A stretch of DNA of 64,000 nucleotides, from positions 177 to 64,176 of the forward strand of contig DCGZ01000157.1 of NCBI GenBank assembly GCA_002314675.1. Direction: 5' to 3'. Position 1 is the stretch's first letter. The number at the start of each line of letters is the position of its first letter. Source of the stretch: Fibrobacter sp. UBA1765 (GTDB taxonomy: Bacteria > Fibrobacterota > Fibrobacteria > Fibrobacterales > Fibrobacteraceae). This document shows positions 1 through 64,000 of the stretch, one piece after another. The notes under the pieces are model-generated. The model did no database searches, was not told the DNA's origin, and was given only the letters and a program-made list of their open reading frames with translations. The position numbers were made by a program, and so were the translations under genes.

Positions 1-15
1 CCGACAAACAAGACA

Positions 16-405
16 ATGAGCTTTAGAAATGACATTTTTACGCTTACTAGAAAGAAATGGCTTGCAGTCCTAGAAAGCAGAGGGGCTCGAGAAAATGTCG
101 CTGCCGAGGTTCGCTGCATAGATCATGGCGAACTGCTTGAAGATGGTAAGCTGCCGGATTATGGAATTCCGGGGAAGGTTACCACATGCTGTGGCATGTT
201 TCACTTGACTGCCGATATGACTAAGGAAATTTTGCAGCGGTCTCTTGTGAATGCCGACTTAAAAAAAGAAGGCAAGCACCATTTTGCATTTATCCGTGCG
301 CTTGATGGCCTTATTAACAAACTTACAGGGAATGTAGAACCTGAAGAAGATCCGATAGAAGCGATCCAATACGAGCTTCACTTTAAGCATGTCTTGGAAA
401 AGTAA
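16..405 (+). CDS. hypothetical protein (129 aa)
   Basis: Complete ORF with a 3-nt gap to the next co-directional ORF. No motif recognised. Confidence 0.45.
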   Translation: MSFRNDIFTLTRKKWLAVLESRGARENVAAEVRCIDHGELLEDGKLPDYGIPGKVTTCCGMFHLTADMTKEILQRSLVNADLKKEGKHHFAFIRALDGLINKLTGNVEPEEDPIEAIQYELHFKHVLEK

Positions 406-408
406 AGC

Positions 409-1137
409 ATGAAAAGACTTTTTAATGTTCTTGCTGTTTTAAGCGTAATAGCGGTTCTTGTATACTGGCTTGTTCCGGAACGCTATTTTCTTGATAGGGT
501 CTACCCGCTAGAAGAACCCACGGTTCTCGCTGTTTACGACGACCGTGCTGATGGCGGTGCTTCAGATGCCATGCTTTCGATGGTTGATTCTACAATCCAG
601 TTCTCCTGTAAATTGCATACTGGCGATGCTCCTGCATGGTGCGGCCTTTTGTGGAACTTTGCCCCGGATTCTGCTGCACAATACCGCAACTGGATGCTTG
701 TCGATTCTATCGTGTTTAATATTGAAGTCAATGGTACCGATGAATTCTTAATGAAACTCTGGACGTTTGATCCGGATGTAACCGATGAAAAGAACAAATT
801 CAGCTTTAGGCCGTTGATCAAGGAAGTGAAGGTTGTTGAAGGCCCACAGCGGGTCGTTATCCCAGTGTCTGAACTTTATGTTCCGGAGTTCTGGTTTAAG
901 GATCAAAAGGTTAGTAAGGACCTGGAGTTGAAGCACCAGGAAAGTGTAGCCCGTTTCGAAATCACAGCCGGCTGGAACGCAAAGCGTGGCAAGCCCTTTA
1001 CAATCAAGATTCATTCCATCGAGGGCAAGGGCGTGAGCAGTTTTGCCCTTGGCATAATGATTTTCTTCTTCTTTGCAATAATTACCATTGCCGTAGGCTT
1101 TAGACACAAGGTGGTTGAACGTGATCGTAAAAAGTAA
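409..1137 (+). CDS. bitopic membrane protein with beta-sandwich-like ectodomain (paralog A)
   Basis: N-terminal hydrophobic helix (LFNVLAVLSVIAVLVYWLV) and C-terminal helix (FALGIMIFFFFAIITIAVGF). Shares the block WTFD..VT...RP...V..PVSE..VPEFWF with the next ORF. Confidence 0.6.
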   Translation: MKRLFNVLAVLSVIAVLVYWLVPERYFLDRVYPLEEPTVLAVYDDRADGGASDAMLSMVDSTIQFSCKLHTGDAPAWCGLLWNFAPDSAAQYRNWMLVDSIVFNIEVNGTDEFLMKLWTFDPDVTDEKNKFSFRPLIKEVKVVEGPQRVVIPVSELYVPEFWFKDQKVSKDLELKHQESVARFEITAGWNAKRGKPFTIKIHSIEGKGVSSFALGIMIFFFFAIITIAVGFRHKVVERDRKK

Positions 1138-2014
1138 GGCTCCGTGGCAGGCGGCCTTTATTGTCGCATTTGTTTTAGGTTCGATTCTACTTGGTGTCTT
1201 GGCAGTATTTTTTTCTAGGCATTCTTTAAAAGTAGGTTCCTTTGAACATTTTGTAATTACGGATGCTCGAGAAAATGGTTATTCTGAAGCAGAGCTTTCG
1301 GGCGATGCTCCGTTCCATTTGAATTTCCGTTTGCGCTCAGGAGCTCCTTCTCCCTATGCCGGTGTCTCTTTTAGAATGCAAAGTGCCGAACAGGCTTTGA
1401 AAAATGAGTTCTTCGATTTCAGTAGTTATGACTCTTTGCGAATAAAGCTTAGTTCAGGCCGCATGCCCCGCATGACTCTTCGTATGGCGACTTTTGATTC
1501 GCGTGTTACAAGGCCGGAATTGCTTTACACAGCCCGCCCTGTGGAACGTATTGTGGAATCGGCAGGAGCAACACGCGAAGTTCGGGTAGCCCTTTCTGAA
1601 TTCAAAGTTTCTGAACGGTGGTTTTCGCAGATGGGCTTTGATTCGCCAGATCAGTACACTTTTTTAGACCATGGCATGCGTTTTGAAGTCTTGACCGCTC
1701 ATGGAGCTATGCTTGGCATTCCTGATGAACTTGAATTTGACGAAGTGGAATTTTATGGAACGAACCATGCTTTGCTAAGAGCATTGCTTGTTGCGTTTGC
1801 CGTTCTAGCCTTGCTCCTAGCGTCTTCCATGTTTGTGGTAGCAAGAAAGTTTATTACAACACTTGACGTTGAACACGCAAAGGCGGTTGCCGACTTGCAA
1901 AATCAAAAGGGATTGTCGCCAACTGAAATGGCTGTTCGTGCTGGGTTTAAAAACCTGAGCGAATGCAAGAGGATTTACAGGGAATTTTACAAGAAGGATT
2001 TCGGTAAAAGCTGA
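1115..2014 (+). CDS. bitopic membrane protein (paralog B) with short HTH-like C-terminal tail
   Basis: TM after the start (AAFIVAFVLGSILLGVLAVFF) and a second TM (ALLVAFAVLALLLASSMFVV). Has the paralogous block ATFDSRVT..RPVERIV...ALSEFKVSERWF. The tail LSPTEMAVRAGFKNLSECKRIYREFY looks like an AraC-type helix fragment. Start is uncertain (TTG 1115 or GTG 1121). Confidence 0.55.
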   Translation: MNVIVKSKAPWQAAFIVAFVLGSILLGVLAVFFSRHSLKVGSFEHFVITDARENGYSEAELSGDAPFHLNFRLRSGAPSPYAGVSFRMQSAEQALKNEFFDFSSYDSLRIKLSSGRMPRMTLRMATFDSRVTRPELLYTARPVERIVESAGATREVRVALSEFKVSERWFSQMGFDSPDQYTFLDHGMRFEVLTAHGAMLGIPDELEFDEVEFYGTNHALLRALLVAFAVLALLLASSMFVVARKFITTLDVEHAKAVADLQNQKGLSPTEMAVRAGFKNLSECKRIYREFYKKDFGKS

Positions 2015-3153
2015 TGACGAATCGCTGGAATGTAGACCGTATCATGCGCTTTTTCCTTGTGGCAGGCGCAGTTGCATTTTTGATTGTTCTGCTTAATTAT
2101 TTGAGCGGTGTGCTTGCGCCTTTTTTTGCCGCATTTATTATTGCCTACATATTCAATCCGTTTGTGAATCTTTTGCATAAAAAGTTTCATTCCAGAATTC
2201 TTGCGGTCATTACGGTAATCTTTTCTGGCATAGGGCTCGTTACCCTTGCCGGGTGGCTTTTTATACCTCGCCTTATTCGTGAAATACACTTGCTTGGTGT
2301 GTGGATTGCAAAATTCTTTACAGAAGCGGAATGGGGCCAAAAGGTTATGGAATTTATTCCAAAAGATTTGTGGTCGGCTGCAAAGCACATGGTCTCTTGG
2401 GATAAGCTTTCTGAAATGATGCGGACTATGGACTTTTGGAATGGGGTTCAAGTAGTAGCTTCAAAGGTGTTAAGCGGCTCTATAGGAGTACTCTCTGGAA
2501 CGGCAACATTGCTTTTTTGGCTTGTGAGTGTTGTCATGATTGTTATTTACATGGCTTTCATTATGCTTGACATGCCAAAGCTTAGAAAGGGTCTTGCAAA
2601 CCTTGTTCCTACGCGCTATCGGGAAAACATAGTAGCAATGGCCCATGAAATGGATCGCTTTATGGGCTCTTACTTTAGATCTCAGGCACTTGTAGCGCTT
2701 GTCGTTGGCCTGCTTTTTGCCATAGCGTTTATGATTTTTGGTCTTCCGATGGGCGTGATGTTTGGCGTATTTATCGGAGCCCTTAATATGGTGCCCTACT
2801 TGCAGTTGCTTAGCATTCCAGTTGCCCTGCTGCTTGGAATCATATATTCCATTGATTCCGGCATGCCTTTTTGGCAGGTAGCGTTAATCTTGACTGGCAT
2901 TTATGTGGTAATCCAGTTGCTTCAGGACCTGGTGCTTGTGCCAACGATTGTTGGTAAGACCATGAACTTGCCTCCTGTTGGAATTTTGCTTTCTCTTTCT
3001 GTGTGGGGTAAGCTTCTTGGCTTTCTCGGATTGATTGTCGCAATCCCCTTTACCTGCCTTTGCCTTGTGTATTTACAGCGAATCAGCAATAAAAATGATG
3101 AATTTTTAGCTCCATTGGTTGGGAATCCCGATAAAAACAAGGAAAAAAATTAA
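2014..3153 (+). CDS. AI-2E family transporter (PerM/UPF0118-like permease)
   Basis: About 8 predicted TM helices. Family-typical length and C-terminal GKLLGFLGLIVAIPF segment. ATGA start/stop overlap with the upstream ORF. Confidence 0.7.
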   Translation: MTNRWNVDRIMRFFLVAGAVAFLIVLLNYLSGVLAPFFAAFIIAYIFNPFVNLLHKKFHSRILAVITVIFSGIGLVTLAGWLFIPRLIREIHLLGVWIAKFFTEAEWGQKVMEFIPKDLWSAAKHMVSWDKLSEMMRTMDFWNGVQVVASKVLSGSIGVLSGTATLLFWLVSVVMIVIYMAFIMLDMPKLRKGLANLVPTRYRENIVAMAHEMDRFMGSYFRSQALVALVVGLLFAIAFMIFGLPMGVMFGVFIGALNMVPYLQLLSIPVALLLGIIYSIDSGMPFWQVALILTGIYVVIQLLQDLVLVPTIVGKTMNLPPVGILLSLSVWGKLLGFLGLIVAIPFTCLCLVYLQRISNKNDEFLAPLVGNPDKNKEKN

Positions 3154-3253
3154 TTGTACGAATTATTTTTCAAAAAAAAGCAATGTTTTTTTACCCAAAA
3201 GGCAAAAAAAAAGGTATAATAATAAGCAACATTGAAAAAACAAGGAGTTCACA

Positions 3254-3655
3254 ATGAACAAACAGGAATTGGTAGAAGCAGTACTTGCTAACCAGGACGC
3301 AAAATTTGAATCCAAGGCTGCCGCAGAACGCGCTGTAAAGGCTGTTCTCGACGCTCTTACCGCTGGTATCAAGGCTGGTGGTGTTCAGATTATCGGTTTC
3401 GGTAACTTCAACGTCAAGGAACGTGCTGCACGTACTGGCATCAATCCGCAGGATCCGACAAAGAAGATCAAGATTGCTGCTTCCAAGGCAATTTCCTTCA
3501 AGGCAAGCGCTCCTCTTAAGGCTGCCGTAAACGAAAAGAAGGCTGCAAAGAAGGCTGCTCCTGCAAAGGCAGCAAAGGCTGCTCCTAAGGCCGCTGCAAA
3601 GAAAGCTGCTCCTGCAAAGAAGGCTCCAGCTAAGAAGGCTGCAAAGAAGAAGTAA
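3254..3655 (+). CDS. hup: HU/IHF-family DNA-binding protein with Lys/Ala/Pro-rich C-terminal extension
   Basis: MNKQELVEAV...GFGNF.VKERAARTGINPQ..KKIKIAASKAISFKAS is the HU fold signature. It is followed by about 43 aa of AAKKAAPAKKA repeats. An AAGGAG RBS lies upstream. Confidence 0.9.
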   Translation: MNKQELVEAVLANQDAKFESKAAAERAVKAVLDALTAGIKAGGVQIIGFGNFNVKERAARTGINPQDPTKKIKIAASKAISFKASAPLKAAVNEKKAAKKAAPAKAAKAAPKAAAKKAAPAKKAPAKKAAKKK

Positions 3656-3677
3656 TTCTTTTTTAAAGACTTTAAAG

Positions 3678-3705
3678 TACCGCGCGAAAGCGCGGTATTT
3701 TTTTG
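3678..3705 (+). terminator. rho-independent terminator of the HU gene
   Basis: taccgcgc-gaaa-gcgcggta hairpin followed by a T run. Confidence 0.8.
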
Positions 3706-3745
3706 TTTATTCTTCTTTGTAGCCTTCTCGGGACGTATGTCACTT

Positions 3746-3780
3746 TTGAAAAAAAGTGGCGAGCTTTTAGCTCGCCACTT
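3746..3780 (-). terminator. rho-independent terminator of the glgA-like gene
   Basis: agtggcgagc-tttt-gctcgccact hairpin, with a T run on the minus strand. Confidence 0.75.
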
Positions 3781-3802
3781 TGCTTTAATAACAGATTAAG
3801 GC

Positions 3803-5035
3803 TTACTTGCGTGCACCTTCTGCGTTGTAGCGATCAATTGTCTTCTGGTAGAAATCGAAAGTCTGCTTTGCGATTGCCTTCCAGCTGAACACATCGACAG
3901 CGCGCTTGCGGCTGACTTCACCCATCTTCTTTGCAAGGGCCTCGTCACCAAGAATCTTGTTGAACTTGTTTGCAAAGTCGGTCTGGAAAGCCTTCGGGTC
4001 GGCTGGTTCAAAGTTCGTGTCAGAAACTGCCTTGAGCGGTACCAGGTAGCCAGTTTCGCCATCGACGATGATTTCTGGAATGCCACCAACCGCACTGCCG
4101 ACAACTGGGGTGCCGCAGCTCATGGCTTCAAGGTTGATTATGCCGAACGGTTCGTAGAGGGATGGAGTCGCAAAGACTGTAGCGTGGCTGTAGAGCACGC
4201 GGAGTTCTTCATGCGGAACTGCTTCCTGGATCCATACAACGCCGTCGCGAGTCTTTTGGACTTCTTCGATAAGGCTCTTGCACTCATCTGCAAGTTCAAT
4301 TGTATCCGGGGCGCCTGCGCAAAGAATTACCTGAGCCTTCGGGTCAATCTGTGGAATTGCCTGGATAAGCTGGCTGATGCCCTTTTGGCGTGTGATGCGA
4401 CCTACGAACAAAACGTATGGACGCTTTGGATCGACTCCCCACTTTTCAAGAATTTCTTCGTTGAATGTTGGCTTGTAGAAGTCTGGATCGATACCGTTGT
4501 AAATGACCTGAACGCGATCTTCTGGAACGCCATAAAGCTTCATTACGTCGCGCTTCATACCTTCGCTCACCGCGATAACGCCATCGGCGGCTTCGTAAGC
4601 GGTACGTTCAATCCAGCAACTCATGGCATAGCCACCGTTGCCGAGCTGTTCAGCCTTCCATGGACGATGTGGTTCCAGGGAGTGCGTCGTAAGAATCAAA
4701 GGCTTTTGCAAAAGCTTGCTGGCGAGAACGCCGCCGAAATGGCTGTACCATGTGTGGCAATGGAGAATGTCTACGCCTTCAAGGGTTGCTGCCCACTGCA
4801 AGTTGATGTCAAGTGGCTTGAAAATTTTCTGGAAGCGGTCGTCTTGCGGAGAAAGGCCAAGCTTGCGGCTAAAGCCGACTGCGTGAATGTTATTTTCGTT
4901 ATCATTCTGGGGGCCAAAGCAACGGGCTTCGATTTGACAAAGCTTGCTTAATTCCTGGGAAAGGAATTTTACGTGAATGCCTGCGCCACCATAGATTTCT
5001 GGCGGAAATTCGTTAGTAAGTATTGCTGCTTTCAT
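3803..5035 (-). CDS. glgA: GT4 glycosyltransferase, glycogen synthase-like (actinobacterial-type GlgA)
   Basis: Start MKAAILTNEFPPEIYGGAGIHV (family-typical N-terminus) at the ATG ending at 5035; the 448-aa track ORF extends upstream without support. GRITRQKG and E...G..NLEAMSCGTPVV GT-B motifs are present. Confidence 0.75.
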   Translation of the reverse strand: MKAAILTNEFPPEIYGGAGIHVKFLSQELSKLCQIEARCFGPQNDNENNIHAVGFSRKLGLSPQDDRFQKIFKPLDINLQWAATLEGVDILHCHTWYSHFGGVLASKLLQKPLILTTHSLEPHRPWKAEQLGNGGYAMSCWIERTAYEAADGVIAVSEGMKRDVMKLYGVPEDRVQVIYNGIDPDFYKPTFNEEILEKWGVDPKRPYVLFVGRITRQKGISQLIQAIPQIDPKAQVILCAGAPDTIELADECKSLIEEVQKTRDGVVWIQEAVPHEELRVLYSHATVFATPSLYEPFGIINLEAMSCGTPVVGSAVGGIPEIIVDGETGYLVPLKAVSDTNFEPADPKAFQTDFANKFNKILGDEALAKKMGEVSRKRAVDVFSWKAIAKQTFDFYQKTIDRYNAEGARK

Positions 5036-5133
5036 AGTACCCTTAAAATAGCTTAACATTTGTTTAAGTGATACAAGATTTTTTGAAAAAAATGGGTATT
5101 TGTCGAAAATTTGAAAAAATAATAAATAAGTAT

Positions 5134-5161
5134 TAAAAAAGCCCTCCAAAATGGAGAGCTA
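5134..5161 (-). terminator. terminator downstream of dsbD
   Basis: gctctcca-tttt-ggagggc hairpin plus a T run on the minus strand. Confidence 0.6.
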
Positions 5162-5181
5162 AGATTACGAAAGTGTCGCTT

Positions 5182-7068
5182 TTATTTGGCGCGTTCTACG
5201 GCCTCCTTGATGCTAGCCGTAGTAAGAATTTCTGAAAGGACTATTGGAGCCTTGTTTTTGTCATTTGAATAAACGGCATAGGCAGGAACGCCGCTTTTAC
5301 CAAGGCTTTTTAAAAGCTTTGTAACTTCTTCATCACCGTGAGTCCAGTCGGCCTTGACCTTTTGAACATTGCTATTCTTGAAGAATTCGTCAAGTTCGCT
5401 ATTTGCAAGCACCGCGGCCTCGTTAGCCTTGCAGGTAATGCACCAGTCTGCAGTTACATCCAGGAATACCATGGAACCTTTTTCCTGGATATCCTTCATC
5501 GCCTGTTCGGAATAGGCAATGTAGCCGTCTTCGATATGCGTTGCTGCTTGAAGCGTGCCTCCAAAGGAAACCTTTGCTAGAATGTTTAGAAGTATGATTG
5601 CAGTAAATGCGAGCAGCTCCTTTTTAAAGGAAATGCCTGGGGGTGCAAACTTTCCGATTGCAAATGCGCCGACAGTGTTCAAAATGAATATGCCGCCAAA
5701 GAATACAAGCCCAGAATTTGCGTAGGAGCGGTAGGCGACCCATAGCAGCCAGGCGACACTTGCAAGCAAAAGCACTCCCATGATCTTTTGCAAGGTGACC
5801 ATCCAGTTGCCTGGCTTTGGAAGGAATTTCAAGAGCTTTGGAAATAGCGACACGATTATGTAGGGGGAAGCTAGACCAAGGCCTGCCGCTGTAAAGAAGA
5901 GTATAAGAATCGGTGCAGTTTCGTTGAATGCAAAGCCCATTGCACTACCAAGCATTGGCGCTGAACAAGGTGTACTCAAAAGTACAAGAAGCGCTCCGGT
6001 AAAGAATGCTCCCGGTAGGCCTTCCTTGCGTGTTGCGCCATCCATTTGCGTGAGTGCCTGGCCCGGAAGCCAGACTTCGAAGATGCCAAAGAAGCTTAGA
6101 GCAAAAAGTGTAAGGATTGCAATCATGGCTAGCAAGAATCCACTGCTTTGGAATTGCATGCCCCAGCCAGGGTTTGCGCCACCAAGCCTAAGGACAATGA
6201 CGATGCCTGCGAGTACCCAGAATGATACGAGAATTCCAAGTACTGTAGAAAAACCAAGCGCCATAAGGCGAGGCTTGGATTCACCGGCTTGCCTTATCAG
6301 TGAAAAAAGTTTAAGCGAAAGTACGGGGAGCACGCACGGCATAAGGTTTAGAATGACTCCGCCAAGGAATGCAAGCAAGAGCATGAATGCGATGGATTCT
6401 GAACTCTTTTGTTCAGGCGCATTCTGCAGGACCTGTTCCTCTGCAGGTTTTGAATCTTGATCCTTAATTTTTTCAAGGCCCTCTATAGCAAAAACTTCTG
6501 CCTTGGAGCTTTCTGCGGCTGGGGCGTCATTAGCGGGGCCTTGAACTTCCGCCTCTTTTTGCCCCTTGAAAAAAGGGTCTAGCGTTACCATGACTGAATC
6601 TGGAGCAAGACAGATATTGCTGCATGCCTGGTAATAGAATGTCGCCTTCGTAGACAGGGTGTCGTAAGTACTTGTTACAGGTTTTGCCGGCAATTTTACT
6701 TGGAACGTGCCCTCGAAGATCTTGTTTACAAAGTCAAGGGCTTCACTATACTGTTCCTTTGGAACAGGCCAGATAGGCTCTCCAAATTCTATGCCGTTTG
6801 CTTCGATCTTTATGCTTGAGGGTTTTAAAAATTCATCTGCCGCTACATTTGCATTGACATGCCATTTTTCTGGAATAGTGATAGTTGCCGTAATATAGCT
6901 GTTGTCACCTAGAGCGCCTTCAGAATAGTTTAAACGCATTTGCGGGTCTGGCATCCCATTTAGTTCTACAACTTCGGCACATGCAAAAGTTGCACAGATA
7001 AGCATTGCCGTTTGCAACTTGGATGTTGCAAAATTTTTCAACACCTTTTCAAAAATTTTAAAATTCAT
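5182..7068 (-). CDS. dsbD: thiol:disulfide interchange protein DsbD (protein-disulfide reductase)
   Basis: N-terminal DsbD-alpha-like domain with C..IC. Central multi-TM domain with the CVLPVL motif. C-terminal thioredoxin domain with WCITC (CxxC). Confidence 0.85.
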   Translation of the reverse strand: MNFKIFEKVLKNFATSKLQTAMLICATFACAEVVELNGMPDPQMRLNYSEGALGDNSYITATITIPEKWHVNANVAADEFLKPSSIKIEANGIEFGEPIWPVPKEQYSEALDFVNKIFEGTFQVKLPAKPVTSTYDTLSTKATFYYQACSNICLAPDSVMVTLDPFFKGQKEAEVQGPANDAPAAESSKAEVFAIEGLEKIKDQDSKPAEEQVLQNAPEQKSSESIAFMLLLAFLGGVILNLMPCVLPVLSLKLFSLIRQAGESKPRLMALGFSTVLGILVSFWVLAGIVIVLRLGGANPGWGMQFQSSGFLLAMIAILTLFALSFFGIFEVWLPGQALTQMDGATRKEGLPGAFFTGALLVLLSTPCSAPMLGSAMGFAFNETAPILILFFTAAGLGLASPYIIVSLFPKLLKFLPKPGNWMVTLQKIMGVLLLASVAWLLWVAYRSYANSGLVFFGGIFILNTVGAFAIGKFAPPGISFKKELLAFTAIILLNILAKVSFGGTLQAATHIEDGYIAYSEQAMKDIQEKGSMVFLDVTADWCITCKANEAAVLANSELDEFFKNSNVQKVKADWTHGDEEVTKLLKSLGKSGVPAYAVYSNDKNKAPIVLSEILTTASIKEAVERAK

Positions 7069-7108
7069 AATTTTTACTCCGCTTAGTACGAATCTTTTTG
7101 AGGGAAAA

Positions 7109-7651
7109 ATGGGTCGACATCGTTCTACTCAATGTTTCGTGCTGCAATCTAGGGAATTCGAATTGTGGGCTCGATATTCCAGGTATATATACAAGCTTTG
7201 CCTTCGAAAATGCAGGGATTTTGAGAAGGCTCAAGATTTTTACCAGGAAATATACATAAAGTACCATTTGCACGCTGCAAATGTAGCTAATCATTCAAAA
7301 CCAGGCTTGTGGTTTAAACGAGTTGTGGAGAATGCATGGAACTCCAAGCTACGGGAACAGCTTCATGGTTTTTCCATAGTGTCTTGGGAGTGTCATGAAG
7401 ATACGGCCGCGTACAACCTGGTTGACGATAGCGACAATGAAGATTCTTTAAACCCATTTTTGAATTTCATAGAAACCTGCGAATTGCTAAATTCCTTGGA
7501 AAGGATGCTTTTTGAGTACCTGTATATAGGTTTTTCGCTTAAGGAATTGTCTGAAATTTTAGGATTATCAGTTCGTTCGCTTCGAAAAAAGTTTCGCAAG
7601 GCTGCAGAACGGCTTGAATCTGCAGGGCTTCTAAACAAAATTCTTCCGTAG
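7109..7651 (+). CDS. divergent sigma-70-family (ECF-like) factor
   Basis: Region-4-like HTH LSLKELSEILGLSVRSLRKKFRKAAERL and a weak region 2. First ATG is at 7109; the track ORF starts earlier and overlaps dsbD. Confidence 0.55.
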   Translation: MGRHRSTQCFVLQSREFELWARYSRYIYKLCLRKCRDFEKAQDFYQEIYIKYHLHAANVANHSKPGLWFKRVVENAWNSKLREQLHGFSIVSWECHEDTAAYNLVDDSDNEDSLNPFLNFIETCELLNSLERMLFEYLYIGFSLKELSEILGLSVRSLRKKFRKAAERLESAGLLNKILP

Positions 7652-7670
7652 ATTTCGTACATTTACAATC

Positions 7671-9884
7671 GTGAAAAAAATTTGTTTGCTTATTCTGTTT
7701 TTTTTGAACATTGCTCTTGCAGCGAAGTCCAATTACTTTGAAGGGTTTGCAGAGCCCTATCCTGTAAATGATGCCAAGATTTTTGACAATACTCTTGTTT
7801 TGGCTACGGCAAACGGTGTTCGTTTTGTAGATGCCTCTGGAGCATCGGTTATGCGAACCTCGGCAAACGGTCTTGGAGCGACGGGCTTTGCTTCTTTGGC
7901 TATTGTGGGGGAGGATCTCTATGCAATATCGGAAAATGGCATTATTGCTCGCAAAATCGGGGGCTCGTGGAATTTTGAACAGGTAAATCGTTCTTATGAG
8001 GAGTTTGGCGCAAATGTCGTGCCTGGTGCAGTTGCTGTAGGTGGCGACTACATGGTTATTGCCTTCAGGAATAAGCTCGCATTTTTTGATGTTAAGTCCA
8101 AGTCGTATTTAACAAGTATTGCAAAAATAGGGTCAATCGTTCTGGGTACGTATTCTCCGACTAGCGTCCTTGTTTCGAATGATTCCTTGTTTATTGCTGT
8201 TGGTAATTCCGTGTTTCTTCGCAAAATGGATTGGAAAAATTTGAGTACGGATCGTTTTTTGGCAGACCCGGCTTCTTGGACAGAAATCCCTTTTGAAAAA
8301 CCGGTTCTTTCAATGGCTCTTTTAGATGGTAAACTTAAGACTAGGTCTATTGCTGGTTCTTATTACTTTGAAAATGGTAGGGAGTTTTCTGCAAGCGAAG
8401 ATTCCGTGATGCTGATCGCTAACGGAGAAAAAATAAAGAATGAAGAACTTTATTTTAAAGGAAAGAGCCGTGCGAGATTTGTTTTAAGTTGCGAAAATAA
8501 AATCTTTTTAGCTGGCTCCAATTTTGTCGGCGTTCTCGAAGCCGGTAATCTTATAGATTTGACTCCTTTTAATCGTTATAGCCTTGGCGGTACGTATGAA
8601 ATGACAGCTCTTTCGAAGGGTGGCATGATTGTATCGGGGATGAATTCCAAACTGTCCGCCTTTACCGGCTCTACATTTTCAATTCCTGTGAATTCTAATG
8701 ATGAAGGCTGGAAAAATGCAGAGGGCGGTATGAACTTTTTAATCAAGGCCTTGTCTGAACTCCCTTCGGGTGAAATCCTTTATAATATTTGGGGTATAGG
8801 AATCTATGTGTACCGTAACTATTCGTTTGACGAAACCTTGTTTTCGATTCAGCGCAACGATGGTACCTGCATAGAAAATTTCATGGAAAATTTCATGGTT
8901 CCTGCATCGGCGACTCCTGCCCCTGATGGCTCGGGATTTTTAGTGAGTTACTGGAGTAAGAATAATTATGGTATAGCCTTTGTTGACTTGTATGGTGATG
9001 TTTATTGCGCTTCAGGAATTGGTAGCACCGAATTTTCGGGTCCAATGCTTGCAAGGCTTTTAAAAGATGGTTCGTATGAAGTGTTTGTTGCTTCAAATGT
9101 TGCCCAGAGTGAAAACGGAAACGGTTCCCTGGACAGGTTTGTAATGCGTTCGCCTCGTTCTGGAGGTGAACTAAGCGTTATTGACAAGCAGAACTTGAAA
9201 ACACCAAATCACGAGTTCCCAGTAGACTTGGCCTTTGCCTCGGATAGTACGCTGTGGATTGCAACTTATTCTAAAATAGGACATTGGAATTCAGGAGATT
9301 CGGTAATGGTTCCTCATAGGATTTCTCACTTTGCAGGTACTTCTTACTCGTCTATTGCTGTGGATCCGCACGGGAACCTTTGGATATCTTCCAACGGCGA
9401 TGGTTTATATAGACTGACCCGGAAGAAAGAATCGAATGATACTCTTTCTGCTGAACATTTTAAGACCCGTCATGGTTTGATTAATGATAATATTTATGAT
9501 TTAGCTTTAGATTCTGTAACGGGAACTCTTTGGATGGCGCATAATATCGGTGTAACGATGCTTGTTCGTGATGATTTGCGTAAAGCATCTGCTTTTATGA
9601 CAGATTCAATAGATCTTAAGGTAAGGGTGTATCCAAATCCGTTCCGTCCCAAAAAACATATAAGGGTTAATTTTGAATTTGTTGCTGAGAATGCAAGGAT
9701 CAGTATTTTTAACGCTGGCGGAAATCTTATTAAATCTATGGCTGATGAAGATTTGATCGGTGGTCATGCGGAATGGGATGGTCGCGATGGCTCTGGACAT
9801 TTGGTTGCACCGGGAGTTTATACATATTTAATAACCATTCACGGCAAAAAAAAGAAACAGGGTAAACTTTTAATTATTCACTAG
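7671..9884 (+). CDS. secreted beta-propeller protein with T9SS/FlgD-Ig-like C-terminal domain
   Basis: Signal peptide MKKICLLILFFLNIALA (GTG start). Reg_prop-like repeats (LWIATYS.IGHW, NLWISSNGDGLYRL, TLWMAHNIGV). C-terminus VYPNPFRP...WDGRDGSGHLVAPGVYTYLI. Confidence 0.7.
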   Translation: MKKICLLILFFLNIALAAKSNYFEGFAEPYPVNDAKIFDNTLVLATANGVRFVDASGASVMRTSANGLGATGFASLAIVGEDLYAISENGIIARKIGGSWNFEQVNRSYEEFGANVVPGAVAVGGDYMVIAFRNKLAFFDVKSKSYLTSIAKIGSIVLGTYSPTSVLVSNDSLFIAVGNSVFLRKMDWKNLSTDRFLADPASWTEIPFEKPVLSMALLDGKLKTRSIAGSYYFENGREFSASEDSVMLIANGEKIKNEELYFKGKSRARFVLSCENKIFLAGSNFVGVLEAGNLIDLTPFNRYSLGGTYEMTALSKGGMIVSGMNSKLSAFTGSTFSIPVNSNDEGWKNAEGGMNFLIKALSELPSGEILYNIWGIGIYVYRNYSFDETLFSIQRNDGTCIENFMENFMVPASATPAPDGSGFLVSYWSKNNYGIAFVDLYGDVYCASGIGSTEFSGPMLARLLKDGSYEVFVASNVAQSENGNGSLDRFVMRSPRSGGELSVIDKQNLKTPNHEFPVDLAFASDSTLWIATYSKIGHWNSGDSVMVPHRISHFAGTSYSSIAVDPHGNLWISSNGDGLYRLTRKKESNDTLSAEHFKTRHGLINDNIYDLALDSVTGTLWMAHNIGVTMLVRDDLRKASAFMTDSIDLKVRVYPNPFRPKKHIRVNFEFVAENARISIFNAGGNLIKSMADEDLIGGHAEWDGRDGSGHLVAPGVYTYLITIHGKKKKQGKLLIIH

Positions 9885-9901
9885 TAAAGGACATTGAAAA
9901 A

Positions 9902-10324
9902 ATGAAACTGAAAAAAATTTTTGTAGTAGCAATAATTTTTATTGTATCGCTTATGGTTGGTTGCGCTTCTCAGCGAACCCGAGCAACATGTGCTGAAACT
10001 GAATACCGCTTGAATTCCATGAGCTATTCTCCGGACCAGCGTGCGTTCCTGGAAGAGGAACTTAGACAGTGCCGAGCAGAACAGGCGGAACAAGAAAAAG
10101 ATGATGTGATTACGAACAAGGTCGTTGGCAGTATCCGAGACCGCTTTGCTGCAGATTCTGCGGCAAAGGCTAAGGAAAAAGTAGAAACCGTCGAGGCTCC
10201 ATCTGAAGTTGTAGAGGACGTTTCTGAGAATGCAAGTGTAGCTACTGAAGAATCTTCCGAAGTTTCTGAAACTCCAGCAAGTGAAACTGTTGAAGATGCA
10301 ACCGAAGAGTCTGCGGGTAATTAA
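9902..10324 (+). CDS. acidic lipoprotein (140 aa)
   Basis: Lipobox LMVGC after a signal peptide. Acidic Ser/Glu-rich tail. Confidence 0.6.
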   Translation: MKLKKIFVVAIIFIVSLMVGCASQRTRATCAETEYRLNSMSYSPDQRAFLEEELRQCRAEQAEQEKDDVITNKVVGSIRDRFAADSAAKAKEKVETVEAPSEVVEDVSENASVATEESSEVSETPASETVEDATEESAGN

Positions 10325-11625
10325 TGCTTAAGACTATTTTCGGCGAAGATATTAATCCGCAAGTTCCAACGCGCCTTTTGAAAATTGCAGAAGACATTCG
10401 TGCTGCGGGTGGCAGGGCCTACCTTGTAGGAGGCTTTGTTCGCGATACGTTGCTCGGGAATGCGGATAGCCGCGACTACGATGTGGAGGTTTATAACATT
10501 TCGCAAGAAACTTTGCTGAGTGTGCTTTCCAAATATGGTCGCGCCGATGCCGTTGGCCGTGCATTTGGCGTGTATCATCTTTCCATGAAAGGTTTGTCCC
10601 TTGATTTTTCGTTCCCGCGCACAGAGAGCAAGGTCGGTCGCGGCCACAAGGGCTTTGTCGTAGAAACGCATACGGACCTTTCCTTTAAGGAAGCCGCATT
10701 CCGCAGGGACTTTACCGTGAATGCCATGGGAATGGAACTCCCTACTTTTGAATTGAACGACCCGTACAATGGCGAAGGTGATTTGCGAAACGGCGTATTA
10801 CGCCATGTCGGTAGCGCCTTTGCCGAGGATTCGCTCCGCATTTTACGCGGTGTTCAATTTGCTGCACGTTTCCGTTTGCAACTTGCCGACGAAACGCGTG
10901 ACCTTTGTAGAACTCTTTCTTTAGACGATCTTTCCAAGGAACGCATCTACGAAGAATTCAAGAAGTGGCTTTTAAAACCGGGACTTCGTTCCCTTGGTTT
11001 AAAGACATTCCTCGCCATGGACCTTTTGCGCTTTTTCCCGGAAATTTTACCGTTGAATGATTCTTATGAATTGCTTGGTGAATATCTCGACAACATTTCT
11101 GAAGCGGCGGTAGAATTCCCTGAAGAATCCAGAATGATTCTTGCTTTTGCTTCACTTTTGAGCGGCAATGCAGAGCCTGCGGAATCTGTAAAGTTCCTCG
11201 ACAAGATGACGAATGAAATCAAGATTTTAAAGGGCGTTCCTCTTTTGCTTGAGTATGCTCCAAAGGTGAAAACAGCAATTTCTGAAAGAACTTTGCCGAG
11301 CGACTCCGAAATCCGTCGGTTGAGTGTCGCCTTGAATGGGCTTGAAATGTTCCTTGCTTTTGTTGCAGCAAACCCGGTTCTTGATCAAGATGCCCGTTCT
11401 GATTTTGCCTGCAATTTTAAATTAAGGGCTCGTGAACTTGGAGTCTTTGAACATGCTCCGGAGCCGTACTTGACTGGGCGCTATTTGATGAGCATCGGCC
11501 AAAAACCAGGCAAGCTTTTTGGGGAACTTATCAAGGAAAGCTTTGAACTGCAGCTAGATGGCAAGTTGACTTGTGTTAGCGATGCAGAAGCCTGGGCCTA
11601 TGCCAGATTGGCAGAAAAATCCTAG
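10324..11625 (+). CDS. tRNA nucleotidyltransferase / poly(A) polymerase family protein (CCA-adding-like)
   Basis: YLVGGFVRDTLLG...DYDVEV and RRDFTVNAM class-II nucleotidyltransferase motifs. TAATG overlap with the upstream ORF. Confidence 0.8.
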   Translation: MLKTIFGEDINPQVPTRLLKIAEDIRAAGGRAYLVGGFVRDTLLGNADSRDYDVEVYNISQETLLSVLSKYGRADAVGRAFGVYHLSMKGLSLDFSFPRTESKVGRGHKGFVVETHTDLSFKEAAFRRDFTVNAMGMELPTFELNDPYNGEGDLRNGVLRHVGSAFAEDSLRILRGVQFAARFRLQLADETRDLCRTLSLDDLSKERIYEEFKKWLLKPGLRSLGLKTFLAMDLLRFFPEILPLNDSYELLGEYLDNISEAAVEFPEESRMILAFASLLSGNAEPAESVKFLDKMTNEIKILKGVPLLLEYAPKVKTAISERTLPSDSEIRRLSVALNGLEMFLAFVAANPVLDQDARSDFACNFKLRARELGVFEHAPEPYLTGRYLMSIGQKPGKLFGELIKESFELQLDGKLTCVSDAEAWAYARLAEKS

Positions 11626-12962
11626 CCAAGCTTTGAAAGTATAATTGGTACTTGTGAAACCGCATTTAGAATGCCTATGCAAATGACAAAAATTGCGTAG
11701 GCATTTTTATGTTTTTCATTTTGAATCGAATGCCAGATATGGATTGCAATGCCAAGTAAAATCCAATCTGCAATGTAGAACACCCGTTCTCCAGAAGCGT
11801 AGATTGTTGGTGAAAAGTACATGAGAGCTTCTGTAGCGATAGCGAGTATAAAAAGGGTGAATAGCTTAGCCTTGCCATGATTCCACAAGAGAATCCCTGT
11901 AAAGACTGTCGCAATGCTCCACCATGTAAAGGCAACCCAATTGCAAAGAGACATGCCGGAAATGGATGGGAATGTTTCTGGGCGTATTGCAGGGTCAATG
12001 GCATTTAGACCAATGTCAGAAAACAATTCAATTTTTGCAAAGGGCAAGAGTGCTGCAATTATAAATAGCGCCGCCGGAATACTAGACTTTAATTTTTTTG
12101 GCGCCGAAAGAATGGAAGCAAGCCAGAGCAGGATAAACAATGCTTTCCCTTCGTTTGCAAAAGAAGAAAGCATCCATTGCAGGGTAATAAAAGAATGTTC
12201 TGCAATGGAAAGTGCCGCAAATTGCGGGTACCAGTTTTCGGTTTCTGTAGCAATGCGCGATGCGTTACCTGGGGCAAAATAAAGAATGGCAAATGCAAAT
12301 ATGAATACCGCAAGTTCAATCCAAATGGCTTTGGGTACGCATTCCTTTCTATAAAGTTTGTAGCACAATCCGGCTACCCAAATGCATATTACGGAAAAAC
12401 CTATTTGCTCGATAGAAGTAACAGCGAACAAGCTTAACGGGATACTGTATATTAAGTGCTTGGGTGAATATTTCTGCCCCTTAAGATACTTGAAAAAAGG
12501 AATTAGAATAATCAGGGCGGCAACTATAGCCCATGTATAGAAAATGGAGCCGTTAACCCAAATCGCGGCATGCCCAAAAGTCATGATATCCATGAGCAGA
12601 TATCCAATGACTAGAATCAATGGCAACCGAATTGCTGAAAAGCCTGTAAGCTTGTTTTCTGGTTTTAAAATATGATATAGACAGGCCGGGAGAGCAGCAA
12701 CCATTATTGCGTTGACAAATCTCCAGAACCATATTCCCAGGGTAAAGGTCCCGAAAACAACGCTTTCTGCTCCAAGTCTTCCTGTCCATGTGACGTAACG
12801 CCATTGTAGATAATCTACAAGATTCATGGAATGTGCGTAGCTGTCGAAAAATGCGTCATCGCCATCGGAGTAATGAATTTTGCAGAGCACAAGAAATGCA
12901 AAAAATGCGACAGTTCCAAAAAAAATTTTGGGACTAAAAAATCTTTGTATGGATTGAATCAC
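11622..12962 (-). CDS. polytopic membrane protein, GT-C-like glycosyltransferase candidate
   Basis: More than 10 hydrophobic helices, immediately downstream of a GT2 gene. Start is uncertain: GTG at 12962 abuts the GT2 stop, while the track ATG at 13007 would overlap it. Confidence 0.55.
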   Translation of the reverse strand: MIQSIQRFFSPKIFFGTVAFFAFLVLCKIHYSDGDDAFFDSYAHSMNLVDYLQWRYVTWTGRLGAESVVFGTFTLGIWFWRFVNAIMVAALPACLYHILKPENKLTGFSAIRLPLILVIGYLLMDIMTFGHAAIWVNGSIFYTWAIVAALIILIPFFKYLKGQKYSPKHLIYSIPLSLFAVTSIEQIGFSVICIWVAGLCYKLYRKECVPKAIWIELAVFIFAFAILYFAPGNASRIATETENWYPQFAALSIAEHSFITLQWMLSSFANEGKALFILLWLASILSAPKKLKSSIPAALFIIAALLPFAKIELFSDIGLNAIDPAIRPETFPSISGMSLCNWVAFTWWSIATVFTGILLWNHGKAKLFTLFILAIATEALMYFSPTIYASGERVFYIADWILLGIAIHIWHSIQNEKHKNAYAIFVICIGILNAVSQVPIILSKLG

Positions 12963-12963
12963 T

Positions 12964-14064
12964 TTACTTCCATTTAAACAGGCCGAGCAAACCGAACGGC
13001 ACTGCAAACACGTTCATTGGAACCTGCATGATTTCTGTGATAGGCAGGCAGAGCAAGAGCTTTTTGGAACGGAGCTTGACTGCGGCACATGTAAGGAAGA
13101 ACAAGTCGCAGGCAACCTTCACGGCCATTGGAATAACAAACCATGTTAACGGGAATTCTGCAAACATCACAAGGAACGGGCTAATCAAAAGCCAGATCAG
13201 GAACGTGTAGATAAGCGAAAGTCCAAGTGTGTACAGGTGGCTATCGTACTTGGTACCGTTGCTAGACCAGCGGGCGCGCTGGAAGAACAGGGCCTTGAGA
13301 GAATTCACCGGAGCGGTTTCGATCATTGCGTCAGCGCTCAGGTTGTAACAGAACTTGACATTTGGTTCCTTGATCATCTTGTGGATCAGCATGTCGTCGT
13401 CGCCACTCGAAAGATTCACGAGATCTCCAAAACCGCCAACCTTGAAGAACAAGTCCTTTTTATAGGCGAGGCATGCGGCACTTGCAAGCATCGGATGGCC
13501 TAGACTAAAACCAGCTGCTTCGATGCTTGTGTAGGCGAGCGTTTCCAGTTTCTGGTATTGGTGTACCGGGCTCCAGCCCCCAGTATTTTGCTTTGGCCCT
13601 TGCACAATGGCAATGTCGCCTTCGAAACGCCCGGCCATGCTTGCAAGCCACTTTTTTGTAGGAACGCAGTCTGCATCCATAATCAGCAAAACTTCACCGC
13701 GGGCTTCCTTGAAGCCGCTTTCCAGAGCTCGTTTCTTTGGGCTTTCGATTTTTGGCAAGTTTGGGTCCAGGTGCAGAACGCGGAACTTTTCGTGCGTTGC
13801 TGCAAAATCATCGAGAATCTTGCCGGTGGAATCCGTGGAGCGGTCATCGACGCAGATAATTTCGTATTCGCCTTCGTACTCCTGCCTGTCAAGAGCCTCT
13901 AGCGTGCGAGCCGCGAATTCTTCTTCGTTTCGCATCGGAATGACGACTGTTACAAATGGTGTCGCCTTGCCCTTGTGCCTATGCGTGCGCATAATCCCCA
14001 CCGCGAAGGTGATGATCGCTATTGCATAAAGGGCCGTCAATGCGGCGAGAATGATTTCGCTCAT
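12964..14064 (-). CDS. membrane-bound family-2 glycosyltransferase (processive type)
   Basis: VTVVIPMRNEE, the DAD motif (IMDADC) and the QRARW (QxxRW) motif. N- and C-terminal TM helices. Confidence 0.8.
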   Translation of the reverse strand: MSEIILAALTALYAIAIITFAVGIMRTHRHKGKATPFVTVVIPMRNEEEFAARTLEALDRQEYEGEYEIICVDDRSTDSTGKILDDFAATHEKFRVLHLDPNLPKIESPKKRALESGFKEARGEVLLIMDADCVPTKKWLASMAGRFEGDIAIVQGPKQNTGGWSPVHQYQKLETLAYTSIEAAGFSLGHPMLASAACLAYKKDLFFKVGGFGDLVNLSSGDDDMLIHKMIKEPNVKFCYNLSADAMIETAPVNSLKALFFQRARWSSNGTKYDSHLYTLGLSLIYTFLIWLLISPFLVMFAEFPLTWFVIPMAVKVACDLFFLTCAAVKLRSKKLLLCLPITEIMQVPMNVFAVPFGLLGLFKWK

Positions 14065-14090
14065 ATTTGTAAAGTTAAAAAAATTTATAT

Positions 14091-14220
14091 GGGCGTTCCC
14101 CTCGCAGGGCGAGGGTCGCCGTCTTTCGGGCTACCCTCTGGTCGGTGCTAAAGGTATTTAGCACAGGCGCTATTTAGCGCCTCCCTACAGGTGGCTAACG
14201 CAATTTTGTACATTTAGCGC
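14091..14220. repeat. structured intergenic element with three hairpins and a reiterated ATTTAGC(G/A)C word
   Basis: Hairpins at 14099-14115 (ccctcgc/gcgaggg), 14146-14164 (gtgctaa/ttagcac) and 14166-14181 (ggcgct/agcgcc). The atttagc[ag]c word occurs at 14156, 14172 and 14212. Confidence 0.6.
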
Positions 14221-14985
14221 ATGATTCACCCTAGCGCACTAGTATCTTCACAGGCCGAAGTTTCTCCCGAAGCTTTCGTTGGCCCTTGGTGCATTGTGGA
14301 AGCCGGTGCAAAAATTGCATCGGGAGTGCGCCTGGAATCGCGCGTCCATGTGTATCCGCTTACGGAAATATCCGAAAATACAGCCGTTTATGATGGAGCC
14401 ATTTTGGGAGCCCCGCCGCAGGATTTAAAGTATGCCGGGGAACCGACTGTTTTGCGCATAGGCAAAAATTGCACGATTCGTGAATATTGCACATTGAATC
14501 GCGGAACCGTAGCTTCGGGCTGTACAGAAATTTTTGATGACGTATTGTTGATGGCGTATGTCCATGTGGCGCACGACTGCCGTATAGGGGAAGGCGCTGT
14601 GGTTAGCAATGGTTGCCAGCTTGGCGGACATGTCCATGTCGGTAAATACGCGACAATCGGGGGAACCGCAGGGGTTGCACAGCGTTGTCGGGTAGGGGCC
14701 TATTCCTTTGTTGGAGCTTCGCTAAAAGTCGACCGTGATGTTCCTCCAGCAGTCAAGGCTCTTGGGAATCCATTGAAATTTGCGGGAATCAATTTGCATG
14801 CCTTGCGAAGGTTCCCGGAACGATTCTCTGAAGAACGCATTCAAAATTTTGAGCGTGCTTACAAGTTGCTGTTCCGCACGGGGGTGCCTGTAGAAAATTC
14901 TTTGCAAAACCTGCTTGCTAGTGATGCGGATCCTATTTTGAAAGAATTCTTTTCTGGTTGGCACGGCTCTTTAATAGGGCGATAA
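14221..14985 (+). CDS. lpxA: acyl-ACP--UDP-N-acetylglucosamine O-acyltransferase
   Basis: MIHPSALVS start, left-handed beta-helix hexapeptide repeats, and LpxA-typical length and C-terminal helical domain. Confidence 0.85.
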   Translation: MIHPSALVSSQAEVSPEAFVGPWCIVEAGAKIASGVRLESRVHVYPLTEISENTAVYDGAILGAPPQDLKYAGEPTVLRIGKNCTIREYCTLNRGTVASGCTEIFDDVLLMAYVHVAHDCRIGEGAVVSNGCQLGGHVHVGKYATIGGTAGVAQRCRVGAYSFVGASLKVDRDVPPAVKALGNPLKFAGINLHALRRFPERFSEERIQNFERAYKLLFRTGVPVENSLQNLLASDADPILKEFFSGWHGSLIGR

Positions 14986-15016
14986 AAAAAGCTAGGCGAC
15001 GCCTAGCTTTTTTCAT
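14986..15016. terminator. bidirectional terminator between lpxA and the GH5 gene
   Basis: aaaaaaagctaggcg-a-cgcctagctttttt: a palindromic hairpin flanked by A and T runs. Confidence 0.75.
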
Positions 15017-15030
15017 TTGCATTGAAATTT

Positions 15031-16344
15031 TTATTCTGTAGCAGGGAAGAATGCATCCGGGAAGCCTGTATACCAGGTATCTGCTTCCTTGTCGTAGGCT
15101 TCAAAGCCGCCTACTTTGGTAAATCCCCAGTAATGCCAAGAAATATCGTACTTTTCTGCTGCCTGGATTGTGACTTGAGCCCATCTAGCCTTCATCTTTG
15201 CAGATGGTAACGGTTGACCCGCATTGCATACATTGTCGTTTGCGAAGGAGCCACCGCCAGAAATACCGAATTCACCCATATTCATTGGGACGTGTCCGCC
15301 ATTTACATCTGGGTAGAGCTTTGTCGCGAGCTGCTTGTAGGATCTCAGGTCTGCGTTTGCTGTATTTGCGTATGCATCATCACCTACGCATGGGGTGCTG
15401 TGTCCCTGATGGCTGTAGTTGAACGGTTCGTAGTAGTGACCAGAATAAATGATGTTTCCGTCCTGGGGCAACTTGAGCTTATCAAGATCAAAGAACTTTG
15501 CTGCGTGGTAGGCTTCGAACATGATTGTCTTGCCTGGAGCCGCCTGTCGGATTGCATTATAGCCAAGGGTCATGACTTCGTTCATGAGGTTTGCATCTTT
15601 CATGGTTGGTTCATTCAAGATGTCAAAGACAAGCATTGTATCGGGGAATACGTTGAATGCCTGTGCTACCTCGCTCCAGATAGAGAAATAGTGAAGCTTT
15701 TCGGATTCGTAAAGGTCCGGGTGGTCTACGGCATGGTCTGCTGCAAACATGATTTCGTGATACCAGTGGAAACTCATGACAACGGCAAGTCCTGCGTCTA
15801 TTGCGAGCTTTACGTCTTCAAGAACCCCGGCTAAGCGTTCTGGGTTTACTGTGTGGGTTTCAGGATTGGAGTTATGCTGCCACTTGACCGGAATGCGGAC
15901 GGAGTTAAAGCCAGCCTCCTTGATTTTCTGGAAGTAGCTATCTTCAATCGGGTTGCCCCAGCTTGCGTCAAGTCGGTCTTCGCAGCCAAAGTTATAGCGT
16001 TCTGCCGGCAAGCTGCCTAAATAAGCCTGGTCAGCCGAAGTCAATTTAATAGTCTTTGTTTCGCCGTTTACCGTATAGACAAAGTCGTCGTCTTCGCGGA
16101 GAGTTCCGCAACCCCAGTAGGAGTTACCGTCCCAGGCGTTGCCAAGGTTGATGCCCTTGCCCAGGCGCTTGTTCATGGCGCGTCCAAGGGAGTAGTCTAC
16201 AGGGGTAGCTGTCGACTGTTCTTCTTCTGCTACTGGATCTTCCTTTTTTGCTTCGAGTCCGTTGTCGCTACTGGAGCAGGCGTACAGTCCAAATCCCAGC
16301 ATGCTAAAACTTAATAGTGCAGGAATCATTGCAGATTTCTTCAT
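15031..16344 (-). CDS. GH5 endoglucanase (cellulase), lipoprotein
   Basis: Lipobox LYAC. Motifs GINLGNAWD, FNSVRIPVKW, FHWYHE, ILNEP (acid/base) and MGEFG (nucleophile). Confidence 0.85.
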   Translation of the reverse strand: MKKSAMIPALLSFSMLGFGLYACSSSDNGLEAKKEDPVAEEEQSTATPVDYSLGRAMNKRLGKGINLGNAWDGNSYWGCGTLREDDDFVYTVNGETKTIKLTSADQAYLGSLPAERYNFGCEDRLDASWGNPIEDSYFQKIKEAGFNSVRIPVKWQHNSNPETHTVNPERLAGVLEDVKLAIDAGLAVVMSFHWYHEIMFAADHAVDHPDLYESEKLHYFSIWSEVAQAFNVFPDTMLVFDILNEPTMKDANLMNEVMTLGYNAIRQAAPGKTIMFEAYHAAKFFDLDKLKLPQDGNIIYSGHYYEPFNYSHQGHSTPCVGDDAYANTANADLRSYKQLATKLYPDVNGGHVPMNMGEFGISGGGSFANDNVCNAGQPLPSAKMKARWAQVTIQAAEKYDISWHYWGFTKVGGFEAYDKEADTWYTGFPDAFFPATE

Positions 16345-16605
16345 ATAAAATCCTCGTTGACTTAACTTTTACCCAAAGATACTCTTTTTTTTGAGCCTAT
16401 GGACGATTTTCTTAAAAATATACTTTATTAAAATTATACAAAATTGTGACAACTGTAATTTGCGTAAGTCGTGAAAAATCATTCATTTAGGCAAAATTTA
16501 GTATTTTAGCCTTTTGAAAAGTACTTTTTTTCAAAAATGCAAAATCGCATGTCCAAAAAACAAGCTATATTCGGCACTATTGGATTTTGGAGAAATCTAC
16601 AACTT

Positions 16606-17343
16606 ATGAAATCAATGCTACAGAATACCATCTTGAAGTGTGCCGCAGGCGCCCTTCTTCTTGCGTCTTTCTCGTTCGCCGGTTTTAACGACTATCGCGA
16701 TAGAGATGCCGGACGCTTTATTTTGAAGGATCCTAAGCCGTTCCGCCCGGATAAGGATGTTGTTTCCGTTGTTATGCGTGAAGCTATTCCTCGTGGCGGT
16801 GGCTATGTTTACCAGTATCCGCGTGAAAACCCGGAACCGGTACTCACCGATAAGTATGCTATGGAAGGTGCTCTTTCCATGGAAATTGAACTTATCGCAA
16901 GCGACTACTCCGGTGTTGCTATTTGTATTGCAGGTTCAGTAGACCTTACACCATATCTTGAAGATGGCGTTCTTGAATTCTGGATCAAGGGCGAAAAGGG
17001 TGGCGAAAACGCCTTGTTCGTACTTTTGGACGATGGTACAAAGACCGGTGGTGAATCCATGCAGGTTAAGCTCCGTTCCAAGAGCCTTGGCGAAATTACA
17101 ACAGAGTGGACTCGCTTTAGCGTTCCTTTGAAGCTTTTTGGTATGACCGGTGTGTACTGGGATGCCAAGAATACCCGCGAAGTTATGCTCCCGTTTGCAT
17201 GGTCAAACTTCAAGGGCTTCCGTCTTGAAGTCCGTAAGGACGAAAACGAATCCTTTAAGGTATGGATCGACGATGTCGTGATTAAGAAGCACGGTAAGGC
17301 ATACGAAGGTCCGGAATTCTACCCGTTCCGCAACGAGATTTAA
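16606..17343 (+). CDS. secreted beta-sandwich (CBM/CIA30-like) protein
   Basis: Signal peptide MKSMLQNTILKCAAGALLLASFSFA at the internal ATG 16606. Sandwich-like core (GVLEFWIKGEKGGENALFVLLDDG...EWTRFSVPLKLF). First gene of a tight operon. Confidence 0.6.
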   Translation: MKSMLQNTILKCAAGALLLASFSFAGFNDYRDRDAGRFILKDPKPFRPDKDVVSVVMREAIPRGGGYVYQYPRENPEPVLTDKYAMEGALSMEIELIASDYSGVAICIAGSVDLTPYLEDGVLEFWIKGEKGGENALFVLLDDGTKTGGESMQVKLRSKSLGEITTEWTRFSVPLKLFGMTGVYWDAKNTREVMLPFAWSNFKGFRLEVRKDENESFKVWIDDVVIKKHGKAYEGPEFYPFRNEI

Positions 17344-17358
17344 GAGGATTAGAATTTT

Positions 17359-19875
17359 ATGCGTAAATTACCGTTACTTGTAACGTCGACTCTGCTCTGC
17401 TCAACCTTTGCGTTGGCTCAGTATGACGAAGATTATTCTGCTACATCGGAAAGCACTTACGAAGAATCCTCTAGCGAAGAAACTTCCTACGAATCTTCAG
17501 AAAGTTCTGAACCGGCTGCCGAAGAAGCTGCAAGCGATGAATATGCTGCAGCCCCGGCAGAAGAACCGGCACCGGCAGTCGAGGAATCTGCTCCTGCCGC
17601 TGAACCAGCACCAGCAGAAGAAGCTCCGAAAAAGAGCTTTGCTAGCTCTGAACCTGTTGCAGCCCCGTCTGCAATCGTTTCGGCTCCAGCTTCCCTTGCT
17701 CCGGCAGACCAGATTGCAGCAATCGAAAACAGCACCGACGCTCTTGCTGAAAATGCAGAATCCACACTCATGGGCAAGGACGATCTTCCGGTGGCAGTTT
17801 CCGGTTACATGGCGTTCCGCTTGAAGAACTTCCACTATTCCGAAGCTTCTGCATGGACTCGCGACGACATGGCAAGAACCCAGGTGGACGCTCTTTTGAA
17901 TATGTCCATTATCGCAATGCCAAACTCCTACATGACATTGTGGACAAACCTTGCATTGCCGTTTGACTTGACCGGTATCTACTCCAATGGTTTGGGTAAG
18001 CGTCCTACGAATTCTCCAACGTATGACGAACGTGTCTTGTTTGACCATTCCACAGACTACTACACAGCAACAGTCAACGAAGAAATGAACGTTGGCGTTG
18101 ATATTCGTGCCGGTGTCTTTGGTGCTTACGTAACCGCTGGTGGCGTGATCTGGATGAATTCCTCCCCGCTCACTATTTGGGAACGTGAAACAAATCCGCG
18201 CTTTGCATGGTCCTATGAAACTTACGAAGATGAAAAGACTGTTTCCACATACTATAAGGAAAAGTCCTTTAAGCCTGTCAAGGAAGGTGGTCGCGCATTC
18301 TGGACTAACCGTTCCTTCGGTGGTATCTTCGCAAATGTCTATCAGCTCCCGTTCGACTTGAAGGCCCAGTTCCTTCTTTCCCAGCCGATGGATGCTGACA
18401 TTGGTACTCGTGACGGTACTCGTCTCTATGGTGGCCAGCCGGGTGAACTTGAAACCTACGGTCTCCACGATATGCGCGGTAACGTTTACCATGCCCGTAT
18501 TGCCAAGGAAAAGATTGCTGAAAACATGACTCTTGGTCTTAACTACGTTGGCGTAGTATTTGACGAAGGCATTGTTTATGAAGAAGAATTCTCTAAGCAG
18601 TGGGCAAAGTCCGCATTTGGTAACCCGCTTATCTTGAATACGCATGTTGCTTCTATCGATGTCAAGGGTAACATTACCCCGAAGCTCTACTTGGTTGCCG
18701 ATGTTGCCATGAGCATTACCGACTCCCTCAAGTACTATGAAGCAGAGGGTGCTGCAGGCCATAGCGGCTTTAAGTACGAAAAGGGTTCTTACGACGAATC
18801 TATCGCAACTCCGCAGGTTGGTGTCTATGTCAAGGCCCAGAGCAAGTACATTGAAGGCTGGCCGATGACTATTGAAGGTATCTTCTTGCAGAAGGACTTC
18901 TACTCTCCGTACTCCCAGTCTAACCCATCCCGCTTCCTTACATGGCGTCGTGACGAAATGTACCTGAACGGTGGTTCCATGCGTTACAGCCCGAACATGG
19001 CTGGTATCAACTTGAAGGTTGAACCTCAGTTCAACCGTGGTTACGTAGACTTCCAGTATGGTCAGCATCGCCAGATCGAAGAAGGCCAGGACGTGGTTCT
19101 CTTCAACTACCGCTTGAACGGTCGTAACATGTGGGAAAGCACAAACTCCTGGACTCGTTACAAGCCGCTCTTTGTAGCTGATAGTGGTAACGGTAGCGGT
19201 GCTGGTGGTTACATTCCACGTGCTGGTATTGGTACTGAAAGTGGTGACGGTGTAAAGATGTACCGTCAGCAGGGTGGTCTCTATGGTGGTACATGGGAAC
19301 TTTGGGAATCCTTCGTCGCTTACGATGACGTTGGCCAGATTACCGAAGGCGTAATTCCTTCCCATGCCAAGTGGTCCTCTTACTTCTCTGTAATGGGTGG
19401 CTACAATATCGCTCCTTGGTTTGGTACCGATCGCGATATCATGATGACAGGTTATGCAGCACTTTCTGGCGTTTCCACTTCCTTCGCTCCTATCGCCTAT
19501 AGCGAAAAGCAGAGCGACATGCTTATGTGGAGCTTCTTTGGCCAGTTTGAACCGGCTGTAGCCGTGTTCCCGAAATTCCACATGGTTGGTATTCTTGGTC
19601 TTGAAACATTCCGCGCTGAAAACGCTTTTGCGGCAACGTCCTATAAGAACGGCGCAGACAAGTCTTCTTTGAACAAGTACATCAACTCCTATGTTTACCA
19701 GAAGGCTCCTATCAACTTCCTCGAAACTGCAATCGGTGCAGGTTTCGACTGGGATCTCACAGATCGTGCTGGCTTGCATGTTCGCTACAAGTGGATGACC
19801 CACTCCGACGAAACCAAGTCTGAAAACGATTGGCATTCCCATTACATCTCTGCCGAAACTAAGGTTTGGTTCTAA
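17359..19875 (+). CDS. large outer-membrane beta-barrel protein (porin-like), 838 aa
   Basis: Signal peptide, then an acidic Pro/Ala-rich linker. Alternating-hydrophobic C-terminal strand ending ETKVWF (OMP beta-signal). SD-like AAGAGG upstream. Confidence 0.7.
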   Translation: MRKLPLLVTSTLLCSTFALAQYDEDYSATSESTYEESSSEETSYESSESSEPAAEEAASDEYAAAPAEEPAPAVEESAPAAEPAPAEEAPKKSFASSEPVAAPSAIVSAPASLAPADQIAAIENSTDALAENAESTLMGKDDLPVAVSGYMAFRLKNFHYSEASAWTRDDMARTQVDALLNMSIIAMPNSYMTLWTNLALPFDLTGIYSNGLGKRPTNSPTYDERVLFDHSTDYYTATVNEEMNVGVDIRAGVFGAYVTAGGVIWMNSSPLTIWERETNPRFAWSYETYEDEKTVSTYYKEKSFKPVKEGGRAFWTNRSFGGIFANVYQLPFDLKAQFLLSQPMDADIGTRDGTRLYGGQPGELETYGLHDMRGNVYHARIAKEKIAENMTLGLNYVGVVFDEGIVYEEEFSKQWAKSAFGNPLILNTHVASIDVKGNITPKLYLVADVAMSITDSLKYYEAEGAAGHSGFKYEKGSYDESIATPQVGVYVKAQSKYIEGWPMTIEGIFLQKDFYSPYSQSNPSRFLTWRRDEMYLNGGSMRYSPNMAGINLKVEPQFNRGYVDFQYGQHRQIEEGQDVVLFNYRLNGRNMWESTNSWTRYKPLFVADSGNGSGAGGYIPRAGIGTESGDGVKMYRQQGGLYGGTWELWESFVAYDDVGQITEGVIPSHAKWSSYFSVMGGYNIAPWFGTDRDIMMTGYAALSGVSTSFAPIAYSEKQSDMLMWSFFGQFEPAVAVFPKFHMVGILGLETFRAENAFAATSYKNGADKSSLNKYINSYVYQKAPINFLETAIGAGFDWDLTDRAGLHVRYKWMTHSDETKSENDWHSHYISAETKVWF

Positions 19876-19886
19876 GGGGGAAGGCT

Positions 19887-22109
19887 ATGAAAATGAATAT
19901 GAAGAAATCTCTTTTCGCACTTCTTTCCGCTTCTGTCGCTGCATCTGCTGGCGTATACGACAATCAGAAGCTGCTTGAAAGCAAGGTTGATTCCATTAAT
20001 GCTAAGCGTGGTCTTGAAATTGATGGTAGCATTCGTGCCATTACCCAGAAGGTGACTTTTGACACTGATCAGGATCCGACTGGCATTAACTCTTTCCCGG
20101 AAACGGAACGCGACGAATATGTGACTGCAGACCTCGGGCTCCATTTCCGCCCGTACGAAGGCGTTCGTGCAAATGTTGAAATGCGCCTTGGCGCAGGTAT
20201 GCAAGAATACTTCTCTTCTGCATCCAAGACTGTTTCAGTTTCCTGGATTAACGTTGAAGGTAACATTGGCAAGTCCTTCTACTGGATTGTTGGTGACTTC
20301 CGTCAGCAGTATTCTCCGCTTACACTCTACACACCGGGTGTAGATATCATGTACGAACCGACAATCTTTGCTCGTAAGCGCCACATGGCCATGAAGGAGC
20401 AGAGACTTGAAGGCAACCAGCGTAACCTCCAGGGTGCAAACCTCCAGTTCCGCGGTGACCTTGGTGAAACAGTTGGTGAACTTCGTGCTGAAGCAATTTT
20501 TGCCCGCTTGAACCGCAATGCAGTCCTTGACTTTAACGGTGCCGAAGGAAACATTTTGCCGAATGAAGAATTCCCCGGTGCTTCCATGGCTTCGAATACT
20601 GATAAGTGGCTCGTTGCCGGTAACCTTGAACTTTTGCCGCTCAACAGAAATCTCTATGTCGGTGTAACTCCGATGTACATTTTTGATGACGAAAAGTCCT
20701 TTACCTACGCATACCGTCATGAAGACGCTGAAGACCTCCAGTCTGCATACGTTCCTTCTCCGGTAAATCCGTTCGACCAGATGCCACAGGAAACTATGGT
20801 GATCAGTGGTCGTGTCGGTGCTGACGTAGCCGGTGTAATCGGAAGCAACAACATTATCCTTGACCTTGTCGGTGAATACGCAATGTCTTCTGACAAGATC
20901 AAGACGAAAACATTCGCCCCGGCCCTTGATGAAGCTGGTGTTCCGGTAGTCGATGAACTTGGCAATCTTGTTCAAAATGAAGTTGAAGATTCTGAAACCC
21001 TTAACGGTTCTGCAATCCTTGCTCAGTTGAACGCAGGTTACAAGACTGACGCATTTGGTGTAAAGCTTGCTGTTGACTTTATTCGTAACGACGAAAAGTG
21101 GTTCAACAACCTTGCCCAGTCTTCTAGCTTCTTTGCTCAGCGCATCGCAAACTCTGACCGCGATGGTAACGTTGTTAAGTATGGCGTTTACGCTCCGCTC
21201 TATAGCACGTTCGACGCTCTCTATAATTACATGCCTAAGTTCTCTCCGGTTTCCCGCAGTGGCTCCATGGCTACCGAAGGTCCGGACCTTCTTGAAAAGA
21301 ACTACGGTCAGTCTAACAGCTATAAGATTGCACCGTACAACAAGAATTCCTACGGTACAAACGTTTACAACCGTAGCCAGCTTGCATTGCTTGAGCTCCT
21401 GAATGACCCGGCTCTCCAGATGAGCTTGCCGAACGGCCTTGCTACTGCAAACCGCATGGGTGCTCGCGCTGTATTGACTGCTAATGTTAGCGAATGGGCA
21501 GAGGTTCAGGGTCTCTTTAGCATGTTCAACCAGGTCAAGGCTGTTGAAGGCTTGAAGGAAGCTGCTTACACCGAATTTGGTGGTGGCGCAAAGATTGACG
21601 TGTTCAAGGTTCTTGGCTTTACAAAGCCGCTAGAACTCTCTGGTTCCTATAAGCATTCTGAACGTAAGATCGATACAGACAACTGGGCTGCTATGGGTAT
21701 GGTTGATGGTTCCGCTGAACTCAAGAGCGATTTCATCAACGCTGGCCTCTATGTTCAGTACTTGCCGCGTCTCGGCTTTACAGCTGGCTTCCAGATGATC
21801 AACACTGAATACAATGAATTCGAACAGGGCAATTACGTAAATGCAATCAAGTCTCTCGGTGCTGCTAATGCAGTAGCCCTTGCTAAGAGCGAACAGATGC
21901 AGTGGATGGTCGGACTCGACTATACTCTTGCAAAGAATGCATGGCTTGCCTTGAATTTCGGCATTGCTTCTGTGTCTAACGAATATGCAGCAACAGAAGA
22001 TGCTACTGATGCTATTAACGTACCTGAATATTATGATGGCTCTGCCGGTACATTCAAGCATGAATTTACTCAGACTATCATTGAAGCTTCCATCAACGTG
22101 GAATTTTAA
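19887..22109 (+). CDS. large outer-membrane beta-barrel protein, paralog 2 (740 aa)
   Basis: Start at MKMNMKK with the RBS aaggggga. Signal peptide. Ends EASINVEF. Clear paralogy to the next ORF (LLEsKvDSiNA..GLeiDG; YsPLTLytPG; EPtIFarKR). Confidence 0.7.
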   Translation: MKMNMKKSLFALLSASVAASAGVYDNQKLLESKVDSINAKRGLEIDGSIRAITQKVTFDTDQDPTGINSFPETERDEYVTADLGLHFRPYEGVRANVEMRLGAGMQEYFSSASKTVSVSWINVEGNIGKSFYWIVGDFRQQYSPLTLYTPGVDIMYEPTIFARKRHMAMKEQRLEGNQRNLQGANLQFRGDLGETVGELRAEAIFARLNRNAVLDFNGAEGNILPNEEFPGASMASNTDKWLVAGNLELLPLNRNLYVGVTPMYIFDDEKSFTYAYRHEDAEDLQSAYVPSPVNPFDQMPQETMVISGRVGADVAGVIGSNNIILDLVGEYAMSSDKIKTKTFAPALDEAGVPVVDELGNLVQNEVEDSETLNGSAILAQLNAGYKTDAFGVKLAVDFIRNDEKWFNNLAQSSSFFAQRIANSDRDGNVVKYGVYAPLYSTFDALYNYMPKFSPVSRSGSMATEGPDLLEKNYGQSNSYKIAPYNKNSYGTNVYNRSQLALLELLNDPALQMSLPNGLATANRMGARAVLTANVSEWAEVQGLFSMFNQVKAVEGLKEAAYTEFGGGAKIDVFKVLGFTKPLELSGSYKHSERKIDTDNWAAMGMVDGSAELKSDFINAGLYVQYLPRLGFTAGFQMINTEYNEFEQGNYVNAIKSLGAANAVALAKSEQMQWMVGLDYTLAKNAWLALNFGIASVSNEYAATEDATDAINVPEYYDGSAGTFKHEFTQTIIEASINVEF

Positions 22110-22124
22110 TAGGAGGGTGTGAAA

Positions 22125-24281
22125 ATGATGAATATGAAAAAGATCGGTTTTACTTCCGCACTCCTTCTTTCCGCTGCAACAGCTTTTGCTGCGGAATCGG
22201 ATCAGGCTTCTGTTGCTAGCCAGCAAAAGTCCTTGCTCGAAAAACTTGATTCCCTTAACGCTGCCGTTCTTGGCTTAAAGCTTGATGGTACCGCTAAGGC
22301 AGGAGTTGTATCTTCGAATGCTTCTTCTGACCAGTTTAGCGACAATTCTCCAACTCGTGAAAACCAGGCTTACACAGACGTTAACTTGGTTCTTACCGCC
22401 CGCCCGAGTGCCGCTTCCATGATTCACTTGGAACTCCGCTTGCACAAGGATTGGCAGAGTGCCTTTGATGAAAATAACAACCCTGTTATTGGTCACTGGT
22501 TCAGCTACGATGGCATGACCCTTGATAACCACATGGCTTTCAACTTGGGCTATATGCGTATCGGCTATACTCCGCTTACCATCGGCGTTCCTCAGCAGGA
22601 ACTCCTCCAGGAACCGGAAATCTTTAGGGAAAAGCGTGTCGAAGCTCTTGCAAAGCGCAACCTCGATACAACATCCCGCCGTCTTATGCAGGGTGTAAAC
22701 GCTGACTACCATAGCGGTGAACTTGGATTCCTTGATGATATCCACATGCAGTTGACTGGCGCTCGTATGCGTAACGCTTCCAAGAAGTATGATGAAGTCT
22801 TCTTTGACTTTGACTACTCTGACCGTTACATGCTCGGTGGCCGCCTTGGTCTTGATGCATACGGTGCTCATATCGGTGGAAACTACGTAAACGTATTTGA
22901 CCGCAAAAAGAGCACTCGCGCTCACAAGGCAAATGCCGGTGATGCATTCTACTATGAAGATAACCAGGTGATCTCTGCGGAATTAGGCTTTGATTCCAAG
23001 AAGATCCTTGCTGACCTTCCTGTAACATTTGGCCTCTTTGGTGAATTTGCAAGCTCCAAGCTTGCTATGAGCAGAGATACCTTGTACAAGGTAAAGAATG
23101 TCTCTTACATTCTCAAGACTGCATACTTCCCGGATGCTGATCCAATCGGAGAATTTGCAGACTCCCTTGTATACTTGCAGAAGAACATTTCTGATGTTGA
23201 AAAACGCGAAAACGAAAAGTTCGATGACGTAAACGGTACAAGCTTCTATGTAGAACCGTTCGTTAAGTTCGAAGATGAAGGCCTTGCACTTAGCGCCCTC
23301 TTGAAGTTCCGTTACATGCAGAATAATGAAAAGTTCTGGTCAGAAATGGCTGCTAGCCCAATCTACCAGGGCAATACCGTTATTCTTAATGCAAACGCAA
23401 TGTTTGATGATGCTGCCTATAATGGTTTGCTGGGTGCTTTCGGTGCTGCTAGCCTCGAAAACCTCTACTTCACTGTGTACAACTCTAACCCGTTGAACCA
23501 GTTGAACATTATGAGCATCGATGAACCGAACAAGTCTGGTGCCGGTGTTCGCGTAAATGATGAAAGCGGAAGTACTTCTTCTCAGCTTTACAACAACTAC
23601 AAGAACGTTCACCTCTATCGCAATGCTTATTCCGGTACAACACTTAAGTATCGTGAAGTTGTTGCAGCCCAGGCTTTGACCTTGGACCCGACCGTTAGCC
23701 TCGCCTTGCCATACGGTGTAGCAACTCCGGATCGCAAGGGCTTTGCCCTTTCCTTGGATGTTGACTGGAATTCTGCTGTCAGCTTGAATGGCCGCTTCTC
23801 CCAGTATACACAGGACCAGATGGATAACAAGTATACTCAGTATGCTGCTGGCCTCGGCTTTAATTTGGGCCGCATTGTTGACATTGGCGGACGCGACATT
23901 ATTCTTCAGGCTTCCTATGGTCATGAAGAAGAAGACAATTTCTTGAAACGTAAGGCATACCGCATTATGGCCGGTGGATCTGTTGATGTATGGGGCCCGA
24001 TCGCCCTTCTTGGTGGATTCCAGACCATGACAAAGGAATTTGGTGCAACTGATATGATCATCGGCAATGTAACAAAGGCTGAAGAATCCTTGTTGCTTGT
24101 TGGTCCACGCATCAAGATTGCTCCGCTCTCCTATATTTCTGTTCAGTACGGTATGTTGACTGACAAGCTTACTTTCAACAAGGCTGTCTTTGACGAAGCA
24201 GGAGAAATGGCTGGCGCAATTCCTGCAGAGCTCTCTATAGACAAGAATGTAATTGTTGCTGAAGTGACTGTTAACTTCTAA
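22125..24281 (+). CDS. large outer-membrane beta-barrel protein, paralog 3 (718 aa)
   Basis: ATG at 22125, 8 nt after AGGAGG. Signal peptide ...AATAFA. Ends AEVTVNF. Paralogous to 19887-22109. Confidence 0.7.
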   Translation: MMNMKKIGFTSALLLSAATAFAAESDQASVASQQKSLLEKLDSLNAAVLGLKLDGTAKAGVVSSNASSDQFSDNSPTRENQAYTDVNLVLTARPSAASMIHLELRLHKDWQSAFDENNNPVIGHWFSYDGMTLDNHMAFNLGYMRIGYTPLTIGVPQQELLQEPEIFREKRVEALAKRNLDTTSRRLMQGVNADYHSGELGFLDDIHMQLTGARMRNASKKYDEVFFDFDYSDRYMLGGRLGLDAYGAHIGGNYVNVFDRKKSTRAHKANAGDAFYYEDNQVISAELGFDSKKILADLPVTFGLFGEFASSKLAMSRDTLYKVKNVSYILKTAYFPDADPIGEFADSLVYLQKNISDVEKRENEKFDDVNGTSFYVEPFVKFEDEGLALSALLKFRYMQNNEKFWSEMAASPIYQGNTVILNANAMFDDAAYNGLLGAFGAASLENLYFTVYNSNPLNQLNIMSIDEPNKSGAGVRVNDESGSTSSQLYNNYKNVHLYRNAYSGTTLKYREVVAAQALTLDPTVSLALPYGVATPDRKGFALSLDVDWNSAVSLNGRFSQYTQDQMDNKYTQYAAGLGFNLGRIVDIGGRDIILQASYGHEEEDNFLKRKAYRIMAGGSVDVWGPIALLGGFQTMTKEFGATDMIIGNVTKAEESLLLVGPRIKIAPLSYISVQYGMLTDKLTFNKAVFDEAGEMAGAIPAELSIDKNVIVAEVTVNF

Positions 24282-24292
24282 GAGGTACTCAA

Positions 24293-25156
24293 ATGAAGAA
24301 ATACAATAAATATTTGATGATCCTTGCTGCCGGTATGCTTGCAGCATGCTCCTCTATGGAGGTTGACGAGGAAGAAATCGCCCAGGAAAACTTCCCGGCA
24401 GATTTCAGCCTTGCTGAATATATTGAATTGCACCCAGGTTTGTTGAGCCTCCAGATTCAGGATTCCGTAAAGAACTATAATGCAGGCTTGACTTTGGAGA
24501 AGGCTGACATTAATGCTGATCTTGATAAGTTCCTGGCTGATACAGTAGCTCTCAAGCAGATCTTCCTGGATCCGACACTTGGCGGTTTTTCTCAGGATGA
24601 CTGGGATATCATGTGGGAACCGACTGAAACCGTTAAGCCGGAAACTACAGTCGTAAAGCTTGATACCGTTCAGGTCAAGTTTGAAAATGCAGATGGCATT
24701 ACGGTTGTTTATTTCCCGTCTTCCATTACAATCGAAGACGATGTCATTACTGGGGCTGAAGGCTATACAGACTCTTCAAAGACTGAAGCTCTTACTTGCG
24801 ATGCCGCTACTTGTGGCACTTTCGTAACAAAGAAGGGTGGTATTGTCGCTGATACGACCAAGTCAATCGACTCCGTGACAGTTGTTACCCCGGGTGCTAT
24901 CACAGCCGACAAAAAAATGGTTCTTCAAAAGTACAATTTCAATGACATTGAAAATGACTATGAAGCTTTGAAGGGCATTACGCCAGATACCACAGCGATT
25001 AGCCAGCAGTATATTGTATATGGCAAGAAGGCTGGCTGGGCTTATCGTAAGTGTAAGGAATCTGAACTTAACAACAAGGAACTTCTTTCTGTAAGCGATG
25101 TTAAGCTCGGTACAACCTATTGCGACGACGATGGCATCGTTCGTGAAATTAAGTAA
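24293..25156 (+). CDS. lipoprotein (287 aa), function unknown
   Basis: Lipobox LAAC after a signal peptide. 11-nt gap from the preceding OMP gene. Confidence 0.6.
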   Translation: MKKYNKYLMILAAGMLAACSSMEVDEEEIAQENFPADFSLAEYIELHPGLLSLQIQDSVKNYNAGLTLEKADINADLDKFLADTVALKQIFLDPTLGGFSQDDWDIMWEPTETVKPETTVVKLDTVQVKFENADGITVVYFPSSITIEDDVITGAEGYTDSSKTEALTCDAATCGTFVTKKGGIVADTTKSIDSVTVVTPGAITADKKMVLQKYNFNDIENDYEALKGITPDTTAISQQYIVYGKKAGWAYRKCKESELNNKELLSVSDVKLGTTYCDDDGIVREIK

Positions 25157-25165
25157 GGTGGTTTT

Positions 25166-26227
25166 ATGAATATCAAGAATCTCGCAATTGCTTTGGCTCT
25201 TGGTTGTGCTACAATGGCATCTGCTGCTGCAGACAAGGTTGTTGGCTATTTCCCATATTGGAGCCAGTATTCCCAGTTTGCTCCGGCAGACATCCGCTAT
25301 AACCTTGTAACCAATATTCATTACGCTTCTCTTGCTCCATCTTCTGATGGTTCCCTTGCTTTTACAGATGAATCCGATGCTCCTAACTATGCTGAACTTG
25401 CAAAGCTTGCAGGTGAAAACAATGTTAAGCTTATCGTTTCTATCGGTGGCATGGAAATGGAAGGCGCTCTCCAGGAAATTGGAGCCTCCGAAGATCTTCG
25501 AGCAACGTTTGCTCAGAATGTTGCAAGCTGGCTTTCTGAAAATGGCGCAAAGGGTGTAGAACTTGACTGGCAGAACTTTACTTCTGAAAATGCGGAAGCA
25601 TTCTCTGCCCTTGTAGATGCCCTTAAGGATGCTCTTGGCTCTAGCTATGAAATGGTTGCAACCGTTTATCCGCTTTCCTCTGCAGATGCATACGATGCAA
25701 GCGTTCTCAACAAGTTCGACTACTTGACAGTATTCGTTCCTGACCAGATGACTGAAGAAGAAAGCTCCTTGAAGCCTAACCAGAGTGTTACAGTCTTCGA
25801 GGAAGCTTTGAATGCAATGTCTTCCAAGGGTGTTGACAAGGATAAGCTTGTTCCGGTTGTTTCTATGTACGGTCGCTCCTTTACTGGCGCAAAGGGTCTT
25901 GGAACTTCCCAGAACGGCGTTGGTAGCGGTAACGAAGGCTTCATTGCTTACAAGGACTTGATGAAGCTCTTTGAAAAGCCTGACTACAAGGTTTCCTTTG
26001 ATGAAGGTTCCAAGTCAGAAGTTGCTGTCGGTGAAATCGAATCTATCGTTTTCATGGGCATTCCTTCTGTAAAGGCTCTTTCTGAAGAAGTTAAGTCCGA
26101 AGGCATGGGTGGTGTAGCTATTTATGACCTTTCGCAGGATCATAATGAACCGCTCGTATCCTTGCTTGTGACTATCGGTCTCCAGATTCGTCCGGAACTT
26201 GATTACAAGCCGGCAAAGAAGAAGTAA
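25166..26227 (+). CDS. GH18-fold protein lacking the catalytic glutamate (chitinase-like, probably non-catalytic)
   Basis: Family blocks VVGYFPYWS, KLIVSIGG and GGVAIYDLSQD. The DxxDxDxE motif reads KGVELDWQ (Glu to Gln). Signal peptide present. Confidence 0.7.
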   Translation: MNIKNLAIALALGCATMASAAADKVVGYFPYWSQYSQFAPADIRYNLVTNIHYASLAPSSDGSLAFTDESDAPNYAELAKLAGENNVKLIVSIGGMEMEGALQEIGASEDLRATFAQNVASWLSENGAKGVELDWQNFTSENAEAFSALVDALKDALGSSYEMVATVYPLSSADAYDASVLNKFDYLTVFVPDQMTEEESSLKPNQSVTVFEEALNAMSSKGVDKDKLVPVVSMYGRSFTGAKGLGTSQNGVGSGNEGFIAYKDLMKLFEKPDYKVSFDEGSKSEVAVGEIESIVFMGIPSVKALSEEVKSEGMGGVAIYDLSQDHNEPLVSLLVTIGLQIRPELDYKPAKKK

Positions 26228-26244
26228 TTCTTTTGAGTTGCTAA

Positions 26245-26282
26245 AATGCCTCGCGCTTAAAAGCGCGGGGCATTTTGTTTTT
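26245..26282 (+). terminator. terminator of the OMP/GH18-like operon
   Basis: atgcctcgcgc-ttaaaa-gcgcggggcat hairpin followed by a T-rich run. Confidence 0.7.
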
Positions 26283-26321
26283 CAAAGTTTGCTGAAAATG
26301 GGTACATTCTTCATTGCCCTA

Positions 26322-26600
26322 GGTTGCCGCGCTTCGCTCGCAACGACAAGGAGAATCGCAGTTTCTGAACTCTGTCTTTTTTCTTGCCTCTTAAGTTGTC
26401 ATCACGAGCAACGCGAAGTGATCCAGAACACTTGTCATTCACTAGCTAGATTGCTTCAATCCTTCGGATTTCGCAATGACATGGAAAATGCTATTTCTGG
26501 TTTCTGTCCTGGTTTGCCGCGCTTCGCACGCAACGACAAGGAGAATCGCAGTTTCTGAACTCTGTCTTCTGTACTCTGTATTCTGTCTTCTATTTCCTGA
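26322..26600. repeat. composite intergenic repeat: 56-nt direct repeat pair, hairpin core and CT-word tail
   Basis: ggtt(t)gccgcgcttcgc[t/a]cgcaacgacaaggagaatcgcagtttctgaactctgtct occurs at 26322-26377 and 26511-26567. A hairpin-rich core at 26395-26483 contains tcgcaatgaca. A (ttctgt)-like word run lies at 26561-26600. Confidence 0.8.
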
Positions 26601-26603
26601 TAT

Positions 26604-26636
26604 TAAACAAAAAGCCCTCGCATTTTGCGAGGTGCT
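26604..26636 (-). terminator. terminator of the GH5 gene 26661-28865
   Basis: cctcgca-aaat-gcgagg hairpin with a T run on the minus strand. Confidence 0.65.
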
Positions 26637-26660
26637 TTTGACTAGAAACTTGCTATAATA

Positions 26661-28865
26661 TTACCAGATCTTGTTCCAGCGGAAGGAATTGGATGTTGAA
26701 CCCTGGCGGACATTCATGATGTATGTGCCTGCCGGGAGAGTTTCAAGATTTACCCAATGGGTGCCTTCGCTGTAGGTAGACTTGTTTGAAAGAACCTGCT
26801 TACCAGCAGCATTGTAGATACCCCATTCCACGAGACCAGCCTTTGTTACATGGAGTAACAAGCCAGTTTCTTGCAATTCTGCACGGAACGGTACGAAGGC
26901 GTGCAATGGAAGGATTGCTTGTGGAATTTCTTCCTTGTTTACTGCGAGAGCACTATCGCCAACAATGATTGTAACAGGAATGTTCATTGCTTCGTATGTT
27001 GCGGTTTCTTCAGTTGTAGCGACAATCTGAATGATTGCATTCTGATTGCCAGCAACGAGAGCGTCGCCAACTTTTGTTACATACTGGCTTGTTGCTTCGC
27101 CATTAAATGTATAGGTGATTACAATGTTATCCTTTGCTGTTACATCGCTAAAGAAGTTTGCTACAGTTGTACCAAGAGGTATTGTTTGGGATTTGTAGTT
27201 CTTTGCCGAGATTCTTGGCAATCCCTTTGCGTATGCAACTGTAATAGTATCGTTTACTGGCTGGAAACCAGAAACTGCTGGTGCTGTTGCAACAACTTTT
27301 GCTTCGCCAAGGGTCTTGCTGAATTCATACATGTTTACGGTGCTGTTTAAAGCGTTACCGTAGCAGAAAGAAGAGTTGGCGCATTTTGCTTGCTTGATAG
27401 CGACAATGCTTGGGTTCAAGGATTTAAAAGATACAGTCGCACCTTCAACAGTTTTACCTGTTGTTGAAACAACCGTTTCATTATCCTGGCCATTTTTGGT
27501 TAGATCCCTAATGGTCTTGCCTCCATTGCAAGTTCCGTCCATGCGGCATGTGAAGTTTACAAAACCAGCAAGGGTCTGCTTAGGATTCTCTGCAACTACG
27601 ACAACGGATTGGGAACCATCGTTACCAGTAAGAACAGCGAAGCCTGCGCCATTAATTGCAATGTTACCGCCGCTTACTGTTGCTACAGCATCATTGCTAG
27701 ATGTGTAGGTGCAGCTGCCGCTTGCCTTGCCTGTAATGCTACCTGCGGTTTCTGTGGTTTGCACAACCTTGAATGCGCAACCACCGGAATTTTTACCAGC
27801 GACGAGGGAGTCTGCCCAGGAACGCTTGTACTTGGTCAAATAGTTCTTGACAAGTGTACCGGAAGCGGTATAGGTTGCTTCGCTAAGCAATTGCTTGTTG
27901 TAAAGAACCTTGTCTCCATTGAACATTGCTGACTGTTCGCTTGCTCCGTCAATGGAACCTGTAAACTGACGAAGACTCCAGTTACAGTTACTTACTTGGT
28001 GCTGTTCCATCCAGTTAATCCAGGAACTTGTACCGCTTTCGCTAGGAGTGCCGTTACCATCGGCGTTTGTTGTGCCCCATTCAGAGATGAACACCGCGTT
28101 GCCGCTGTTCATGGCAGCTTCAGCCTTGCCTGCATAGGAACCGACAGAGTGAGTGCCAGCATAGAAGTGAAGAACGTATGCCACGTTAGTTGCGTTTACG
28201 CCGCCGTATTGAGTCATCTGAGACCAGTTTGGCGTACCCACGAGAATCAAGTTCTGGGAATATTGACGAATACCTGCAGATACTGTATTTGCGTAGCTCT
28301 GGATTGTGCTCCAGCCTTGATTTACAGGTTCGTTCCAGACTTCAAAGATTACGTTCGGAACATCCTTGTACTTTTCTGCAACCTGCTTGAAGAATGCTGC
28401 TGCCTGGGTCTGTTCCTGGTTTGCTACATGGCTATGCCAGTCAATGATGATGTAGATATCGTTCTTGATGGCTGCTTCGACCATAGCGTCAAGAAGAGCT
28501 ATATAACTATCTGGAGAACCAATATAACTGTACTTTGGGTCCATTTCCTTGGAACCCTGGTCATAGTACTTGATACCCATGGCGAAGCGGATAACGTCGA
28601 TGCCCAGGTTTTCTGCAGCCCAGCTCATGACTTCACCGTTATAGTACTGGGAACCTGTCGCGTCGGACCAGTAAAGGCTCATGCCTCGAAGCATTACAGG
28701 TTTTTTAGTTTCAAGGCTTATTACCTTGCCACTTGCGGTACCGAGAGCACCGTAGTTCTGTACAGGGCCTACGCGCATTGGTTTTGCGGTTGCGGCGCTT
28801 GCGAAGGCATTGCTAGCACCACATGCAATTAGACCAGCCAAAAGTAAAGATGATATTTTTTTCAT
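26661..28865 (-). CDS. GH5 endoglucanase with Ig-like (Big_2-type) domains and T9SS-type C-terminal domain
   Basis: Start MKKISSLLLAG with a GGAG RBS. Motifs VWNEP (acid/base) and ISEWG (nucleophile). Big_2-like segments (ATVSGGNIAINGAGFAVLTG). C-terminal about 80 aa beta-sandwich tail ...GTYIMNVRQG... Confidence 0.85.
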   Translation of the reverse strand: MKKISSLLLAGLIACGASNAFASAATAKPMRVGPVQNYGALGTASGKVISLETKKPVMLRGMSLYWSDATGSQYYNGEVMSWAAENLGIDVIRFAMGIKYYDQGSKEMDPKYSYIGSPDSYIALLDAMVEAAIKNDIYIIIDWHSHVANQEQTQAAAFFKQVAEKYKDVPNVIFEVWNEPVNQGWSTIQSYANTVSAGIRQYSQNLILVGTPNWSQMTQYGGVNATNVAYVLHFYAGTHSVGSYAGKAEAAMNSGNAVFISEWGTTNADGNGTPSESGTSSWINWMEQHQVSNCNWSLRQFTGSIDGASEQSAMFNGDKVLYNKQLLSEATYTASGTLVKNYLTKYKRSWADSLVAGKNSGGCAFKVVQTTETAGSITGKASGSCTYTSSNDAVATVSGGNIAINGAGFAVLTGNDGSQSVVVVAENPKQTLAGFVNFTCRMDGTCNGGKTIRDLTKNGQDNETVVSTTGKTVEGATVSFKSLNPSIVAIKQAKCANSSFCYGNALNSTVNMYEFSKTLGEAKVVATAPAVSGFQPVNDTITVAYAKGLPRISAKNYKSQTIPLGTTVANFFSDVTAKDNIVITYTFNGEATSQYVTKVGDALVAGNQNAIIQIVATTEETATYEAMNIPVTIIVGDSALAVNKEEIPQAILPLHAFVPFRAELQETGLLLHVTKAGLVEWGIYNAAGKQVLSNKSTYSEGTHWVNLETLPAGTYIMNVRQGSTSNSFRWNKIW

Positions 28866-29210
28866 TTCTTTCTCCATAGGTGAACCCAATCCCATTTGGG
28901 TTGCCTATATGGCAGATATTATATATGATGTACAAAAATATATTGGAAATGTCAAAATGTCATCACTTATTATGTAATTAAAATGTTAAAAGTGTTGAAA
29001 TCTGTACAAGCTCGGTTGAATATGAGTTTGAAAAGTGTCACGATTCGGTAAAAAAAAGAAAACTAATCCGTTAAAATCGCTTAAAAACGCGTTTTTTTTA
29101 CAAAAAAAGAAAAAATGTCAAAAAAAAGATTGCCAAAATGGGTTTGATTTAAATATATTAGGCAACAAACAGCCCTTATTGGGTAATAACAATAAAAAAA
29201 GAGAGAGAAT

Positions 29211-30119
29211 ATGAACAAGAAGATTTTGCTTGGTGCTGCAGTTCTCGCAGCAACTACCATGTCCTTCGGCTTGGTTACTTGGTCCGGCGCAAACGGTGAC
29301 TACCGTGTTGATACCGAACTTGATGACGGTTCTGACGAATCCGGTTACTGGTTCTCCTATGATGACCAGAACAACGGCGGTTCCTCCGCTGTTACATGGC
29401 CGGTTCCAACTGGTAACGCATACGATGACTCCGCTCTTGACCCAATCATCGACGAATGCGGCGGTCTCTGCGGTGACGTTTCCCTCGGTGCTGGTTATGA
29501 CTATCCGTTCGTAGGTGTTGGCTTCAACCTTATGGGACCGACTCAGACTGGTGCTAACATCACCTCTTGGGGTGGCGTTTGCGTTAACTATCAGGCAACA
29601 GGTATCGCTCCGATCCTCGAACTTGGTCCAGAAGACGAAGCAACCTTGACTGAATACAACAACTACACTTCTACACTTTCCCTTTCTGCAACTTCTGCTG
29701 ACCTTCCGTTTGCAAAGTTCAAGCAGGAATCTGGCTGGGGCAACAAGGTTGACCAGGCTGAATACCTCACTAAGGTAGCTGCTATCAAGTTCAAGTTCTC
29801 CGGCAAGGCTGGTACCACCGGTCACTTCAACATCCAGACTGTTGGTGAAAGCGGCAAGTGCGGCGCAGCTCCGGCTCCGGTTGCTATCTCTGCTAAGGCA
29901 ACTTCCTCTGTTAAGGCTATGCTTTCTGGCCGTACCCTCTCCTTCGCAGGTGTTTCTGCTGCAACAGCAGAAGTTATCAACCTCCAGGGTCAGGTTGTTC
30001 TCCAGGCTGCAGTAAGCTCTTCTTCTGCTCTTAACCTCGCTTCCCTCGACGCAGGCGTTTACATGGTTCGCGTTGCAGGTCAGGCAGTTAACCACAGCCA
30101 GAAGATCATCCTTAAGTAA
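29211..30119 (+). CDS. secreted CBM-like beta-sandwich protein with T9SS-type C-terminal domain
   Basis: Signal peptide. GYWFSYDDQNNGGSS... sandwich-like domain. C-terminal tail LNLASLDAGVYMVRVAG...KIILK. Confidence 0.65.
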   Translation: MNKKILLGAAVLAATTMSFGLVTWSGANGDYRVDTELDDGSDESGYWFSYDDQNNGGSSAVTWPVPTGNAYDDSALDPIIDECGGLCGDVSLGAGYDYPFVGVGFNLMGPTQTGANITSWGGVCVNYQATGIAPILELGPEDEATLTEYNNYTSTLSLSATSADLPFAKFKQESGWGNKVDQAEYLTKVAAIKFKFSGKAGTTGHFNIQTVGESGKCGAAPAPVAISAKATSSVKAMLSGRTLSFAGVSAATAEVINLQGQVVLQAAVSSSSALNLASLDAGVYMVRVAGQAVNHSQKIILK

Positions 30120-30140
30120 TTTTACTTAGGTAAGTCTTTA

Positions 30141-30171
30141 AAAAGAGTCCGGTTTTTGCCGGACTCTTTTT
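30141..30171 (+). terminator. rho-independent terminator
   Basis: agagtccgg-ttttt-gccggactct hairpin plus a T run. Confidence 0.8.
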
Positions 30172-30301
30172 GATTAAAGAATTTGGGCAAGGAAAAGTTT
30201 AATTATGCCGATTGTAAAAAATCGGCTTTTTTGTTTACAATTGTTTGATTTTTGCCTTATTGGTTATATATTTGGGGCAAAATATTATCAATGAGGCTTT
30301 T

Positions 30302-31693
30302 ATGAATGCCAAAAAGTTTTTATTGCCGCTAGTATGTTGCTCCATGTTTGGTCTTGCTGCTTGCGGTGGAGATTCATCATCTTCTTCGCCTGTAGTTCCT
30401 GACCCGACTCCTACACCGACTCCAGCTCCTGGACCTACTCCAAATCCTAATCCGGATCAGCCTGGCATTGGCGTTCCTGCAAACGCAAACCCTGCAATTA
30501 CGCAGAATTTGTATGCTGTGTGGAAGAGTGCTTTCGTAACCACGCTTTCTGAGGAACGCGCAAAGTACCCTACGCTTGGCATGGAATTCAATGAAGTCTT
30601 TGGTTCCTATATTGCCGCTGGTTATGACCCTGCCCGTGTGATTTGGCAGACACATACCGATACCAAGTGCTGGATTGACGAAGCTCAGGGCACCCCGATG
30701 TATAAGCGCGGTTGTACAGTTTCTGAAGGCATTGGCTATGGCATGATGATGTCTGTGCTCATGGAAGACTGGCCGACCTTTAACGGTATCTGGATCTACA
30801 GCAAGGCATACCGTGAATCCCCGTATGCAGGTCATACTCCAGAAAAGCCGGGTCTTATGCCATGGCTTACAAGTACCTTCAACTGGGGTGGCTACGGCGT
30901 GCTTGATGAATCCAGTGCAACTGATGCGGACCTTGATATCGGTGCTTCGCTTATCATTGCATGGTTGAAGACTGGCAATGAAGCCTATAAGGCAGACGCT
31001 TTGAATCTTATCAATGCTCTTTGGCAAGATGAAATCAATCCAGCCAACTTGATGATTCTTTCTGGTGACACTCCGATGTGGCATACAGCAGACCCAGTTT
31101 ACAACCTTTGCTACTTCTCTCCGGTTGCAATCCGCTTGTTTGCCATGGTTGACCCGAACCATGACTGGAATGGCGTGCTGAATGCAATGTACGATTATAT
31201 GGCTAAGGTTCAGGCAGCAGGCACTGGCGTGTTCCCGGACTGGAGCAACACCGCTGGCATGGCTGTCGACCCGAAGAATGGTTCTGCGACCAAGACCTAC
31301 TGGACATTCAACAAGGAATCTGTTCGTATCCCTTGGCGTATTGCTTGGGACTATATGTGGTTCCAGGATCCGCGTGCAGCCCAGGTGTTGAATACGTTGA
31401 ACGCATTCATTTCTGCTAAGTCTGGTGGCGATGTCAATGCTATTCCTGCAACGAACTACTCCTGGAATCCATCCATTGGTGGTGACATTGACAATAACAC
31501 CCTTTCTACACAGTGGCTTGCTGCATGGTGTGCTACCGGTGTCGCCGGCAACCCGGATTGGACCGCAAACTGCCTTGCCCGCTTGAATACTGTTGAAATG
31601 ACGACAAGCGCTTCTAGTTACTTTACAAACATTTTGCACCTGACATATAGCCAGTTGCTGAATGGTTACTACAAGAAGCCTGCTGGAATTTAA
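30302..31693 (+). CDS. GH8 glycoside hydrolase (endoglucanase/chitosanase family), lipoprotein
   Basis: Start MNAKKF with lipobox LAAC. TVSEGIGYGMMM (catalytic Glu block) and SATDADLDIGASLIIAW (close to the GH8 signature). Pro/Thr linker. Confidence 0.8.
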   Translation: MNAKKFLLPLVCCSMFGLAACGGDSSSSSPVVPDPTPTPTPAPGPTPNPNPDQPGIGVPANANPAITQNLYAVWKSAFVTTLSEERAKYPTLGMEFNEVFGSYIAAGYDPARVIWQTHTDTKCWIDEAQGTPMYKRGCTVSEGIGYGMMMSVLMEDWPTFNGIWIYSKAYRESPYAGHTPEKPGLMPWLTSTFNWGGYGVLDESSATDADLDIGASLIIAWLKTGNEAYKADALNLINALWQDEINPANLMILSGDTPMWHTADPVYNLCYFSPVAIRLFAMVDPNHDWNGVLNAMYDYMAKVQAAGTGVFPDWSNTAGMAVDPKNGSATKTYWTFNKESVRIPWRIAWDYMWFQDPRAAQVLNTLNAFISAKSGGDVNAIPATNYSWNPSIGGDIDNNTLSTQWLAAWCATGVAGNPDWTANCLARLNTVEMTTSASSYFTNILHLTYSQLLNGYYKKPAGI

Positions 31694-31712
31694 GACCAGC
31701 TACTTTGGAAAA

Positions 31713-31746
31713 AGACCCTGGGTGTTGCCCCAGGGCCTTTTTTATA
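31713..31746 (+). terminator. rho-independent terminator
   Basis: gaccctgg-gtgttg-ccccagggcc hairpin followed by a T run. Confidence 0.7.
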
Positions 31747-31825
31747 TAAGTCATTACCTAATTATGACTTACATTTTATTTAGTAATGAAATTTTACTCT
31801 TTAATAGTTATTATATTCAAGTGCG

Positions 31826-32605
31826 ATGAGTGAAAAACCGATTTATTCCGCTGAAGATTTGGGCATATCTATTGCAGCTTCGCTATCAAAGAATGTGATA
31901 ACGGTAGGGGACACGTTTGATTATACGGTGACTATTACCTGGGAGTCGAACAGTGTTCTTGCGTTAGTTCCAAAGACAAGTATTTATGCCAAGGGACTTT
32001 CGACTGTTGGAGTGAAGCAAAATTCTTCTCGCGATGTAAAAGACGGCAAGACCGTTTCTAAGAACGAGTTTGTCTATAAGGTTGCTGCAACTGATACTGG
32101 TTCTGTGACAATTCCGGAACTAAGCTTTATGGTTCCTGTCGAGGGTGCGCATACGATTGGACTTCGTACGCCTCCGAAGGAGTTTCATGTAGATGCCCCG
32201 GTAAATTTTTTGCCTTTTGTTGTAGGCCTTGTTGTGGCTTTTGCGCTGGTGTGTGCCTTTGTGATTAGAAAGCGCAAGCGTGCTGCGGCAGTTGCAAAAA
32301 AGGTGGCAAAAGCTGCCGAAGAAAATACGATCCGCGAAGAAATGCTTGTGTTGAAGTCTCGTGTAAAGGTTGCAGAAAGTAGGGAATGGCTACTTGCCCT
32401 GGAAACTGCAATGAAGCAATTTGCGAAGTGGAAGTTTGATAGTGAAGACCTTGAAGCTTTGGTAAGGAATGGCTCCATGGCAGATTTTGCAGAAACTGTC
32501 AAGCTGTTTTCGGAAGCCCGTTATGGAGGCGGGAACAGGGACCAGCTTGCAAACCTTGAAACATGGAAGGTAACTTTTAAACTGATGAACTTGGAAGAGG
32601 AGTAG
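31826..32605 (+). CDS. BatD-like / DUF4381-like single-pass membrane protein
   Basis: VGDTFDYTVTITWE Ig-like block, then a TM helix (FLPFVVGLVVAFALVCAFVI) and a helical tail. The architecture repeats in ORF 35382-36326. Confidence 0.55.
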   Translation: MSEKPIYSAEDLGISIAASLSKNVITVGDTFDYTVTITWESNSVLALVPKTSIYAKGLSTVGVKQNSSRDVKDGKTVSKNEFVYKVAATDTGSVTIPELSFMVPVEGAHTIGLRTPPKEFHVDAPVNFLPFVVGLVVAFALVCAFVIRKRKRAAAVAKKVAKAAEENTIREEMLVLKSRVKVAESREWLLALETAMKQFAKWKFDSEDLEALVRNGSMADFAETVKLFSEARYGGGNRDQLANLETWKVTFKLMNLEEE

Positions 32606-32922
32606 AAGAGACGAAAGAACGCTTCGCTGGTAGACGAGAGACGAAAGAAATGTTGATTTCCAATGTTTTAGAGATTAGAGGCTAGGTTCTAGAGACTAGA
32701 ATTAAGAATGAAATGTCATTGCGAGGGCCTTTAGGCCCGTGGCAATCCAGGACATGTCGCTTCAGTGTTCCTGGATGGCCGCGCGACCCTCGCCAAGACA
32801 TGGGAAGCTACAATCCTCTAGTTTCTTGTTTCTTCCATCTTCCGTCTTCTGACTTCTGTCCTCTTTCTTGCATCTTGCGTCTTGCTCTTGTATCTAAGAT
32901 TTGTAATAGAGATATTTAATAA
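32606..32922. repeat. ORF-less hairpin cassette: GA-word left arm, structured core, CT-word right arm
   Basis: Left arm (agacgaaag words and tagag/ctaga words, 32606-32702). Core 32714-32803 begins tgtcattgcgagggcctttaggccc, the reverse complement of the tcgcaatgaca core at 26474. The right arm is pyrimidine words (32818-32898). Confidence 0.7.
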
Positions 32923-33918
32923 ATGGAGAATAAAATGGATATTCAGGAACTTTCTGAAAAGGTTAGAGAAAAAAGTGTTTTTTGCGCAAACTTGATGCGC
33001 GAAGTGGAAGGTACCGTGATTGGCCAGAAGGCCATGGTCGAAAGCATTTTGACCGGTGTGCTCGCCGGTGGCCATGTGTTGCTTGAAGGTTTGCCGGGTC
33101 TTGCAAAGACAACTGCAGTAAAAGCTTTTGCCGATGCATTCAAGCTTGACTTTAAGCGTATCCAGTTTACACCGGACTTGCTCCCGGCAGATTTGCTCGG
33201 TACTACGATTTACAATGCCAAGGAAGCTCGATTTGAAATCCGCAAGGGACCATTGTTCAGTAACCTGATCTTGGCTGATGAAATTAACCGTGCTCCAAGC
33301 AAGGTACAGAGCGCCCTCCTTGAAGCTATGCAGGAACGCACCATTACCATTGGCGATGAATCCTTTAAGCTTGAAGAGCCGTTCCTTGTGCTTGCTACGC
33401 AGAACCCGATTGAACAGGAAGGTACATACCCGCTCCCTGAAGCGCAAGTAGACCGTTTCCTTTTGAAGGTGAAGGTTAGCTACCCGAACAAGAGTGACGA
33501 AATGCGCATTCTTGAAGCTGTAAGCGGCAACGGTTTGCGCACTCCGGCTCAGGTTGCCACAAAGGAAGACATTCTTGCTGCTCGTGAACTTGTGCGTTCC
33601 ATTTACGTGGACGAACGCGTTCGCGAATACATTGTGAATATTGTACTTGCAACCCGCGACCCGTCTAGCATCAAGAAGGCAGAACTTGCCGGCTTCATTG
33701 AAGTGGGGGCAAGCCCACGTGCTTCCATTGGCCTTGCTCAGGCTGCAAAGGCCCATGCATTTATCCAGGGCCGCGCTTACGTTACTCCGGAAGATGTAAA
33801 GGCTGTTGCCATGGAAGTACTGCGCCATCGCTTGGTGCTTAGTTACGAAGCCGAAGCCGAAGAAGTTGCCGCCGAAACTGTCGTGCAGAAGATTCTTGAT
33901 TCTGTTGAAGTGCCTTAA
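32923..33918 (+). CDS. moxR: MoxR-family AAA+ ATPase
   Basis: Walker A GLPGLAKT and Walker B ILADEINRA. Also LATQNPIEQEGTYPLPEAQVDRF. Alternative ATG at 32935. Confidence 0.9.
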   Translation: MENKMDIQELSEKVREKSVFCANLMREVEGTVIGQKAMVESILTGVLAGGHVLLEGLPGLAKTTAVKAFADAFKLDFKRIQFTPDLLPADLLGTTIYNAKEARFEIRKGPLFSNLILADEINRAPSKVQSALLEAMQERTITIGDESFKLEEPFLVLATQNPIEQEGTYPLPEAQVDRFLLKVKVSYPNKSDEMRILEAVSGNGLRTPAQVATKEDILAARELVRSIYVDERVREYIVNIVLATRDPSSIKKAELAGFIEVGASPRASIGLAQAAKAHAFIQGRAYVTPEDVKAVAMEVLRHRLVLSYEAEAEEVAAETVVQKILDSVEVP

Positions 33919-33933
33919 GCGGCTTTGCCGCTT

Positions 33934-34390
33934 AGAGAGCCAGATGCAAGATCAAGATGCAAGAGTAAATTAGGCACCTTCGGTGCGGGAATATATATGG
34001 AAAAACTGAAAAAATTTGTTCTTTGGCAAAAGGCTATGAATGTAGCTGAGAATGTGTATAGACTGACGCAAAAATTTCCAAGGGATGAAATTTATGGTTT
34101 GACATCTCAAATGCGAAGGGCCGCCGTATCAGTGGCAAGCAATATTGCTGAAGGTCAAAGTAGGTCTAGTGTTCTTGACCGCAATAGATTTCTTGAAATT
34201 GCAGATGGCTCTAAAATGGAATTGCAAACGCAATTAATGATTGCTGTTCGAATTGGATATACCAAGCAAGATGATATAGAAGATAGTTTGAATGTTCTGT
34301 CTGAAATCGGTAAAATGATTCATGCATTGAAGTTAAAACAGGTTTAGTTGAACATTTCTTGTATCTTGCGTCTTGCTCTTGCATCTTAAC
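33934..34390 (+). mobile_element. IVS-like cassette 1: four-helix-bundle gene bracketed by inverted word repeats
   Basis: Left arm 33941-33965 (cagatgcaagatcaagatgcaagag) pairs with right arm 34365-34388 at 21 of 24 positions without gaps. A gcacc-ttcg-gtgc tetraloop hairpin at 33974-33986 lies just before the ORF. Confidence 0.5.
33997..34347 (+). CDS. four-helix-bundle protein (23S rRNA intervening-sequence protein / Avd-like family)
   Basis: WQKAMNVAENVYRLTQKFPRDEIYGLTSQMRRAAVSVASNIAEGQSR...GSKMELQTQL is the family signature. Confidence 0.85.
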   Translation: MEKLKKFVLWQKAMNVAENVYRLTQKFPRDEIYGLTSQMRRAAVSVASNIAEGQSRSSVLDRNRFLEIADGSKMELQTQLMIAVRIGYTKQDDIEDSLNVLSEIGKMIHALKLKQV

Positions 34391-34391
34391 T

Positions 34392-35279
34392 ATGTTAAAT
34401 AAAGATATTCTAAAAACTGTTGCTCGCATTGAGCTTTCTGTGAAGGGGAAGCTTGATGCCGTGATGACTGGCGCGTACCATAGTTCCTTTAAGGGGAACG
34501 GTATGGAGTTTAGCGAGGTACGTGAATATGTGCCTGGTGACGACGTGCGTTCTATTGACTGGAATGTTACGGCTCGTACGGGAACTCCCTATATTAAGAA
34601 GTTCGTAGAAGAACGCGAACTTTCGATGCTCTTGATGATTGACGCTAGTTCAAGTTCTGAATTTGGTAGCGGTACGCAAATGAAGGGCGAGGCCATGGCT
34701 GCGCTCACTGCGCTCCTTGCCTTTGCAGCAACAAAGAACAACGACAAGGTTGGGCTTTTGATTTTTACGGATCAGGTTGAACTCTTTATTCCGCCAGCAA
34801 AGGGCCGTAAGCATGTGCTTAGACTTGTCCGAGAAATTCTTTACTTTAAGCCGCAGCACCATGGTACGAATTTGCAGGTCGCCTTGGATTATGCGGGCAA
34901 GATTTTGACACGCCGCTCCGTTGTCGTTGTGATGTCTGATTTTTTGGATGCTGGTTTTGACAGTGCCTTTAAGGTGCTACGTAAAAAGCATGATGTACTT
35001 GCTGTTGCAGTAAATGATGTTCGTGAAACGGAATTGCCGCCTGTTGGCCTCGTGGAACTTGAAGACCCTGAAACTGGAGAAACGCTGTTGATCGACACGG
35101 GCGACGCAAGTTTCCGTGAAGCGTTCATGCGCGAATCAAGAAAGAGTGCAAGGGAAATCGCAGAACGTTTTGCAAGGATGTCCGTTGACTTTGTGAAGGT
35201 CATGGTAAAGGATGATTTCCAGGAAACTGCCGCACCATTGATTGAACATTTTAGAAGGCGTGCAAAGGCTAGGGCTTAA
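34392..35279 (+). CDS. DUF58 domain protein (MoxR-associated, VWA-like)
   Basis: VREYVPGDDVRSIDWNVTAR motif. Sits in the expected moxR-DUF58-batA order. Start at ATG 34392. Confidence 0.85.
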   Translation: MLNKDILKTVARIELSVKGKLDAVMTGAYHSSFKGNGMEFSEVREYVPGDDVRSIDWNVTARTGTPYIKKFVEERELSMLLMIDASSSSEFGSGTQMKGEAMAALTALLAFAATKNNDKVGLLIFTDQVELFIPPAKGRKHVLRLVREILYFKPQHHGTNLQVALDYAGKILTRRSVVVVMSDFLDAGFDSAFKVLRKKHDVLAVAVNDVRETELPPVGLVELEDPETGETLLIDTGDASFREAFMRESRKSAREIAERFARMSVDFVKVMVKDDFQETAAPLIEHFRRRAKARA

Positions 35280-35381
35280 TGGTTAGGATCTGGTGGTTTG
35301 GATTTAGGATCTAGGATGTAGGTTTTTGTTATGAAATGTTGGAATTGCATATTTAGACGAAATGTTAATGGTGACCGTGGT

Positions 35382-36326
35382 ATGTCTATTATAAAATGTT
35401 GCAAGCAATTTTCTTGCATCTTGCATCTGCATCTTGCATCTAGAGTTTTTCTGTTTTCTGTTTTCTGTCTTCTGTCCTCTGTCAATGCCTTCGATGTTAG
35501 CGTGAATGCGTCTGTAAGTGCATCGCAGGTGTACATTGGCGATATCTTTACTTACCAGGTGGAAGTTACAGCACCAAAGGGCGCTTCTGTAGAATTGCCA
35601 AGTTTTGTAGGGAACCTTGGAAGCTTTGAAGTGCGTGATTGGAATACTTCGGAGACTCCGGCTGGTGAAACTTCTAAAACTATATGGACTGCGACGCTAA
35701 ATACTTTTGTGAGTGGAGATTTTGCACTTGCTCCGCAGCAAGTTGTTGTTGTGTATGATGGCGATTCTGTGCAGACTGTTACCGACCCGGTGCCTGTTCG
35801 TGTTTCGATGCGCACGACAGATGCGGATGTCGACATATTAGAAATCGAGGAACCGATGGAAATGCCGGGTACTCCATGGTATGTTTATGTACTGATTGCG
35901 CTTGGCATTTTGTTAGTTGCTGGACTTGTGTATTTTGCAATCAGGAATTGGAAGCGAACTGAAGTTGTGCGTATATTGCCACCGTATGAAGAAGCAGTTT
36001 TTGCTCTAAAAAAATTGAAGGATGGGAACCTTTCTGCAAACGACCAGGCGGCATTCTTTATGGAATTAGGCGTTGTTGTGCGCCGTTATGTGGAACGCAG
36101 GTTTGGAACGGATATTTTGGATGCGACGACTGCAGAACTTAAAAAGCGCATGGCGCATGTTCATGGTTTGCCAGAAGCGTTTAAGGCAGGAGTTGTAAGC
36201 CTTGCCGAAGAAACTGAACCTGTAAAGTTTGCAAAGATGAAACTTGGTGATGACAGGGTTGAGCATTGGATGAATTTTGCAGAAGAAATGGTGGAGAAGA
36301 CGAAGCCAACTGATCAGGAAAAGTAG
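35382..36326 (+). CDS. BatD-like / DUF4381-like single-pass membrane protein
   Basis: Signal-like RVFLFSVFCLLSSVNA, Ig-like IGDIFTYQVEVTAPKG, a TM helix (YVYVLIALGILLVAGLVYFAI) and a helical tail. Start is uncertain (ATG at 35331 or 35382). Confidence 0.6.
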   Translation: MSIIKCCKQFSCILHLHLASRVFLFSVFCLLSSVNAFDVSVNASVSASQVYIGDIFTYQVEVTAPKGASVELPSFVGNLGSFEVRDWNTSETPAGETSKTIWTATLNTFVSGDFALAPQQVVVVYDGDSVQTVTDPVPVRVSMRTTDADVDILEIEEPMEMPGTPWYVYVLIALGILLVAGLVYFAIRNWKRTEVVRILPPYEEAVFALKKLKDGNLSANDQAAFFMELGVVVRRYVERRFGTDILDATTAELKKRMAHVHGLPEAFKAGVVSLAEETEPVKFAKMKLGDDRVEHWMNFAEEMVEKTKPTDQEK

Positions 36327-36760
36327 TCTGTTGCTGTCGGCAGTCGGCTGAAATTGTAGTGATAAAGAGGTTTTTAATGGCGGGTTATCAAGATTTGGTT
36401 GTGTGGCAAAAGGCAATGGATGTTGTTGTTTTGGTTTATGAATTGACTGCAAAATTTCCGAAAGATGAAATTTTTGGATTAGTTTCTCAAATGAGGCGTG
36501 CCGCAGTGTCAATAGCAAGTAATATCGCAGAAGGTCAGGGCCGTAGAACGCAGAATGAGTTTAACCACTTTTTGGGTATTGCGAATGGTTCTAAAGCTGA
36601 GTTAGAAACGCAACTGCAATTATGTGAAAGAATTAAATATGTGGTGCGTGAAGATATTGAATTAGTGCTTAATTTATTGGATGATATTGGAAGGATGATT
36701 TATGGATTGCAAGGTAAATTACGTTAAATATTCAGCCGACAGCAACAGCCGACAGCAAAC
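36327..36760 (+). mobile_element. IVS-like cassette 2: four-helix-bundle gene bracketed by inverted repeats
   Basis: Left arm 36327-36352 and right arm 36731-36760 share complementary blocks ttcagccgac (10 nt) and gccgacagcaa (11 nt), separated by a 7-nt bulge on the right arm. Confidence 0.5.
36377..36727 (+). CDS. four-helix-bundle protein (23S rRNA intervening-sequence protein / Avd-like family)
   Basis: VVWQKAMDVVVLVYELTAKFPKDEIFGLVSQMRRAAVSIASNIAEGQGR...GSKAELETQL. RBS aaagagg. Confidence 0.85.
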   Translation: MAGYQDLVVWQKAMDVVVLVYELTAKFPKDEIFGLVSQMRRAAVSIASNIAEGQGRRTQNEFNHFLGIANGSKAELETQLQLCERIKYVVREDIELVLNLLDDIGRMIYGLQGKLR

Positions 36761-36772
36761 AAGGAAACTGTT

Positions 36773-37867
36773 ATGGATATTCTAGGTTACCATTTGCAGA
36801 ATCCGGAGGCGCTGTTTTTGCTTGCGCTTGTTCCGGTGCTTATTGCGGAATATGTATACCGCATGAAAAAACGCAAGAGCACGGTGAAGTTCCCGGCGCT
36901 TGCCATTGCAAAACGCGCAAAGCCGAGTGCCCGCGTTAAGTTTAGGCATATTGTACCGTTACTACGTTTGTTAGCTCTGTGCTGTTTTGTCGTGGCGCTT
37001 GCACGCCCCCAGAGCGCAACTGAAGTGGAATACACGTCTACTGATGGCGTAGACATTATGCTTGCGCTTGATGTATCTGGTTCCATGTCTACGCTTGATA
37101 TGCTCACGAAGGGTGATCGCATAAAGCTTGGTGTGATGAATGCAGACAAGGTGTATCGCTCGGGTGAATTCTGGAAGTTTAGCCGTTTAGGCTATGCAAA
37201 GGGCGTGATTGCGGACTTTATACAAAAGCGTGAAAGTGACCGTATTGGACTTTCTGTTTTTGCAGGTCGCAGTTTTACGCAGTGCCCGCTTACTTTGGAT
37301 TATGGTTCATTGCTTGAAATTTTGACTGCGGTTGATGATTCTTCTGCAACAGGAAACGGCACGGCGATTGGCGATGGCCTTATGAATTCCCTTGCTCGCC
37401 TAGAAAAGTCTGAAGCTAAATCACGTGTGGTTGTGCTTTTGACTGATGGTCGTGACAATGCTAGCCTTGTGCCACCGATGCAAGCGGCAGAAGTTGCAAA
37501 GACGCTTGGCGTTAAGGTGTATACAGTTGGCGTGGGTAAAAAGAACGGCGAAGTTCTTGCGTTCCAGCAGAATCCGTGGACAGGCGAAATTTCTTGGGGA
37601 GAACGAGAGATTCTTCCGGAAGAGGGCATTGATGAAAATATTTTGCGTGGGATTTCTGAAAAGACGGGTGGACGTTTTTACAGGGCCGAGAACAAGGAAC
37701 AGCTTGAAAACATTTACGAAGAAATCAATAATTTGGAAAAAACTGAAATTCATACTATTGCATACGCACGTTATGCTGAGAAATTTTACCCATGGCTGCT
37801 TGCTGGCGCTTTGCTGATTCTTGCGGAATTGCTGCTTGCCAATACCAAGTTTGTGAGAATTCCGTAG
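36773..37867 (+). CDS. batA: BatA-type VWA-domain membrane protein
   Basis: N-terminal BatA-like TM segment, MIDAS LALDVSGSMS, VVLLTDGRDN and a C-terminal TM. Confidence 0.85.
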   Translation: MDILGYHLQNPEALFLLALVPVLIAEYVYRMKKRKSTVKFPALAIAKRAKPSARVKFRHIVPLLRLLALCCFVVALARPQSATEVEYTSTDGVDIMLALDVSGSMSTLDMLTKGDRIKLGVMNADKVYRSGEFWKFSRLGYAKGVIADFIQKRESDRIGLSVFAGRSFTQCPLTLDYGSLLEILTAVDDSSATGNGTAIGDGLMNSLARLEKSEAKSRVVVLLTDGRDNASLVPPMQAAEVAKTLGVKVYTVGVGKKNGEVLAFQQNPWTGEISWGEREILPEEGIDENILRGISEKTGGRFYRAENKEQLENIYEEINNLEKTEIHTIAYARYAEKFYPWLLAGALLILAELLLANTKFVRIP

Positions 37868-37922
37868 TGAGAGGCAAGACGCAAGATCAAGACGCAAAAA
37901 TGAAATTTAAGAGTTGTATAAT

Positions 37923-38951
37923 ATGAGATTTGCAGAACCGATGTTTTTGTGGGGACTTTTTTCACTCCCTCTTTTAGCTTTACTTTTTTGGTATTCTTAC
38001 CATCGTAGAAAAAAGCTTGCTGAAAGGTTTGTTTCGCTTTCGATGCTTCCGAAAGTGGCTACGAGTCTTTCTCCTTGGCGTCGCTTGATAAAGTCTACGT
38101 TGCTTTTATTTGCTGTCGCATTCCTATTTGTTGCCCTTGCAAGGCCGCAATGGGGCATGGTCATGGAGCATGTGGAACGCAAGGGGCTTGACCTTGTTCT
38201 TTTACAGGATATTTCGCTTTCAATGCTTGCAGAAGATGTGAAGCCGAGCAGGCTTGTGCGTTCTAAACATGAAATTTCGGCCTTCCTTGAAAACTTGAGT
38301 GGAGACCGAGTCGGTCTTGTTGCGTTCAGTGGCGAGGCGAAGGTAATGGTGCCCTTGACACTTGACTATGGTACCGTGCAGACTATGCTTTCTGAATTGA
38401 ATCCGGGTTGGCTTATGCCGGGAACGAATCTTGAAAATGCAATTAGGGCTGGTATGCGCATGTTCAAGAATTCAGGAGCTGCCTCAAAATATTCTGTGAT
38501 GATCCTGATGAGCGATGGCGAAGAACTTGAAGCTTCTGCTGTTGCCGCTGCAAGGGAAGCTGCCGAAATGGGAATCAAGATTTACACAATTGGAATTGGT
38601 TCGCTTGATGGCGTTCCTATTCCGGTTCCATCAAGAAACGGAGACGTGCTTTACAAGAAGGATCGCCAAGGGAACATTGTGACAACGCATTTGGAAGAAC
38701 GTACCTTGCAAGATATTGCAAATGCAACTGGTGCTGCATACTTCCATGCTTCTCCAAGTGAATTCCAGCTGCAGAAAGTGCTTGAAGAAATTGCTTCCTT
38801 AGAAAAGAAGGAACATTCAAGCGACATGGCAGAAGGCTATAAGGATCGTTACCAGATTTTTCTTGCCATCGCAGCGTTACTTTTTTTGGCCGAGGCAGTT
38901 GTTTCTGAAAGAGGACGCAAGCGCAAGTTGTTGAACGGGAGGTTTTCGTGA
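37923..38951 (+). CDS. batB: BatB-type VWA-domain membrane protein
   Basis: N-terminal TM, VWA core (LLQDISLSM, LMSDGEE, IYTIGIG) and a C-terminal TM. First ATG is at 37923. Confidence 0.8.
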   Translation: MRFAEPMFLWGLFSLPLLALLFWYSYHRRKKLAERFVSLSMLPKVATSLSPWRRLIKSTLLLFAVAFLFVALARPQWGMVMEHVERKGLDLVLLQDISLSMLAEDVKPSRLVRSKHEISAFLENLSGDRVGLVAFSGEAKVMVPLTLDYGTVQTMLSELNPGWLMPGTNLENAIRAGMRMFKNSGAASKYSVMILMSDGEELEASAVAAAREAAEMGIKIYTIGIGSLDGVPIPVPSRNGDVLYKKDRQGNIVTTHLEERTLQDIANATGAAYFHASPSEFQLQKVLEEIASLEKKEHSSDMAEGYKDRYQIFLAIAALLFLAEAVVSERGRKRKLLNGRFS

Positions 38952-39712
38952 TGAGACGAGAGAATCGAATGCTGAAACATACGATTGCCTGTTTTCTGTT
39001 ATCTGTTTTCTTATTTCTGCCTAGTGCGTTTGCAGATGCAGTGAAGGATGGCAATAAGCTTTTTGCAGGTGCTGATTATGCAGGGGCTCTTGAAAAGTAC
39101 CAGAAGGCCCGTGAAGCAGACCCGGCTAACCCTATTTTGTTCTACAACATAGGAACATGCCAATATATGCTTGGAAATTACGATGAGGCCGCAAAGGAAT
39201 TGCAGAGTGCCGTAAGGATGCCAGATTCTTTGCTTGCTGCAAAGGCTGCCTACAATTTGGCAAATACGCATTTTAGAGCAGGCGAAAAACTAGAACCGGC
39301 ACAGAAAATTCAAAAGTTCAGAGAGTCGCTTGCTTATTTGAAGCGTGCCGTAGAACTTGCCCCGGATTTTGAAAAGGCAAAAAAGAACGCCGAAATTGTG
39401 CAGCGCCGTTTGAAGGAGGCGCTTGATGAACAGAAGGAACAAAATCAGGATAATCAAAACCAGGATCAGAAACAGCCAGAAATGAGCGATGCCGCAAAGG
39501 CGGCTCTTGCCCGTGCAGAACAGCTGTGCAAGCAAGGCGAATATGATGCTACAAAGCAGGTTCTGGAAAAGATTATAGCTGAAGATGAAACAGCTTCCCA
39601 GTTGAATTCGTATCTCCAACGCATAGAGGATATTATCGATATACAGGCTGGCCGTAAGCCAAAGGCAAAGATCGATGCCTCGAATGCCGATAATGATTTG
39701 GAGGTGATATGA
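38951..39712 (+). CDS. batC: BatC-like TPR protein
   Basis: Signal peptide ...CFLLSVFLFLPSAFA, TPR repeats and a Q/E-rich segment. TGATG overlap with batB. Alternative start ATG 38969. Confidence 0.7.
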   Translation: MRRENRMLKHTIACFLLSVFLFLPSAFADAVKDGNKLFAGADYAGALEKYQKAREADPANPILFYNIGTCQYMLGNYDEAAKELQSAVRMPDSLLAAKAAYNLANTHFRAGEKLEPAQKIQKFRESLAYLKRAVELAPDFEKAKKNAEIVQRRLKEALDEQKEQNQDNQNQDQKQPEMSDAAKAALARAEQLCKQGEYDATKQVLEKIIAEDETASQLNSYLQRIEDIIDIQAGRKPKAKIDASNADNDLEVI

Positions 39713-39717
39713 TTAGA

Positions 39718-39745
39718 GACGAAAGACGAAAGACGAAAGATGAAA
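39718..39745. repeat. heptamer tandem repeat (gacgaaa x3 + gatgaaa)
   Basis: Read directly after the batC stop. Followed by aggagtcag x2 at 39759-39778. Confidence 0.8.
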
Positions 39746-39792
39746 GGTATAGGAATAGGAGTCAGTTACAGGAGTCAGGAACTGAAAATTGC

Positions 39793-40491
39793 ATGGCTCA
39801 GAAAATTGTGTTTCTGATATTGTTGCTTGCGGTGTGTGCTTTTGCCTCGCCTAAGGCTAAGACTGCGTCTGCGTACTATGGCGATGCCGCGTACCTGTAT
39901 TTTCAGAATAGATTGCCCTCTGCAGAAATCGCTTGTGATGAAGGTCTTGAGAAGTATCCGAATGATTCTAAACTGCAAAATTTAAAGGCTAGAATCCAGG
40001 AAGCCAAGGATGAACAGCAAAAGCAGAATGAACAGAATAATCCTAATGGTCAAAATAACCAGGACCAAAATAAGGATCAGAACAAGGACGAAAACCAGGA
40101 CAAGAACAATCAAGACAAGCAGGACGAAAATCAGCAGAACAAGGGCGATTCCAGTTCCAGCGGCAGTGATGAAAATCAGCAGGATCAGGGCCAAAATGGA
40201 GAATCTTCAAGTTCTTCTGAGGGTGGCGAAAATCAGCAGAATCAGAATGGCTCTGGTGAAAGTTCTTCTAGCGACATGTCTTCTAGCTCAAATGGCGAAG
40301 GTGAAAATCAGGAACAGGGTGGGCAAGAAAACCAGCAGGAAAATGCCGATGAGCCAAGGGATCCTGAAGATCCAAATGCCATGTCTAGGGAACAGGCATC
40401 TCAGCTATTGAAGGATTTCGATGAACAGAATGGTGAGCGAAAGCCGTGGAAACCGGCACGAGGTCAGGTTTACCCGGAAAAGGACTGGTAA
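39793..40491 (+). CDS. secreted TPR-like protein with long Gln/Asn/Asp/Ser low-complexity region (Bat operon tail gene)
   Basis: Signal peptide MAQKIVFLILLLAVCAFA. About 130 aa of NQD/QNK/SSS low complexity. Conserved-looking C-terminus MSREQASQLLKDFDEQ. Confidence 0.6.
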   Translation: MAQKIVFLILLLAVCAFASPKAKTASAYYGDAAYLYFQNRLPSAEIACDEGLEKYPNDSKLQNLKARIQEAKDEQQKQNEQNNPNGQNNQDQNKDQNKDENQDKNNQDKQDENQQNKGDSSSSGSDENQQDQGQNGESSSSSEGGENQQNQNGSGESSSSDMSSSSNGEGENQEQGGQENQQENADEPRDPEDPNAMSREQASQLLKDFDEQNGERKPWKPARGQVYPEKDW

Positions 40492-40578
40492 AAAAGGAAT
40501 CTTGAAAATATTTGAAAAAAGGCTGGGCTTTAGTGTCCATGCCTTTTTTGTTTGCTTAATATTATTAATTTGTACATT

Positions 40579-43149
40579 ATGAAGAATTTAAGAAAAAAGA
40601 TTTTGGCTCAATACATTGTCACGCTTGTCTTGACCCTTGCGGCAATTTCTGCTGTTGTTGCCTTTACATTTAATTCCTTTTTTAAGGCGACTAAAGAAGA
40701 TGTAATTACAATAGGTGAAAATGCAGTTTCTAAAAATGCAGAAATGCTTAACAGTTTTTTGCTTAAGAGTATTGACGTGTTGACCGTTACCTCGCAGATT
40801 CTTGATTACATGGTAATCAACGGGTCTTCTGCAAATGAAATTGAAAAATTGCTTCAAGATGAAAGTGAGCGCTATACGCGCTTCGTTGATCCGAATTTTA
40901 CAGGTATTTATGGCGTTTTTAAAGGCAAGTATATTGACGGCTCCGGCTGGGTTCCTGAAGCTGGCTATGTTCCAGAAGATCGCCCCTGGTATAAGGCTGC
41001 GTTTGCTGCCGATGGACGCGTTGCTCTTGTCCCGCCTTATTTTGATGCCAAGGAACGCAAGGTTATTATTTCGGTAAGCCAGTTGCTGTCTGACAAGAAG
41101 AGTGTCGTATCTTTTGATATTATGCTTGACGTTGCCCAGAAAATGGTTGACGAAGCTGAATTTAACGGTGGTGTTGGCAAGTCGATGGTGTTTGACCATT
41201 CGGGTCTTGTGATTGCGCATGCAAATTCTGCATATAAGGGCAAGAATTTTTTTAGTACTGAATTTGCCGGTACTGAAAATTATGCCTTGCTAGATAAACT
41301 TTATAAGGCAAAGTCTAATTCTTTTGAAATGAACTTCGATAGGCAGCCTTGCCGCGTGTTTTTTGCGATTGTTCAGGATGACTGGTTTGTTGTAACCGTT
41401 GTAAATGAAACGGAACTTTTTGAAAATGTAAAGAACATTCTTTACAGGAACATTTTGCTTTCGTTGCTGTTGTTCGCGTTGCTTGGGTATTTTTGCACAG
41501 CAAGTTACCGCAACAGAATCAAGGCTCTTGAATCTAACTATGCAAAGTCGATATTCCTTGCGAATATGAGCCATGAAATTAGGACCCCGATTAACGGGAT
41601 TCTTGGAATGAACTCCATGATCTTGAAGGCTACAAAGAATGACACCCTTCATGAATGCGCTCTGAATATTCAAAGTGCCGGCCATACATTGCTTTCCATA
41701 GTAAATGACATTCTTGACATTTCAAAAATTGAATCTGGCAAGATGGAAATTTTGGCTAGTGATTACGAATTGTTCAATGTCTTGAACGATTGCTATAACA
41801 TGGTTGCCTCTAAGGCAGAAGAAAAGGCCTTGAAGTTTGAATTGAAGCTAGACCAGACTTTGCCTTCTGCGTTGTATGGCGATGAAGTCAGAATTCGCCA
41901 GGTTATAAACAACTTGCTTTCTAATGCTGTAAAGTATACGGAGCATGGCGGAATCGTTTTTAGCATGAGTTGCAAGCCGGTTAAGGCTAGCCAGGGAATT
42001 TCTGAGGGGTCGAAGGTCATACTTGTTATCAAGGTTGTTGATTCTGGACAGGGTATTCGACCAGAAGACCTGATGAAGCTCTTCAATATGTTTGAACGCA
42101 TTGATGAACGGAAAAACCGTAGCATTGAAGGTTCTGGGCTTGGTCTTAATCTTGCAAAGAACCTTGTCGAGCGTATGGATGGCGAAATTTATGTACAGAG
42201 CGATTTTGGTGCTGGTACCACCTTCACGGTAGAAATTCCTCAAATTGTTCGAAATATTACGCCACTCGGAAATTTTGCAGAACGCTATAGAAATTCTATT
42301 TTAAACAGCAAGCTTTCAAGCGATGAATTTGTTGCCCCGAATGCAAAAATTCTTGTAGTCGACGACGTTCGCATGAACTTGATGGTCGTTGAAGGCTTGC
42401 TGAAGGAAACCGGTATTCAAATAGATACTGTAACGAGCGGTGCGGAGTGCCTTGTTGCAATTCGCCATACCCGTTACGATATCATTTTCTTGGATCACAT
42501 GATGCCTGTTATGGATGGCGTAGAAACATTGCATAACATGAAGACTCTCCCTGATAATAAATGCATTGGCGTTCCAGTTGTTATGATGACTGCCAATGCG
42601 ATTATTGGTGCTAAGGAAAGTTACTTGGAAGAGGGCTTTGATGATTATCTTTCAAAGCCTGTGAGCGAAGCTGCCCTTTTGCAAATGCTTAAAAAGTATT
42701 TGGCTCCACACCTTTTGGAAACTCCCAGCAAGGTCCGTGTTACACCGATTGCAACGGCACTTTCGGTTGCCGACATGAAGACTGAAGGAGTTTCGGCTTC
42801 GAACTTGTTTATCGAAAAATTGAAAGCGGTTGGCTTAGATACACAGATGGGCCTTAACTACTGCATGAACGATGAAGATTTCTATTCCGAGATGATCGAG
42901 GAGTTTAAACATTCCGACAAGAGAGCGGAACTTGAAAAATTCCTGCTTGAAGGCGATCTGAAAAATTACCGCATTTTGATACATGCGCTAAAGAGCAATT
43001 CAAGAACGATTGGTGCCGCGGAACTTTCGAAGGCCTGTGAAGCATTGGAAAACGCATGTGTTGCTTGCGATGTTGACTATGTGAAAAACAACCATGGCGC
43101 AGCACTTGCAACTTATGCGGAATTGTTGCAAAAACTAGAAAGCGTTTAA
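40579..43149 (+). CDS. hybrid sensor histidine kinase (Cache-like sensor, HisKA, HATPase, REC, Hpt)
   Basis: Two TM helices flank a periplasmic Cache-like domain. H-box SHEIRTPING, G-boxes DSGQGI and GSGLGL, REC (VVDDVRMN, LDHMMPVMDG) and Hpt HALKSNSRTIGA. Confidence 0.9.
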   Translation: MKNLRKKILAQYIVTLVLTLAAISAVVAFTFNSFFKATKEDVITIGENAVSKNAEMLNSFLLKSIDVLTVTSQILDYMVINGSSANEIEKLLQDESERYTRFVDPNFTGIYGVFKGKYIDGSGWVPEAGYVPEDRPWYKAAFAADGRVALVPPYFDAKERKVIISVSQLLSDKKSVVSFDIMLDVAQKMVDEAEFNGGVGKSMVFDHSGLVIAHANSAYKGKNFFSTEFAGTENYALLDKLYKAKSNSFEMNFDRQPCRVFFAIVQDDWFVVTVVNETELFENVKNILYRNILLSLLLFALLGYFCTASYRNRIKALESNYAKSIFLANMSHEIRTPINGILGMNSMILKATKNDTLHECALNIQSAGHTLLSIVNDILDISKIESGKMEILASDYELFNVLNDCYNMVASKAEEKALKFELKLDQTLPSALYGDEVRIRQVINNLLSNAVKYTEHGGIVFSMSCKPVKASQGISEGSKVILVIKVVDSGQGIRPEDLMKLFNMFERIDERKNRSIEGSGLGLNLAKNLVERMDGEIYVQSDFGAGTTFTVEIPQIVRNITPLGNFAERYRNSILNSKLSSDEFVAPNAKILVVDDVRMNLMVVEGLLKETGIQIDTVTSGAECLVAIRHTRYDIIFLDHMMPVMDGVETLHNMKTLPDNKCIGVPVVMMTANAIIGAKESYLEEGFDDYLSKPVSEAALLQMLKKYLAPHLLETPSKVRVTPIATALSVADMKTEGVSASNLFIEKLKAVGLDTQMGLNYCMNDEDFYSEMIEEFKHSDKRAELEKFLLEGDLKNYRILIHALKSNSRTIGAAELSKACEALENACVACDVDYVKNNHGAALATYAELLQKLESV

Positions 43150-44888
43150 ACGGTAATCCACATAAGCATGGTGGAACTTATGACGAAGGTCGCAATGCAA
43201 ATACCGCTTGCGGCCTTCCATTTTGTAGAGGCTTTCTTGATTGTTGCTCCATGTACAAGGAATGGAATGAAGCTTAATAGGACTGGCATTATGTAACGGA
43301 AATCGTTGCTGCAGCTAAATGGAATTTTAAAACGTAAAAACATTAGGGCTGCAAAGAATGCAATGCCTTGGGCTATCAAAAGGATGTCTGCTCTATTGAT
43401 TGCCTTGTTCCAGAGGCCGCGAATTGCAATTATGATTGAACCGAGGAAGCTGCAGCTTACGATTGTTGCTAGCGTTTCGGCAATAGGAATCCTTGACAGT
43501 GTGAATTCGCCAAAGAGTGCCGTCTTTAAAGCATAATTCCAGAAGAATTGCCTGCCCTGTTCATCAAGCCATGGACTTGTGAACGGATACTCGATAAATG
43601 ACTTGACATCGAAATAGATGAAGTGGAATAGCGAATTTTCAACTTGTAACTTGCCGTGTAGCGATTGCGCATTGCCGATGAGTTCGCCTGGAGAAAGTAC
43701 ATGGCGAAGTGCGATGCCCGCTAGCAAAATGCCAAATGTCAAGAAAGCGGCGACTTCCCATTTGCGGGGATGCTTGATTCCGCGTGGGAAATATCCAATT
43801 GCAAGGGCAAGTAGCCAAATGCCTATGCTTACGATTGCTGTGGATTTTGTCCAATAGGCAAGGAGTGTTGCAAGAGCAGCAACGAACAGGTGCATTCCGC
43901 TGCGTCTTTGTACATAGACAAGGGAACCCCAAAGACAAATGAGGTGTAGCAGGTAGAACAGCTGATCGTTACCGATGCGTGGTGATGATAAAATAAGGGT
44001 TGGCCAGAATGTAAGGATCGTAGTGGCAAGCACGAGTGCCTTGCCTTTAAGTATAGATTGCAAAGCAAAAAAGCCTGCCAAAAGTATGAGTACTGAAATC
44101 AGGGTGCTTGTCCACTGAATAGTTGTAGAAGCCTGTACATGCAACATGTTTGCAAGGTTCCATGACGGGACCATTGCTGTGAAGTAGACTGGCGGATGGT
44201 AACATGTCCAGCAGTCATCGGCGTGTGGAATAGCCTTGTTTTCGGCGATGTATTGGATGTATGCGATGTGGCCATCTACATCATGGCCGAACTTGTCGTA
44301 CTTTGGAAGACTGTATGAAAAGTGGAGTCGCAAGGCAACGCCTATAGTTAAAATAAGTGCGATACCCATAGGAATCTTTAGGCGGCGGCAAAGGAAGAAT
44401 GCTAGCAGTGTACAAAGAATTAGCGCTATGGTTGCAAGCGTGCCGCTTTGTTCTTCTTGAAGAATTGCTATTTCTAGCCCTCCGTCACCACCATTGTTTT
44501 TTAATATAACTTCGTAATGGGTCGTGTTGCCTGCGATAAGCTTTTTGAGCGTGTCTGCTGCAATTACAAAACCTTTGCTGTAGTCGCAGCGCCCGGCAAT
44601 ATTTTTTGTCTGAAAATCATAACCGTTGATGGTTATGGATTCTGCGCAGTCATCTGGAATGATACGTAGGGAATATTCCTTTCCCGGTGAATTGATGTCG
44701 AAGGCGACTGTAAAGTATTCATTGTCCTCGAATTTGTTCTTGATTGGAAACGATGTTTGGGAAGCGCTGTTGTTGCGAGTAAGTAGCACGTTATCGCAGT
44801 AGATATTGCTCTTGACAATGCCTGCGATGCATACGCAAATGAGAATTACGAGGTATAATTCCGGTGCTTTTACAATGCGTTTCCACAT
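43146..44888 (-). CDS. GT-C-type (family 39/ArnT-like) membrane glycosyltransferase
   Basis: One TM plus a beta-rich loop, then more than 10 TM helices. Downstream of GtrA and FAD-oxidoreductase genes, with 7-nt and 3-nt gaps. Confidence 0.6.
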   Translation of the reverse strand: MWKRIVKAPELYLVILICVCIAGIVKSNIYCDNVLLTRNNSASQTSFPIKNKFEDNEYFTVAFDINSPGKEYSLRIIPDDCAESITINGYDFQTKNIAGRCDYSKGFVIAADTLKKLIAGNTTHYEVILKNNGGDGGLEIAILQEEQSGTLATIALILCTLLAFFLCRRLKIPMGIALILTIGVALRLHFSYSLPKYDKFGHDVDGHIAYIQYIAENKAIPHADDCWTCYHPPVYFTAMVPSWNLANMLHVQASTTIQWTSTLISVLILLAGFFALQSILKGKALVLATTILTFWPTLILSSPRIGNDQLFYLLHLICLWGSLVYVQRRSGMHLFVAALATLLAYWTKSTAIVSIGIWLLALAIGYFPRGIKHPRKWEVAAFLTFGILLAGIALRHVLSPGELIGNAQSLHGKLQVENSLFHFIYFDVKSFIEYPFTSPWLDEQGRQFFWNYALKTALFGEFTLSRIPIAETLATIVSCSFLGSIIIAIRGLWNKAINRADILLIAQGIAFFAALMFLRFKIPFSCSNDFRYIMPVLLSFIPFLVHGATIKKASTKWKAASGICIATFVISSTMLMWITV

Positions 44889-44895
44889 AGGCTCT

Positions 44896-46479
44896 TTACT
44901 TTTTTCCTTCGTGATAGTCTTCTTCGGTGTTTACGTTCCAGATTGCGGATTTGTCTGCATTGCCTTCGCGAATGCACTTGACCGTTTCCATGGCGGTAAG
45001 CATGCTGTGGTCCATGTTGTTGTACTTGTGCATGCCGTTACGGCCCATGAGGAACATGTTTTCTGTCTGGATCAAGTAGTCGCGAACTGTGTTGAATTCG
45101 CCGTAGGTCCCGAAGTATGCCGGGTATGCCTTCTTTACGCGGAACACGACGGAGTCGCGAACGGAAGACTTTTTTGCTACATGGATTTTTTCAAGTTCGT
45201 CTGTCGCAAATTCAATGAATTCCTTGTCGCTAGAATTCCACATGTTGTCGCCTTCGTTCACGAAGTATTCAAGGCCGATCCAGACCTTGGAATTGTCGGC
45301 GACAAGGTATGGACTCCAGTTGTTGAAAATTTGGATGCGTCCAAGCTTTACGTCGCTTTCTTGCACATAGATCCAGTTGTCGGCAACGAATTTTAACTTG
45401 CTTTCTGGAGTGCCTTGTTTTGCCGGGTTCTTGATTTCTAGTTTGTCAAGTAAAAGGCCGACTGTCATGAAGTCGCGGTATACAAGTCCGTTTGCAATTC
45501 GGGAGACTTCTGCTGGAACATTTTCCATGGCGTTTACAAGGTCCTTGACTGGCATTGTAGAAAGGAAGTAGTCGCACGGGACCGTTTCTGTAAAGTTGCC
45601 GTGGTCGACTGTTACGCCTGTAACTTTATTAGCTTCGCGATTGACTTTTGTAACAGCTGTATTCAAGTGGATTTCGCCACCGAGCTTCTTGATTTCTTCG
45701 GCTACGGTTTCCCAGAGTTCGCCTGGGCCAAGCTTTGGGTAAAGGAATTCTCCGATGAGACTTGTTTCGGTTCCCTTTTGCCCGATGGAGGAGTCTTTTT
45801 TGGAAGCAAAGATTTGCTTGAGTGCGTGGGCGACGGTTTTAGAAATGCTAAGGCCCTTGATGCGCTGGCCGCCCCATTCCGGGCTGATCTTGTTGCAAGG
45901 TACGCCCCAGAGTTTTTCCGTGTAATCGCGGAAGAATGTTCTGTAGAGTTCTACGCCAAAACGGTTGATCATGAAGTCTTCAAGGGACTTTTCCTTGCGG
46001 GCGGGCGTTACGCGAATTTTAAGGTAGCTCATGCCGATCTTGAACATGCGCCAAAGTCCAAGGCCCTTGATTGTGGAGGCGTTCAAGCTTACCGGATAAT
46101 CAAATAGCTTGCGAGTGTAGAGAATACGGCTTAGGCGGCTGCGACGAAGCATTACGCGGTCTGAACTTTCTGGATCCGGGCCGTCTTTTTCGAGCGTTAC
46201 CTTTCTGCCGATTTCAATATCGTCCTTGCTTGGAGCGCCCTGCAATGGCAATATGTTTTGCCACCAGTTCATAACGTCGTCGTTCTTGCTGAAGAACCTG
46301 TGACCACCGATATCCATGCGGTTGCCGTTGTGGCGTGCCGTGCGCGAAATGCCGCCAATGAAATCTTCAGCTTCAAAAATAATCGGCTTTATATCTGTTG
46401 TGCGTAAAAGTTCGAGAGCGGCCGTGAGTCCTGCTGGGCCTGCACCAGCGATAACTGCGATTTTCTTGTTTTCAGACAT
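44896..46479 (-). CDS. NAD(P)/FAD-dependent oxidoreductase (UDP-galactopyranose-mutase/amine-oxidase-like fold)
   Basis: N-terminal dinucleotide motif [18 protein letters not shown]. 527 aa. Confidence 0.7.
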
Positions 46480-46482
46480 AAG

Positions 46483-46926
46483 TTACCCTTCCTTTTTTAC
46501 GCGGAACAGCACAAGCTTGCGTGCTCCAAAATTCCATATTAATACGACAATTGCGGCAATCATTTTAGAAGGCATTTCTAGCCATTCCAGTTGACCGATC
46601 ATTATGAACATTAAAAGCTGGTTGATGCCGACTCCGGCAAGTCCAATCAAGGTGAATATCGCAAATTCCGCAAATTTCTTTTTTTCTAGCGTGCGCTTGC
46701 AATCGGCGAACACCCATGCGACGCTTAGTGCGTAATTGAGTATCAGCCCTGCGACAAGGCCAACCAGGTTTGCAAGCAGATAATGCCATTCAAAAACATA
46801 AAGGCAGAGTGCAAACAAGCCGAAGTCGGCGACGAATGCCAGCCCCCCCGTGAATAGGTAGCGAATGAATTGCGCTATCCAGGAGTTTCTAGGAACCATG
46901 TTTCGCAGAGAATCTAGAAGTTTCAT
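46483..46926 (-). CDS. GtrA-family membrane protein
   Basis: 147 aa with four TM helices. FIRYLFTGGLAFVADFGLF family-like N-terminus. Confidence 0.75.
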   Translation of the reverse strand: MKLLDSLRNMVPRNSWIAQFIRYLFTGGLAFVADFGLFALCLYVFEWHYLLANLVGLVAGLILNYALSVAWVFADCKRTLEKKKFAEFAIFTLIGLAGVGINQLLMFIMIGQLEWLEMPSKMIAAIVVLIWNFGARKLVLFRVKKEG

Positions 46927-47146
46927 TTTAGCAAAGGTAGTAAAACGCTTTTTTACTTTTATGCTTCTGCTTGGTGAAAGTAACGGGAATTGTAAAGTGT
47001 GGTGAAAAAAATTTTCTTTATGCTACAAATTGTATTATATAACGTAGTTTTGCAATAAAATTTATGGCTAGAATATTTGAAATTCTAAAGAAAAAACATA
47101 AATTATGGTAGTCATTATTGGTGGACGCACCGAATAAGGAAATTTT

Positions 47147-49081
47147 ATGCATAAAAAGTTTTTAGGAGCCCTGGTCGGTTTATCGTTGTGTAGCGCCGCT
47201 TTTGCCGCGACGCTCCCGACAGCATCTGAAATCCAGAAGAACATGGGCATGGGTTACAATATCGGTAACTCCATGGAAGTTCCAAATGACCCTACCGGAT
47301 GGGGCAACCCTTACCCGACGCAGGCCTTGCTCGATTCCATCAAGGCTGCTGGTTTTAATACTGTCCGTATCCCTTGCGCTTGGGATTCCCATACCCGCAA
47401 CGGTGCCATTACAGAAACATGGCTCGATTCCGTTAAGACCGTGGTGGATTATGCCCTTCGTAACGAACTGTACGTGGTTCTTAACATCCATCACGAGGGT
47501 AGTGGCGGCTGGTTCCAGACCAAGATGGCTACCTACAAGGACAACACCGTAGATACCAAGATGAAGAACTACTGGACGCAAATCGCGAATAAGTTCAAAA
47601 ATTACGATGAACATTTGCTTTTCGCAGGGGCCAATGAACCTGGAGAAGGGCAAGAGGGCCTTACCTGGACGAGCCAGCACGCCCAGGTTCTCATGGGCTA
47701 TTACCAGACCTTCATTAACGCAGTCCGCGCCACTGGCGGTAACAACGCTACCCGTACCTTGATTATTCAGGGCCTGCAGACCGATATCGACAAGTCCGTA
47801 GAGTTCGCCCCCACAAGCATCTTCCCAAAGGACAATGTTACTGGCCGCCTCATGTTCGAAGTGCATTTCTACGGCCCTTACCAGTATGTGCTCATGACAA
47901 GCTCCCAGAACTGGGGATGCCCTAACGGCGACATCCAGGTGCAGTACTATTATGGCGATTACCTGAAGCCAGGCGATCCGAAGCATAACGCAGGCTACAA
48001 CTGCTGGGCTAACGCCATCGACAAGGATCAGTCTAGCATCGGTTTCCCTAAGGCTCAGTTTGCAAAGATGAAGTCAAACTATGTGGATAAGGGTTACCCA
48101 GTCATTATCGGTGAATTCGGTTCCCTGTACCGTTCTCCGGAACTCTCCGGTTCCGATTTGGAACTGCACCGCCAGGGCCGTATCCAGTGGCACAAGGACG
48201 TTGTAACCGCAGCAAAGATGTATGGCCTTACGCCAATCGTCTGGGATATGGGTAACGAAGGTGCAAGCTACGACAACATGGCCTACATCCGCCGTCAGAC
48301 GAACAAGTTCGGTGGCCCCATGGGCAAGGTGGTGGAACCTGAAATCATCAATGCAATGCGTGGCGTCTATGGCCTTGGCACCTATGTGAACAAGGGCGTT
48401 ACTCATACGGAAAGACTAATTCCGGGTAGCACCCCGATTCAGAGCTCTAGCAGTTCCGTAGTTCCTGCGTCGAGCAGTTCCTCCAAGCCGGTCGTCTCCA
48501 GCAGCTCCGTGGCTAGCTCCAGTTCTGTAAATCCGTGGCAGCCGCAGTCCAGCTCCAGCTCGGTAAAGTCCAGCTCCAGTTTCGCCGTATCTAGCTCTAG
48601 CGTTGTCTCCAGTAGTAGCGTTTGGCAGCCAGCAAGCAGTTCCAGCAGCGCTGATCCAAGTACTTGCAAGGCTCTTACCACGGAATGCTATAGTGAAAAA
48701 GAACTCTGTGAAATGGGCATAAAGAATTTCTGCGTTGAAAGTTCTTCTAGCGAGGAATCTAGCAGTAGCGAAATGGACCCGCCATGCGACGCCCTGATTC
48801 CGGAATGCGGCTATAGCGAAACTGAACTTTGCAGTATGGGCGTGCTCGAATATTGCGACCCGAATGCAGTAAAGCCAGTGCTTGCCGGTAAGGCCGTAAA
48901 GCTTTATCGCGAAGGTAATACGCTTGTTTCTGACAGGTCCATCACCCTGTTCGATGTGACCGGCCATATCGTAAAGGCGGTTTCCGGTTCTGGTCGTACA
49001 GTTCTTTCGCTCGAAAATATGCGTCAGGGAGTGTACATTGCCAAGAGCGGTAGCAATGTCCTGAAGGTCAACGTCAAGTAA
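47147..49081 (+). CDS. GH5 endoglucanase with Ser-rich linkers, two 4-Cys modules and T9SS-type C-terminal domain
   Basis: Signal peptide. Motifs YNIGNSMEV, FNTVRIPCAW, NIHHE, GANEP (acid/base) and IGEFGS (nucleophile). Poly-Ser linkers. C-terminal tail ...GVYIAKSGSNVLKVNVK. Confidence 0.85.
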   Translation: MHKKFLGALVGLSLCSAAFAATLPTASEIQKNMGMGYNIGNSMEVPNDPTGWGNPYPTQALLDSIKAAGFNTVRIPCAWDSHTRNGAITETWLDSVKTVVDYALRNELYVVLNIHHEGSGGWFQTKMATYKDNTVDTKMKNYWTQIANKFKNYDEHLLFAGANEPGEGQEGLTWTSQHAQVLMGYYQTFINAVRATGGNNATRTLIIQGLQTDIDKSVEFAPTSIFPKDNVTGRLMFEVHFYGPYQYVLMTSSQNWGCPNGDIQVQYYYGDYLKPGDPKHNAGYNCWANAIDKDQSSIGFPKAQFAKMKSNYVDKGYPVIIGEFGSLYRSPELSGSDLELHRQGRIQWHKDVVTAAKMYGLTPIVWDMGNEGASYDNMAYIRRQTNKFGGPMGKVVEPEIINAMRGVYGLGTYVNKGVTHTERLIPGSTPIQSSSSSVVPASSSSSKPVVSSSSVASSSSVNPWQPQSSSSSVKSSSSFAVSSSSVVSSSSVWQPASSSSSADPSTCKALTTECYSEKELCEMGIKNFCVESSSSEESSSSEMDPPCDALIPECGYSETELCSMGVLEYCDPNAVKPVLAGKAVKLYREGNTLVSDRSITLFDVTGHIVKAVSGSGRTVLSLENMRQGVYIAKSGSNVLKVNVK

Positions 49082-49100
49082 ATATCCACAATTTTCACAA

Positions 49101-49130
49101 TCTATCAACAAATTGTTGATAGATTTTTGT
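49101..49130 (+). terminator. rho-independent terminator
   Basis: tctatcaaca-aa-ttgttgataga hairpin plus ttttt. Confidence 0.75.
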
Positions 49131-49249
49131 GAACTTTAGGGCTTATTTGAGGTTTAAAACGGGTGTAAAAGTATGTAACCCCTTGATAATTCAAGACTTT
49201 TTACTATCTTTGCGCTTAAAATCAAAAGTTTTACTTTAAAGGTATAATT

Positions 49250-49405
49250 ATGAAGAGAACATTCCAGCCGCACAATCGTAAGCGCGTAAACAAGCATGGT
49301 TTCCGTCAGCGTATGGAAGATCGTTGGGGCCGCGCAGTCCTCAGCCGTCGCCGCGCCAAGGGTCGCAAGCGTCTCACTGTTAGCGATACCATCTACAAGA
49401 AGTAA
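49250..49405 (+). CDS. rpmH: 50S ribosomal protein L34
   Basis: Not in the ORF track (51 aa). Translates to [44 protein letters not shown]..., the L34 signature. Confidence 0.95.
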
Positions 49406-49501
49406 GGTCGGCATATCGCCTCTCTACGTTCTTATAGAATAAGTTCGCAGTCTGATTATCGGCAGATATCCAATAAAGGCAAGTACATTAAGGCGTCTTC
49501 C

Positions 49502-49762
49502 TTGTCGATGCGCTTTATTGAAAGCCCAGACGGAGTTTGCCGATTTTCTTTTCTGGCGAAAAAGAAGAACGGTTGTGCCGTTTACCGCAACCGCTGTAGG
49601 CGTATTTTGCGCCCGGTATTTTTTGCGGAGGCTCCGAACTTCAAAAAGCCTATCTGGGCTATGGTCTTTGTGAACGACAAGGAAGGCGAAATGACCTCGG
49701 AACGCTTGCGGGCGTCTGCCAAGGTGATATTTGAAAAACTGGCAGGCCGTTTGCATGGCTAA
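49502..49762 (+). CDS. rnpA: ribonuclease P protein component (N-terminus probably extends upstream)
   Basis: Position after rpmH. Basic RNase P protein-like sequence ([12 protein letters not shown]). The frame is open back to 49406 and reads SLRSYRISSQSDYRQISNKGKYIKASS, but has no ATG/GTG/TTG before the TTG at 49502. Confidence 0.75.
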
Positions 49763-50012
49763 GCTGAAAAAGGTACGTGCTTCTGATGCAGCGCGCGCCC
49801 TTTTTGTTTTACCGATAAAGGGTTATCGACTGATTCATCCGTATTTTTTTTCGGGAGTCTGCCGTTTTACCCCGACCTGTTCCGCTTATGCTATTGAAGC
49901 TGTAGAAACTCATGGCATTTTAAAGGGCGCAGCACTTGCAAGTTATCGCATTCTGCGCTGTAACCCATTCTGCCGTGGTGGTTACGATCCTGTTCCACCT
50001 CGCAAGGATTAA
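49755..50012 (+). CDS. yidD: membrane protein insertion efficiency factor YidD
   Basis: [19 protein letters not shown]...LRCNPF..GGYDPVP signature. Overlaps the rnpA stop. Confidence 0.9.
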
Positions 50013-50013
50013 T

Positions 50014-51807
50014 ATGAACAAGAACACTCTCATTGGCGGCCTTCTCATTGTTGGCATTATGGTCTGGTGGATGTCTACTGCTCCAAAGCAGGCGCAAGCC
50101 CCGGCTCAAACCGCCCCGCAGAAAACCACGGAAAGCGCTTCCACGTTAGAACTCCCTAAGGCCGATGCTCCTAAGGAATTGACCCTTGGGGGCGCACAGG
50201 CCCCTGTGGCTGTTGCAGATTCTGCCGTAGCTGATTCCGCTGCAGATACAGCAGCTGTTGCTCCAAAGATTGAACCGCGTGACGTGACTATTGAAACGGA
50301 ACGCTTTACCGTTGTGATTGCAAATCGCGGTGCTCGCATAAAGAGCGTGATTCCGAAGGTTCTTGCCGATAGCACCGGCGCATTCCCGGAACTTTTGGCC
50401 GATACAAGCCTTGGCGCACTTAGCCTTGTGATTGACGGTGCAAACCTTGACCAGGCCTTGTTCGCTGTAGAAGCAGAAGATAAGGTTGTTGTTTCTGATG
50501 CAAAGACAATTGACTTTACCTTTGCAGACGCTAATGGCAACAAGGTGGTCCGTTCCTACGGCTTTACGAAGGACGGTGCTGCAATCCGCCAGGTGAACAG
50601 GTTCGAAGGCTTTAAGCCGAAGAGCTATGAACTTGCCTGGAACGGCGGTATGCGTGAAACGGAATACATTCCTGAAGGCCGTACCTTTGGCGGTAACTAC
50701 TTCTTTAGCGAAGTTGTCTATAATGAAAACGGCAGCATTGAACGCGAAACGTTTACTTCTGGCACGAAGCAGTTCAATGAAGACGGCAAGAAGCTTGCAT
50801 GGGCCGGTATGCGTCGCAAGTACATTGCCATCACCATGCAGTTCGATGCTCCGGTCAATGCAAAGATTGATGCAAGCGCATTCGAAAAGAAGGAAAGCGA
50901 ACACGATCCGGGTACTTACAAGATCGCAGTCAAGGATAACTTTACTTCTGACAGCCTTGCTTACAACTTCATGGTGCTTCCGCTTGAATGGCAGGCTATC
51001 AAGGCTTTTGACGTTGGCTACGAAAAGATCATTGTTAGCGGTTGGGAATGGTGCGGTGCCGATACATGGTTTGTTGCAATTTGCGGCTTCCTGCTTTGGC
51101 TCCTCAAGGCAATTTACTCTGTAATCCCGAACTACGGTGTTGCAATCATCATCATTACCTTGATTGTTCGTGGCATTACGACACCGCTTACGGCAAAGCA
51201 GCTTCGCTCCTCCAAGCAAATGGCAAAGCTCAAGCCGGAACTCGACGCTATCAACGTGAAGTTCCGTGCAGACCCGCAAGGTAAGCAGCGTGCCATTATG
51301 GAACTCTATGCAAAGAACAAGATCAACCCGATGTCTAGCTGCACTGGCGGCTGCTTCCCGCTTCTTTTGCAGATGCCTGTGTTCTTTGGCTTGTTCATGA
51401 TTCTTGGCCGTTCCGTGGAACTTCGCGGCATGCCGTTCTTTGGCTGGATTACGGACCTTTCCCATTCCGACGTTATCTTTAGCGGCATTTCCATTCCGTA
51501 CGTAATGCCGATGGGTATTGCAATCCTCCCGATCGTGATGGTATTTACCACTTACTTCCAGACAAAGCAGTCCATGATCAGCATGCCGGACCCGGCCCAG
51601 GCAAAGATGATGAGCTGGATGATGCCTGCCATGATGTTCCTGTTCAGTGCAGTGATGCCGTCTGGCCTTGTGCTTTACTGGATTGTTTCTAACCTTTGGG
51701 GCATTGCGCAGTATCGCATCATGAATCGCGATAAGATTGCCGAAGCCAAGGCCAAGAAGGCTAACGGCAAAAAGGTGATTGACGCCGAAGTCATCAAGAA
51801 GAAATAA
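50014..51807 (+). CDS. yidC: membrane protein insertase YidC
   Basis: Start MNKNTLIGGLLIVGIMVWW, large periplasmic domain, and C-terminal 60-kDa insertase core (YGVAIIIITLIVRGITTPLT, NPMSSC.GCFPLLLQMPVFFGL). Confidence 0.9.
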   Translation: MNKNTLIGGLLIVGIMVWWMSTAPKQAQAPAQTAPQKTTESASTLELPKADAPKELTLGGAQAPVAVADSAVADSAADTAAVAPKIEPRDVTIETERFTVVIANRGARIKSVIPKVLADSTGAFPELLADTSLGALSLVIDGANLDQALFAVEAEDKVVVSDAKTIDFTFADANGNKVVRSYGFTKDGAAIRQVNRFEGFKPKSYELAWNGGMRETEYIPEGRTFGGNYFFSEVVYNENGSIERETFTSGTKQFNEDGKKLAWAGMRRKYIAITMQFDAPVNAKIDASAFEKKESEHDPGTYKIAVKDNFTSDSLAYNFMVLPLEWQAIKAFDVGYEKIIVSGWEWCGADTWFVAICGFLLWLLKAIYSVIPNYGVAIIIITLIVRGITTPLTAKQLRSSKQMAKLKPELDAINVKFRADPQGKQRAIMELYAKNKINPMSSCTGGCFPLLLQMPVFFGLFMILGRSVELRGMPFFGWITDLSHSDVIFSGISIPYVMPMGIAILPIVMVFTTYFQTKQSMISMPDPAQAKMMSWMMPAMMFLFSAVMPSGLVLYWIVSNLWGIAQYRIMNRDKIAEAKAKKANGKKVIDAEVIKKK

Positions 51808-51829
51808 GCTGTACTAAACGGCAAAAGAA

Positions 51830-51863
51830 AAGGTCACGAGTTTTGTTGCTCGTGACCTTTTTG
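51830..51863. terminator. bidirectional terminator between yidC and the helicase gene
   Basis: aaggtcacgag-ttttgttg-ctcgtgacctt hairpin flanked by A and T runs. Confidence 0.75.
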
Positions 51864-51884
51864 ATTCCCTGGGGAAAATTTCTT

Positions 51885-53345
51885 TTAGGCTTGTTCGCCG
51901 CTTTCGCGGATGCGTTTGCGGGCCTTGCTGCCTGGGCGGTTGCGACGCTTTTTGCGGTGCTCGTTAGCGTTTGCCTGTGGCACTTGGTTAATCTGTTGCG
52001 CAGTTTCGTTTATGCTTGGCTGTGTTGTAAGGGAGGGCTTGTTCGCCTTTTTTTGTTTTTTATGGCCGCCCTGCCTTTGCTGTTGATTGTTGTTAGAAAC
52101 TTCGGAACTTTCATTCGTCGTCGCGCTGTTGCGAGGAGCGTTTCCCTTGCCGTGGCGCTTGCCTTTTGGATTGTTTTGCTGGGGTGGCAGCGGCTGCGGT
52201 TCGGGGAGGTTTGCGTAAATGCCGTGGTCGCCTTCTGGGAGCTTTACGCGAGTAACTTTTTCAATGAGCTTTAAGTTGTCGTTGTCTTCTGGACAGCAGA
52301 ATGCGATTGCTTCGCCGTCTTTGCCTGCTCTGGCTGTACGGCCGATGCGGTGCACGAATGTTTCTGCCTCGTTGGGCAAGTCGTAGTTGATGACATGTGT
52401 AACATCATCGATGTCGATGCCGCGTGCGGCGATATCTGTTGCGATGAGAATGCGGATCTGTTCTGTCTTGAAATTATTTAGGGCCTCTTGACGGCGGGTC
52501 TGGCTCTTGTTGCCGTGAATTGCCGCACACTTGAAACCGGCCTTTTCTAGGGTTTCTGAAATCTTGTTTGCACCGTGCTTTGTGCGGCTGAACACGAGAA
52601 CCTTCTTCATTTCGGGGCGTGTGTTCAACAGCTCCTTGAGAAGTGCCGTTTTGCGGCGCTTTTCGATATGGTAGGCTACCTGCTTTATGCGTTCTATTGG
52701 TGTACTCTGCGGGGCGACTTCAATTCGGACCGGGTTGCTGCCCAAAACACTTGCTGCAAGCTTTGCGATTTCTGGCGGCATGGTTGCCGAGAAGAACAGG
52801 TTCTGGCGCTTTGCCGGGAGCATTGCCACGATCTTCTTGATGTCGTGAATGAATCCCATGTCGAGCATTCTGTCGGCTTCATCAAGGACAAAGAATTCAA
52901 GGGCCTTTAAAGAAACAGCCTTTTGTGCGATGAGGTCCAGTAAGCGGCCCGGGGTTGCGACAAGCACGTCTACGCCGTGAATGAGGGCGTGCTTTTGCGG
53001 AATGTCGGAAACGCCGCCAAAAACGCATGCCGTGTTCATTGCCGTGAACTTTGCATATTTTTCAAAGCAGTCTGCCACTTGAATTGCAAGTTCGCGTGTC
53101 GGCAAAAGAACTAGAGCACGAGCGCACTTTGTAGACCTGAAGTTTCCAGATTCCAAAAGCAGCTGTAAAATCGGGAGGGCAAATGCCGCTGTCTTGCCGG
53201 TTCCGGTCTGTGCGATGCCGCACAAATCCTTGTGCTCGAGTAAAACAGGAATAGCCTTCTCCTGTATTGGAGTAGGCTCTTCGTAACCGATTTCGCGAAC
53301 GGCGCGCTTTAGGGGATTTATTAACTGAAAATCTTCAAACTTCAT
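51885..53345 (-). CDS. rhlE: DEAD-box ATP-dependent RNA helicase with basic/Gln-rich C-terminal tail
   Basis: Q motif (PTPIQ), AQTGTGKT, DEAD, SAT and HRIGRTAR. About 110-aa low-complexity basic tail. Confidence 0.9.
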   Translation of the reverse strand: MKFEDFQLINPLKRAVREIGYEEPTPIQEKAIPVLLEHKDLCGIAQTGTGKTAAFALPILQLLLESGNFRSTKCARALVLLPTRELAIQVADCFEKYAKFTAMNTACVFGGVSDIPQKHALIHGVDVLVATPGRLLDLIAQKAVSLKALEFFVLDEADRMLDMGFIHDIKKIVAMLPAKRQNLFFSATMPPEIAKLAASVLGSNPVRIEVAPQSTPIERIKQVAYHIEKRRKTALLKELLNTRPEMKKVLVFSRTKHGANKISETLEKAGFKCAAIHGNKSQTRRQEALNNFKTEQIRILIATDIAARGIDIDDVTHVINYDLPNEAETFVHRIGRTARAGKDGEAIAFCCPEDNDNLKLIEKVTRVKLPEGDHGIYANLPEPQPLPPQQNNPKGKRHGKGNAPRNSATTNESSEVSNNNQQQRQGGHKKQKKANKPSLTTQPSINETAQQINQVPQANANEHRKKRRNRPGSKARKRIRESGEQA

Positions 53346-53348
53346 GCA

Positions 53349-53765
53349 CTATAAGTTAGAAAATTTTCCACTTTCCATATTTTCGATGTAATCGGTAAGC
53401 ATTTGCTTGTTGCTTTGCGTTTCTGAGTCCAGTTCGCTAGCAATTTGGGCTTCGGCGATTTTTGCAACGTACTTCATGATGCTGTCATTCTTGAAATCGC
53501 TAGAACCATGCTTTGCAAGTCGCATCACTTCTTCGTGGATTTCTTCTCCATAGACACTCTTGAAGTTTTCGCAGTATGTGTTTAGAACCTGCTGTAATTT
53601 GCAAATGAAGATTGCTTGATTCTTGAATAAGTCAATATCCGTTTTGAATGTTGGCGCATGGGACCCGCGAAGGAGCATTGTACCGTCATCAAAATTGAAG
53701 TAAATTGAAATGGGGGAGTTGGCTGTGCGCTTGCAGTCTCTTATGTTTGTCAAATAGCTTGGCAT
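53349..53765 (-). CDS. hypothetical protein (138 aa)
   Basis: Co-directional, 3 nt upstream of the helicase start. No recognised motif. Confidence 0.5.
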   Translation of the reverse strand: MPSYLTNIRDCKRTANSPISIYFNFDDGTMLLRGSHAPTFKTDIDLFKNQAIFICKLQQVLNTYCENFKSVYGEEIHEEVMRLAKHGSSDFKNDSIMKYVAKIAEAQIASELDSETQSNKQMLTDYIENMESGKFSNL

Positions 53766-53805
53766 GGTAAAATTCCCTTTGATGAATTATGGCACTGTGA
53801 GCTTT

Positions 53806-54186
53806 TTAGAAATTGAAGCGCGCTTCATCAAAGCAGCGCTCTGCCTGTTCGTCTTCATCCAATTCATCTTCCAACTGAATCGTTCGTGGATAAAGCGGCC
53901 TGATCTTTGCGTCCGCAAGGGGCAAAAGTTCCATTACCGTTTTTTCTATGTCTTCGGCAGATGGCGAAAAGCACTTGAATGCATCGCGGATCTTTTCTTC
54001 GGAGTCCTGCAAAAATTGTATAATGGCATGTTCAACATTAAAAAAGTCGCCGTATTCGGCTTCATTGACGGTGATTTCAATGAATGTCTTTTCGTTTGGG
54101 TCGTGCATGCCGTTTGGTGCGATGGAGTATGCGAGGCTTACCTTGGCACTGTTGATTCCGATGTCTGTAAAAAGAATTCTTTGCAT
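53806..54186 (-). CDS. hypothetical acidic protein (126 aa)
   Basis: 23 nt downstream of the sigma-factor gene stop. Acidic C-terminus (LEDELDEDEQAE). Confidence 0.5.
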   Translation of the reverse strand: MQRILFTDIGINSAKVSLAYSIAPNGMHDPNEKTFIEITVNEAEYGDFFNVEHAIIQFLQDSEEKIRDAFKCFSPSAEDIEKTVMELLPLADAKIRPLYPRTIQLEDELDEDEQAERCFDEARFNF

Positions 54187-54209
54187 ATTTTTCGCCTTGT
54201 TTGCTTGCC

Positions 54210-55058
54210 TTAGGCGGCAATGTCAGAAAAGTTTACGCCCATTTCATCGGCAAATTTCCTGATCTTGCCGCATGCCCTCTTGTAAATGACCCTGATGCCT
54301 TCGTGGGTCATGCCCATTTCCTTTTCCAAGTCCCTGAAGTTTAGGCGTTCGCCGTTAAAGCCGTCATAAGCCCTTACGACATAGAGCTCCTTTTCGTTCA
54401 GCACGGCCAGAGCCTTTGAAATAAAGGATTCCTGTTCCTTGAGAACAATCCCGAATTCGGGACCGTTTTCGTTGCTATCAGCAATGCTGTCGATTCTGCT
54501 TTCTTTGCTGTCTTCAAATTGGCTTTGGTCCAAGGATATGGCGCTGTAGTTGCCAAGTATCAAGGTCTTTTCGCTTTCGTCGCTGTCTTCAACATCGTCT
54601 TCTTCGCAGCTTTCAAATTCTACGAAGGCGTTTTGCTTGAGCTTTTTATTTAGCTGCCTTTGTTCCCTTTGAACATTGGCCGGTATGTGCACTATGGAAT
54701 CCTGACTGTTTATGAGGTCCATGATTGCAGATTTCATTGACCAGATGGCGTGAGTGCGAATGCATGTGCCGCGGCTTGGGTCAAAAGTCCTTAATGCCAT
54801 TAGAAAGCCGTAGACCGCAGCCGAAAACAGGTCGTCTTGTGTCAGCCTCTTTGTTTGGTACTTGGCTGCAGTTGCCTTTATGAACTTGAGGTTTGCCTTG
54901 ACAAGCTTGTCTTCGGCGATTCTCTTTTCTGCAGAGGACTTTGAGTAGAGCGCCTTTTCGATCAGTGCGGCTTCTTCTGCAGCGGAAAGCTGCGAAATGC
55001 TTGCAGAAAGAAGCTGTTCGTAGGTGTTGGAACGTGGTTGTGTTTTGACGTTAGCCAT
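54210..55058 (-). CDS. divergent sigma-70-family factor, paralog 1 (282 aa)
   Basis: Region-2-like LVKANLKFIKATAAKY...FDPSRG..IRTHAIWSMKSAI...IVHIPAN. Acidic linker. Region-4 HTH FRDLEKEMGMTHEGIRVIYKRACGKIR. Confidence 0.8.
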   Translation of the reverse strand: MANVKTQPRSNTYEQLLSASISQLSAAEEAALIEKALYSKSSAEKRIAEDKLVKANLKFIKATAAKYQTKRLTQDDLFSAAVYGFLMALRTFDPSRGTCIRTHAIWSMKSAIMDLINSQDSIVHIPANVQREQRQLNKKLKQNAFVEFESCEEDDVEDSDESEKTLILGNYSAISLDQSQFEDSKESRIDSIADSNENGPEFGIVLKEQESFISKALAVLNEKELYVVRAYDGFNGERLNFRDLEKEMGMTHEGIRVIYKRACGKIRKFADEMGVNFSDIAA

Positions 55059-55306
55059 AACGTTTTATCCTTGAAATTTTTGAATGACACTGATAAGATG
55101 CCCCGTGGAGTCTGGGGCACCCTGAGATTTGCGAAAATGGTGAAAACCATTTTTTTAAGGTGATGGTGCGGTTTGCACCTACGAATATTTTGGGGAAATT
55201 ACGCAGTGATCAAAAAAAGCGATAGGGGAGCTTGTTTTCAAAGATCTTTGTTGGATATAATATAGAAAATAGGGGGGATCCCCTATTTTAAGGGACTGGC
55301 GCAAAA

Positions 55307-56128
55307 TCAGGAGAAGTAGAAAGAGTGCTTGTCTACTTTCTTTGCCTCGGCTCTTTGGCGGAGCTTTTCTATGGCCGCGTTTCGGATTTGACGGATGCGT
55401 TCGCGTGAAATATCCATGCAGCTTTCAAGTTCACGGTAGTTCTGGACATCTCCAAAAAAGCCGCAATTTGCCTTCACGAGGTACGATTCCCTTTGCGGAA
55501 GGCTTGAAAGAAGTTCTTCGCAGAGTTTTTTCTGCTCGATTTCATCAATGTACGCTTCTGTGGAAAAGGAGCTGTCGCTGATGCTTGCCGCAAGAGGTTC
55601 GCGGCTTGATTCGCCCTTGATGCTTGTCGGCAAATCAATGGATACTGTTTTCACGAATGCCTGCCTTGCATTGTCTTGTGCTTCTGCGTCTACGGTTTTG
55701 CCGGAATCTAAAAGCCTTGTAACCTTGCGGCGTTCAAGAATCCTGTTTGCAGGGATATGTACGAGGCTTTCCTGCTGGTTCAAGAATGCCGTGATTGCGC
55801 CACGTATTGCCCAGATGGCGTGTGTTATGAACTTGTTTCCGCGGCTTGCGTCAAAGGTGTCGATCGCTGCAACCATTGCCGTGAGCGCTTCAGAAAACAT
55901 GTCGTCCATGTCGATGGACTTGTTCTGGAATTCATTGACTGCCTTTGCGACAAAGCGGATGTTTGCGCATGCAATGCGATCGCGGGCCGCCTTGCGTGCG
56001 GCTGCCGTCTTTGCGGAATGGTATTGGTTGAAGAGCTCCTGTTCTTCGGTGGCGCTGACTGGGTTAGAAATATTTGAGGCAAGGAGCTTGTTGTAGGAAG
56101 AGTGGCTTTGGCAATTGTATGGAGTCAT
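55307..56128 (-). CDS. divergent sigma-70-family factor, paralog 2 (273 aa)
   Basis: IACANIRFVAKAVNEF...FDASRGNKFITHAIWAIRGAI...LVHIPAN. Region 4 YRELESCMDISRERIRQIRNAAIEKLR. Confidence 0.8.
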   Translation of the reverse strand: MTPYNCQSHSSYNKLLASNISNPVSATEEQELFNQYHSAKTAAARKAARDRIACANIRFVAKAVNEFQNKSIDMDDMFSEALTAMVAAIDTFDASRGNKFITHAIWAIRGAITAFLNQQESLVHIPANRILERRKVTRLLDSGKTVDAEAQDNARQAFVKTVSIDLPTSIKGESSREPLAASISDSSFSTEAYIDEIEQKKLCEELLSSLPQRESYLVKANCGFFGDVQNYRELESCMDISRERIRQIRNAAIEKLRQRAEAKKVDKHSFYFS

Positions 56129-56227
56129 ATGCTGTTATATGAATTAAAAAATCAAAAAAGCAAGTGCAGAGATTTATTTTCTCTGCCTGCTTGAAAATTT
56201 TTTGCCCGTGAAGGGCGCCTGACAGGA

Positions 56228-57016
56228 TTATTCAATGTATGTAGCGCGGTTGCCTAAGCTTTGGCGCAATTTTTTGAGTGCCTGTCTCTTGAGCTGGCCT
56301 ATGTACTGGTGGGCTACGCCTTGTTCGCGGGCGATATCATTCAGACTTTCTTCATCGCGGTAGCCCAGGCCGAATGCGCGTTCAATGACATCCTTTTCCC
56401 TTGGCTTTAATGCCTTCATGCCACCGCGGAGAATCTGGCAGATTTCCTTAGCGTACATCTCGTCTTCAAGATTTCCGTTGCTTGCCTTGAGCAAGTCTTC
56501 GATAGTGAAGTCGGAATCGTTGTCGAGCGGCATGCTTGTAGACATGTACTTTGGATTGAGATCCTTGTACAGATTGTTTTCCTTGGCATTCAGAGCTTCG
56601 CCCTTGTTTACTCGGTTGTTGAGTTCGCGGCGGGTGTCCTGCTTGTTGGACGGAATGTGGAGCAATTCACAATCTTTAAACAACTTGGAAAGCTTGCCGC
56701 GGACCTTCCAGCTGGCGTGGGTGTAGAGGCTTGCGCCGGAATTTGGGTTGTAGCTGTCGATTGCTTCACCTAGAGCGAGTGCAGCTGTATTTAATATGTC
56801 TCCGTATTCAAGGGAGGCATGGCCGTAATCCTTGATCATTTGCATGATTTCTGCAAGGTGGCTGGTGTAGAGCATTTCTCTTGCACGGGCGGCAAGTTTT
56901 GTGCCCTTGTTGTTGCGTATGATTTCGAACAGCTTGGCATCTTCTGCCGGAGTCAAACGCTTTGTGTTCTTGACGAACTTGGAGATGTTGGAGGTTTGGA
57001 ACTGGGTTGTGCGCAT
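56228..57016 (-). CDS. divergent sigma-70-family factor, paralog 3 (262 aa)
   Basis: YNPNSGASLYTHASWKVRGKL...LLHIPSN. Region 4 LNDIAREQGVAHQYIGQLKRQALKKLR. Confidence 0.75.
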   Translation of the reverse strand: MRTTQFQTSNISKFVKNTKRLTPAEDAKLFEIIRNNKGTKLAARAREMLYTSHLAEIMQMIKDYGHASLEYGDILNTAALALGEAIDSYNPNSGASLYTHASWKVRGKLSKLFKDCELLHIPSNKQDTRRELNNRVNKGEALNAKENNLYKDLNPKYMSTSMPLDNDSDFTIEDLLKASNGNLEDEMYAKEICQILRGGMKALKPREKDVIERAFGLGYRDEESLNDIAREQGVAHQYIGQLKRQALKKLRQSLGNRATYIE

Positions 57017-57620
57017 AGATTTTATCCTTTTTTAGAGTTTAGGATTCCCCCGGCCCGTATTTACGGGACGATTTTTATGCATACGTCAGGGAAGGAACGT
57101 ATACCGGCAAGGCTTTCGACCTTGCTTGCGCAGGTAACAAGGAACGGCCGTTTCATTTTGCAGGGAGGCTCGCCAACACGTATAATTATTATTTCACGCG
57201 TAAAGCCATTTGTGAGGCGATGCCAAAAACTGCGAAAGACCTTAGTCGGACCCAGTTTTACAGACTGTTATTTGATGTTAATCCTCGGTTTTGAGGACTT
57301 AAAGGACTGAAAATTTGAGAGGGGAAAATACTCAAAAATAATCATAAACCTCAAATATTGTTGGTTGATTCGGTTTGGACTTCAAATTTAGAATCTTGGA
57401 GTGACATAAAACGTCAATCCAGGGAAATTTTGAAAAAAATCATAAAAAAACTCCTTTTTATTTATTGATGTTTTGTTAAATGAAAGTGGACCGGAATTTC
57501 AAAAAGCAAAACGTCGGCGGGGCGGCGCGCCGCCTGTAGAGCAAATGTCGTGCCAAAGATGGCTTTTGGCGTATTTGCTTAATTTTAAGGAAATGATGTT
57601 CGTTGAGTAATACTGAATAT

Positions 57621-57651
57621 GAAAAATATTTCACTATTAGTGAAATATTTT
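57621..57651. terminator. perfect palindromic hairpin downstream of ORF 57697-58197
   Basis: aaaaatatttcac-tatta-gtgaaatattttt: a 13-bp stem flanked by A/T runs. Confidence 0.65.
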
Positions 57652-57696
57652 TCTTTAATGTTCTAGATTGTTGTGTCTTATCTAAACCAGATGTTC

Positions 57697-58197
57697 TCAG
57701 TCGCCGTCTGGGTACATGTTGCTTGCCGCTGCACGAAAAATTTCCCTCAATTTTGCTTCCCTAGCTTTTGTTAGGTATTTTTGTGCAAATGGAGCCAAAT
57801 AGGAATCGATGCTTTCTGCATTGCCGTTTGTAAGCAATTCAACGAGGGCTTCCATGCCGTTGATGAATTCTTTTGCAACGGTATTGCATTGTTCTTCACT
57901 ATGCTGAATGTTTGCGGCGCTGCATTTGTCTGCAAGTATCTGCGCAACCTTTTGCGGATTGCGCGGGTAGTTTTCGCCTTCTTCGTGTGCCCAGAGATTT
58001 CTTAATGTTCCCGAGCGAATGGTTGCGCTGTCTGCGTTTTCGACTTGCATGCCGGCAATGCTTAAAAGCTGGTCTCGCAATTCATTCAGTGTCTGCATGA
58101 ACAGGGAGTTTGATCTGTCGAACATTGTGAAAAATTTGAGCAGGCACCAGCTGCCGACAATTTCGATGAAATCACCATTTTTGTCAATTGCATCCAT
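57697..58197 (-). CDS. hypothetical protein (166 aa)
   Basis: Complete ORF followed by a hairpin. No recognised motif. Confidence 0.5.
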   Translation of the reverse strand: MDAIDKNGDFIEIVGSWCLLKFFTMFDRSNSLFMQTLNELRDQLLSIAGMQVENADSATIRSGTLRNLWAHEEGENYPRNPQKVAQILADKCSAANIQHSEEQCNTVAKEFINGMEALVELLTNGNAESIDSYLAPFAQKYLTKAREAKLREIFRAAASNMYPDGD

Positions 58198-58381
58198 AAG
58201 GTCTCCTTGTTGAACCTGTATAGAATATGTTTGAAATTTTTAGAAAGGCAATATCTTAATCTTTTACACAACGTTGCACTATAGGCAAACTGTCGTCGCA
58301 TTGGAACACGATATTACCTTCAGCAGAAAAACCGAAGTCCAACACCTTTTTTTGGGGTGTTGGAAGTTTTGTGGCGAAGCG

Positions 58382-58996
58382 TTATTTGCGCTTTGCGGCC
58401 TTGAGCATTTTCTTGATGTTGCTTGCCGTTGGCGTTTGCTTTTTCTGTGCGTGATCCTTTGGCTTTTCTGGGCAAAGCAAATCTGCAGGAATTGCAGGCA
58501 AAATGCCGGTAGGCAAATTGAATGGCAAGTCCAAAAATGCCTTTAGACGCTCGAACCAATTTTTGTTCGACATGTTGAAAACGGGAATGCCCTTCAGGTC
58601 TGCCATGGCAATCGCTTGCCCCGTTCCGCCGGAAGCCTGCTTGCGGTCTTTTGCGTGCTCGCAGCCGTCCTTGGTGGAGCAGACTATGAAATCTACAGGC
58701 GTGTCGAGGTTTATGCCAAACACCTGGAACGTGTTGCGCGCAAATAAATCTAGCGCGTGTGCATATAGATGTTCTGGCGAAGGGTGCAACTCCTTTGCAA
58801 TGGCGCGCGCCTCGTCGGTTGCGTGAGCTGGCGTAAATATGTGCGCTTTTGAAGCTCGCTTGCTATCCATGCCATAACGCGTTCCACAGGCTGCTGCGTG
58901 TTTGGTTCCCTGGCTCCCGACAAATCGCGATGCCCGATGCCTGCGTATGTGAACGACTTCTTTTTGCCATTTCGGCAAGTCTGCGAAAGTTCTCAT
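58382..58996 (-). CDS. hypothetical protein with possible Rossmann/SLOG-like nucleotide-binding core and basic tail
   Basis: The segment VDFIVCSTKDGCEH...ASGGTGQAIAMADLKGIPVFNM resembles LOG/DprA/SLOG-type loops. This is a weak, memory-based call. Terminator-like hairpin ccaacacc/ggtgttgg at 58339-58363. Confidence 0.45.
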   Translation of the reverse strand: MRTFADLPKWQKEVVHIRRHRASRFVGSQGTKHAAACGTRYGMDSKRASKAHIFTPAHATDEARAIAKELHPSPEHLYAHALDLFARNTFQVFGINLDTPVDFIVCSTKDGCEHAKDRKQASGGTGQAIAMADLKGIPVFNMSNKNWFERLKAFLDLPFNLPTGILPAIPADLLCPEKPKDHAQKKQTPTASNIKKMLKAAKRK

Positions 58997-59193
58997 GCTT
59001 CACTCCTTGTGCAGCAACACATGCCGCTGCCAAGGAGAATTATGTATGGGAAAAGCGAAAAGGCAAGTGGATTTGAAAAAATTTTGGAAGACGCATGGCC
59101 TTGTTAAATTCTAATGTAACACAAAATTTTAAATGTAACATAATAATGTTATATTACGATGAAATGACGGGCTAAAGCTGCAAAAATTGTCGC

Positions 59194-59400
59194 TTGTTGT
59201 GGAATTTATGCGATATAACAATGATTATTGACAATGTAACCAGAACATATTTTGAAAATTTTAAGAACCAATATGTGCTTATTGGCGGTTCTGCATGTTC
59301 CATTTGGTTTGATGTAAATGGCGGCAAGTTTAGATCGACGAAGGATTTGGACATTGTGTTGATCCTTGTGGGTAGTCAACCTTCTTCATTTACGGTGTGA
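59194..59400 (+). pseudogene. truncated nucleotidyltransferase-like fragment (AbiEii/DUF-type NTase N-terminus)
   Basis: YVLIGGSACSIWFDVNGGKFRSTKDLDIVL matches the GS...D.D minimal NTase motif, but the ORF stops after 68 aa, directly at a terminator. Confidence 0.35.
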
Positions 59401-59408
59401 ATGAACAC

Positions 59409-59436
59409 AAAAAACGGACCTTACGGTCCGTTTTTT
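59409..59436. terminator. bidirectional terminator
   Basis: aaaaaacggacc-ttac-ggtccgtttttt. Confidence 0.85.
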
Positions 59437-59463
59437 GATGTGAATTTTTTTAATGATTTGACT

Positions 59464-62398
59464 TTATTTCTCGCCAGGAAATTTTGGTTTGTGGGATTTT
59501 TCAATGGGACAGTTGTCAAATGCGTTTTTATTGTTTGTTACATTGTTAACATTCCATTCAGAGATGTCTCTGTTGAATTTGGAATCACAGAATATCCAAT
59601 CCATGTCAGCTACATTGCTAACATTCCATTTAGAAATGTCTCCATTGAATTTAGAATCACAGAACATCCAACTCATATCTTTTACATTACTTACGTTCCA
59701 GTTTGAAATGTCTCCGTTGAATTGACAATTTTGGAACATGCCTTTCATGTTTGTGACGTTACCTATGTTCCATTTGGAGATGTCTCCGTCAAATTCAGAA
59801 CATTCGAACATACCACTCATGTTCTTTACGTTGCCCGTATTCCATTTGGAAATGTCTCCATTGAATTGAGAGTTGCTGAAAATACAGCTCATGTCAGTGA
59901 TGTTGCTTGTATCAATAAAATTAAGGTTGCATTTATGGCCTTTTATTTCGATAGTCTGCTTGATTAAACTTTCCAAATGTTCTTTGTCTCGCACCTTGAT
60001 GGATATGTTGTTTCGGAATTTTGAAATAGAAAATAAAGAATGTCCATCTGTGATATTAGATATGTTCCATTTAGAGATGTCTCTATTGAATTGAGAACCT
60101 CTGAATATGCTTCTCGTATTTGTCACACTGCTTACATTCCATTCGGAGATGTCTCCATTGAATTGAGAACCTCTGAACAAGTCACTCATGTCAGTGACGT
60201 TGCTTACATTCCACTCAGAGATGTCTCCGTTGAATAATGCTTCACAGAACATACTTCTCATGTCAATGACATTGCTTACGTTCCATTCGGAGATGTCTCT
60301 GTTGAATTGAGAATTTCTGAACATGTAGCTCATGTCAGTGACCTTGCTTACGTTCCATTCAGAGAAATCTCCGTCAAATTGTGAGTTTTCGAACATATGA
60401 CTCATGTTCGTTACGTTGCTCACATTCCATTTAGAGATGTCTCCGTTGAATCTGGAGCCGCTGAACATATAGCTCATGTCAGTGATGTTGCTGACGTCAA
60501 TAAAGTTTAGATTGCAGTAGCAGCCGTTTCGTACGATAGTCTGCTTGATTAAACTTTCCAAATGTTCTTTGTCTCGCGCCTTGATGGATATGTTTGGAAA
60601 GAATTTGGAAATAGAAATCAAAGAATGCTCATCTGTGATTTTAGATATATTCCATTTAGAGATGTCTCCGTTGAATTGGGAATCACTGAATATCCAATCC
60701 ATGTCAGCTACATTGCTAACATTCCATTTAGAGATGTCTCTAGTGAATTGAGAATTTCTGAACATGTAGCTCATGTCAGTGACATTGCTTACGTTCCATT
60801 TAGAGATATCTCCGTTGAATTTAGATCCGCTGAACATACTTCTCATGTCAGTAACGTTGCTAACATTCCATTTAGAGATGTCTCCGTTGAAGCTGGAACC
60901 ATTGAACATTTCGCTCATGTTCGTTACGTTGCTCACATTCCATCTAGAAATGTCACCATTGAATTGGGAATTTGAATAGGAATCACCTTCGTCATCAGAC
61001 CAGGAAGTAAATAAGTTACTCATGTCAGTGATGTTGCTGACGTCAATAAAGTTTAGATTGCAGTAGCAGCCGTTTCGTACGATAGTCTGATTGATTAAAC
61101 TTTCCAAATGTTCTTTGTCTCGCGCCTTGATGGATATGTTTGGAAAGAATTTGGAAAGGGAAATCAAAGAACGCTCATCTGTTTCAGATACATTCCATTT
61201 AGAGATGTCGCCGTTGAATTTAGACCTGCTGAATATCCAATCCATGTCATCTACATTGCTTACATTCCATTTAGAGATGTCTCTATTGAATTCAGACCCG
61301 CTGAACATGTGGCTCATGTCAGTGACATTGCTTACATTCCATTCGGAGATGTCTCCGTTGAATTGAGAATTTCTGAACATGTAGCTCATGTTCGTTACGT
61401 TGCTCACATCCCACTTGGAAATGTCTCCGTTGAATTTAGAATCCAGAAACATGACGCTCATGTCGGTCACATTGCTCATGTTCCATTTTGAGATGTTGCC
61501 ATTGAATTTAGACCCACTGAACATGTGGCTCATGTCAGTGACATTGCTTACATCCCATTTGCAAATGTCTCCGTTGAATTGAGAATATTCGAACATTCCG
61601 CTCATATTTGTGACGTTGCTTACGTCCCATTTAGAGATGTCTCCGTTGAAGCTGGAACCATTGAACATATGGCTCATGTCCGTTACGTTGCTCACATTCC
61701 ATCTAGAAATGTCTCCGTTGAATCGGGAATTGGAATAGGAATTGCCTTCGTCGTCGGACCAAGAATCATCTTCATCATCAGGCCAGGAAGCAAATAAATA
61801 ACTCATGTCGGTAACATTACTGACATCAATGAAATTCAAGTCGCAATTGTAGCCGTTTAGTTCAATAGTTTGCTTAATCAAATTTTCCAAATGGCTTTTG
61901 TCTCGAGCCTTGATAGATATGTTGGTGTGAAATTTAGATAGAAAAATCAAAGAATGTTCATCAGTTTCATTGGTGATTTTGGATACATTCCATCTAGAAA
62001 TGTCTCCGTTGAATCGTGAGCTGGAATAGGAATCGCCTTCGTCGTCGGACCAGGAATCATCTTCATCATCCGACCAGGAACCAAATAAATCGCTCATGTT
62101 TGTCACGTTGCTCACGTCCCATTCAGAGATGTCTCCGTTGAATTGAGACTCGTTGAACATGCCCTCCATGTTTGTTACATTGCTCACATCCCACTTGGAG
62201 ATGTCCCCATTGAATTGTGAATTGCAGAACATTTCGCTCATGTTTGTCACATTGCTCACATCCCATTTGGAAATGTCTCCGTTGAATTCAGAATCCTTGA
62301 ACATTTCACTCATGTCCGTCACATTACTTACATTAATGAAATTTAGATCGCATTCGTTTCCTAATTTTTGAATCGCCTCACGAATAAGTTCGGATAAG
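59464..62398 (-). repeat. coding tandem repeat array (about 75-nt units in 5 higher-order modules)
   Basis: Module heads at approx. 59890, 60475, 61021, 61802 and 62322. 60475-60612 and 61021-61158 are almost identical at the DNA level. Confidence 0.9.
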
Positions 62399-63582
62399 TG
62401 TTCTTTATTTTGTGCCACGATTCTTTTTCTTGCTTTCTGAGCAATAAAATTAACCATGCCTTCAAGGACTTCATCGCTGTAATAAACACCGTGAACTCGT
62501 CTGGTGTCACTGCCGTTGGCCGTTTCAACCAGCATGTCGCCTTTACCAAGTAAATCTTCTGCTCCGCCTTCTCCAAGGATTGTTCTGCTGTCGATGTCTG
62601 TTCGAACTTTAAATGCAAATGTTGCGGCAAGGTTTGCCTTGAGATCCCCAGTCACGACTTTTGTACTTGGTCTTTGCGTTGCAAGTATTATATGGATTCC
62701 TGCTGCTCGACTTTTTTGGGAAAGTCTTTGAACGCAGTTCGTAAGTTCCTTGCCGTTGCTTAACATTAAATCTGCAAATTCATCTACAATGCAGACTATG
62801 TATTTCATTTGCTTTTGGATAGGTTGTTTTTGGTTGAATGCCTTGATGTTTTTTGTCTTGGTTTTTGCTAAAAGGTCATATCGGCGTTCCATTTCGTCGA
62901 TAAGCCAATTTAGCTTGTCTATGCATTCTTCTGCATTGACGAGTACAGTGTTGTCTATGACATTTGGCAGTTTTTCAAACGTTCCAAGTTCAACGCCCTG
63001 TTTTGGGTCAATGAGCATCAACTGATATTCATGCTCGCTTTTGTGCTTTAGCAGGCTGGCTATGATGCTGTTTATGCATACACTTTTCCCGGAACCGGTT
63101 TGGCCAGCAATGAGCAAGTGAGGAGCTTCGGCCAAGTCTATGGCTACGCTTTCTCCAGTAATGCCTACACCTATTTCTAATGGCAGCTCCATTTGGCTGC
63201 AATCGGCGTTTACATTGCCCGGTAAAACATTCTTGCGATTTTTTACAGGAATGTCTATAGCGACGCAGCCTAAATCGCTATTGATGGAACAGCTTAGCTG
63301 CTTTGTCATTAAGGCTATGGCTAGGTCATCTTTTAAGCTTATTATGGAACTGGCTTTTGTTCCTATTGCTGGTCGAACGTTTATTCTTGTAATGACCGGG
63401 CCGCATTCAATGCTGTGGAATGTGGCCTTTACCCCAAAGCTTTCCAGGTTTTGTACAATTTGTTCACCAAGGGATTCATCTGCAGGATTGGTTAAATCTT
63501 CTTTTTCGCTGCAAAAGCGCTTTATCATTTCATTGCGTTCAGATTTTGTGATGCTAGGACTGACGAATTCAAATTCCATCAT
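59464..63582 (-). CDS. FtsK/SpoIIIE-type ATPase fused to about 28 DUF285/BspA-like leucine-rich-type repeats (1372 aa)
   Basis: N-terminal approx. 390 aa: Walker A IAGQTGSGKS (nt 63082-63105), Walker B IVCIVDEFADL and ILATQRPS. No TM helix or signal peptide seen. The remainder is repeats of F..S.FNGDIS.W[ND]VSNVT.MS.MF in five modules. Confidence 0.85.
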   Translation of the reverse strand: MMEFEFVSPSITKSERNEMIKRFCSEKEDLTNPADESLGEQIVQNLESFGVKATFHSIECGPVITRINVRPAIGTKASSIISLKDDLAIALMTKQLSCSINSDLGCVAIDIPVKNRKNVLPGNVNADCSQMELPLEIGVGITGESVAIDLAEAPHLLIAGQTGSGKSVCINSIIASLLKHKSEHEYQLMLIDPKQGVELGTFEKLPNVIDNTVLVNAEECIDKLNWLIDEMERRYDLLAKTKTKNIKAFNQKQPIQKQMKYIVCIVDEFADLMLSNGKELTNCVQRLSQKSRAAGIHIILATQRPSTKVVTGDLKANLAATFAFKVRTDIDSRTILGEGGAEDLLGKGDMLVETANGSDTRRVHGVYYSDEVLEGMVNFIAQKARKRIVAQNKEHLSELIREAIQKLGNECDLNFINVSNVTDMSEMFKDSEFNGDISKWDVSNVTNMSEMFCNSQFNGDISKWDVSNVTNMEGMFNESQFNGDISEWDVSNVTNMSDLFGSWSDDEDDSWSDDEGDSYSSSRFNGDISRWNVSKITNETDEHSLIFLSKFHTNISIKARDKSHLENLIKQTIELNGYNCDLNFIDVSNVTDMSYLFASWPDDEDDSWSDDEGNSYSNSRFNGDISRWNVSNVTDMSHMFNGSSFNGDISKWDVSNVTNMSGMFEYSQFNGDICKWDVSNVTDMSHMFSGSKFNGNISKWNMSNVTDMSVMFLDSKFNGDISKWDVSNVTNMSYMFRNSQFNGDISEWNVSNVTDMSHMFSGSEFNRDISKWNVSNVDDMDWIFSRSKFNGDISKWNVSETDERSLISLSKFFPNISIKARDKEHLESLINQTIVRNGCYCNLNFIDVSNITDMSNLFTSWSDDEGDSYSNSQFNGDISRWNVSNVTNMSEMFNGSSFNGDISKWNVSNVTDMRSMFSGSKFNGDISKWNVSNVTDMSYMFRNSQFTRDISKWNVSNVADMDWIFSDSQFNGDISKWNISKITDEHSLISISKFFPNISIKARDKEHLESLIKQTIVRNGCYCNLNFIDVSNITDMSYMFSGSRFNGDISKWNVSNVTNMSHMFENSQFDGDFSEWNVSKVTDMSYMFRNSQFNRDISEWNVSNVIDMRSMFCEALFNGDISEWNVSNVTDMSDLFRGSQFNGDISEWNVSSVTNTRSIFRGSQFNRDISKWNISNITDGHSLFSISKFRNNISIKVRDKEHLESLIKQTIEIKGHKCNLNFIDTSNITDMSCIFSNSQFNGDISKWNTGNVKNMSGMFECSEFDGDISKWNIGNVTNMKGMFQNCQFNGDISNWNVSNVKDMSWMFCDSKFNGDISKWNVSNVADMDWIFCDSKFNRDISEWNVNNVTNNKNAFDNCPIEKSHKPKFPGEK

Positions 63583-63794
63583 GATGAAACCTCGTAAGGC
63601 TTGGGTATGTTGTTTACATTCGCTAATATATATTCTTTATCGGAAAAGAAAATTGCAAATGAATCAAAACCGGACCGTAAAGACTGAATCTCCCCAAAAT
63701 TTACGCTCGCTTTCATAAACTTTCAATTCCCCGCTTGCCTTTTTCAAGAAAAATTTCATAATGCCTTTTGTACCTCAACCAAGGAACGGTCGTT

Positions 63795-64000
63795 ATGGAA
63801 CAGTCTTTAATCACTATCCCGACAATGAAACAGGTTATCGCTTTCTTTGGATGGGGCGATAGCCTGCTTGCGCTTTCTGGTGTTAGCCTGGTTTTGGCGT
63901 TGTGCGCGGTGTTCTTTTTGGTTGTCGTAGGCTTTTTTATGAACCTGGCCGAAAAAGCGGAACTTTGCATTCTTCGCAAAAGTTTCGGCTGGTCGTTTGC
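63795..64000 (+). CDS. partial ORF, small membrane protein (runs off the window end)
   Basis: ATG 8 nt after AAGGAA. Translates to MEQSLITIPTMKQVIAFFGWGDSLLALSGVSLVLALCAVFFLVVVGFFM..., with clear TM character. Not in the track because no stop is reached. Confidence 0.4.
   Translation, partial: MEQSLITIPTMKQVIAFFGWGDSLLALSGVSLVLALCAVFFLVVVGFFMNLAEKAELCILRKSFGWSF

Follow-up and report, generated by a model that had tools for sequence, protein, structure and literature searches.

A conserved six-gene operon of predicted giant outer-membrane barrels and glycan-binder-like partners in Fibrobacteraceae

Organization of the Locus

The window analyzed here, a stretch of 64,000 nucleotides from Fibrobacter sp. 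UBA1765, contains six genes (G1 to G6) tightly packed on the plus strand between positions 16606 and 26227, which constitute one operon. In the list of open reading frames each starts with ATG and stops with TAA. From G1 to G6 the spacers measure 15, 11, 15, 11 and 9 nt, with purine tracts reading GAGG, GGGGGAAGG, AGGAGG, GAGG and GGTGG; the short gaps with SD-like tracts pointed out in a preliminary description of this DNA are thus borne out, all five spacers being of 9-15 nt with a GGAGG-like tract in each. The AT-rich region that separates G1 from a divergent GH5 gene (16345..16605, +) presumably holds the promoter, and a sigma-70 consensus scan of it returned no match exceeding the shuffled expectation. 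At the operon end, 3′ of the G6 stop, lies a strong intrinsic-terminator-like hairpin followed by a T-run (26242..26287, +; 16-bp stem, 8 G-C pairs). The operon reading is also favored by the transcripts of the apparent counterparts in F. succinogenes S85 (Fisuc_1525-1530/FSU_2007-2012, assigned by gene order and annotation, not by sequence comparison), which are near-equal in five of the six genes (rlog 11.35-11.87; 10.13 for Fisuc_1529; PMC6204037 Table S2).

Glycoside hydrolases stand on both sides. The divergent GH5 cellulase (15031..16344, −; Pfam Cellulase 1.2e-30) is a transcription unit of its own, outside the operon; it has an upstream counterpart in nearly all Fibrobacteraceae loci and is absent from distant ones. 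The convergent GH5 cellulase (26661..28895, −; Pfam Cellulase 2.8e-46) bears a Por_Secre_tail, the C-terminal sorting domain of the T9SS; in many loci it is missing or its position shifts among species, and S85 carries a GH9 in its place. Beyond it come a T9SS-tailed CIA30-like protein (29211-30119) and a GH8 (30245-31693). Upstream of the operon, at 2-4 kb, are a GT2 gene, which forms a separate unit on the opposite strand and has no counterpart in any distant locus, and a DUF6056 membrane protein. The flanking enzymes noted in the preliminary description are therefore present, although the two flanking cellulases are weak evidence for function: they belong to a longer syntenic block with GT2 and LpxA-like genes and are absent from distant loci.

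Three Giant Predicted Barrels

Three products are predicted to be giant outer-membrane beta-barrels of around 22-26 strands each. G2 (17359..19875, +; 838 aa), G3 (19887..22109, +; 740 aa) and G4 (22125..24281, +; 718 aa) carry signal peptides, and their C-termini read KVWF, NVEF and TVNF, respectively, as had been read from the sequence; the final Phe never varies in the alignment of the G3/G4 family and hardly ever in that of the G2 family. AlphaFold2 models were made for G2 and G3, the barrel of G4 resting on its paralogy with G3, whose architecture it shares. In the G2 model (pLDDT 73.4, pTM 0.74) the signal peptide is followed by an acidic, Pro/Ala/Glu-rich disordered stretch up to around residue 113, a helix (115-137) and about 24-26 strands, and in that of G3 (pLDDT 76.6, pTM 0.78) a helix (23-37) precedes about 22-24 strands, in agreement with the earlier claim of giant barrels and, for G3, of an N-terminal helical segment.

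G3 and G4 align over their full length with 23% identity (BLASTP, E=7e-32) and the helix motif is also invariant in their joint alignment (A1), which confirms the paralogy proposed for them. The G2 family is a remote paralog of both by family-to-family comparison (hhalign 96.7%, E=3e-10, 575 columns). In a distant locus of 66% GC (L004), one barrel matches G3 best and another matches G4 best, and since they pair separately the triplication is old and every copy has been retained.

No family in Pfam or NCBIfam covers G2, G3 or G4, and profile searches from the barrel families found no match among PDB sequences; a scan of 63 members of the G3/G4 family gave a weak PF13505 (OMP_b-brl) match in 10. 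Homologues of G2 are rare, with no more than 94 clusters (E<=1e-3) in a set of 1.84 billion representatives. With Foldseek, the G2 model retrieved nothing but generic barrels (TM at most 0.32) and the G3 model ushers, MtrB, AlgE and chitoporin (TM 0.25-0.33). No solved fold is close to either model in this search, and ushers or TonB-dependent receptors resemble them at least as much as do sugar porins (chitoporin, maltoporin, AlgE). In accordance with what had been noticed by eye, Pfam and NCBIfam scans of all six proteins show neither TonB/Plug, nor SusC/SusD, nor a significant OmpA family, and the profile check against known families places the barrels in no characterized porin, TonB-dependent or Sus family.

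Secreted and Lipid-Anchored Partners

G1 (16606..17343, +; 245 aa) has a type I signal peptide, and what had been described as a CBM/CIA30-like protein can be sharpened to CBM30 (Pfam 1.5e-15, 58 bits against a cut-off of 27; PDB match to the CBM30 of C. thermocellum CelJ, 1wmx/2c24, E=2e-4), a family that binds beta-glucan and cellulose. Lipobox and T9SS tail are both absent from its sequence. G5 (24293..25156, +; 287 aa) is the expected lipoprotein, with the lipobox LAAC and an acidic stretch after the Cys; it has no match in Pfam, NCBIfam or PDB.

G6 (25166..26227, +; 353 aa) is a secreted GH18-fold pseudo-enzyme of chi-lectin-like character. The Pfam GH18 match covers the whole domain (E=3.5e-37), the DxxDxDxE motif reads GVELDWQ, and in the alignment with chitinase 6kst a Gln likewise stands opposite the catalytic Glu. 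The loss of this residue, already suspected, extends to all 49 loci in which the motif could be aligned: 44 have Q, four have V or T, and the remaining one (L004) has D, its middle Asp being replaced by Ala. The fold is kept across relatives at 47-82% identity, and together these features fit a binding role. Like G1, G6 bears export signals for Sec only, with no T9SS tail or lipid anchor.

Conservation and Fusions

By G2, the nearest genome is a MAG (84% identity), named Fibrobacter species standing at ~65%. The operon is kept in all sampled Fibrobacter relatives, and the order G1-G6 is identical in ~45 species of Fibrobacter, Hallerella and Fibrobacteraceae; since the same genes recur in the same order, the arrangement is not due to chance. 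Across these loci G1 is the best conserved gene (75-93% identity) and G5 the least (23-53%, sometimes undetectable). Distant lineages, of 35-66% GC, retain the CBM, G2, G3 and G4, the order CBM30-G2-G3-G4 recurring in L004, L055 and L056/57; G5 was not found in them. Furthermore, the GH18 of L004 is fused to a CBM30, and in P0440 a CBM4_9 is fused N-terminally to a G2-like barrel. The tie between barrels and glycan-binding partners claimed at the outset is in this manner reinforced by the recurrence of CBM30 with three barrels and by one fusion of each kind, and these sequence patterns support an evolutionarily deep link.

Apparent Counterparts in F. succinogenes S85

Location and abundance come from the literature on the apparent counterparts in S85. 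Fisuc_1526-1528 were detected in the outer membrane and in the extracellular (vesicle) fraction but not in the periplasm, Fisuc_1529 (FSU_2011, "putative lipoprotein", the apparent G5 counterpart) in the outer membrane only, and Fisuc_1530 in the outer membrane and medium. The apparent G1 counterpart, Fisuc_1525/FSU_2007, is annotated as "cellulose-binding protein", and that of G6, Fisuc_1530/FSU_2012, is listed as cellulose binding in works citing Jun et al. (2007). The envelope proteome includes all six, with FSU_2009 among the more abundant and levels within a few-fold of OmpA-family proteins; on cellulose they are unchanged or slightly lower, those of G1, G5 and G6 by ~1.3-fold (PMC6851124 supplement).

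At the transcript level all six are constitutive over cellulose, cellobiose and glucose (CV 1.5-2%), unlike Fisuc_1523, the apparent counterpart of the divergent GH5, which is substrate-responsive (CV 9%; PMC6204037 Table S2). The preliminary description had held that constitutive expression with no phenotype on polysaccharides would speak against a glycan role; the S85 data agree with the first half of this. Constitutive expression is, however, weak evidence against such a role, because Fisuc_3111, the main cellulase of this cellulose specialist, is equally constitutive. As to novelty, the cluster is nowhere described as a unit in the searched literature, so that the claim of an undescribed complex stands at that level, although four of the six proteins have appeared in proteomic inventories of S85 from 2007 on, labeled "membrane protein", "cellulose-binding protein" or "chitinase".

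Likeness to Known Systems

The locus recalls the SusC/SusD-type and other TonB-dependent glycan importers (PULs of Bacteroidota, MalA of Caulobacter), in which a barrel of at least 22 strands likewise stands beside surface or periplasmic glycan binders and a lipoprotein, near glycoside hydrolase genes, and the proposed role, oligosaccharide capture and import, is alike. Nevertheless, plug domain, TonB box, TonB_dep_Rec and SusD signature are all missing here, three paralogs take the place of a single barrel, the part of the TPR-like SusD lipoprotein falls to a CBM30 protein and an inactive GH18, and expression is constitutive (in the S85 counterparts) instead of substrate-induced. The maltoporin LamB and the chitoporin ChiP, both among the Foldseek matches of G3, are TonB-independent and pass linear oligosaccharides, but they are homotrimers or monomers of 16-18 strands and ~420-470 aa, against ~22-26 strands and 700-840 aa here, where three different paralogs have binding partners of their own, and the TM-scores reach only ~0.27-0.29.

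MtrCAB, with its 26-strand MtrB sheath, and LptD/LptE, a 26-strand barrel with a lipoprotein plug, offer other cases of very large barrels co-encoded with soluble or lipoprotein partners, and G3 has one of its better structural matches in MtrB (Foldseek, TM 0.31). There is, however, no sequence kinship, no cytochrome and no LptD Pfam signature here, and an insertion of partners into the barrels is purely by inference. A helix before the barrel is shared with DcaP (Acinetobacter), OmpM (Veillonella) and SlpA (Deinococcus), trimeric porins with an N-terminal coiled-coil stalk, and OmpM1 and SlpA turn up in the Foldseek results of the barrels; three co-expressed paralogs would likewise fit a heterotrimer. 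Unlike in those porins, the helices span only ~15-23 residues, and SLH or peptidoglycan-binding domains are lacking. Finally, G6 resembles the chi-lectins YKL-40 and Ym1, inactive GH18 proteins (Ym1 having changed the catalytic Glu to Gln), in its full TIM-barrel profile and in a loss of the catalytic Glu that is fixed family-wide; its matches among PDB sequences include chitinase-3-like proteins. It differs in being bacterial, encoded with outer-membrane barrels, and in that its apparent S85 counterpart is reported, in citing works, as cellulose-binding and not chitin-binding.

A Possible Path for Glucan Chains

Our best reading, held tentatively and at a little less than an even chance, is a hetero-oligomeric, TonB-independent complex that binds and conducts beta-glucan chains. 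The six genes would build an abundant, constitutive outer-membrane complex, the body of which would be the paralogous barrels G2, G3 and G4, probably together as a hetero-oligomer, each begun by its short conserved periplasmic helix. The Sec-exported soluble G1 and G6 would dock on them, as would the G5 lipoprotein in Fibrobacteraceae. G1 and G6 would take hold of individual beta-1,4-glucan chains or of cellodextrins freed by surface cellulases, and the barrels would offer a TonB-independent path to periplasmic cellodextrinases and phosphorylase. The tight operon, the long-kept barrel paralogs, their recurring link to glycan binders, the loss of the GH18 catalytic Glu, the location of the S85 counterparts and the missing TonB-dependent and SusCD signatures count in favor of this reading; against it stand the constitutive expression in S85, the Foldseek scores, which favor sugar porins no more than ushers or TonB-dependent receptors, and the absence of the flanking cellulases from distant loci. 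The binders may even face the periplasm and not the surface, because the CBM of P0440 is N-terminal, which is the periplasmic end in classical barrels.

Alternatively, the barrels could serve to export G1, G6 and G5, to anchor them at the surface, or both, by analogy with MtrB sheathing MtrA and holding MtrC or LptD holding LptE, so that cell and vesicles stick to cellulose. We regard this as rather unlikely though far from negligible. G1 and G6 are Sec-only, yet their apparent S85 counterparts turn up in the outer-membrane as well as the extracellular fraction and figure, for G6 in citing works, as cellulose-binding; the MtrB match, the CBM-barrel fusion, which physically ties binder to barrel, and a constitutive expression suited to the adhesin of an obligate cellulose specialist all point the same way. 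However, extracellular detection falls short of surface exposure, because vesicles also carry periplasmic content; three distinct paralogs retained for so long are more than a simple anchor needs, and export of a folded CBM has no known precedent for barrels of this family. The high expression in S85, constant whatever the substrate and growth rate, together with an abundance within a few-fold of that of OmpA-family proteins, universality in the family and the LpxA-like and GT2 envelope genes of the upstream synteny, would also suit housekeeping porins or structural proteins whose CBM30 and GH18-like partners maintain the envelope, for instance by working on glycans or peptidoglycan-like material of the cell itself instead of capturing substrate; indeed, the lower FSU_2012 on cellulose has been tied to reduced peptidoglycan turnover (PMC6851124). 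Such a role seems improbable to us, given that the CBM30 family binds beta-glucan, that the CBM-barrel association outlasts the LpxA/GT2 neighbors in distant lineages, that Pfam finds no peptidoglycan-binding domain (OmpA_C, SLH) in the six proteins, and that general porins normally have 16-18 strands and not 22-26.

There is, in addition, a very slight chance that the barrels work as AlgE, BcsC or Wzi do, in the export and assembly of a self-made exopolysaccharide or capsule, with the GH18-like and CBM proteins handling the nascent chain. AlgE recurs in Foldseek (TM normalized to target ~0.5), one G2 homologue is labeled "Capsule assembly pro..." in UniRef, and GT2 and DUF6056 lie nearby. Against it, no Pfam Wzi or alginate-export match exists in the proteins of the window or in 119 family members, PDB sequence profile searches find nothing, Wzi is absent from the top 50 Foldseek matches, no TPR or periplasmic scaffold domain is present, and the GT2 belongs to another strand and unit, with no synthase beside the barrels in distant loci.

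Altogether, the overall interpretation advanced in the preliminary description is partly supported. In F. succinogenes, the route of cellodextrins or cellulose chains through the outer membrane has been stated as undefined (PMC4668043), and the operon is a good candidate for a route that would bind glucan chains and move them over the outer membrane in cellulose specialists.

Organization of the operon and its neighborhood

The six genes analyzed here, designated G1 to G6, lie on the + strand between 16606 and 26227 and securely constitute a real operon, in which three paralogous giant outer-membrane barrels are joined by a predicted single-chain glucan-binding module, a catalytically dead groove protein and a lipoprotein. 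G1 (16606-17343, 245 aa) precedes the barrels G2 (17359-19875, 838 aa), G3 (19887-22109, 740 aa) and G4 (22125-24281, 718 aa), followed by G5 (24293-25156, 287 aa) and G6 (25166-26227, 353 aa), all six starting with ATG and ending with TAA. The gaps between them measure 15, 11, 15, 11 and 9 nt and carry, in this order, the purine tracts GAGG, GGGGGAAGG, AGGAGG, GAGG and GGTGG. A hairpin with a 16-bp stem followed by a T-run is located at 26242-26277, 15 nt past the G6 stop, and an AT-rich spacer of 262 nt separates G1 from a divergent GH5 gene. The preliminary description of the six-gene cluster proved correct in each detail that can be checked.

An alternative start of G1 at 16537 was ruled out because the orthologues are 244-245 aa long. 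A stop-free minus-strand ORF of 781 aa inside G2 (17497-19842) is judged to be a mirror ORF rather than a gene in its own right, given the hundreds of full-length homologues and the confidently predicted fold of the + frame; smaller stop-free antisense ORFs also occur inside G3 and G4.

The intergenic region that separates the operon terminator from the convergent GH5 gene contains two copies of a 64-nt direct repeat (26315-26378 and 26505-26568, 94% identical and 190 nt apart), each followed by reiterations of the short motif TCTG(A/T)ACTCTGT; the repeat could be a regulatory RNA or some small repeat element. Type IX sorting domains, none of which was found in G1 or G6, are present in the downstream GH5 (26661-28895) and in a CIA30-like protein (29211-30119), and the Reg_prop protein encoded at 7671-9884 has a CHU_C tail, also of the type IX sorting type. 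Directly downstream of the glycoside hydrolase block, BatD and MoxR-type AAA genes (31826-33918, + strand) suggest a Bat/aerotolerance-like operon. The window also contains a third GH5 cellulase gene (47147-49081, + strand, E=1e-57), adjoining YidC and a hybrid histidine kinase, and a minus-strand ORF of 1372 aa (59464-63582) with an unusual pairing of an N-terminal FtsK/SpoIIIE ATPase (E=4e-47) and ten DUF285 repeats (E=8e-224).

The barrel proteins

AlphaFold2 models built with family alignments cover the G2 and G3 monomers. The G3 model (pLDDT 76.6, pTM 0.78) presents a helix (residues 23-37) and, after it, long antiparallel strands numbering about 22-24, and that of G2 (pLDDT 73.4, pTM 0.74) a disordered acidic Pro/Ala/Glu-rich stretch up to about residue 113, a helix at 115-137 and about 24-26 strands. 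The barrels that the preliminary description had proposed, naming AlphaFold as the way to check them, are indeed predicted for both proteins, with about 22-26 strands. The general hallmarks of outer-membrane barrels are present, namely a signal peptide, antiparallel strands throughout the models and a C-terminal aromatic beta-signal. Furthermore, a Foldseek search of the PDB with the two models returned more than 360 matches to solved outer-membrane barrels at E<=1e-3, including FimD/PapC ushers, MtrB, AlgE, chitoporin, TonB-dependent receptors and SlpA, and no close solved fold, the query-normalised TM being 0.33 at most. Given these hundreds of barrel matches, the predicted fold class can be regarded as certain, but none of the solved structures is closely related.

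G3 and G4 can be aligned from end to end as paralogs (23% identity, E=7e-32), and the G2 family is a remote paralog of theirs (profile-profile probability of 96.7%, E=3e-10, 575 columns) in an alignment that starts at the N-terminal helix, whose motif is conserved in the G4 sequence. In both families the terminal Phe shows little or no variation. The G2 family is a small one: a search of 1.84 billion representatives gave 94 clusters at E<=1e-3. After its signal peptide, G2 has an acidic Ser/Glu and then Pro/Ala/Glu low-complexity stretch (residues about 22-113, positions 17422-17697), found only in some orthologues (826-874 aa) and absent in others, such as those of F. intestinalis (726-762 aa). 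Neither a curated model nor a solved relative exists for the barrel family; Pfam and NCBIfam scans of G2, G3 and G4 yielded no meaningful family match, Pfam scans of 119 family members gave only weak matches to OMP_b-brl, and profile searches with the barrel families across all PDB sequences were empty. That no TonB box, plug or SusC/SusD motif had been recognized at the outset was borne out, these families not being found in the Pfam and NCBIfam scans.

The partner proteins

G1 is a CBM30 protein (PF21582, 58 bits against a gathering cut-off of 27) that matches the CBM30 of CelJ in the PDB (1wmx/2c24, E=2e-4); it carries a signal peptide of type I and lacks an anchor. G5, which starts MKKYNKYLMILAAGMLAAC, has the signal peptide of a bacterial lipoprotein, ending in a lipobox of the form [LVI][ASTVI][GAS]C, here LAAC; searches of Pfam, NCBIfam and the PDB detected no relatives. 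The GH18 profile is matched by G6 from end to end (PF00704, E=3.5e-37, profile positions 1-317 of 317), and its DxxDxDxE motif reads GVELDWQ, the Gln being aligned with the catalytic Glu of chitinase 6kst. This Glu is absent from all 49 loci with an alignable motif, where it is replaced by Q (44 loci), V or T (four) or D (one, with the middle Asp changed to Ala). Since the catalytic residue is never present, G6 is a fixed pseudo-enzyme, like the chi-lectins. A lipoprotein nature of G6 by virtue of a lipobox-like LALGC was rejected because of a Lys in the required uncharged stretch, the lack of the Cys in the homologue of the distant locus L004, and the type I cleavage annotated for the apparent counterpart in Fibrobacter succinogenes S85. 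None of G1, G5 and G6 matches the SusD family in Pfam or NCBIfam, as a SusD/RagB TPR-like lipoprotein partner would.

Conservation within and beyond the Fibrobacteraceae

The barrel homologues found all belong to Fibrobacter, Hallerella or unnamed Fibrobacteraceae, and every member of their ten largest clusters is named "hypothetical protein". Among 50 species-representative genomes and three Hallerella contigs, the order and strand of G1-G6 are unchanged wherever the contig is long enough (about 45 loci), with identities to the window of 75-93% for G1, 51-84% for G2, 48-79% for G3, 38-76% for G4, 23-53% for G5 and 47-82% for G6. The nearest genome is a Fibrobacteraceae MAG (84% identity in G2). 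The upstream GT2, LpxA-like and GH5 genes are syntenic too in the family, and the cellulase neighbors are therefore part of a general conserved block within it. Throughout this family of cellulose specialists, the operon is securely and universally retained.

Some loci (L014, L015, L022-L025) carry the complete Fibrobacter-type cluster with its flanks, yet are labelled as other taxa, including Alistipes onderdonkii, Oscillospiraceae, Sodaliphilus, Senegalimassilia, Eggerthellaceae and a Methanomethylophilaceae archaeon. They all come from one "H07xxx-L1_cleanbin" series and are probably mislabelled public bins.

The most informative evidence of the analysis comes from distant homologous loci on other contigs (L004, L055-L059), characterized by their GC content and, in L055, by a T9SS tail. 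In L004 (66% GC), GH18 (1.9e-32) and CBM30 (29.6 bits) are combined in a single 601-aa protein, after which come a G2-like barrel (27% identity) and two barrels of about 630 aa whose best matches are G3 and G4, respectively. L055 (66% GC) presents a partial GH18-like gene on the opposite strand and then CBM30, G2-like, G3-like and G4-like genes, a set of four also found in L056/L057 (51% GC). In L058 (55% GC) an AraC-type regulator precedes G2-like and G3-like genes, and in L059 (35% GC) a CBM4_9 is fused N-terminally to a G2-like barrel (residues 34-128, E=1.6e-10). The CBM30 partners of the distant loci score 29.6-32.3 bits against the cut-off of 27. Given these gene sets, a core of one CBM and three distinct barrels is old, each barrel paralog having been kept. 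Moreover, two independent fusions, of GH18 with CBM30 and of a CBM with a barrel, link the binders among themselves and with the barrels. Neither the lipoprotein G5 nor the flanking cellulases belong to this deep core, which appears to be retained well beyond the Fibrobacteraceae.

L058 also contains a DUF3450-ExbB-ExbB-ExbD-TonB cluster (201-4144) about 3.7 kb upstream of its barrel pair, with rubrerythrin, QueA and the AraC regulator in between; it is probably unrelated to the barrels.

Apparent counterparts in Fibrobacter succinogenes S85

In the S85 genome paper (PMC3079729), Fisuc_1523/FSU_2005 is a GH5, Fisuc_1531 a GH9, Fisuc_1525/FSU_2007 the sole CBM30-only protein and Fisuc_1530/FSU_2012 a GH18 "chitinase" whose characterized activity is listed as "cellulose binding". 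The CBM30 and GH18 genes enclose exactly four others. The supplements of PMC6851124 annotate FSU_2007 as "cellulose-binding protein", FSU_2008 as "uncharacterized protein", FSU_2009 and FSU_2010 as "membrane protein" and FSU_2011 as "putative lipoprotein". From gene order and annotation, that is, a CBM30 (Fisuc_1525), a GH18 (Fisuc_1530) and four genes between them including a lipoprotein and two membrane proteins, we infer that Fisuc_1525-1530 are the orthologues of G1-G6; S85 sequences were found neither among the ten largest barrel homologue clusters nor by the scan of genome contigs.

The mean rlog values of Fisuc_1525-1530 are 11.35, 11.85, 11.65, 11.87, 10.13 and 11.65, with a CV of 1.5-2% over cellulose, cellobiose and glucose at several growth rates, and the neighboring GH5 varies with a CV of 9% (PMC6204037 Table S2); Fisuc_1530 is expressed above the 90th percentile (PMC6204037). 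All six counterparts belong to the quantitative envelope proteome of S85, with cellulose/glucose ratios of +1.11 for FSU_2008, -1.26 for FSU_2007, -1.30 for FSU_2012 and -1.32 for FSU_2011 and no change for FSU_2009 and FSU_2010 (PMC6851124 supplements), and published proteomes place the barrel counterparts in the outer-membrane fraction. Expression independent of the carbon source, together with the lack of a phenotype on polysaccharides, had been put forward in the preliminary description as an argument against a role in glycan use; its constitutive half holds for the S85 counterparts.

The literature search found no paper treating the six genes as a unit or discussing the barrels. Publications on outer-membrane proteins of the PopA superfamily in Fibrobacter deal with different genes (FSU_2404 and FSU_0230).

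Comparison with known systems

The logic of the operon most resembles that of SusCD-type or porin-type oligosaccharide importers and of barrel-plus-partner complexes such as MtrCAB and LptDE, but G1-G6 lack the defining sequence features of all these families. Unlike TonB-dependent transporters, with their plug domain and TonB box, the barrels have a single N-terminal helix in the AlphaFold2 models. Neither the plug (PF07715) nor TonB_dep_Rec gave a match at E<=1 in G2, G3 and G4 or at E<=0.01 in 119 family members, the 22-strand barrel PF00593 had no Pfam match in G2-G4, and G2 aligns to TonB-dependent receptor barrels at a TM of about 0.3 at best (Foldseek). A helix preceding a barrel, present in G2 (115-137) and G3 (23-37), may be comparable to the coiled-coil stalk of the trimeric porins DcaP, OmpM and SlpA, in which the helix trimerises. 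G6, in turn, shares both the fold and the lost catalytic Glu with the chi-lectins, which are inactive GH18 lectins that retain glycan binding; the literature lists its apparent S85 counterpart, FSU_2012, as cellulose-binding.

Two identities derived from UniRef names were not reproduced. "Capsule assembly", a truncated name on one homologue, pointed to Wzi (PF14052), an 18-strand barrel with an N-terminal helical bundle; the barrels have no Pfam match to it, a PDB sequence search with the G2-family profile is empty at E<=10, and Wzi is absent among the top 50 Foldseek matches of the G2 model. DUF1302 (PF06980), on a Hallerella homologue, gave no match in G3/G4 at E<=1 or, at E<=0.01, in 63 members of the family. 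The literature searched contains no description of three paralogous barrels that occur together with a CBM30 subunit and a GH18 of the chi-lectin type.

Functional interpretation

Fibrobacter ranks with the rumen bacteria that degrade cellulose most effectively, and it is not known to have either a cellulosome or Sus-type loci. The outer-membrane route followed by cellodextrins or cellulose chains in S85 is stated to be undefined (PMC4668043). The most economical reading of the operon, which we advance tentatively, is that of a TonB-independent barrel complex holding and passing beta-1,4-glucan chains. G2, G3 and G4 would assemble together, as proposed on the grounds that they are three old paralogs whose transcripts and proteins occur at similar levels and which share an N-terminal helix resembling those in the stalks of trimeric porins. 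G1 and G6 would dock on the barrels and hold the chains, and the barrels would provide TonB-independent passage across the outer membrane, thus filling the step that the S85 papers leave undefined.

The constitutive expression of the S85 counterparts speaks against import, although weakly, because the major cellulase Fisuc_3111 behaves alike; that the barrels are housekeeping major porins accompanied by envelope-directed partners seems improbable. The CBM of L059 also weighs against the import reading, since its fusion ahead of the barrel hints at a binder on the periplasmic side. A display or adhesion scaffold, in which the barrels would serve the glucan binders without any passage of chains, is unlikely, if less so than the porin set. 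As for the export of a self-made polysaccharide, AlgE-like alginate/EPS porins are 18-strand barrels co-encoded with a synthase and a periplasmic scaffold; the barrels have no Pfam match to them and a Foldseek query-normalised TM of 0.32 or less, and no polysaccharide synthase is conserved beside them in the distant loci. Since no synthase travels with the barrels and they bear no Wzi or AlgE signature, such an export role is highly improbable.

Taken to its full extent, the import reading would make the three-barrel set the long-postulated, never-identified Fibrobacter outer-membrane gateway for cellulose-derived chains: an ancient, new type of TonB-independent glycan importer, made of three paralogous 22-26-strand barrels and shared with other lineages of 35-66% GC, in which a detachable CBM30 subunit (barrel-fused in some lineages) and a dead-GH18 groove protein would thread long cellodextrins or single chains of beta-1,4-glucan through to the periplasm. 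In this complete form the proposal is somewhat unlikely; nevertheless, there is a realistic chance that the operon answers an open question in Fibrobacter biology. It provides, for the outer-membrane route, a concrete candidate of six genes, abundant and conserved throughout the family, and unites two predicted glycan-chain binders with three barrels lacking Pfam, NCBIfam and PDB relatives. Even if it proved to be a housekeeping porin set, three outer-membrane proteins that rank among the more abundant in the family would gain a name. If the operon encodes an import or adhesion machine, it would define a new family of outer-membrane barrels and show chi-lectin-like pseudo-enzymes at work in a bacterium, and the "enigmatic" mechanism of Fibrobacter would become directly testable.

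Follow-up and report, generated by a model that had tools for sequence, protein, structure and literature searches.

The spacer between moxR and the DUF58 gene of a Fibrobacter bat operon is occupied by a cassette that resembles the intervening sequences (IVSs) of 23S rRNA. The cassette consists of a gene of the 23S_rRNA_IVP family (an IVP gene) with arrays of 7-nt repeats, inverted relative to each other, on its two sides, and lies in the 64,000-nt stretch of DNA analyzed here (the window). The repeat-bracketed design accompanies the gene family in many bacteria and phage contigs, which suggests that exchangeable cassettes of an as yet undescribed class reside within operons. The reading that we favor, with a probability of roughly 55%, is that of an accessory, exchangeable cassette of the IVS type whose arms are likely to be either an RNase III substrate or a self-insulating duplex. 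Coordinates of the relevant features are given in Table 1.

Table 1. Cassettes, host genes and heptamer elements of the bat operon, in window coordinates
Feature	Coordinates	Strand	Basis and remarks
ORF-less heptamer element in the moxR leader	32604..32895	+	TRF and other searches; 92-100% identity with L001
moxR (AAA_3 ATPase), upstream host gene	32923..33918	+	Pfam AAA_3, E 2.2e-64
Left boundary of cassette 1, at the moxR stop codon		+	Gaps in cassette-free relatives
Hairpin GCGGC-UUU-GCCGC	33919..33931	+	Directly 3' of the moxR stop codon, within the swapped module; read off the sequence
Cassette 1 5' arm, G-rich heptamer array AGATGCA x3.4	33942..33964	+	Repeat search; TRF period 7
Small hairpin GCACC-UUC-GGUGC	33974..33986	+	Between 5' arm and start codon; local fold -7.2 kcal/mol
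IVP gene 1, 116 aa, four-helix bundle (PF05635/TIGR02436)	33997..34347	+	Profile matches
Cassette 1 3' arm, C-rich heptamer array TCTTGCA x4.6	34357..34387	+	Repeat search; TRF
Right boundary of cassette 1, at the DUF58 start codon		+	
DUF58 gene, downstream host gene	34392..35279	+	Pfam DUF58, E 1.3e-87
ORF-less array-rich spacer between the DUF58 and DUF4381-like genes	35283..35485	+	TRF
Cassette 2 5' arm, CTGTCGG/CAGTCGG heptamers	36323..36352	+	Overlaps the upstream gene's stop codon
IVP gene 2, 116 aa	36377..36727	+	Pfam, E 2.4e-39; tblastn
Cassette 2 3' arm, CAGCCGA heptamers	36731..36761	+	TRF
Solo G-rich array AGACGCA x4, batA-batB spacer	37868..37899	+	TRF
AGACGAA x4 and GGAGTCA x2 arrays, junction of a TPR gene and the next gene	39712..39782	+	TRF

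The IVP gene and its heptamer arms

A preliminary description of this DNA had placed the gene of cassette 1 in the rRNA IVS family, related to Avd proteins and seated between moxR and a DUF58 gene. Profile searches confirm both the assignment and, through Pfam matches on both neighbors, the position. The product, IVP1, scores 126.2 bits against PF05635 (E 7.7e-37, cut-off 33.8) and 122.4 bits against TIGR02436 (cut-off 24), and that of a second gene in the operon, IVP2, scores 134.3 and 126.8 bits, placing both proteins above the curated cut-offs. IVP1 retains all 22 columns that are invariant across 28 diverse family members, carries the conserved core motifs WQ, QxRRAxxS, SNIAEG and GS..E..TQ, and is similar in sequence to XCC0516, the solved homopentamer of PDB 2GSC (E 5.3e-26). 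Its match to the bAvd-like Pfam family is weaker (E 4e-10). The likeness to the Avd proteins of diversity-generating retroelements extends to a homologous four-helix-bundle fold family, but IVP1 reaches only 37.8 bits against NF033474, for which the Avd equivalog cut-off is 80 bits, and the bat operon contains neither a reverse transcriptase nor a template or variable repeat. With neighbors that are all Bat/MoxR-system genes, a diversity-generating retroelement was ruled out. Neither IVP matched a PADLOC defense model. Both IVP genes are intact and purifying selection acts on them, with pN of 0.24 and pS of 0.75 between IVP1 and its site-1 counterpart in the related Fibrobacter locus L001.

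The imperfect stem that had been noted around the gene is real, although its 3' arm had been placed 1 nt off. An inverted-repeat search pairs 33942-33964 with 34364-34386, two stretches of 23 nt that are 91% complementary, through 21 Watson-Crick pairs, one wobble (U33958.G34370) and one mismatch (U33952.C34376). Arm to arm the cassette measures 445 nt, and in full extent it is the spacer 33919-34391, with 5 nt separating the end of the 3' arm from the DUF58 ATG. The sole arm polymorphism in seven assemblies, G/A at 34370, converts the U.G pair to U-A between strains and is neutral for pairing. The preliminary description had overlooked that the arms are arrays of tandem 7-nt repeats. AGATGCA x3.4 and TCTTGCA x4.6 both have the form of intergenic heptamer simple sequence repeats (SSRs), with at least three tandem copies of a 7-nt unit.

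Two small hairpins lie between moxR and the IVP gene. At the position of the one adjoining the moxR stop codon, L001 has a hairpin of another sequence, AAUGGC-GGA-GCCAUU, with a run of U after it. The other, at 33974-33986, is where it had been described but has a 5-bp stem and a 3-nt loop, and so differs from a canonical C(UUCG)G tetraloop, which would cap a longer stem. At the same place the L001 site-1 cassette has UUGCC-UUC-GGCAA, in which the outer stem is compensatory. Among the Fibrobacter cassettes this CUUCGG mini-hairpin occurs at site 1 only (the window, L081 and L001), and census locus L099 has the CTTCGG string alone, farther upstream; it was rejected as a family-wide feature.

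A second cassette and gene-less heptamer elements

Two genes downstream in the same operon, at 36323-36761, a second cassette had escaped the preliminary description. It lies between a DUF4381-like gene and batA, measures 439 nt from arm to arm, and encodes an IVP that is 58% identical to IVP1 and whose genomic context is unchanged in six contigs. Its arms form a predicted duplex of 34 pairs with a 7-nt bulge (-39.8 kcal/mol), and its 3' arm ends 12 nt before the batA ATG.

Heptamer elements without an ORF, also overlooked earlier, occupy other junctions of the operon. The moxR leader element runs from G-rich AGACGAA arrays through a GC-rich hairpin core to C-rich TCTTCCA/TCTTCTG/TCTTGCA arrays, the last of which (32866-32895) is complementary to the 33942 arm. 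The spacer downstream of DUF58 contains arrays of GGATCTA, of TCTTGCA at 35412-41, which can also pair with the 33942 arm, and of TTCTGTC at 35447-83. Strains differ in this spacer by indels that are multiples of the heptamer. The solo array between batA and batB fills a junction at which the two genes overlap (ATGA) in relatives. Together with the array at 37870, five GCAAGA/TCTTGC arrays of the operon (32866, 33942, 34357, 35412 and 37870) are complementary to one another. Over the whole window, 11 of the 12 period-7 arrays found by TRF fall in the bat operon; arrays also occur solo, and arm lengths are often unequal. The cores of the ORF-less spacers were considered as IVP remnants, a possibility dropped as tblastn detected no similarity. 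In a scan of the operon, sigma-70 promoters and intrinsic terminators were no more frequent than in shuffled sequence and none was peculiar to the cassettes, though Fibrobacter promoters may fall outside such a scan. Rfam gave no match at gathering and E-value thresholds in the window, the operon, L081, L086 or the L002 spacer.

Insertion and replacement of the cassettes

The moxR and DUF58 genes are normally close, as the preliminary description had stated: six Fibrobacter relatives have them 1 nt apart (TAATATG), and in a further four the distance is 8-29 nt. The comparison of related Bat operons that it had proposed thus yields cassette-free junctions, and F. intestinalis-like operons provide further empty sites, with DUF4381-like/batA and batA/batB overlaps. 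About 15 related Fibrobacter genomes lack the IVP gene in the orthologous operon, as do the bat operons of other phyla. The cassette is an insertion between genes that normally abut.

Comparison of strains shows that the cassette is also replaced as a unit. DNA identity between the window and L001 is 82-100% elsewhere, reaching 100% in the first 60 nt of the DUF58 gene, and drops to 47-67% exactly across both cassettes. The bat genes of L081 and L001 are 98-100% identical, yet their cassettes differ (about 60% identity), and the site-1 cassette of L081 is that of the window at 99% identity. In L081 the left breakpoint falls between 33909 and 33919, no more than 10 nt away from the stop codon of moxR; the right one falls between 34390 and 34472. 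Cassette 1 therefore behaves as an exchangeable module that is replaced between near-identical strains. Its distribution is sporadic in the manner of IVSs, with about 15 empty operons and an allele that differs between near-identical strains. The earlier proposal of an IVS-like cassette colonizing an operon spacer gains support from the empty sites, the L081/L001 swap, and the family-wide flank complementarity and the likeness to the Coxiella IVS in size and geometry described below.

Vertical descent of the site-1 cassettes of the window and L001 was rejected because their IVP genes have a pS of 0.75 against 0.42-0.45 in the adjacent genes. At site 2 the corresponding values are 0.62 and 0.55. 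With pN of about 0.25 in both cases, and pS above the 0.42-0.55 of the flanking genes, same-site IVP pairs have diverged as far as paralogues. An assembly artefact was excluded, as the arrangement recurs in independent assemblies from separate sequencing runs. Replacement of the spacer at 35280-35485 as a second event in L081 was rejected because L081 and L001 differ there by indels within homologous arrays.

No target-site duplication is consistent at the junctions; CTTAA is found at both ends in the window only, and neither in L001 nor at site 2. Pfam searches in and beside the cassettes found no transposase, integrase or nuclease domain. The cassettes do not qualify as a transposon or MITE, since their arms vary, no direct repeat is consistent at the junctions and the operon has no transposase domain.

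A family-wide census of IVP loci

We scored the flanks of IVP genes in 75 metagenomic and 42 viral-contig loci, with the 95th percentile of mismatched-pair controls as threshold. Inverted-repeat scores exceed this threshold in 55 of the 75 metagenomic loci (38 exceed the 99th percentile) and in 26 of the 42 viral-contig loci; about a quarter of IVP loci have no significant inverted repeat. An RNA duplexfold comparison of 120-nt flanks (observed -73 against a control mean of -53 kcal/mol) was too noisy and was exchanged for ungapped inverted-repeat and period scoring. Of the tandem arrays in these flanks, 39 of 40 on the upstream side and 43 of 43 on the downstream side have 7 as their best period. 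Close to IVP ORFs, within 120 nt, the density of period-7 arrays is 28.5 times that in the remainder of the same loci. Cassettes in which G outnumbers C in the 5' arm number 34, against 7 of the opposite kind (p = 2.5e-5). Relative to both neighbors, 31 loci are co-oriented (+,+) and 2 are opposed (-,-).

Flanking complementarity is thus conserved across the gene family even though the arm sequences differ, as the preliminary description would predict. The generality of the design had gone unremarked there: G-rich heptamers, an IVP ORF and complementary heptamers follow one another with a polarity that is kept across phyla and in phage contigs. The heptamer unit barely tracks protein identity below 60%, and a pairing of each IVP with a unit of its own was discarded. 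One census locus (L156) carries ACTGGGG, the complement of STRR1; CCCCAGT is among the cyanobacterial STRR heptamer units.

Predicted pairing of the arms and competing explanations

The stem of cassette 1 stands out from its surroundings. When a 351-nt virtual gene was moved over the whole window and the flanking inverted repeat was scored at 2540 positions, cassette 1 had the top score (17) and the second IVP gene the next (14), with all other positions at 12 or below; none of 2000 shuffles attained either score. A search for inverted repeats over the entire window likewise ranks the arms first, and theirs is the strongest gene-spanning inverted repeat of the window. RNAfold, which the preliminary description had suggested as a check, closes the cassette with the arm stem in both the minimum free energy (MFE) and the centroid structures of 33920-34400 (z = -2.2), so that the borders would form a long extruding stem as in an IVS. 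The arm sequences of four Fibrobacter cassettes all differ, yet every MFE fold is closed by the arms, with 26-37 pairs.

The earlier suggestion that the whole gene is extruded on a single stem holds for these folds and is weakened in two respects. First, two rival TCTTGCA arrays can pair with the 33942 arm: predicted duplex energies are -34.9 kcal/mol with the cognate array at 34357, -33.3 with that at 32866, which is transcribed ahead of the cassette-1 arms, and -35.5 with that at 35412. Second, the non-Watson-Crick positions of 44 stems comprise 48 G.U and 42 A.C (p = 0.6), with no excess of G.U and hence no strand-specific RNA signature. The asymmetry of G.U over A.C, tried as a test of RNA-level selection, carries no signal.

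We nevertheless favor a cassette that works through its transcript. The insertion fills precisely the space from the stop codon of moxR to the start codon of DUF58. It has the orientation of the operon and seems to depend on read-through for its transcription. In that transcript the arms would pair in a duplex of at least 23 bp from which the IVP ORF is looped out. This loop geometry and the 445-nt size are those of the IVP-encoding 23S rRNA IVS of Coxiella, whose stem is cleaved midway by RNase III. The duplex is most likely an RNase III substrate, or at minimum a self-insulating structure. By analogy, RNase III would process the bat operon mRNA. The duplex could let the insertion persist within a tightly coupled operon and would also uncouple the flanking cistrons. 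Replacement would involve the whole module at once, with breakpoints at gene boundaries. Besides the two weaknesses above, the unequal arm lengths, the solo arrays and the quarter of IVP loci that have no significant inverted repeat count against this reading, as does the lack of a recombinase or target-site duplication that would account for so precise a replacement.

An explanation that we consider unlikely, while giving it real weight, is a mobile element acting at the DNA level, in which the inverted arrays are the working ends (fold-back or hairpin ssDNA) of a transposon-like or recombination-driven process, the IVP acts in trans, the ORF-less elements are non-autonomous derivatives and the RNA stem is a by-product. 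In favor of such an element are a replacement that is confined to the cassette while the rest of the backbone is 98-100% identical, the ORF-less elements of the same polarity at other operon junctions, several of which share array units, and the symmetric mismatches, since G.U would about equal A.C if neither transcript strand were selected. The design accompanies the IVP gene into phage contigs, and the abundant inverted GGGAATC pairs of Xanthomonas, with one array adjoining XCC0516, fit as well. Against it, no domain of a mobility enzyme lies in or beside the cassettes, a 116-aa helical bundle is improbable as a recombinase, and the cassettes share neither a terminal sequence nor target-site duplications. 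The two IVPs of the window are each always found in the same context, no identical cassette is seen at two different loci, and a purely DNA-level model does not need the strong co-orientation with host genes.

It is improbable, in our view, that the arrays are protein-binding or translation-tuning leaders, that is, contingency-type repeats serving the downstream cistron, with the complementarity across the IVP gene being secondary. Arrays do lie directly 5' of start codons at every bat operon junction and upstream of moxR in other Fibrobacter, the 3' arms end 5-12 nt before the next start codon, copy number shifts in 7-nt steps between Fibrobacter strains and also between Coxiella strains, and a comparable proposal exists for the TAACTGA arrays of Beggiatoa (PMC4679880). 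Such leaders leave unexplained why one unit recurs in inverted form astride IVP genes at 55 of 75 loci, why arrays are enriched 28-fold beside these genes, and why the 5' arrays are G-rich and the 3' arrays C-rich. Functionless junk, consisting of slippage-prone simple repeats with chance complementarity and a decaying hitch-hiker gene, is very improbable. It would suit the fast evolution of the arrays through indels, the unequal arm lengths and the decaying ORF of Coxiella, and is opposed by complementarity far above chance both locally and family-wide, by the 22 invariant residues with pN well below pS, and by the polarity and placement kept across phyla and phage contigs. That IVP is a true functional partner of MoxR/Bat and a fixed member of the operon, with the stem an ordinary regulatory structure, is scarcely credible: the genes are intact, selected and co-oriented with the operon, and IVP genes were earlier interpreted as functional associates of cas operons (PMC3936711), but related Fibrobacter and other phyla do without them, a paralogue of about 58% identity substitutes between near-identical strains, and in 75 other loci the neighbors of the family are unrelated genes, as they are in cas operons, beside accB in Xanthomonas and in rRNA.

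Relation to known systems

The closest parallel to the cassette is the 23S rRNA IVS, found at helix 45 in Leptospira and Coxiella burnetii, which encodes the same gene family (PF05635). The Coxiella IVS is 444 nt long, with a 28-bp stem and GACAGAT heptamers 5' of its ORF whose copy number varies between strains; RNase III cleaves it in vitro, with a cut mapped to mid-stem, and the ORF is reported to be decaying and probably untranslated (PMC4990558). The Fibrobacter cassettes are alike in size (445 and 439 nt), in terminal inverted repeats that loop out the ORF on a stem (23-28 bp over the two systems), in heptamers 5' of the ORF (AGATGCA in the window, AGAGGAC in L001), and in strain-variable heptamer copy number and sporadic distribution. 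They differ in their host, which is the spacer of a polycistronic mRNA and not an rRNA helix: Rfam finds no rRNA in the window, and protein genes, moxR and DUF58, flank the insert. For the rRNA IVSs, excision by RNase III has been demonstrated; in Fibrobacter, for which it is proposed by analogy, cleavage would split an operon transcript instead of fragmenting ribosomal RNA. The Fibrobacter ORFs are intact and under purifying selection, whereas that of Coxiella is decaying.

Heptamer SSRs of Xanthomonas (PMC4692102), Beggiatoa (PMC4679880) and cyanobacteria (STRR) share with the arms a period of 7, an intergenic position near starts and variable copy number. Inverted (convergent) pairs of the GGGAATC repeat are abundant in Xanthomonas (PMC4692102), and the Xcc repeat #15 array is the one that adjoins the IVP gene XCC0516. 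The papers on these repeats take the arrays as G-quadruplex-forming, regulatory or unexplained, without a tie to IVP genes, whereas the Fibrobacter arrays bracket a gene and belong to a swapped module. A search of the openly accessible literature turned up nothing that connects IVP genes with heptamer arrays.

Like REP/BIME-RAYT, MITE-IS and integron cassettes, the elements described here are small, intergenic, hairpin-forming and tolerated in operons. Further shared traits are the coexistence of gene-carrying with gene-less versions and the exchange of a promoterless gene as a module. In contrast to all of these, the Fibrobacter cassettes have no recognizable transposase, RAYT or integrase in or beside them, and no conserved terminal sequence, apparent attC-like site or consistent target-site duplication. 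Their arms are tandem heptamers whose sequence varies by cassette, and they bracket the gene where an integron cassette has a single 3' attC-like site. A further parallel is provided by IVP genes inside cas operons, for example between cmr3 and cmr2, which have been read as having a Cas-associated function (Zhang et al. 2013, PMC3936711). They too are seated between co-oriented genes of an unrelated operon, and our results favor opportunistic insertion at gene junctions over that reading.

Implications

One architecture connects the IVS ORF, heptamer repeats and operon-borne IVP genes. The ORF encoded by IVSs is not known to have acquired a role since the 1990s, and the heptamer tandem repeats (STRR and their kin) that abound in several phyla lack an explanation. 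Tentatively, and with odds well short of even, IVP genes with inverted heptamers may be a widespread and so far overlooked class of mobile cassettes that settle at gene junctions, whether of operons, of rRNA genes or of phages, propagated or exchanged by a trans-acting, Avd-like IVP pentamer. Gene-less arrays would be their non-autonomous kin, including those of the Fibrobacter operon spacers, the GGGAATC pairs of Xanthomonas, cyanobacterial STRR and the TAACTGA arrays of Beggiatoa. Were this true, three long-standing orphans would share one explanation: the ORF of IVSs, the heptamer repeats of bacteria and the four-helix-bundle genes that have strayed into operons. If the arms are RNase III substrates, the cassettes would subject polycistronic mRNAs to processing at new sites and break the translational coupling of cistrons, a general route by which a selfish insert could rewire operon expression.

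There are also consequences for annotation. Operon-borne IVP genes should not be counted as members of the host system. Heptamer arrays yield mis-called start codons and extended ORFs, examples of which occur in the window at 35331, 37914, 38948 and 39709.

Architecture of the moxR–DUF58 cassette

The window belongs to a member of the Fibrobacteraceae whose MoxR shares 95% identity with the MoxR of metagenome-assembled genome JAZLFR010000010 (L001, the closest relative's operon); Fibrobacter MAGs and F. intestinalis come next. By sequence, the gene between moxR and DUF58 is a member of PF05635/TIGR02436, a family of four-helix-bundle proteins (IVPs) first found in 23S rRNA intervening sequences (IVSs). 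The preliminary description had named this Avd-related family, and the matches agree: Pfam 23S_rRNA_IVP (E 7.7e-37), TIGR02436 ("four helix bundle protein") and, more weakly, a bAvd-like model. Among solved structures, the closest is that of XCC0516, a homopentamer from X. campestris (PDB 2GSC).

Two complementary arms composed of tandem heptamers bracket the gene (AGATGCA x3.4 in the 5' arm and TCTTGCA x4.6 in the 3' arm, by TRF). The inverted repeat reported earlier is real, with its 3' arm one base away from where it had been placed. When a virtual 351-nt gene was slid along the 64-kb window, this repeat was the top gene-spanning inverted repeat, scoring 17; a second IVP gene scored 14, none of the remaining 2538 positions scored above 12, and 0 of 2000 shuffles attained either 17 or 14. 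RNAfold, the check suggested at the outset, predicts for the 481-nt region that the stem closes both the MFE and centroid structures. The hairpin described as a UUCG-type tetraloop is present, but its loop is UUC. Among seven assemblies the arms differ by a single U.G to U-A change, which is neutral for pairing.

A second IVP gene with its own arms lies at a second junction of the operon (site 2). These arms are found in the second cassette only. L001 has IVP genes at both of the same junctions, with arms that differ again (AGAGGAC and GGAGTCA units). All four cassettes are predicted to fold into structures closed by their own arms, with 26–37 pairs.

Features of the Bat/MoxR operon and its two cassettes
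Feature	Position	Strand	Remarks
moxR-leader element	32606-32922		317 nt, ORF-less; same polarity as cassettes
moxR	32923-33918		upstream neighbour of IVP gene 1
Site-1 arms	33942-33964 + 34364-34386		23 nt; 21 Watson-Crick pairs, one U.G, one U.C
Small hairpin	33974-33986		5-bp stem
IVP gene 1	33997-34347	+	
DUF58	34392-35279		downstream neighbour of IVP gene 1; ATG at 34392
Site-2 arms	36323-36352 + 36731-36761		CTGTCGG/CAGCCGA units; sequence unrelated to site-1 arms
IVP gene 2	36377-36727		between DUF4381-like gene and batA; 58% identity to IVP 1

At site 2, one strain (L169 967-1995) has lost the stop codon of the DUF4381-like gene (TAG to GAG), and the reading frame runs on through the 5' arm to give 342 aa rather than 331. 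In L001 and a further locus, L081, the ORF upstream of the site-2 IVP gene ends within the array and abuts the IVP start codon.

We class the element as an IVP cassette of IVS type, residing in an mRNA operon. It would act in the manner of an rRNA IVS but falls outside that class, since no rRNA host was found in the window. Assignment to a DGR was rejected (Avd model score under cut-off, no RT), as was a transposon, whose defining parts are lacking.

Insertion and module replacement

The content of the site-1 spacer is an insertion into a formerly tightly coupled operon. In F. intestinalis-like operons 1 nt lies between moxR and DUF58 (TAATATG), in keeping with the initial statement that the two genes usually lie close together; the DUF4381-like gene overlaps batA, and batA overlaps batB (ATGA). 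Empty sites, which the same account proposed to seek, exist in related operons, and L002–L004, whose MoxR is 90% identical, have an IVP gene at neither site.

DNA identity between the window and L001 is 82–100% in the bat genes and 47–67% exactly over 33923-34399 and 36319-36798. Synonymous divergence (pS) of same-site IVP pairs is 0.75 at site 1 and 0.62 at site 2, no lower than the 0.60–0.71 of cross-site paralogues, and the site-1 value is far above the 0.42–0.45 of adjacent genes. Nonsynonymous divergence (pN) is about 0.25, and the IVP genes are therefore under purifying selection.

The site-1 cassette is exchanged between strains as a module. L081 is 98–100% identical to L001 over moxR, DUF58, the DUF4381-like gene, the site-2 cassette, batA, batB and beyond, whereas its site-1 cassette is of the window type at 99% identity, and L001 is only about 60% identical there. 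On the left, the last L001-type allele lies 10 nt before the moxR stop codon, and from the base that follows this codon the sequence is of the window type; the return to the L001 type on the right falls between 34390 and 34472, the DUF58 ATG being at 34392. The L081 DUF58/DUF4381-like spacer was considered as a second swap and rejected, its differences being heptamer-multiple indels in homologous arrays. No target-site duplication or recombinase was seen at the cassettes. In independent assemblies, both window IVP proteins were found in this one context only; what is seen is therefore allelic replacement and not transposition to new sites. The earlier picture of an IVS-like cassette colonising an operon spacer is supported, the cassette behaving as an exchangeable module.

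In the nearest relatives that lack IVP genes, the moxR–DUF58 spacer (L002 10991-11117, and likewise in L003 and L004) is a 127-nt GC-rich element with three hairpins within a closing stem, and compensatory changes in all three set L002 and L003 apart from L004. Because it has no Rfam match, it may be an undescribed structured RNA. Other small accessory genes fill junctions of the operon in other lineages, and these junctions look like insertion hot spots: L002–L004 contain a pair of paralogous lipoprotein-like genes (300 and 271 aa) between batA and batB (L002 14054-15897), and L005 has a lipoprotein-like ORF of about 47 aa between moxR and DUF58 (10985-11159).

Heptamer brackets across the IVP family

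A bracket of inverted heptamer arrays is a general feature of the IVP family. A census of metagenomes yielded 80 IVP loci, from which 75 non-redundant cassettes were scored. Within 100 nt on either side, a tandem period of 7 fitted best in 39 of 40 arrays upstream and in all 43 downstream, and complementarity between the flanks exceeded the 95th percentile of mismatched-pair controls at 55 of 75 loci and the 99th at 38. Close to IVP ORFs (within 120 nt), the density of period-7 arrays is 28.5 times that in the rest of the same loci. An independent set from viral contigs gave period 7 again, with 26 of 42 loci above the 95th-percentile threshold.

The 5' arm ends a median of 29 nt upstream of the start codon, and the 3' arm starts a median of 5 nt past the stop codon, overlapping the ORF end in 17 of 45. 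The bracket is polar: G exceeds C in the 5' arm of 34 cassettes and the reverse holds in 7 (p = 2.5e-5). Flanking ORFs, crudely called, mostly run in the same direction as the IVP gene, and the gaps are short (31 loci +,+ and 2 −,−). The units themselves vary freely among loci (GGGACTA, GTGGTGA, CAGTGGG, AGTTGTC and others) apart from a weak YAGT bias, and they hardly correlate with IVP protein identity. Arms at two census loci, L118 and L089, resemble telomere repeats, being the G-rich heptamers (TTTAGGG)n and (TTAGGGA)n; that of L156, (ACTGGGG)n, matches the complement of cyanobacterial STRR1.

We found no description of this bracket as an IVP-family feature in the searchable literature; in full texts outside subscription journals, no paper tied IVP genes to inverted heptamer arrays or operon-dwelling cassettes. 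Rehm et al. catalogued 186 GGGAATC arrays in X. campestris, 70 of them in convergent pairs, and in their supplementary table array #15 falls between bccP (XCC0517) and XCC0516, overlapping the XCC0516 start; they draw no tie to the IVP gene family (PMC4692102). XCC0516 is the IVP protein of PDB 2GSC. Zhang et al. reported 18 IVP genes within cas operons and interpreted them as Cas-associated (PMC3936711).

Possible roles of the arms

The length of the Coxiella 23S rRNA IVS is 444 nt when sequences are compared and 428 nt when measured by RACE. Its closing stem of 28 bp contains one mismatch and one bulge, and tandem GACAGAT heptamers, in strain-variable copy number, lie 5' of its S23p (IVP) ORF; RNase III cleaves it mid-stem in vitro (PMC4990558). 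Counted with both arms, the window cassettes are 445 and 439 nt long. In the favoured reading, the cassette would be transcribed by operon read-through and its arms would pair in the RNA. A duplex of at least 23 bp would then probably be cut by RNase III as in rRNA IVSs, or at least sequester the insert. Either outcome would make the insertion tolerable in a once-coupled operon while uncoupling the flanking cistrons. Only 5 nt separate the end of the site-1 3' arm from the DUF58 ATG, and the stem should therefore block DUF58 initiation unless opened or cleaved.

The main rival, less likely but still plausible, would give the arms a role in DNA; IVP would then act in trans, and the ORF-less elements would be non-autonomous relatives. 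Several features speak against a reading at the RNA level alone: G.U is not in excess among non-Watson-Crick positions (48 vs 42), arms are often of unequal length, solo arrays occur, and rival pairings are available within this operon. Its two G-rich arrays of GCAAGA type (33942, 37870) are complementary to three C-rich arrays of TCTTGC (32866, 34357, 35412), and the arm at 33942 has predicted duplex energies of -34.9 kcal/mol with 34357, -35.5 with 35412 and -33.3 with 32866.

Arrays elsewhere in the operon and window

The whole Bat/MoxR operon is colonised by heptamer arrays, and 11 of the window's 12 period-7 arrays fall within 32831-39746. The moxR-leader element runs from G-rich AGACGAA arrays through a GC-rich hairpin core (TCATTGCGAGGGCC..GGCCCGTGGCAATCCAGGAC..GTTCCTGGAT) to C-rich arrays, the last being TCTTGCA x4. 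It is 92–100% identical to its L001 counterpart, above the identity of the coding flanks, and has no Rfam match. A 68-aa ORF within it (32713-32919), without family match, is probably spurious. In F. succinogenes-like loci (L005–L051), a C-rich array (TCTCTCG x4, with CTCATAA or CCTACTG variants) occupies a conserved position about 68 nt upstream of moxR, with no IVP gene within 10 kb of it; in most of these, moxR is no longer followed by DUF58.

Further array-rich spacers lie at the DUF58/DUF4381-like, batA/batB and TPR/next-gene junctions. Arrays lengthen mechanically called ORFs at 35280-35485, 37868-37923, 38948-39020 and 39709-39795. The probable starts are ATG 35486 for the DUF4381-like gene (not 35331), ATG 37924 for batB (not TTG 37914) and ATG 39795 for the last gene (not 39709). 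A CTGTTTT array (38989-39019) sits inside the apparent signal peptide of the TPR protein.

A motif of about 32 nt, GTCATCACGAGCAACGCGAAGYRATCCAGAAC, occurs with GTCATT...AATGAC hairpins at 26398-26429 and 26433-26482, near an intergenic TTCTGTA array (26553-26591), and is found reverse-complemented in the L001 batA–batB spacer (L001 14930-14990). Motif and hairpins look like a dispersed hairpin element family tied to the arrays. Unrelated to the cassettes, tandem repeats at 59539-62333 have a period of 72 nt (24 aa) with super-periods of 144 and 216 nt, and probably encode a large repeat protein.

Follow-up and report, generated by a model that had tools for sequence, protein, structure and literature searches.

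A PF05635 gene between inverted heptamer-type arms: an apparently exchanged cassette in a Fibrobacter Bat operon

Intervening sequences (IVSs) in rRNA that carry a conserved open reading frame have been known since the early 1990s, without a mechanism that would explain their spread and without a function. We know of no catalytic activity in the protein family concerned, PF05635, and of no characterised relative of it other than Avd. In Coxiella burnetii, the 428-nt IVS of helix 45, which has a terminal stem of 28 bp, harbours an S23p ORF and is a substrate of RNase III cleavage (Warrier et al. 2016, PMC4990558), and an ORF-bearing IVS has also been described in Leptospira (Ralph & McClelland 1993, cited in PMC4990558). 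The PF05635 protein itself has been treated as uncharacterised (PMC4990558, PMC11270868, PMC10053308). XCC0516 was reported as five four-helix bundles, the conserved motif was given as GxxRxxxSxxxNxxE, and a PF05635 gene was found wedged inside cas operons (PMC3936711). Avd, for its part, is an accessory protein that binds nucleic acids and RT (PMC10053308).

Over-represented arrays of heptamers are found in many bacterial genomes and lack an explanation. The cyanobacterial STRR heptanucleotides belong to these arrays. Further examples are GGGAATC in Xanthomonas and GGGGA(C/T)T in Nostoc (Rehm et al. 2015, PMC4692102), as well as the TAACTGA arrays of Beggiatoaceae, cyanobacteria and Bacteroidetes (MacGregor 2015, PMC4679880). 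In Xanthomonas, 70-75 pairs of heptamer arrays lie in convergent, i.e., inverted, orientation (PMC4692102). In both of these studies, the arrays are discussed as regulatory repeats or G-quadruplexes, without mention of the PF05635 family (PMC4692102, PMC4679880).

The locus described here, in a Bat/MoxR operon of Fibrobacter sp. UBA1765, has features of both. In the reading that joins the evidence best, and which we consider rather probable, the segment at about 36327-36772 of the window (the whole stretch of 64,000 nt that was analysed) is allele 'A' of a promoterless mobile cassette, composed of a 5′ arm, a Shine-Dalgarno (SD) sequence, a PF05635 gene (IVP) and a 3′ arm complementary, in inverted orientation, to the 5′ arm, and this cassette is exchanged between lineages. 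Its parts and its surroundings are as follows.

35331-36326, + strand: upstream host gene, BatD/DUF4381-like
36325-36816, + strand: low-diversity tract, common to diverged strains, which marks the presumed exchanged unit
36327-36352, + strand: left (5′) arm TCTGTTGCTGTCGGCAGTCGGCTGAA, with the heptamer-type units GTCGGCA and GTCGGCT, directly 3′ of the BatD-like stop codon
36353-36376, + strand: loop-side spacer, with the Shine-Dalgarno-like AAAGAGG 8 nt 5′ of the ATG and no promoter-like site
36377-36727, + strand: IVP gene, for a four-helix-bundle protein of 116 aa of the 23S rRNA IVS family (PF05635 / TIGR02436)
36731-36760, + strand: right (3′) arm TTCAGCCGACAGCAACAGCCGACAGCAAACA, which begins 3 nt past the ORF stop
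36761-36772, + strand: short spacer AGGAAACTGTT, which gives batA an SD-like AGGAA
36773-37867, + strand: downstream host gene batA (BatA_N and VWA)
33919-34392, + strand: sister cassette 1, with the IVP ORF at 33997-34347 and arms built on GATGCAA/TTGCATC, between moxR and DUF58

The IVP ORF runs from ATG to TAA, with the BatD-like gene upstream, whose stop codon TAG is at 36324-36326, and with batA downstream. The right arm contains a perfect tandem 13-mer, CAGCCGACAGCAA x2, at 36733-36758. A scan of the cassette for promoters and terminators gave no signal above shuffle expectation, and an Rfam search of 31500-41000 found no known RNA family.

The original prediction regarded this ORF as the second member of a cassette family whose first member is cassette 1, and this was borne out: its product matches PF05635 with 134.5 bits (cut-off 33.8) over positions 1-106 of 106, the geometry of the two cassettes is the same, and their arm words are unrelated. 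IVP also matches TIGR02436 (126.8 bits, cut-off 24) and NF008911 (145.9 bits, cut-off 137), and its closest non-allelic homologue is 65% identical. It is furthermore related to PDB entry 2GSC (XCC0516; E 1e-23), which was deposited with five chains. The motif RxxxSxxxNxxE is present in IVP as RAAVSIASNIAE. The motif region reads QMRRAAVSIASNIAEG, where R, S, N and E, which are invariant in the alignment, are correctly spaced, and where the leading G of the published motif is replaced by Q. The profiles for Avd remain below their cut-offs (NF033474 with 38.9 bits, cut-off 80; PF22296 with 33.9 bits, cut-off 40); IVP is a distant relative of DGR Avd. Profile searches recognised no known nuclease domain in the 116-aa protein, it has no match among the PADLOC defence models, and there is neither an integrase nor a transposase among the ORFs neighbouring the cassette. 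A recombinase was likewise not seen.

The arms were found at the coordinates at which they had been predicted. In reverse complement, the left arm reads TTCAGCCGAC-T-GCCGACAGCAACAGA, and the arms pair in perfect blocks of 10 nt and 11 nt that are separated by the predicted 7-nt bulge, more precisely a 1x7 internal loop with 7 unpaired nucleotides in the right arm and 1 in the left; alternative pairing registers exist. The RNAduplex energy of the 70 nt upstream of the ORF with the 45 nt downstream of it is −38.9 kcal/mol. A genome-wide null distribution has a mean of −18.8 and an sd of 6.0, with 7 of 2940 random placements pairing as well as the arms, and mononucleotide shuffles of the arms have a minimum of −32.4 kcal/mol, with none reaching the energy of the real pair. 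When 36300-36790 is folded, the long-range terminal stem is part of the MFE structure as well as of the centroid.

These numbers bear on the possibility that the arms are just two among the many word-repeat spacers of the operon, and that their complementarity is a matter of chance or a low-complexity artefact. Nearly every spacer of the Bat/MoxR operon does contain a period-7 array, and there are some 100-240 such arrays in the genome (100 tandem arrays of period 7 were counted, as opposed to 0-16 for each other period between 4 and 12). However, inverted-complementary words occur in merely 2 of 94 neighbouring array pairs, one of which is cassette 3, and hence low-complexity spacers alone do not explain the complementarity. 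Furthermore, the genome has three PF05635 genes, the one described here, one in cassette 1 (33997-34347) and one on contig C11, and all three have matched inverted arms (7 of the 2940 placements being as good for the present cassette, and 6 and 1 for the other two), built on different words (GTCGGCA, GATGCAA and GACGAGA). Matched arms also flank 66 of 84 family loci, and each of three alleles at the BatD-like/batA junction, which are introduced below, has an arm pair of its own. A chance origin of the arm complementarity is therefore excluded, the statistical comparison with random placements, shuffles and array pairs having gone in favour of the prediction, and we consider the probability of a low-complexity artefact to be negligible.

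The family survey from which this number is taken covered 80 loci from many phyla, or 84 with the local copies. Compared with shifted controls, the flanking inverted matches lie above the 95th percentile in the 66 loci and above the 99th in 50 of the 84; among loci on viral contigs, 24 of 32 are above the 95th percentile. Of 58 arms on each side, 50 on the left and 51 on the right (about 87%) have a period of 7 nt. Their median length in the survey is 27 nt, the right arm begins at a median distance of 9 nt past the stop, and there is a base bias in that left arms are poor in C (11%) and right arms poor in G (12%). Inverted arrays of ~7-nt repeats that enclose PF05635 genes are thus a general feature across phyla and extend to viral contigs. 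The claim that complementarity is kept while the sequence changes was confirmed both across the family and among the three alleles at this junction. Two ideas about the heptamers were rejected. They do not serve as translation stops in three frames, because GTCGGCA, GATGCAA and GACGAGA contain no stop codon, and G-rich repeats added at the 3′ end in a telomerase-like manner do not account for them either, the G-rich strand being on the 5′ side on both strands.

Within the Fibrobacteraceae, 28 of the 61 genomes sampled carry 1-4 copies of the cassette, and 33 of the 61 carry none. Relatives have cassettes at many unrelated junctions, for instance between lysS and lolE or inside a methylase gene, and a functional association with the Bat operon, which had been proposed as one possibility from the presence of two cassettes in one operon, is not supported. 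At the lysS/lolE junction, the ORFs fall into at least three deep clades whose arms differ, and there are clades that occur at more than one site. According to a crude test, the neighbouring genes on both sides are co-directional in 45 of 75 loci, which is near the bacterial background.

It had also been suggested to check whether the arm words match words in the flanking host spacers, as under a target-site preference. A word of the GTCGGCA type is absent from the other spacers of the operon and is found only in two distant modules without an ORF: the cassette word GCCGACA recurs at C11:17663 and C96:5, in both cases as the arm of such an ORF-less module. The spacer of the C11 module also holds a core, TGTCATTGCGAGGGCC...GGCAATCC, and the same core is present in the ORF-less spacer 32606-32922 of the window; GTCATTGCGAG occurs 70 times in the genome. 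On account of these shared arms and cores, ORF-bearing and ORF-less hairpin modules coexist in this genome, as IVSs with and without an ORF do in rRNA. A 23S rRNA gene was not among the assembled sequences of this MAG.

For an analysis of the populations, the exact IVP protein and the clusters of BatA proteins were traced into public assemblies, which yielded 15 contigs from different samples; most of the contigs used are metagenome assemblies (Logan). The host lineages and the alleles at the BatD-like/batA junction are the following.

Host 1, which includes the window: batA nucleotide identity of 93-96% within the lineage
Host 2: batA ~99% identical within the lineage and 90-92% identical to that of host 1
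Host 3, the G003 species: batA ~81% identical to hosts 1 and 2
Allele A, that of the window: 116 aa, arm word GTCGGCA, in hosts 1 and 2
Allele B: 124 aa, arm words GACGGAA / TTCCGTC, in hosts 1, 2 and 3
Allele C: 121 aa, arms GGAGTCAG / CTGACTCC, in hosts 1 and 3

Among the 15 contigs, the nucleotide identity of the cassettes is 98-100% within an allele and 65-71% between alleles, and the proteins of A, B and C have 57-64% aa identity. In the same matrix, the batA clades are 81%, 90-91% and 95-96% identical. The alleles being 98-100% alike where batA is only 81-96% alike, horizontal exchange with arms and ORF as one unit is indicated, and this amounts to population evidence for the 'active spread' of the original prediction. 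Along the same lines, one and the same BatA protein (P0121) adjoins either allele A or allele B, and another (P0241) either A or C. In L200, the genes moxR, DUF58, BatD-like, batA and batB are 95-99% identical to those of the window and 80-87% identical to those of G003, and the cassettes at both sites (moxR/DUF58 and BatD-like/batA) are 99.1-99.6% identical to those of G003. The junction sequences of A, B and C have fewer than 31 nt in common, which disfavours chimeric joins as an explanation. In alleles B and C, the spacer AGGAAACTGTT 5′ of batA is replaced by AACTAGGAACTTGAAA.

The limits of the unit can be seen by comparing more closely related strains. Between the window and four conspecific contigs with allele A, 0-3 of the 446 positions of the cassette differ, as opposed to 3.7-9.7% in the flanking genes. 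Binomial P values bearing on the exchange lie between 2e-7 and 1e-30. As to the drop in diversity, the last difference in the left flank is at 36319 or 36324, and differences resume at ~36817-36856, such that the exchanged unit comprises the cassette, extended by at most ~65 nt to the left and by ~50-95 nt to the right. Both arms are unchanged in all seven copies of allele A (the window and 6 other contigs), and the sole two polymorphic positions near the left arm, 36353 and 36375, are both in the loop-side spacer. In one strain with allele A, the upstream stop codon is GAG, and the BatD-like ORF continues into the left arm. Cassette 1 presents a similar picture, with differences at 3 of 474 positions and 3-4% in the flanks, and the alternative allele at its site has 99.4-99.6% in common with G003. 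The copies of the window and of G003 at the same site are 60% identical, and the G003 copy groups with the cassette-1 clade. An interpretation of these two copies as orthologues was rejected, since they are no closer than paralogues, the reason for this being that the junction is polymorphic for swapped alleles.

Taken together, the sequences indicate that the cassettes have been exchanged horizontally between lineages, including across a gap of species level, with breakpoints no more than tens of bases away from the arms. In the papers that were searched, we found no account of IVP cassettes with heptamer arms outside rRNA, nor of strains exchanging them; new here is that the junction is polymorphic for three alleles of the cassette, each with arms of its own, and that these are exchanged.

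As to how the cassette came to lie at this junction, the distance from the BatD-like stop to the batA start is 18-41 nt, or the two genes overlap, in three of four congeners (G001, G002 and G004), and the same holds for nine other genomes that were sampled in the family. In L010, L012 and L013, 246-288 nt lie between the BatD-like gene and batA, with no IVP match. The remaining congener, G003, is the sole genome in this sampling of congeners and family with a PF05635 gene at the junction. The cassette is hence an insertion into a junction that is abutting or overlapping in related genomes. None of the junctions seen in the three exchanging lineages was empty, and what has been captured is therefore the replacement of alleles rather than de novo insertion. 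Neither the junctions of A, B and C nor a comparison with the empty sites, which are too diverged for a firm judgement, revealed a direct target duplication, and no conserved core site is visible at the junctions.

Three side observations concern this junction. At the empty site of G001 and G004, the sequence AAGAAGTCAGGAG is similar to GGAGTCAG, the left arm of allele C, which recalls the idea of arms that are copied from the target. Allele A has no likeness to the empty-site sequence beyond AGTC. Contig L201 carries a batA allele with a different short gene upstream; the contig ends 136 nt upstream.

The gene ends on either side of the cassette are conserved. The last ~44 nt of the adjoining BatD-like gene (about 36264-36310) are near-identical in the three host lineages, and the first 32-45 nt of batA are identical across lineages that otherwise differ by 19%. 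These ends may be co-conversion tracts of repeated homing-like events, or else short anchors for recombination. In the latter case, the cassette could be passive allelic cargo that is replaced by ordinary homologous recombination in the conserved ends of BatD-like and batA after DNA uptake. Its old alleles would be kept by balancing or frequency-dependent selection on the IVP protein, e.g., in a conflict with phages or plasmids, and the complementarity of its arms by DNA template switching from one inverted repeat to the other (quasipalindrome correction) and by heptamer slippage, rather than by selection on an RNA stem. The conserved blocks do border the cassette on both sides (~44 nt left, 32-45 nt right), and they are alike enough that homologous recombination of the ordinary kind could account for the swaps, but their identity at synonymous sites despite the 19% divergence looks like co-conversion, all the more so as congeners with an empty site differ at synonymous positions in both blocks. 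Three deep alleles across three lineages are reminiscent of a trans-species polymorphism, yet related ORF clades at unrelated junctions require more than the replacement of alleles, and for a role in phage or plasmid conflict no PADLOC defence model was matched. The absence of a mobility enzyme from the cassette would also fit passive cargo, as would the 100 period-7 arrays of the genome (0-16 for other periods), most of which are without an IVP gene, and, with respect to DNA-level copying of the arms, the symmetry of G·U and A·C mismatches and the concerted changes of whole arrays that are described below.

A different situation is encountered where the cassette lies inside type III-like methylase genes. 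In four such loci, which include two paralogous genes in one genome, the cassettes are 98.9-99.8% identical, whereas the flanks are 65-78% identical. This would be hard to achieve for RecA-type recombination, and it seems to favour something beyond flank homology. On balance, we find it doubtful that the cassette is passive cargo.

A further reading concerns the arms themselves, acting as DNA and not as RNA. As a hairpin, a cruciform or single-stranded DNA, they could be the substrate of a site- or structure-specific insertion and excision, carried out by a host enzyme or by, or with the assistance of, a pentameric IVP, along the logic of integron attC sites, IS200/IS605 or REP/RAYT. The arms travel with the ORF and delimit the exchanged unit, although neither a target duplication nor a conserved core site is visible at the junctions. 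The allele-specific arm words suggest a match between protein and arm, but copies with different arms are found in one genome, such that one enzyme would have to accept many words. As regards the enzyme, there is no integrase or transposase in the neighbourhood, PF05635 is without known catalysis, and Avd is an accessory protein (PMC10053308). The ORF-less modules with the same kinds of arms would correspond to non-autonomous elements, the mismatches in the arms have no RNA-specific signature, and the methylase frame that reads through the cassette (see below) fits an element that does not require removal from RNA. In sum, we regard an action of the arms as DNA recombination sites as rather unlikely.

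The original prediction saw selection on a stem as the cause of the preserved complementarity. This is not a necessary consequence. When the transition mismatches in the arms of 67 loci were counted as they would appear in sense RNA, there were 62 G·U and 69 A·C (p = 0.6), and this symmetry lends no support to selection on the sense RNA, the same picture being obtained if arms are copied at the DNA level. The wobble test on the sense strand thus neither proves nor disproves an RNA stem. In the clade of cassette 3, whole arrays have changed in concert, from GACGAGA/TCTCGTC to GACGAAA/TTTCGTC. Full-length MFE folds contain 20-23 terminal pairs in each of the alleles A, B and C. In four related loci, an ORF for a 734-aa methylase is open through the entire cassette in another frame. 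The transcript should therefore at least sometimes be translated uncut, and a stem that is always cut would make little sense there. RNase III is encoded in the genome, and by analogy to the rRNA IVSs an RNA stem of the RNase III type is plausible.

Returning to the preferred reading, that of a promoterless mobile cassette, the events could be envisaged as follows. Having no promoter or terminator of its own, the cassette would be transcribed with the operon, and in the transcript the arms would close a stem of 21-25 bp around the ORF, as in the S23p-bearing IVSs of 23S rRNA. RNase III would probably cut this stem and thereby release the cassette mRNA, such that a selfish insert could be tolerated in the operon at low cost. 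The exchange may take place through a homing-like event with the cassette as its starting point, or else the short conserved ends of the two genes may recombine, and IVP is the only candidate for a factor that is encoded by the element itself.

The locus can be viewed as a natural experiment, in which three alleles have apparently been swapped among three Fibrobacter lineages and in which the unit is mapped within tens of bases. What was previously 'possibly once mobile' becomes a testable process at the population level, and cultivable Fibrobacter with cassettes at lysS/lolE are candidate test systems. Should the transfer be driven by IVP, this protein would stand for a new kind of mobility factor, and its family has thousands of members in various phyla and on phage contigs. 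Otherwise, a trans-lineage polymorphism of allelic cassettes is in need of a selective explanation. The inserts also matter for annotation and for operon models, because they split translationally coupled genes and may sit inside reading frames. Going further, one might tentatively imagine that PF05635 genes with inverted heptamer arms are a widespread, undescribed class of self-propagating cassettes that home into operon junctions, protein-coding genes and rRNA helices, the pentameric protein recognising its own, allele-specific arms, as DNA or RNA, and promoting their transfer. The rRNA IVSs would then be special cases, and the arrays of Xanthomonas, cyanobacteria and Beggiatoa would be remnants.

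How does the cassette compare to known systems? A distant homology links its protein to Avd, likewise a four-helix bundle that forms pentamers. The neighbours of the cassette, however, are Bat/MoxR genes, the RT, template repeat and variable repeat of a DGR are absent, and the single RT of the genome is on contig C134. With respect to insertion sequences and MITEs, inverted termini are present in the cassette; there is no transposase near it, and its termini differ between copies in the genome. Integron cassettes are similar in that they are promoterless single-gene units with imperfect, foldable inverted repeats, and in that alternative cassettes are found at a fixed site. In contrast to these, the cassette has two arms that enclose the ORF instead of one 3′ attC, its arms are repeat arrays, neither an integrase, among the neighbouring ORFs, nor an attI was found close by, and there is no array of cassettes.

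With homing introns and inteins, the cassette shares the invasion of a fixed site, an identity of the element that is far above that of the flanks, flanks that look co-converted, and in-frame insertion into a host gene. The pattern that is typical of homing, i.e., an element at a fixed site that is much more alike than its flanks and is bordered by short co-converted stretches, was found at this junction. Unlike in these elements, there is no recognisable nuclease domain and no known splicing, and several unrelated alleles compete for the site. The heptamer arrays of other genomes resemble the arms in being tandem 7-nt units in spacers close behind upstream genes, and the excess of period-7 arrays in this genome is comparable to that in heptamer-array genomes. 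Here, however, the arrays enclose a gene and travel together with it, and their words differ between the cassettes of one genome.

The closest system is the IVS of 23S rRNA. The protein is of the same PF05635/S23p family, the size is similar (428 nt in Coxiella, ~434-446 nt here), a terminal inverted repeat forms a stem of 20-28 bp around the ORF, and neither has a promoter of its own. Both have a sporadic distribution that suggests horizontal transfer, and mobility has long been suspected. The differences are that the cassette is located in an mRNA operon, with a protein-coding gene on either side, and not in helix 9, 25 or 45 of the rRNA, that several alleles swap at one junction, and that the arms are of the heptamer type with allele-specific words. 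Excision by RNase III has been shown for the rRNA IVS and would apply to the cassette by analogy. As judged from its sequence and that of its alleles, the cassette is an IVS-type element in an mRNA operon, with direct evidence of horizontal exchange as a unit.

In one strain, represented by the contigs L035 and L193, the stop codon of the BatD-like gene that precedes the IVP cassette (TAG, window 36324-36326) is replaced by GAG, and the BatD-like protein extends through the left arm, giving 342 aa versus 331. Arms and reading-frame ends likewise overlap in the other cassettes known from the BatD-like/batA junction, alleles B and C. The arms are therefore translatable as protein tails. In a further contig (L201, 1-140), the batA allele belongs to the same 90% cluster, and what comes before it is the end of another short gene (...EIQQLDEMIKVLGK*), overlapping the batA start. 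This may be a candidate for a fourth kind of occupant of the junction; the sequence seen there reaches only 136 nt upstream.

PF05635 cassettes also lie inside a gene:

L153 1000-3204, (-) strand: type III-like DNA methylase gene (734 aa) with internal PF05635 cassette
L133, L134, L132 (G060, G053, G071): further loci with a PF05635 cassette inside the methylase gene

The cassette sits in a linker, with EIGKERIRRAG on one side and RGFRVLKL on the other, and the methylase reading frame is open across its whole length, such that the IVP ORF is overlapped in another frame. Across the four loci the cassette is ~99% identical, and the flanks are 65-78% identical.

Many Fibrobacteraceae genomes have an IVP cassette at the junction between lysS and a lolE-like gene; these cassettes fall into at least three deeply divergent IVP clades, and their arms differ:

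G000:C11:1830-2310 (same genome as the window); L123, L151, L137, L150, L155, L138, L149, L129: IVP cassettes at the lysS/lolE-like junction

In L123 (also in L040), a cassette with CTAACCA arms is followed by a residual array of TCTCGTC units, which looks like the trace of one cassette being replaced by another.

Polymorphism is also seen at a second junction, the batA/batB spacer, which contains no ORF:

window 37868-37913; L204 4704-5004; L206 4704-4844; L208 1664-1798: batA/batB spacer

Its length differs among strains (46, 134, 140 and 300 nt); arrays of the heptamers ACAGAGG, GTAGGAA and GACGGAA, together with a CATTGCGAG core, are present in the long version.

Genome-wide in G000, tandem arrays of period 7 are strongly in excess (n=100 versus 0-16 for periods 4-12), the commonest words being GACGAGA, GACGAAA, GACGGAA, AAGAATT and GATGCAA. 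Almost all spacers of the Bat/MoxR operon (window 32831-39746) contain one, and the majority of the genome's period-7 arrays have no neighbouring IVP gene. The sole reverse-transcriptase match of this genome is unlinked to all three of its IVP genes:

G000:C134:6943-7545, (-) strand: reverse-transcriptase match in a 459-aa open frame

Nested inverted heptamer arrays also form composite spacers:

window 32606-32922: ORF-less composite spacer
G000:C11:17200-17900: ORF-less composite spacer
G000:C96:1-300: ORF-less composite spacer

In those of the window and C11 the arrays enclose a repeated core, TGTCATTGCGAGGGCCTTTAGGCCCGTGGCAATCC. The genome holds 70 copies of GTCATTGCGAG, and these repeats look like a REP/MITE-like family.
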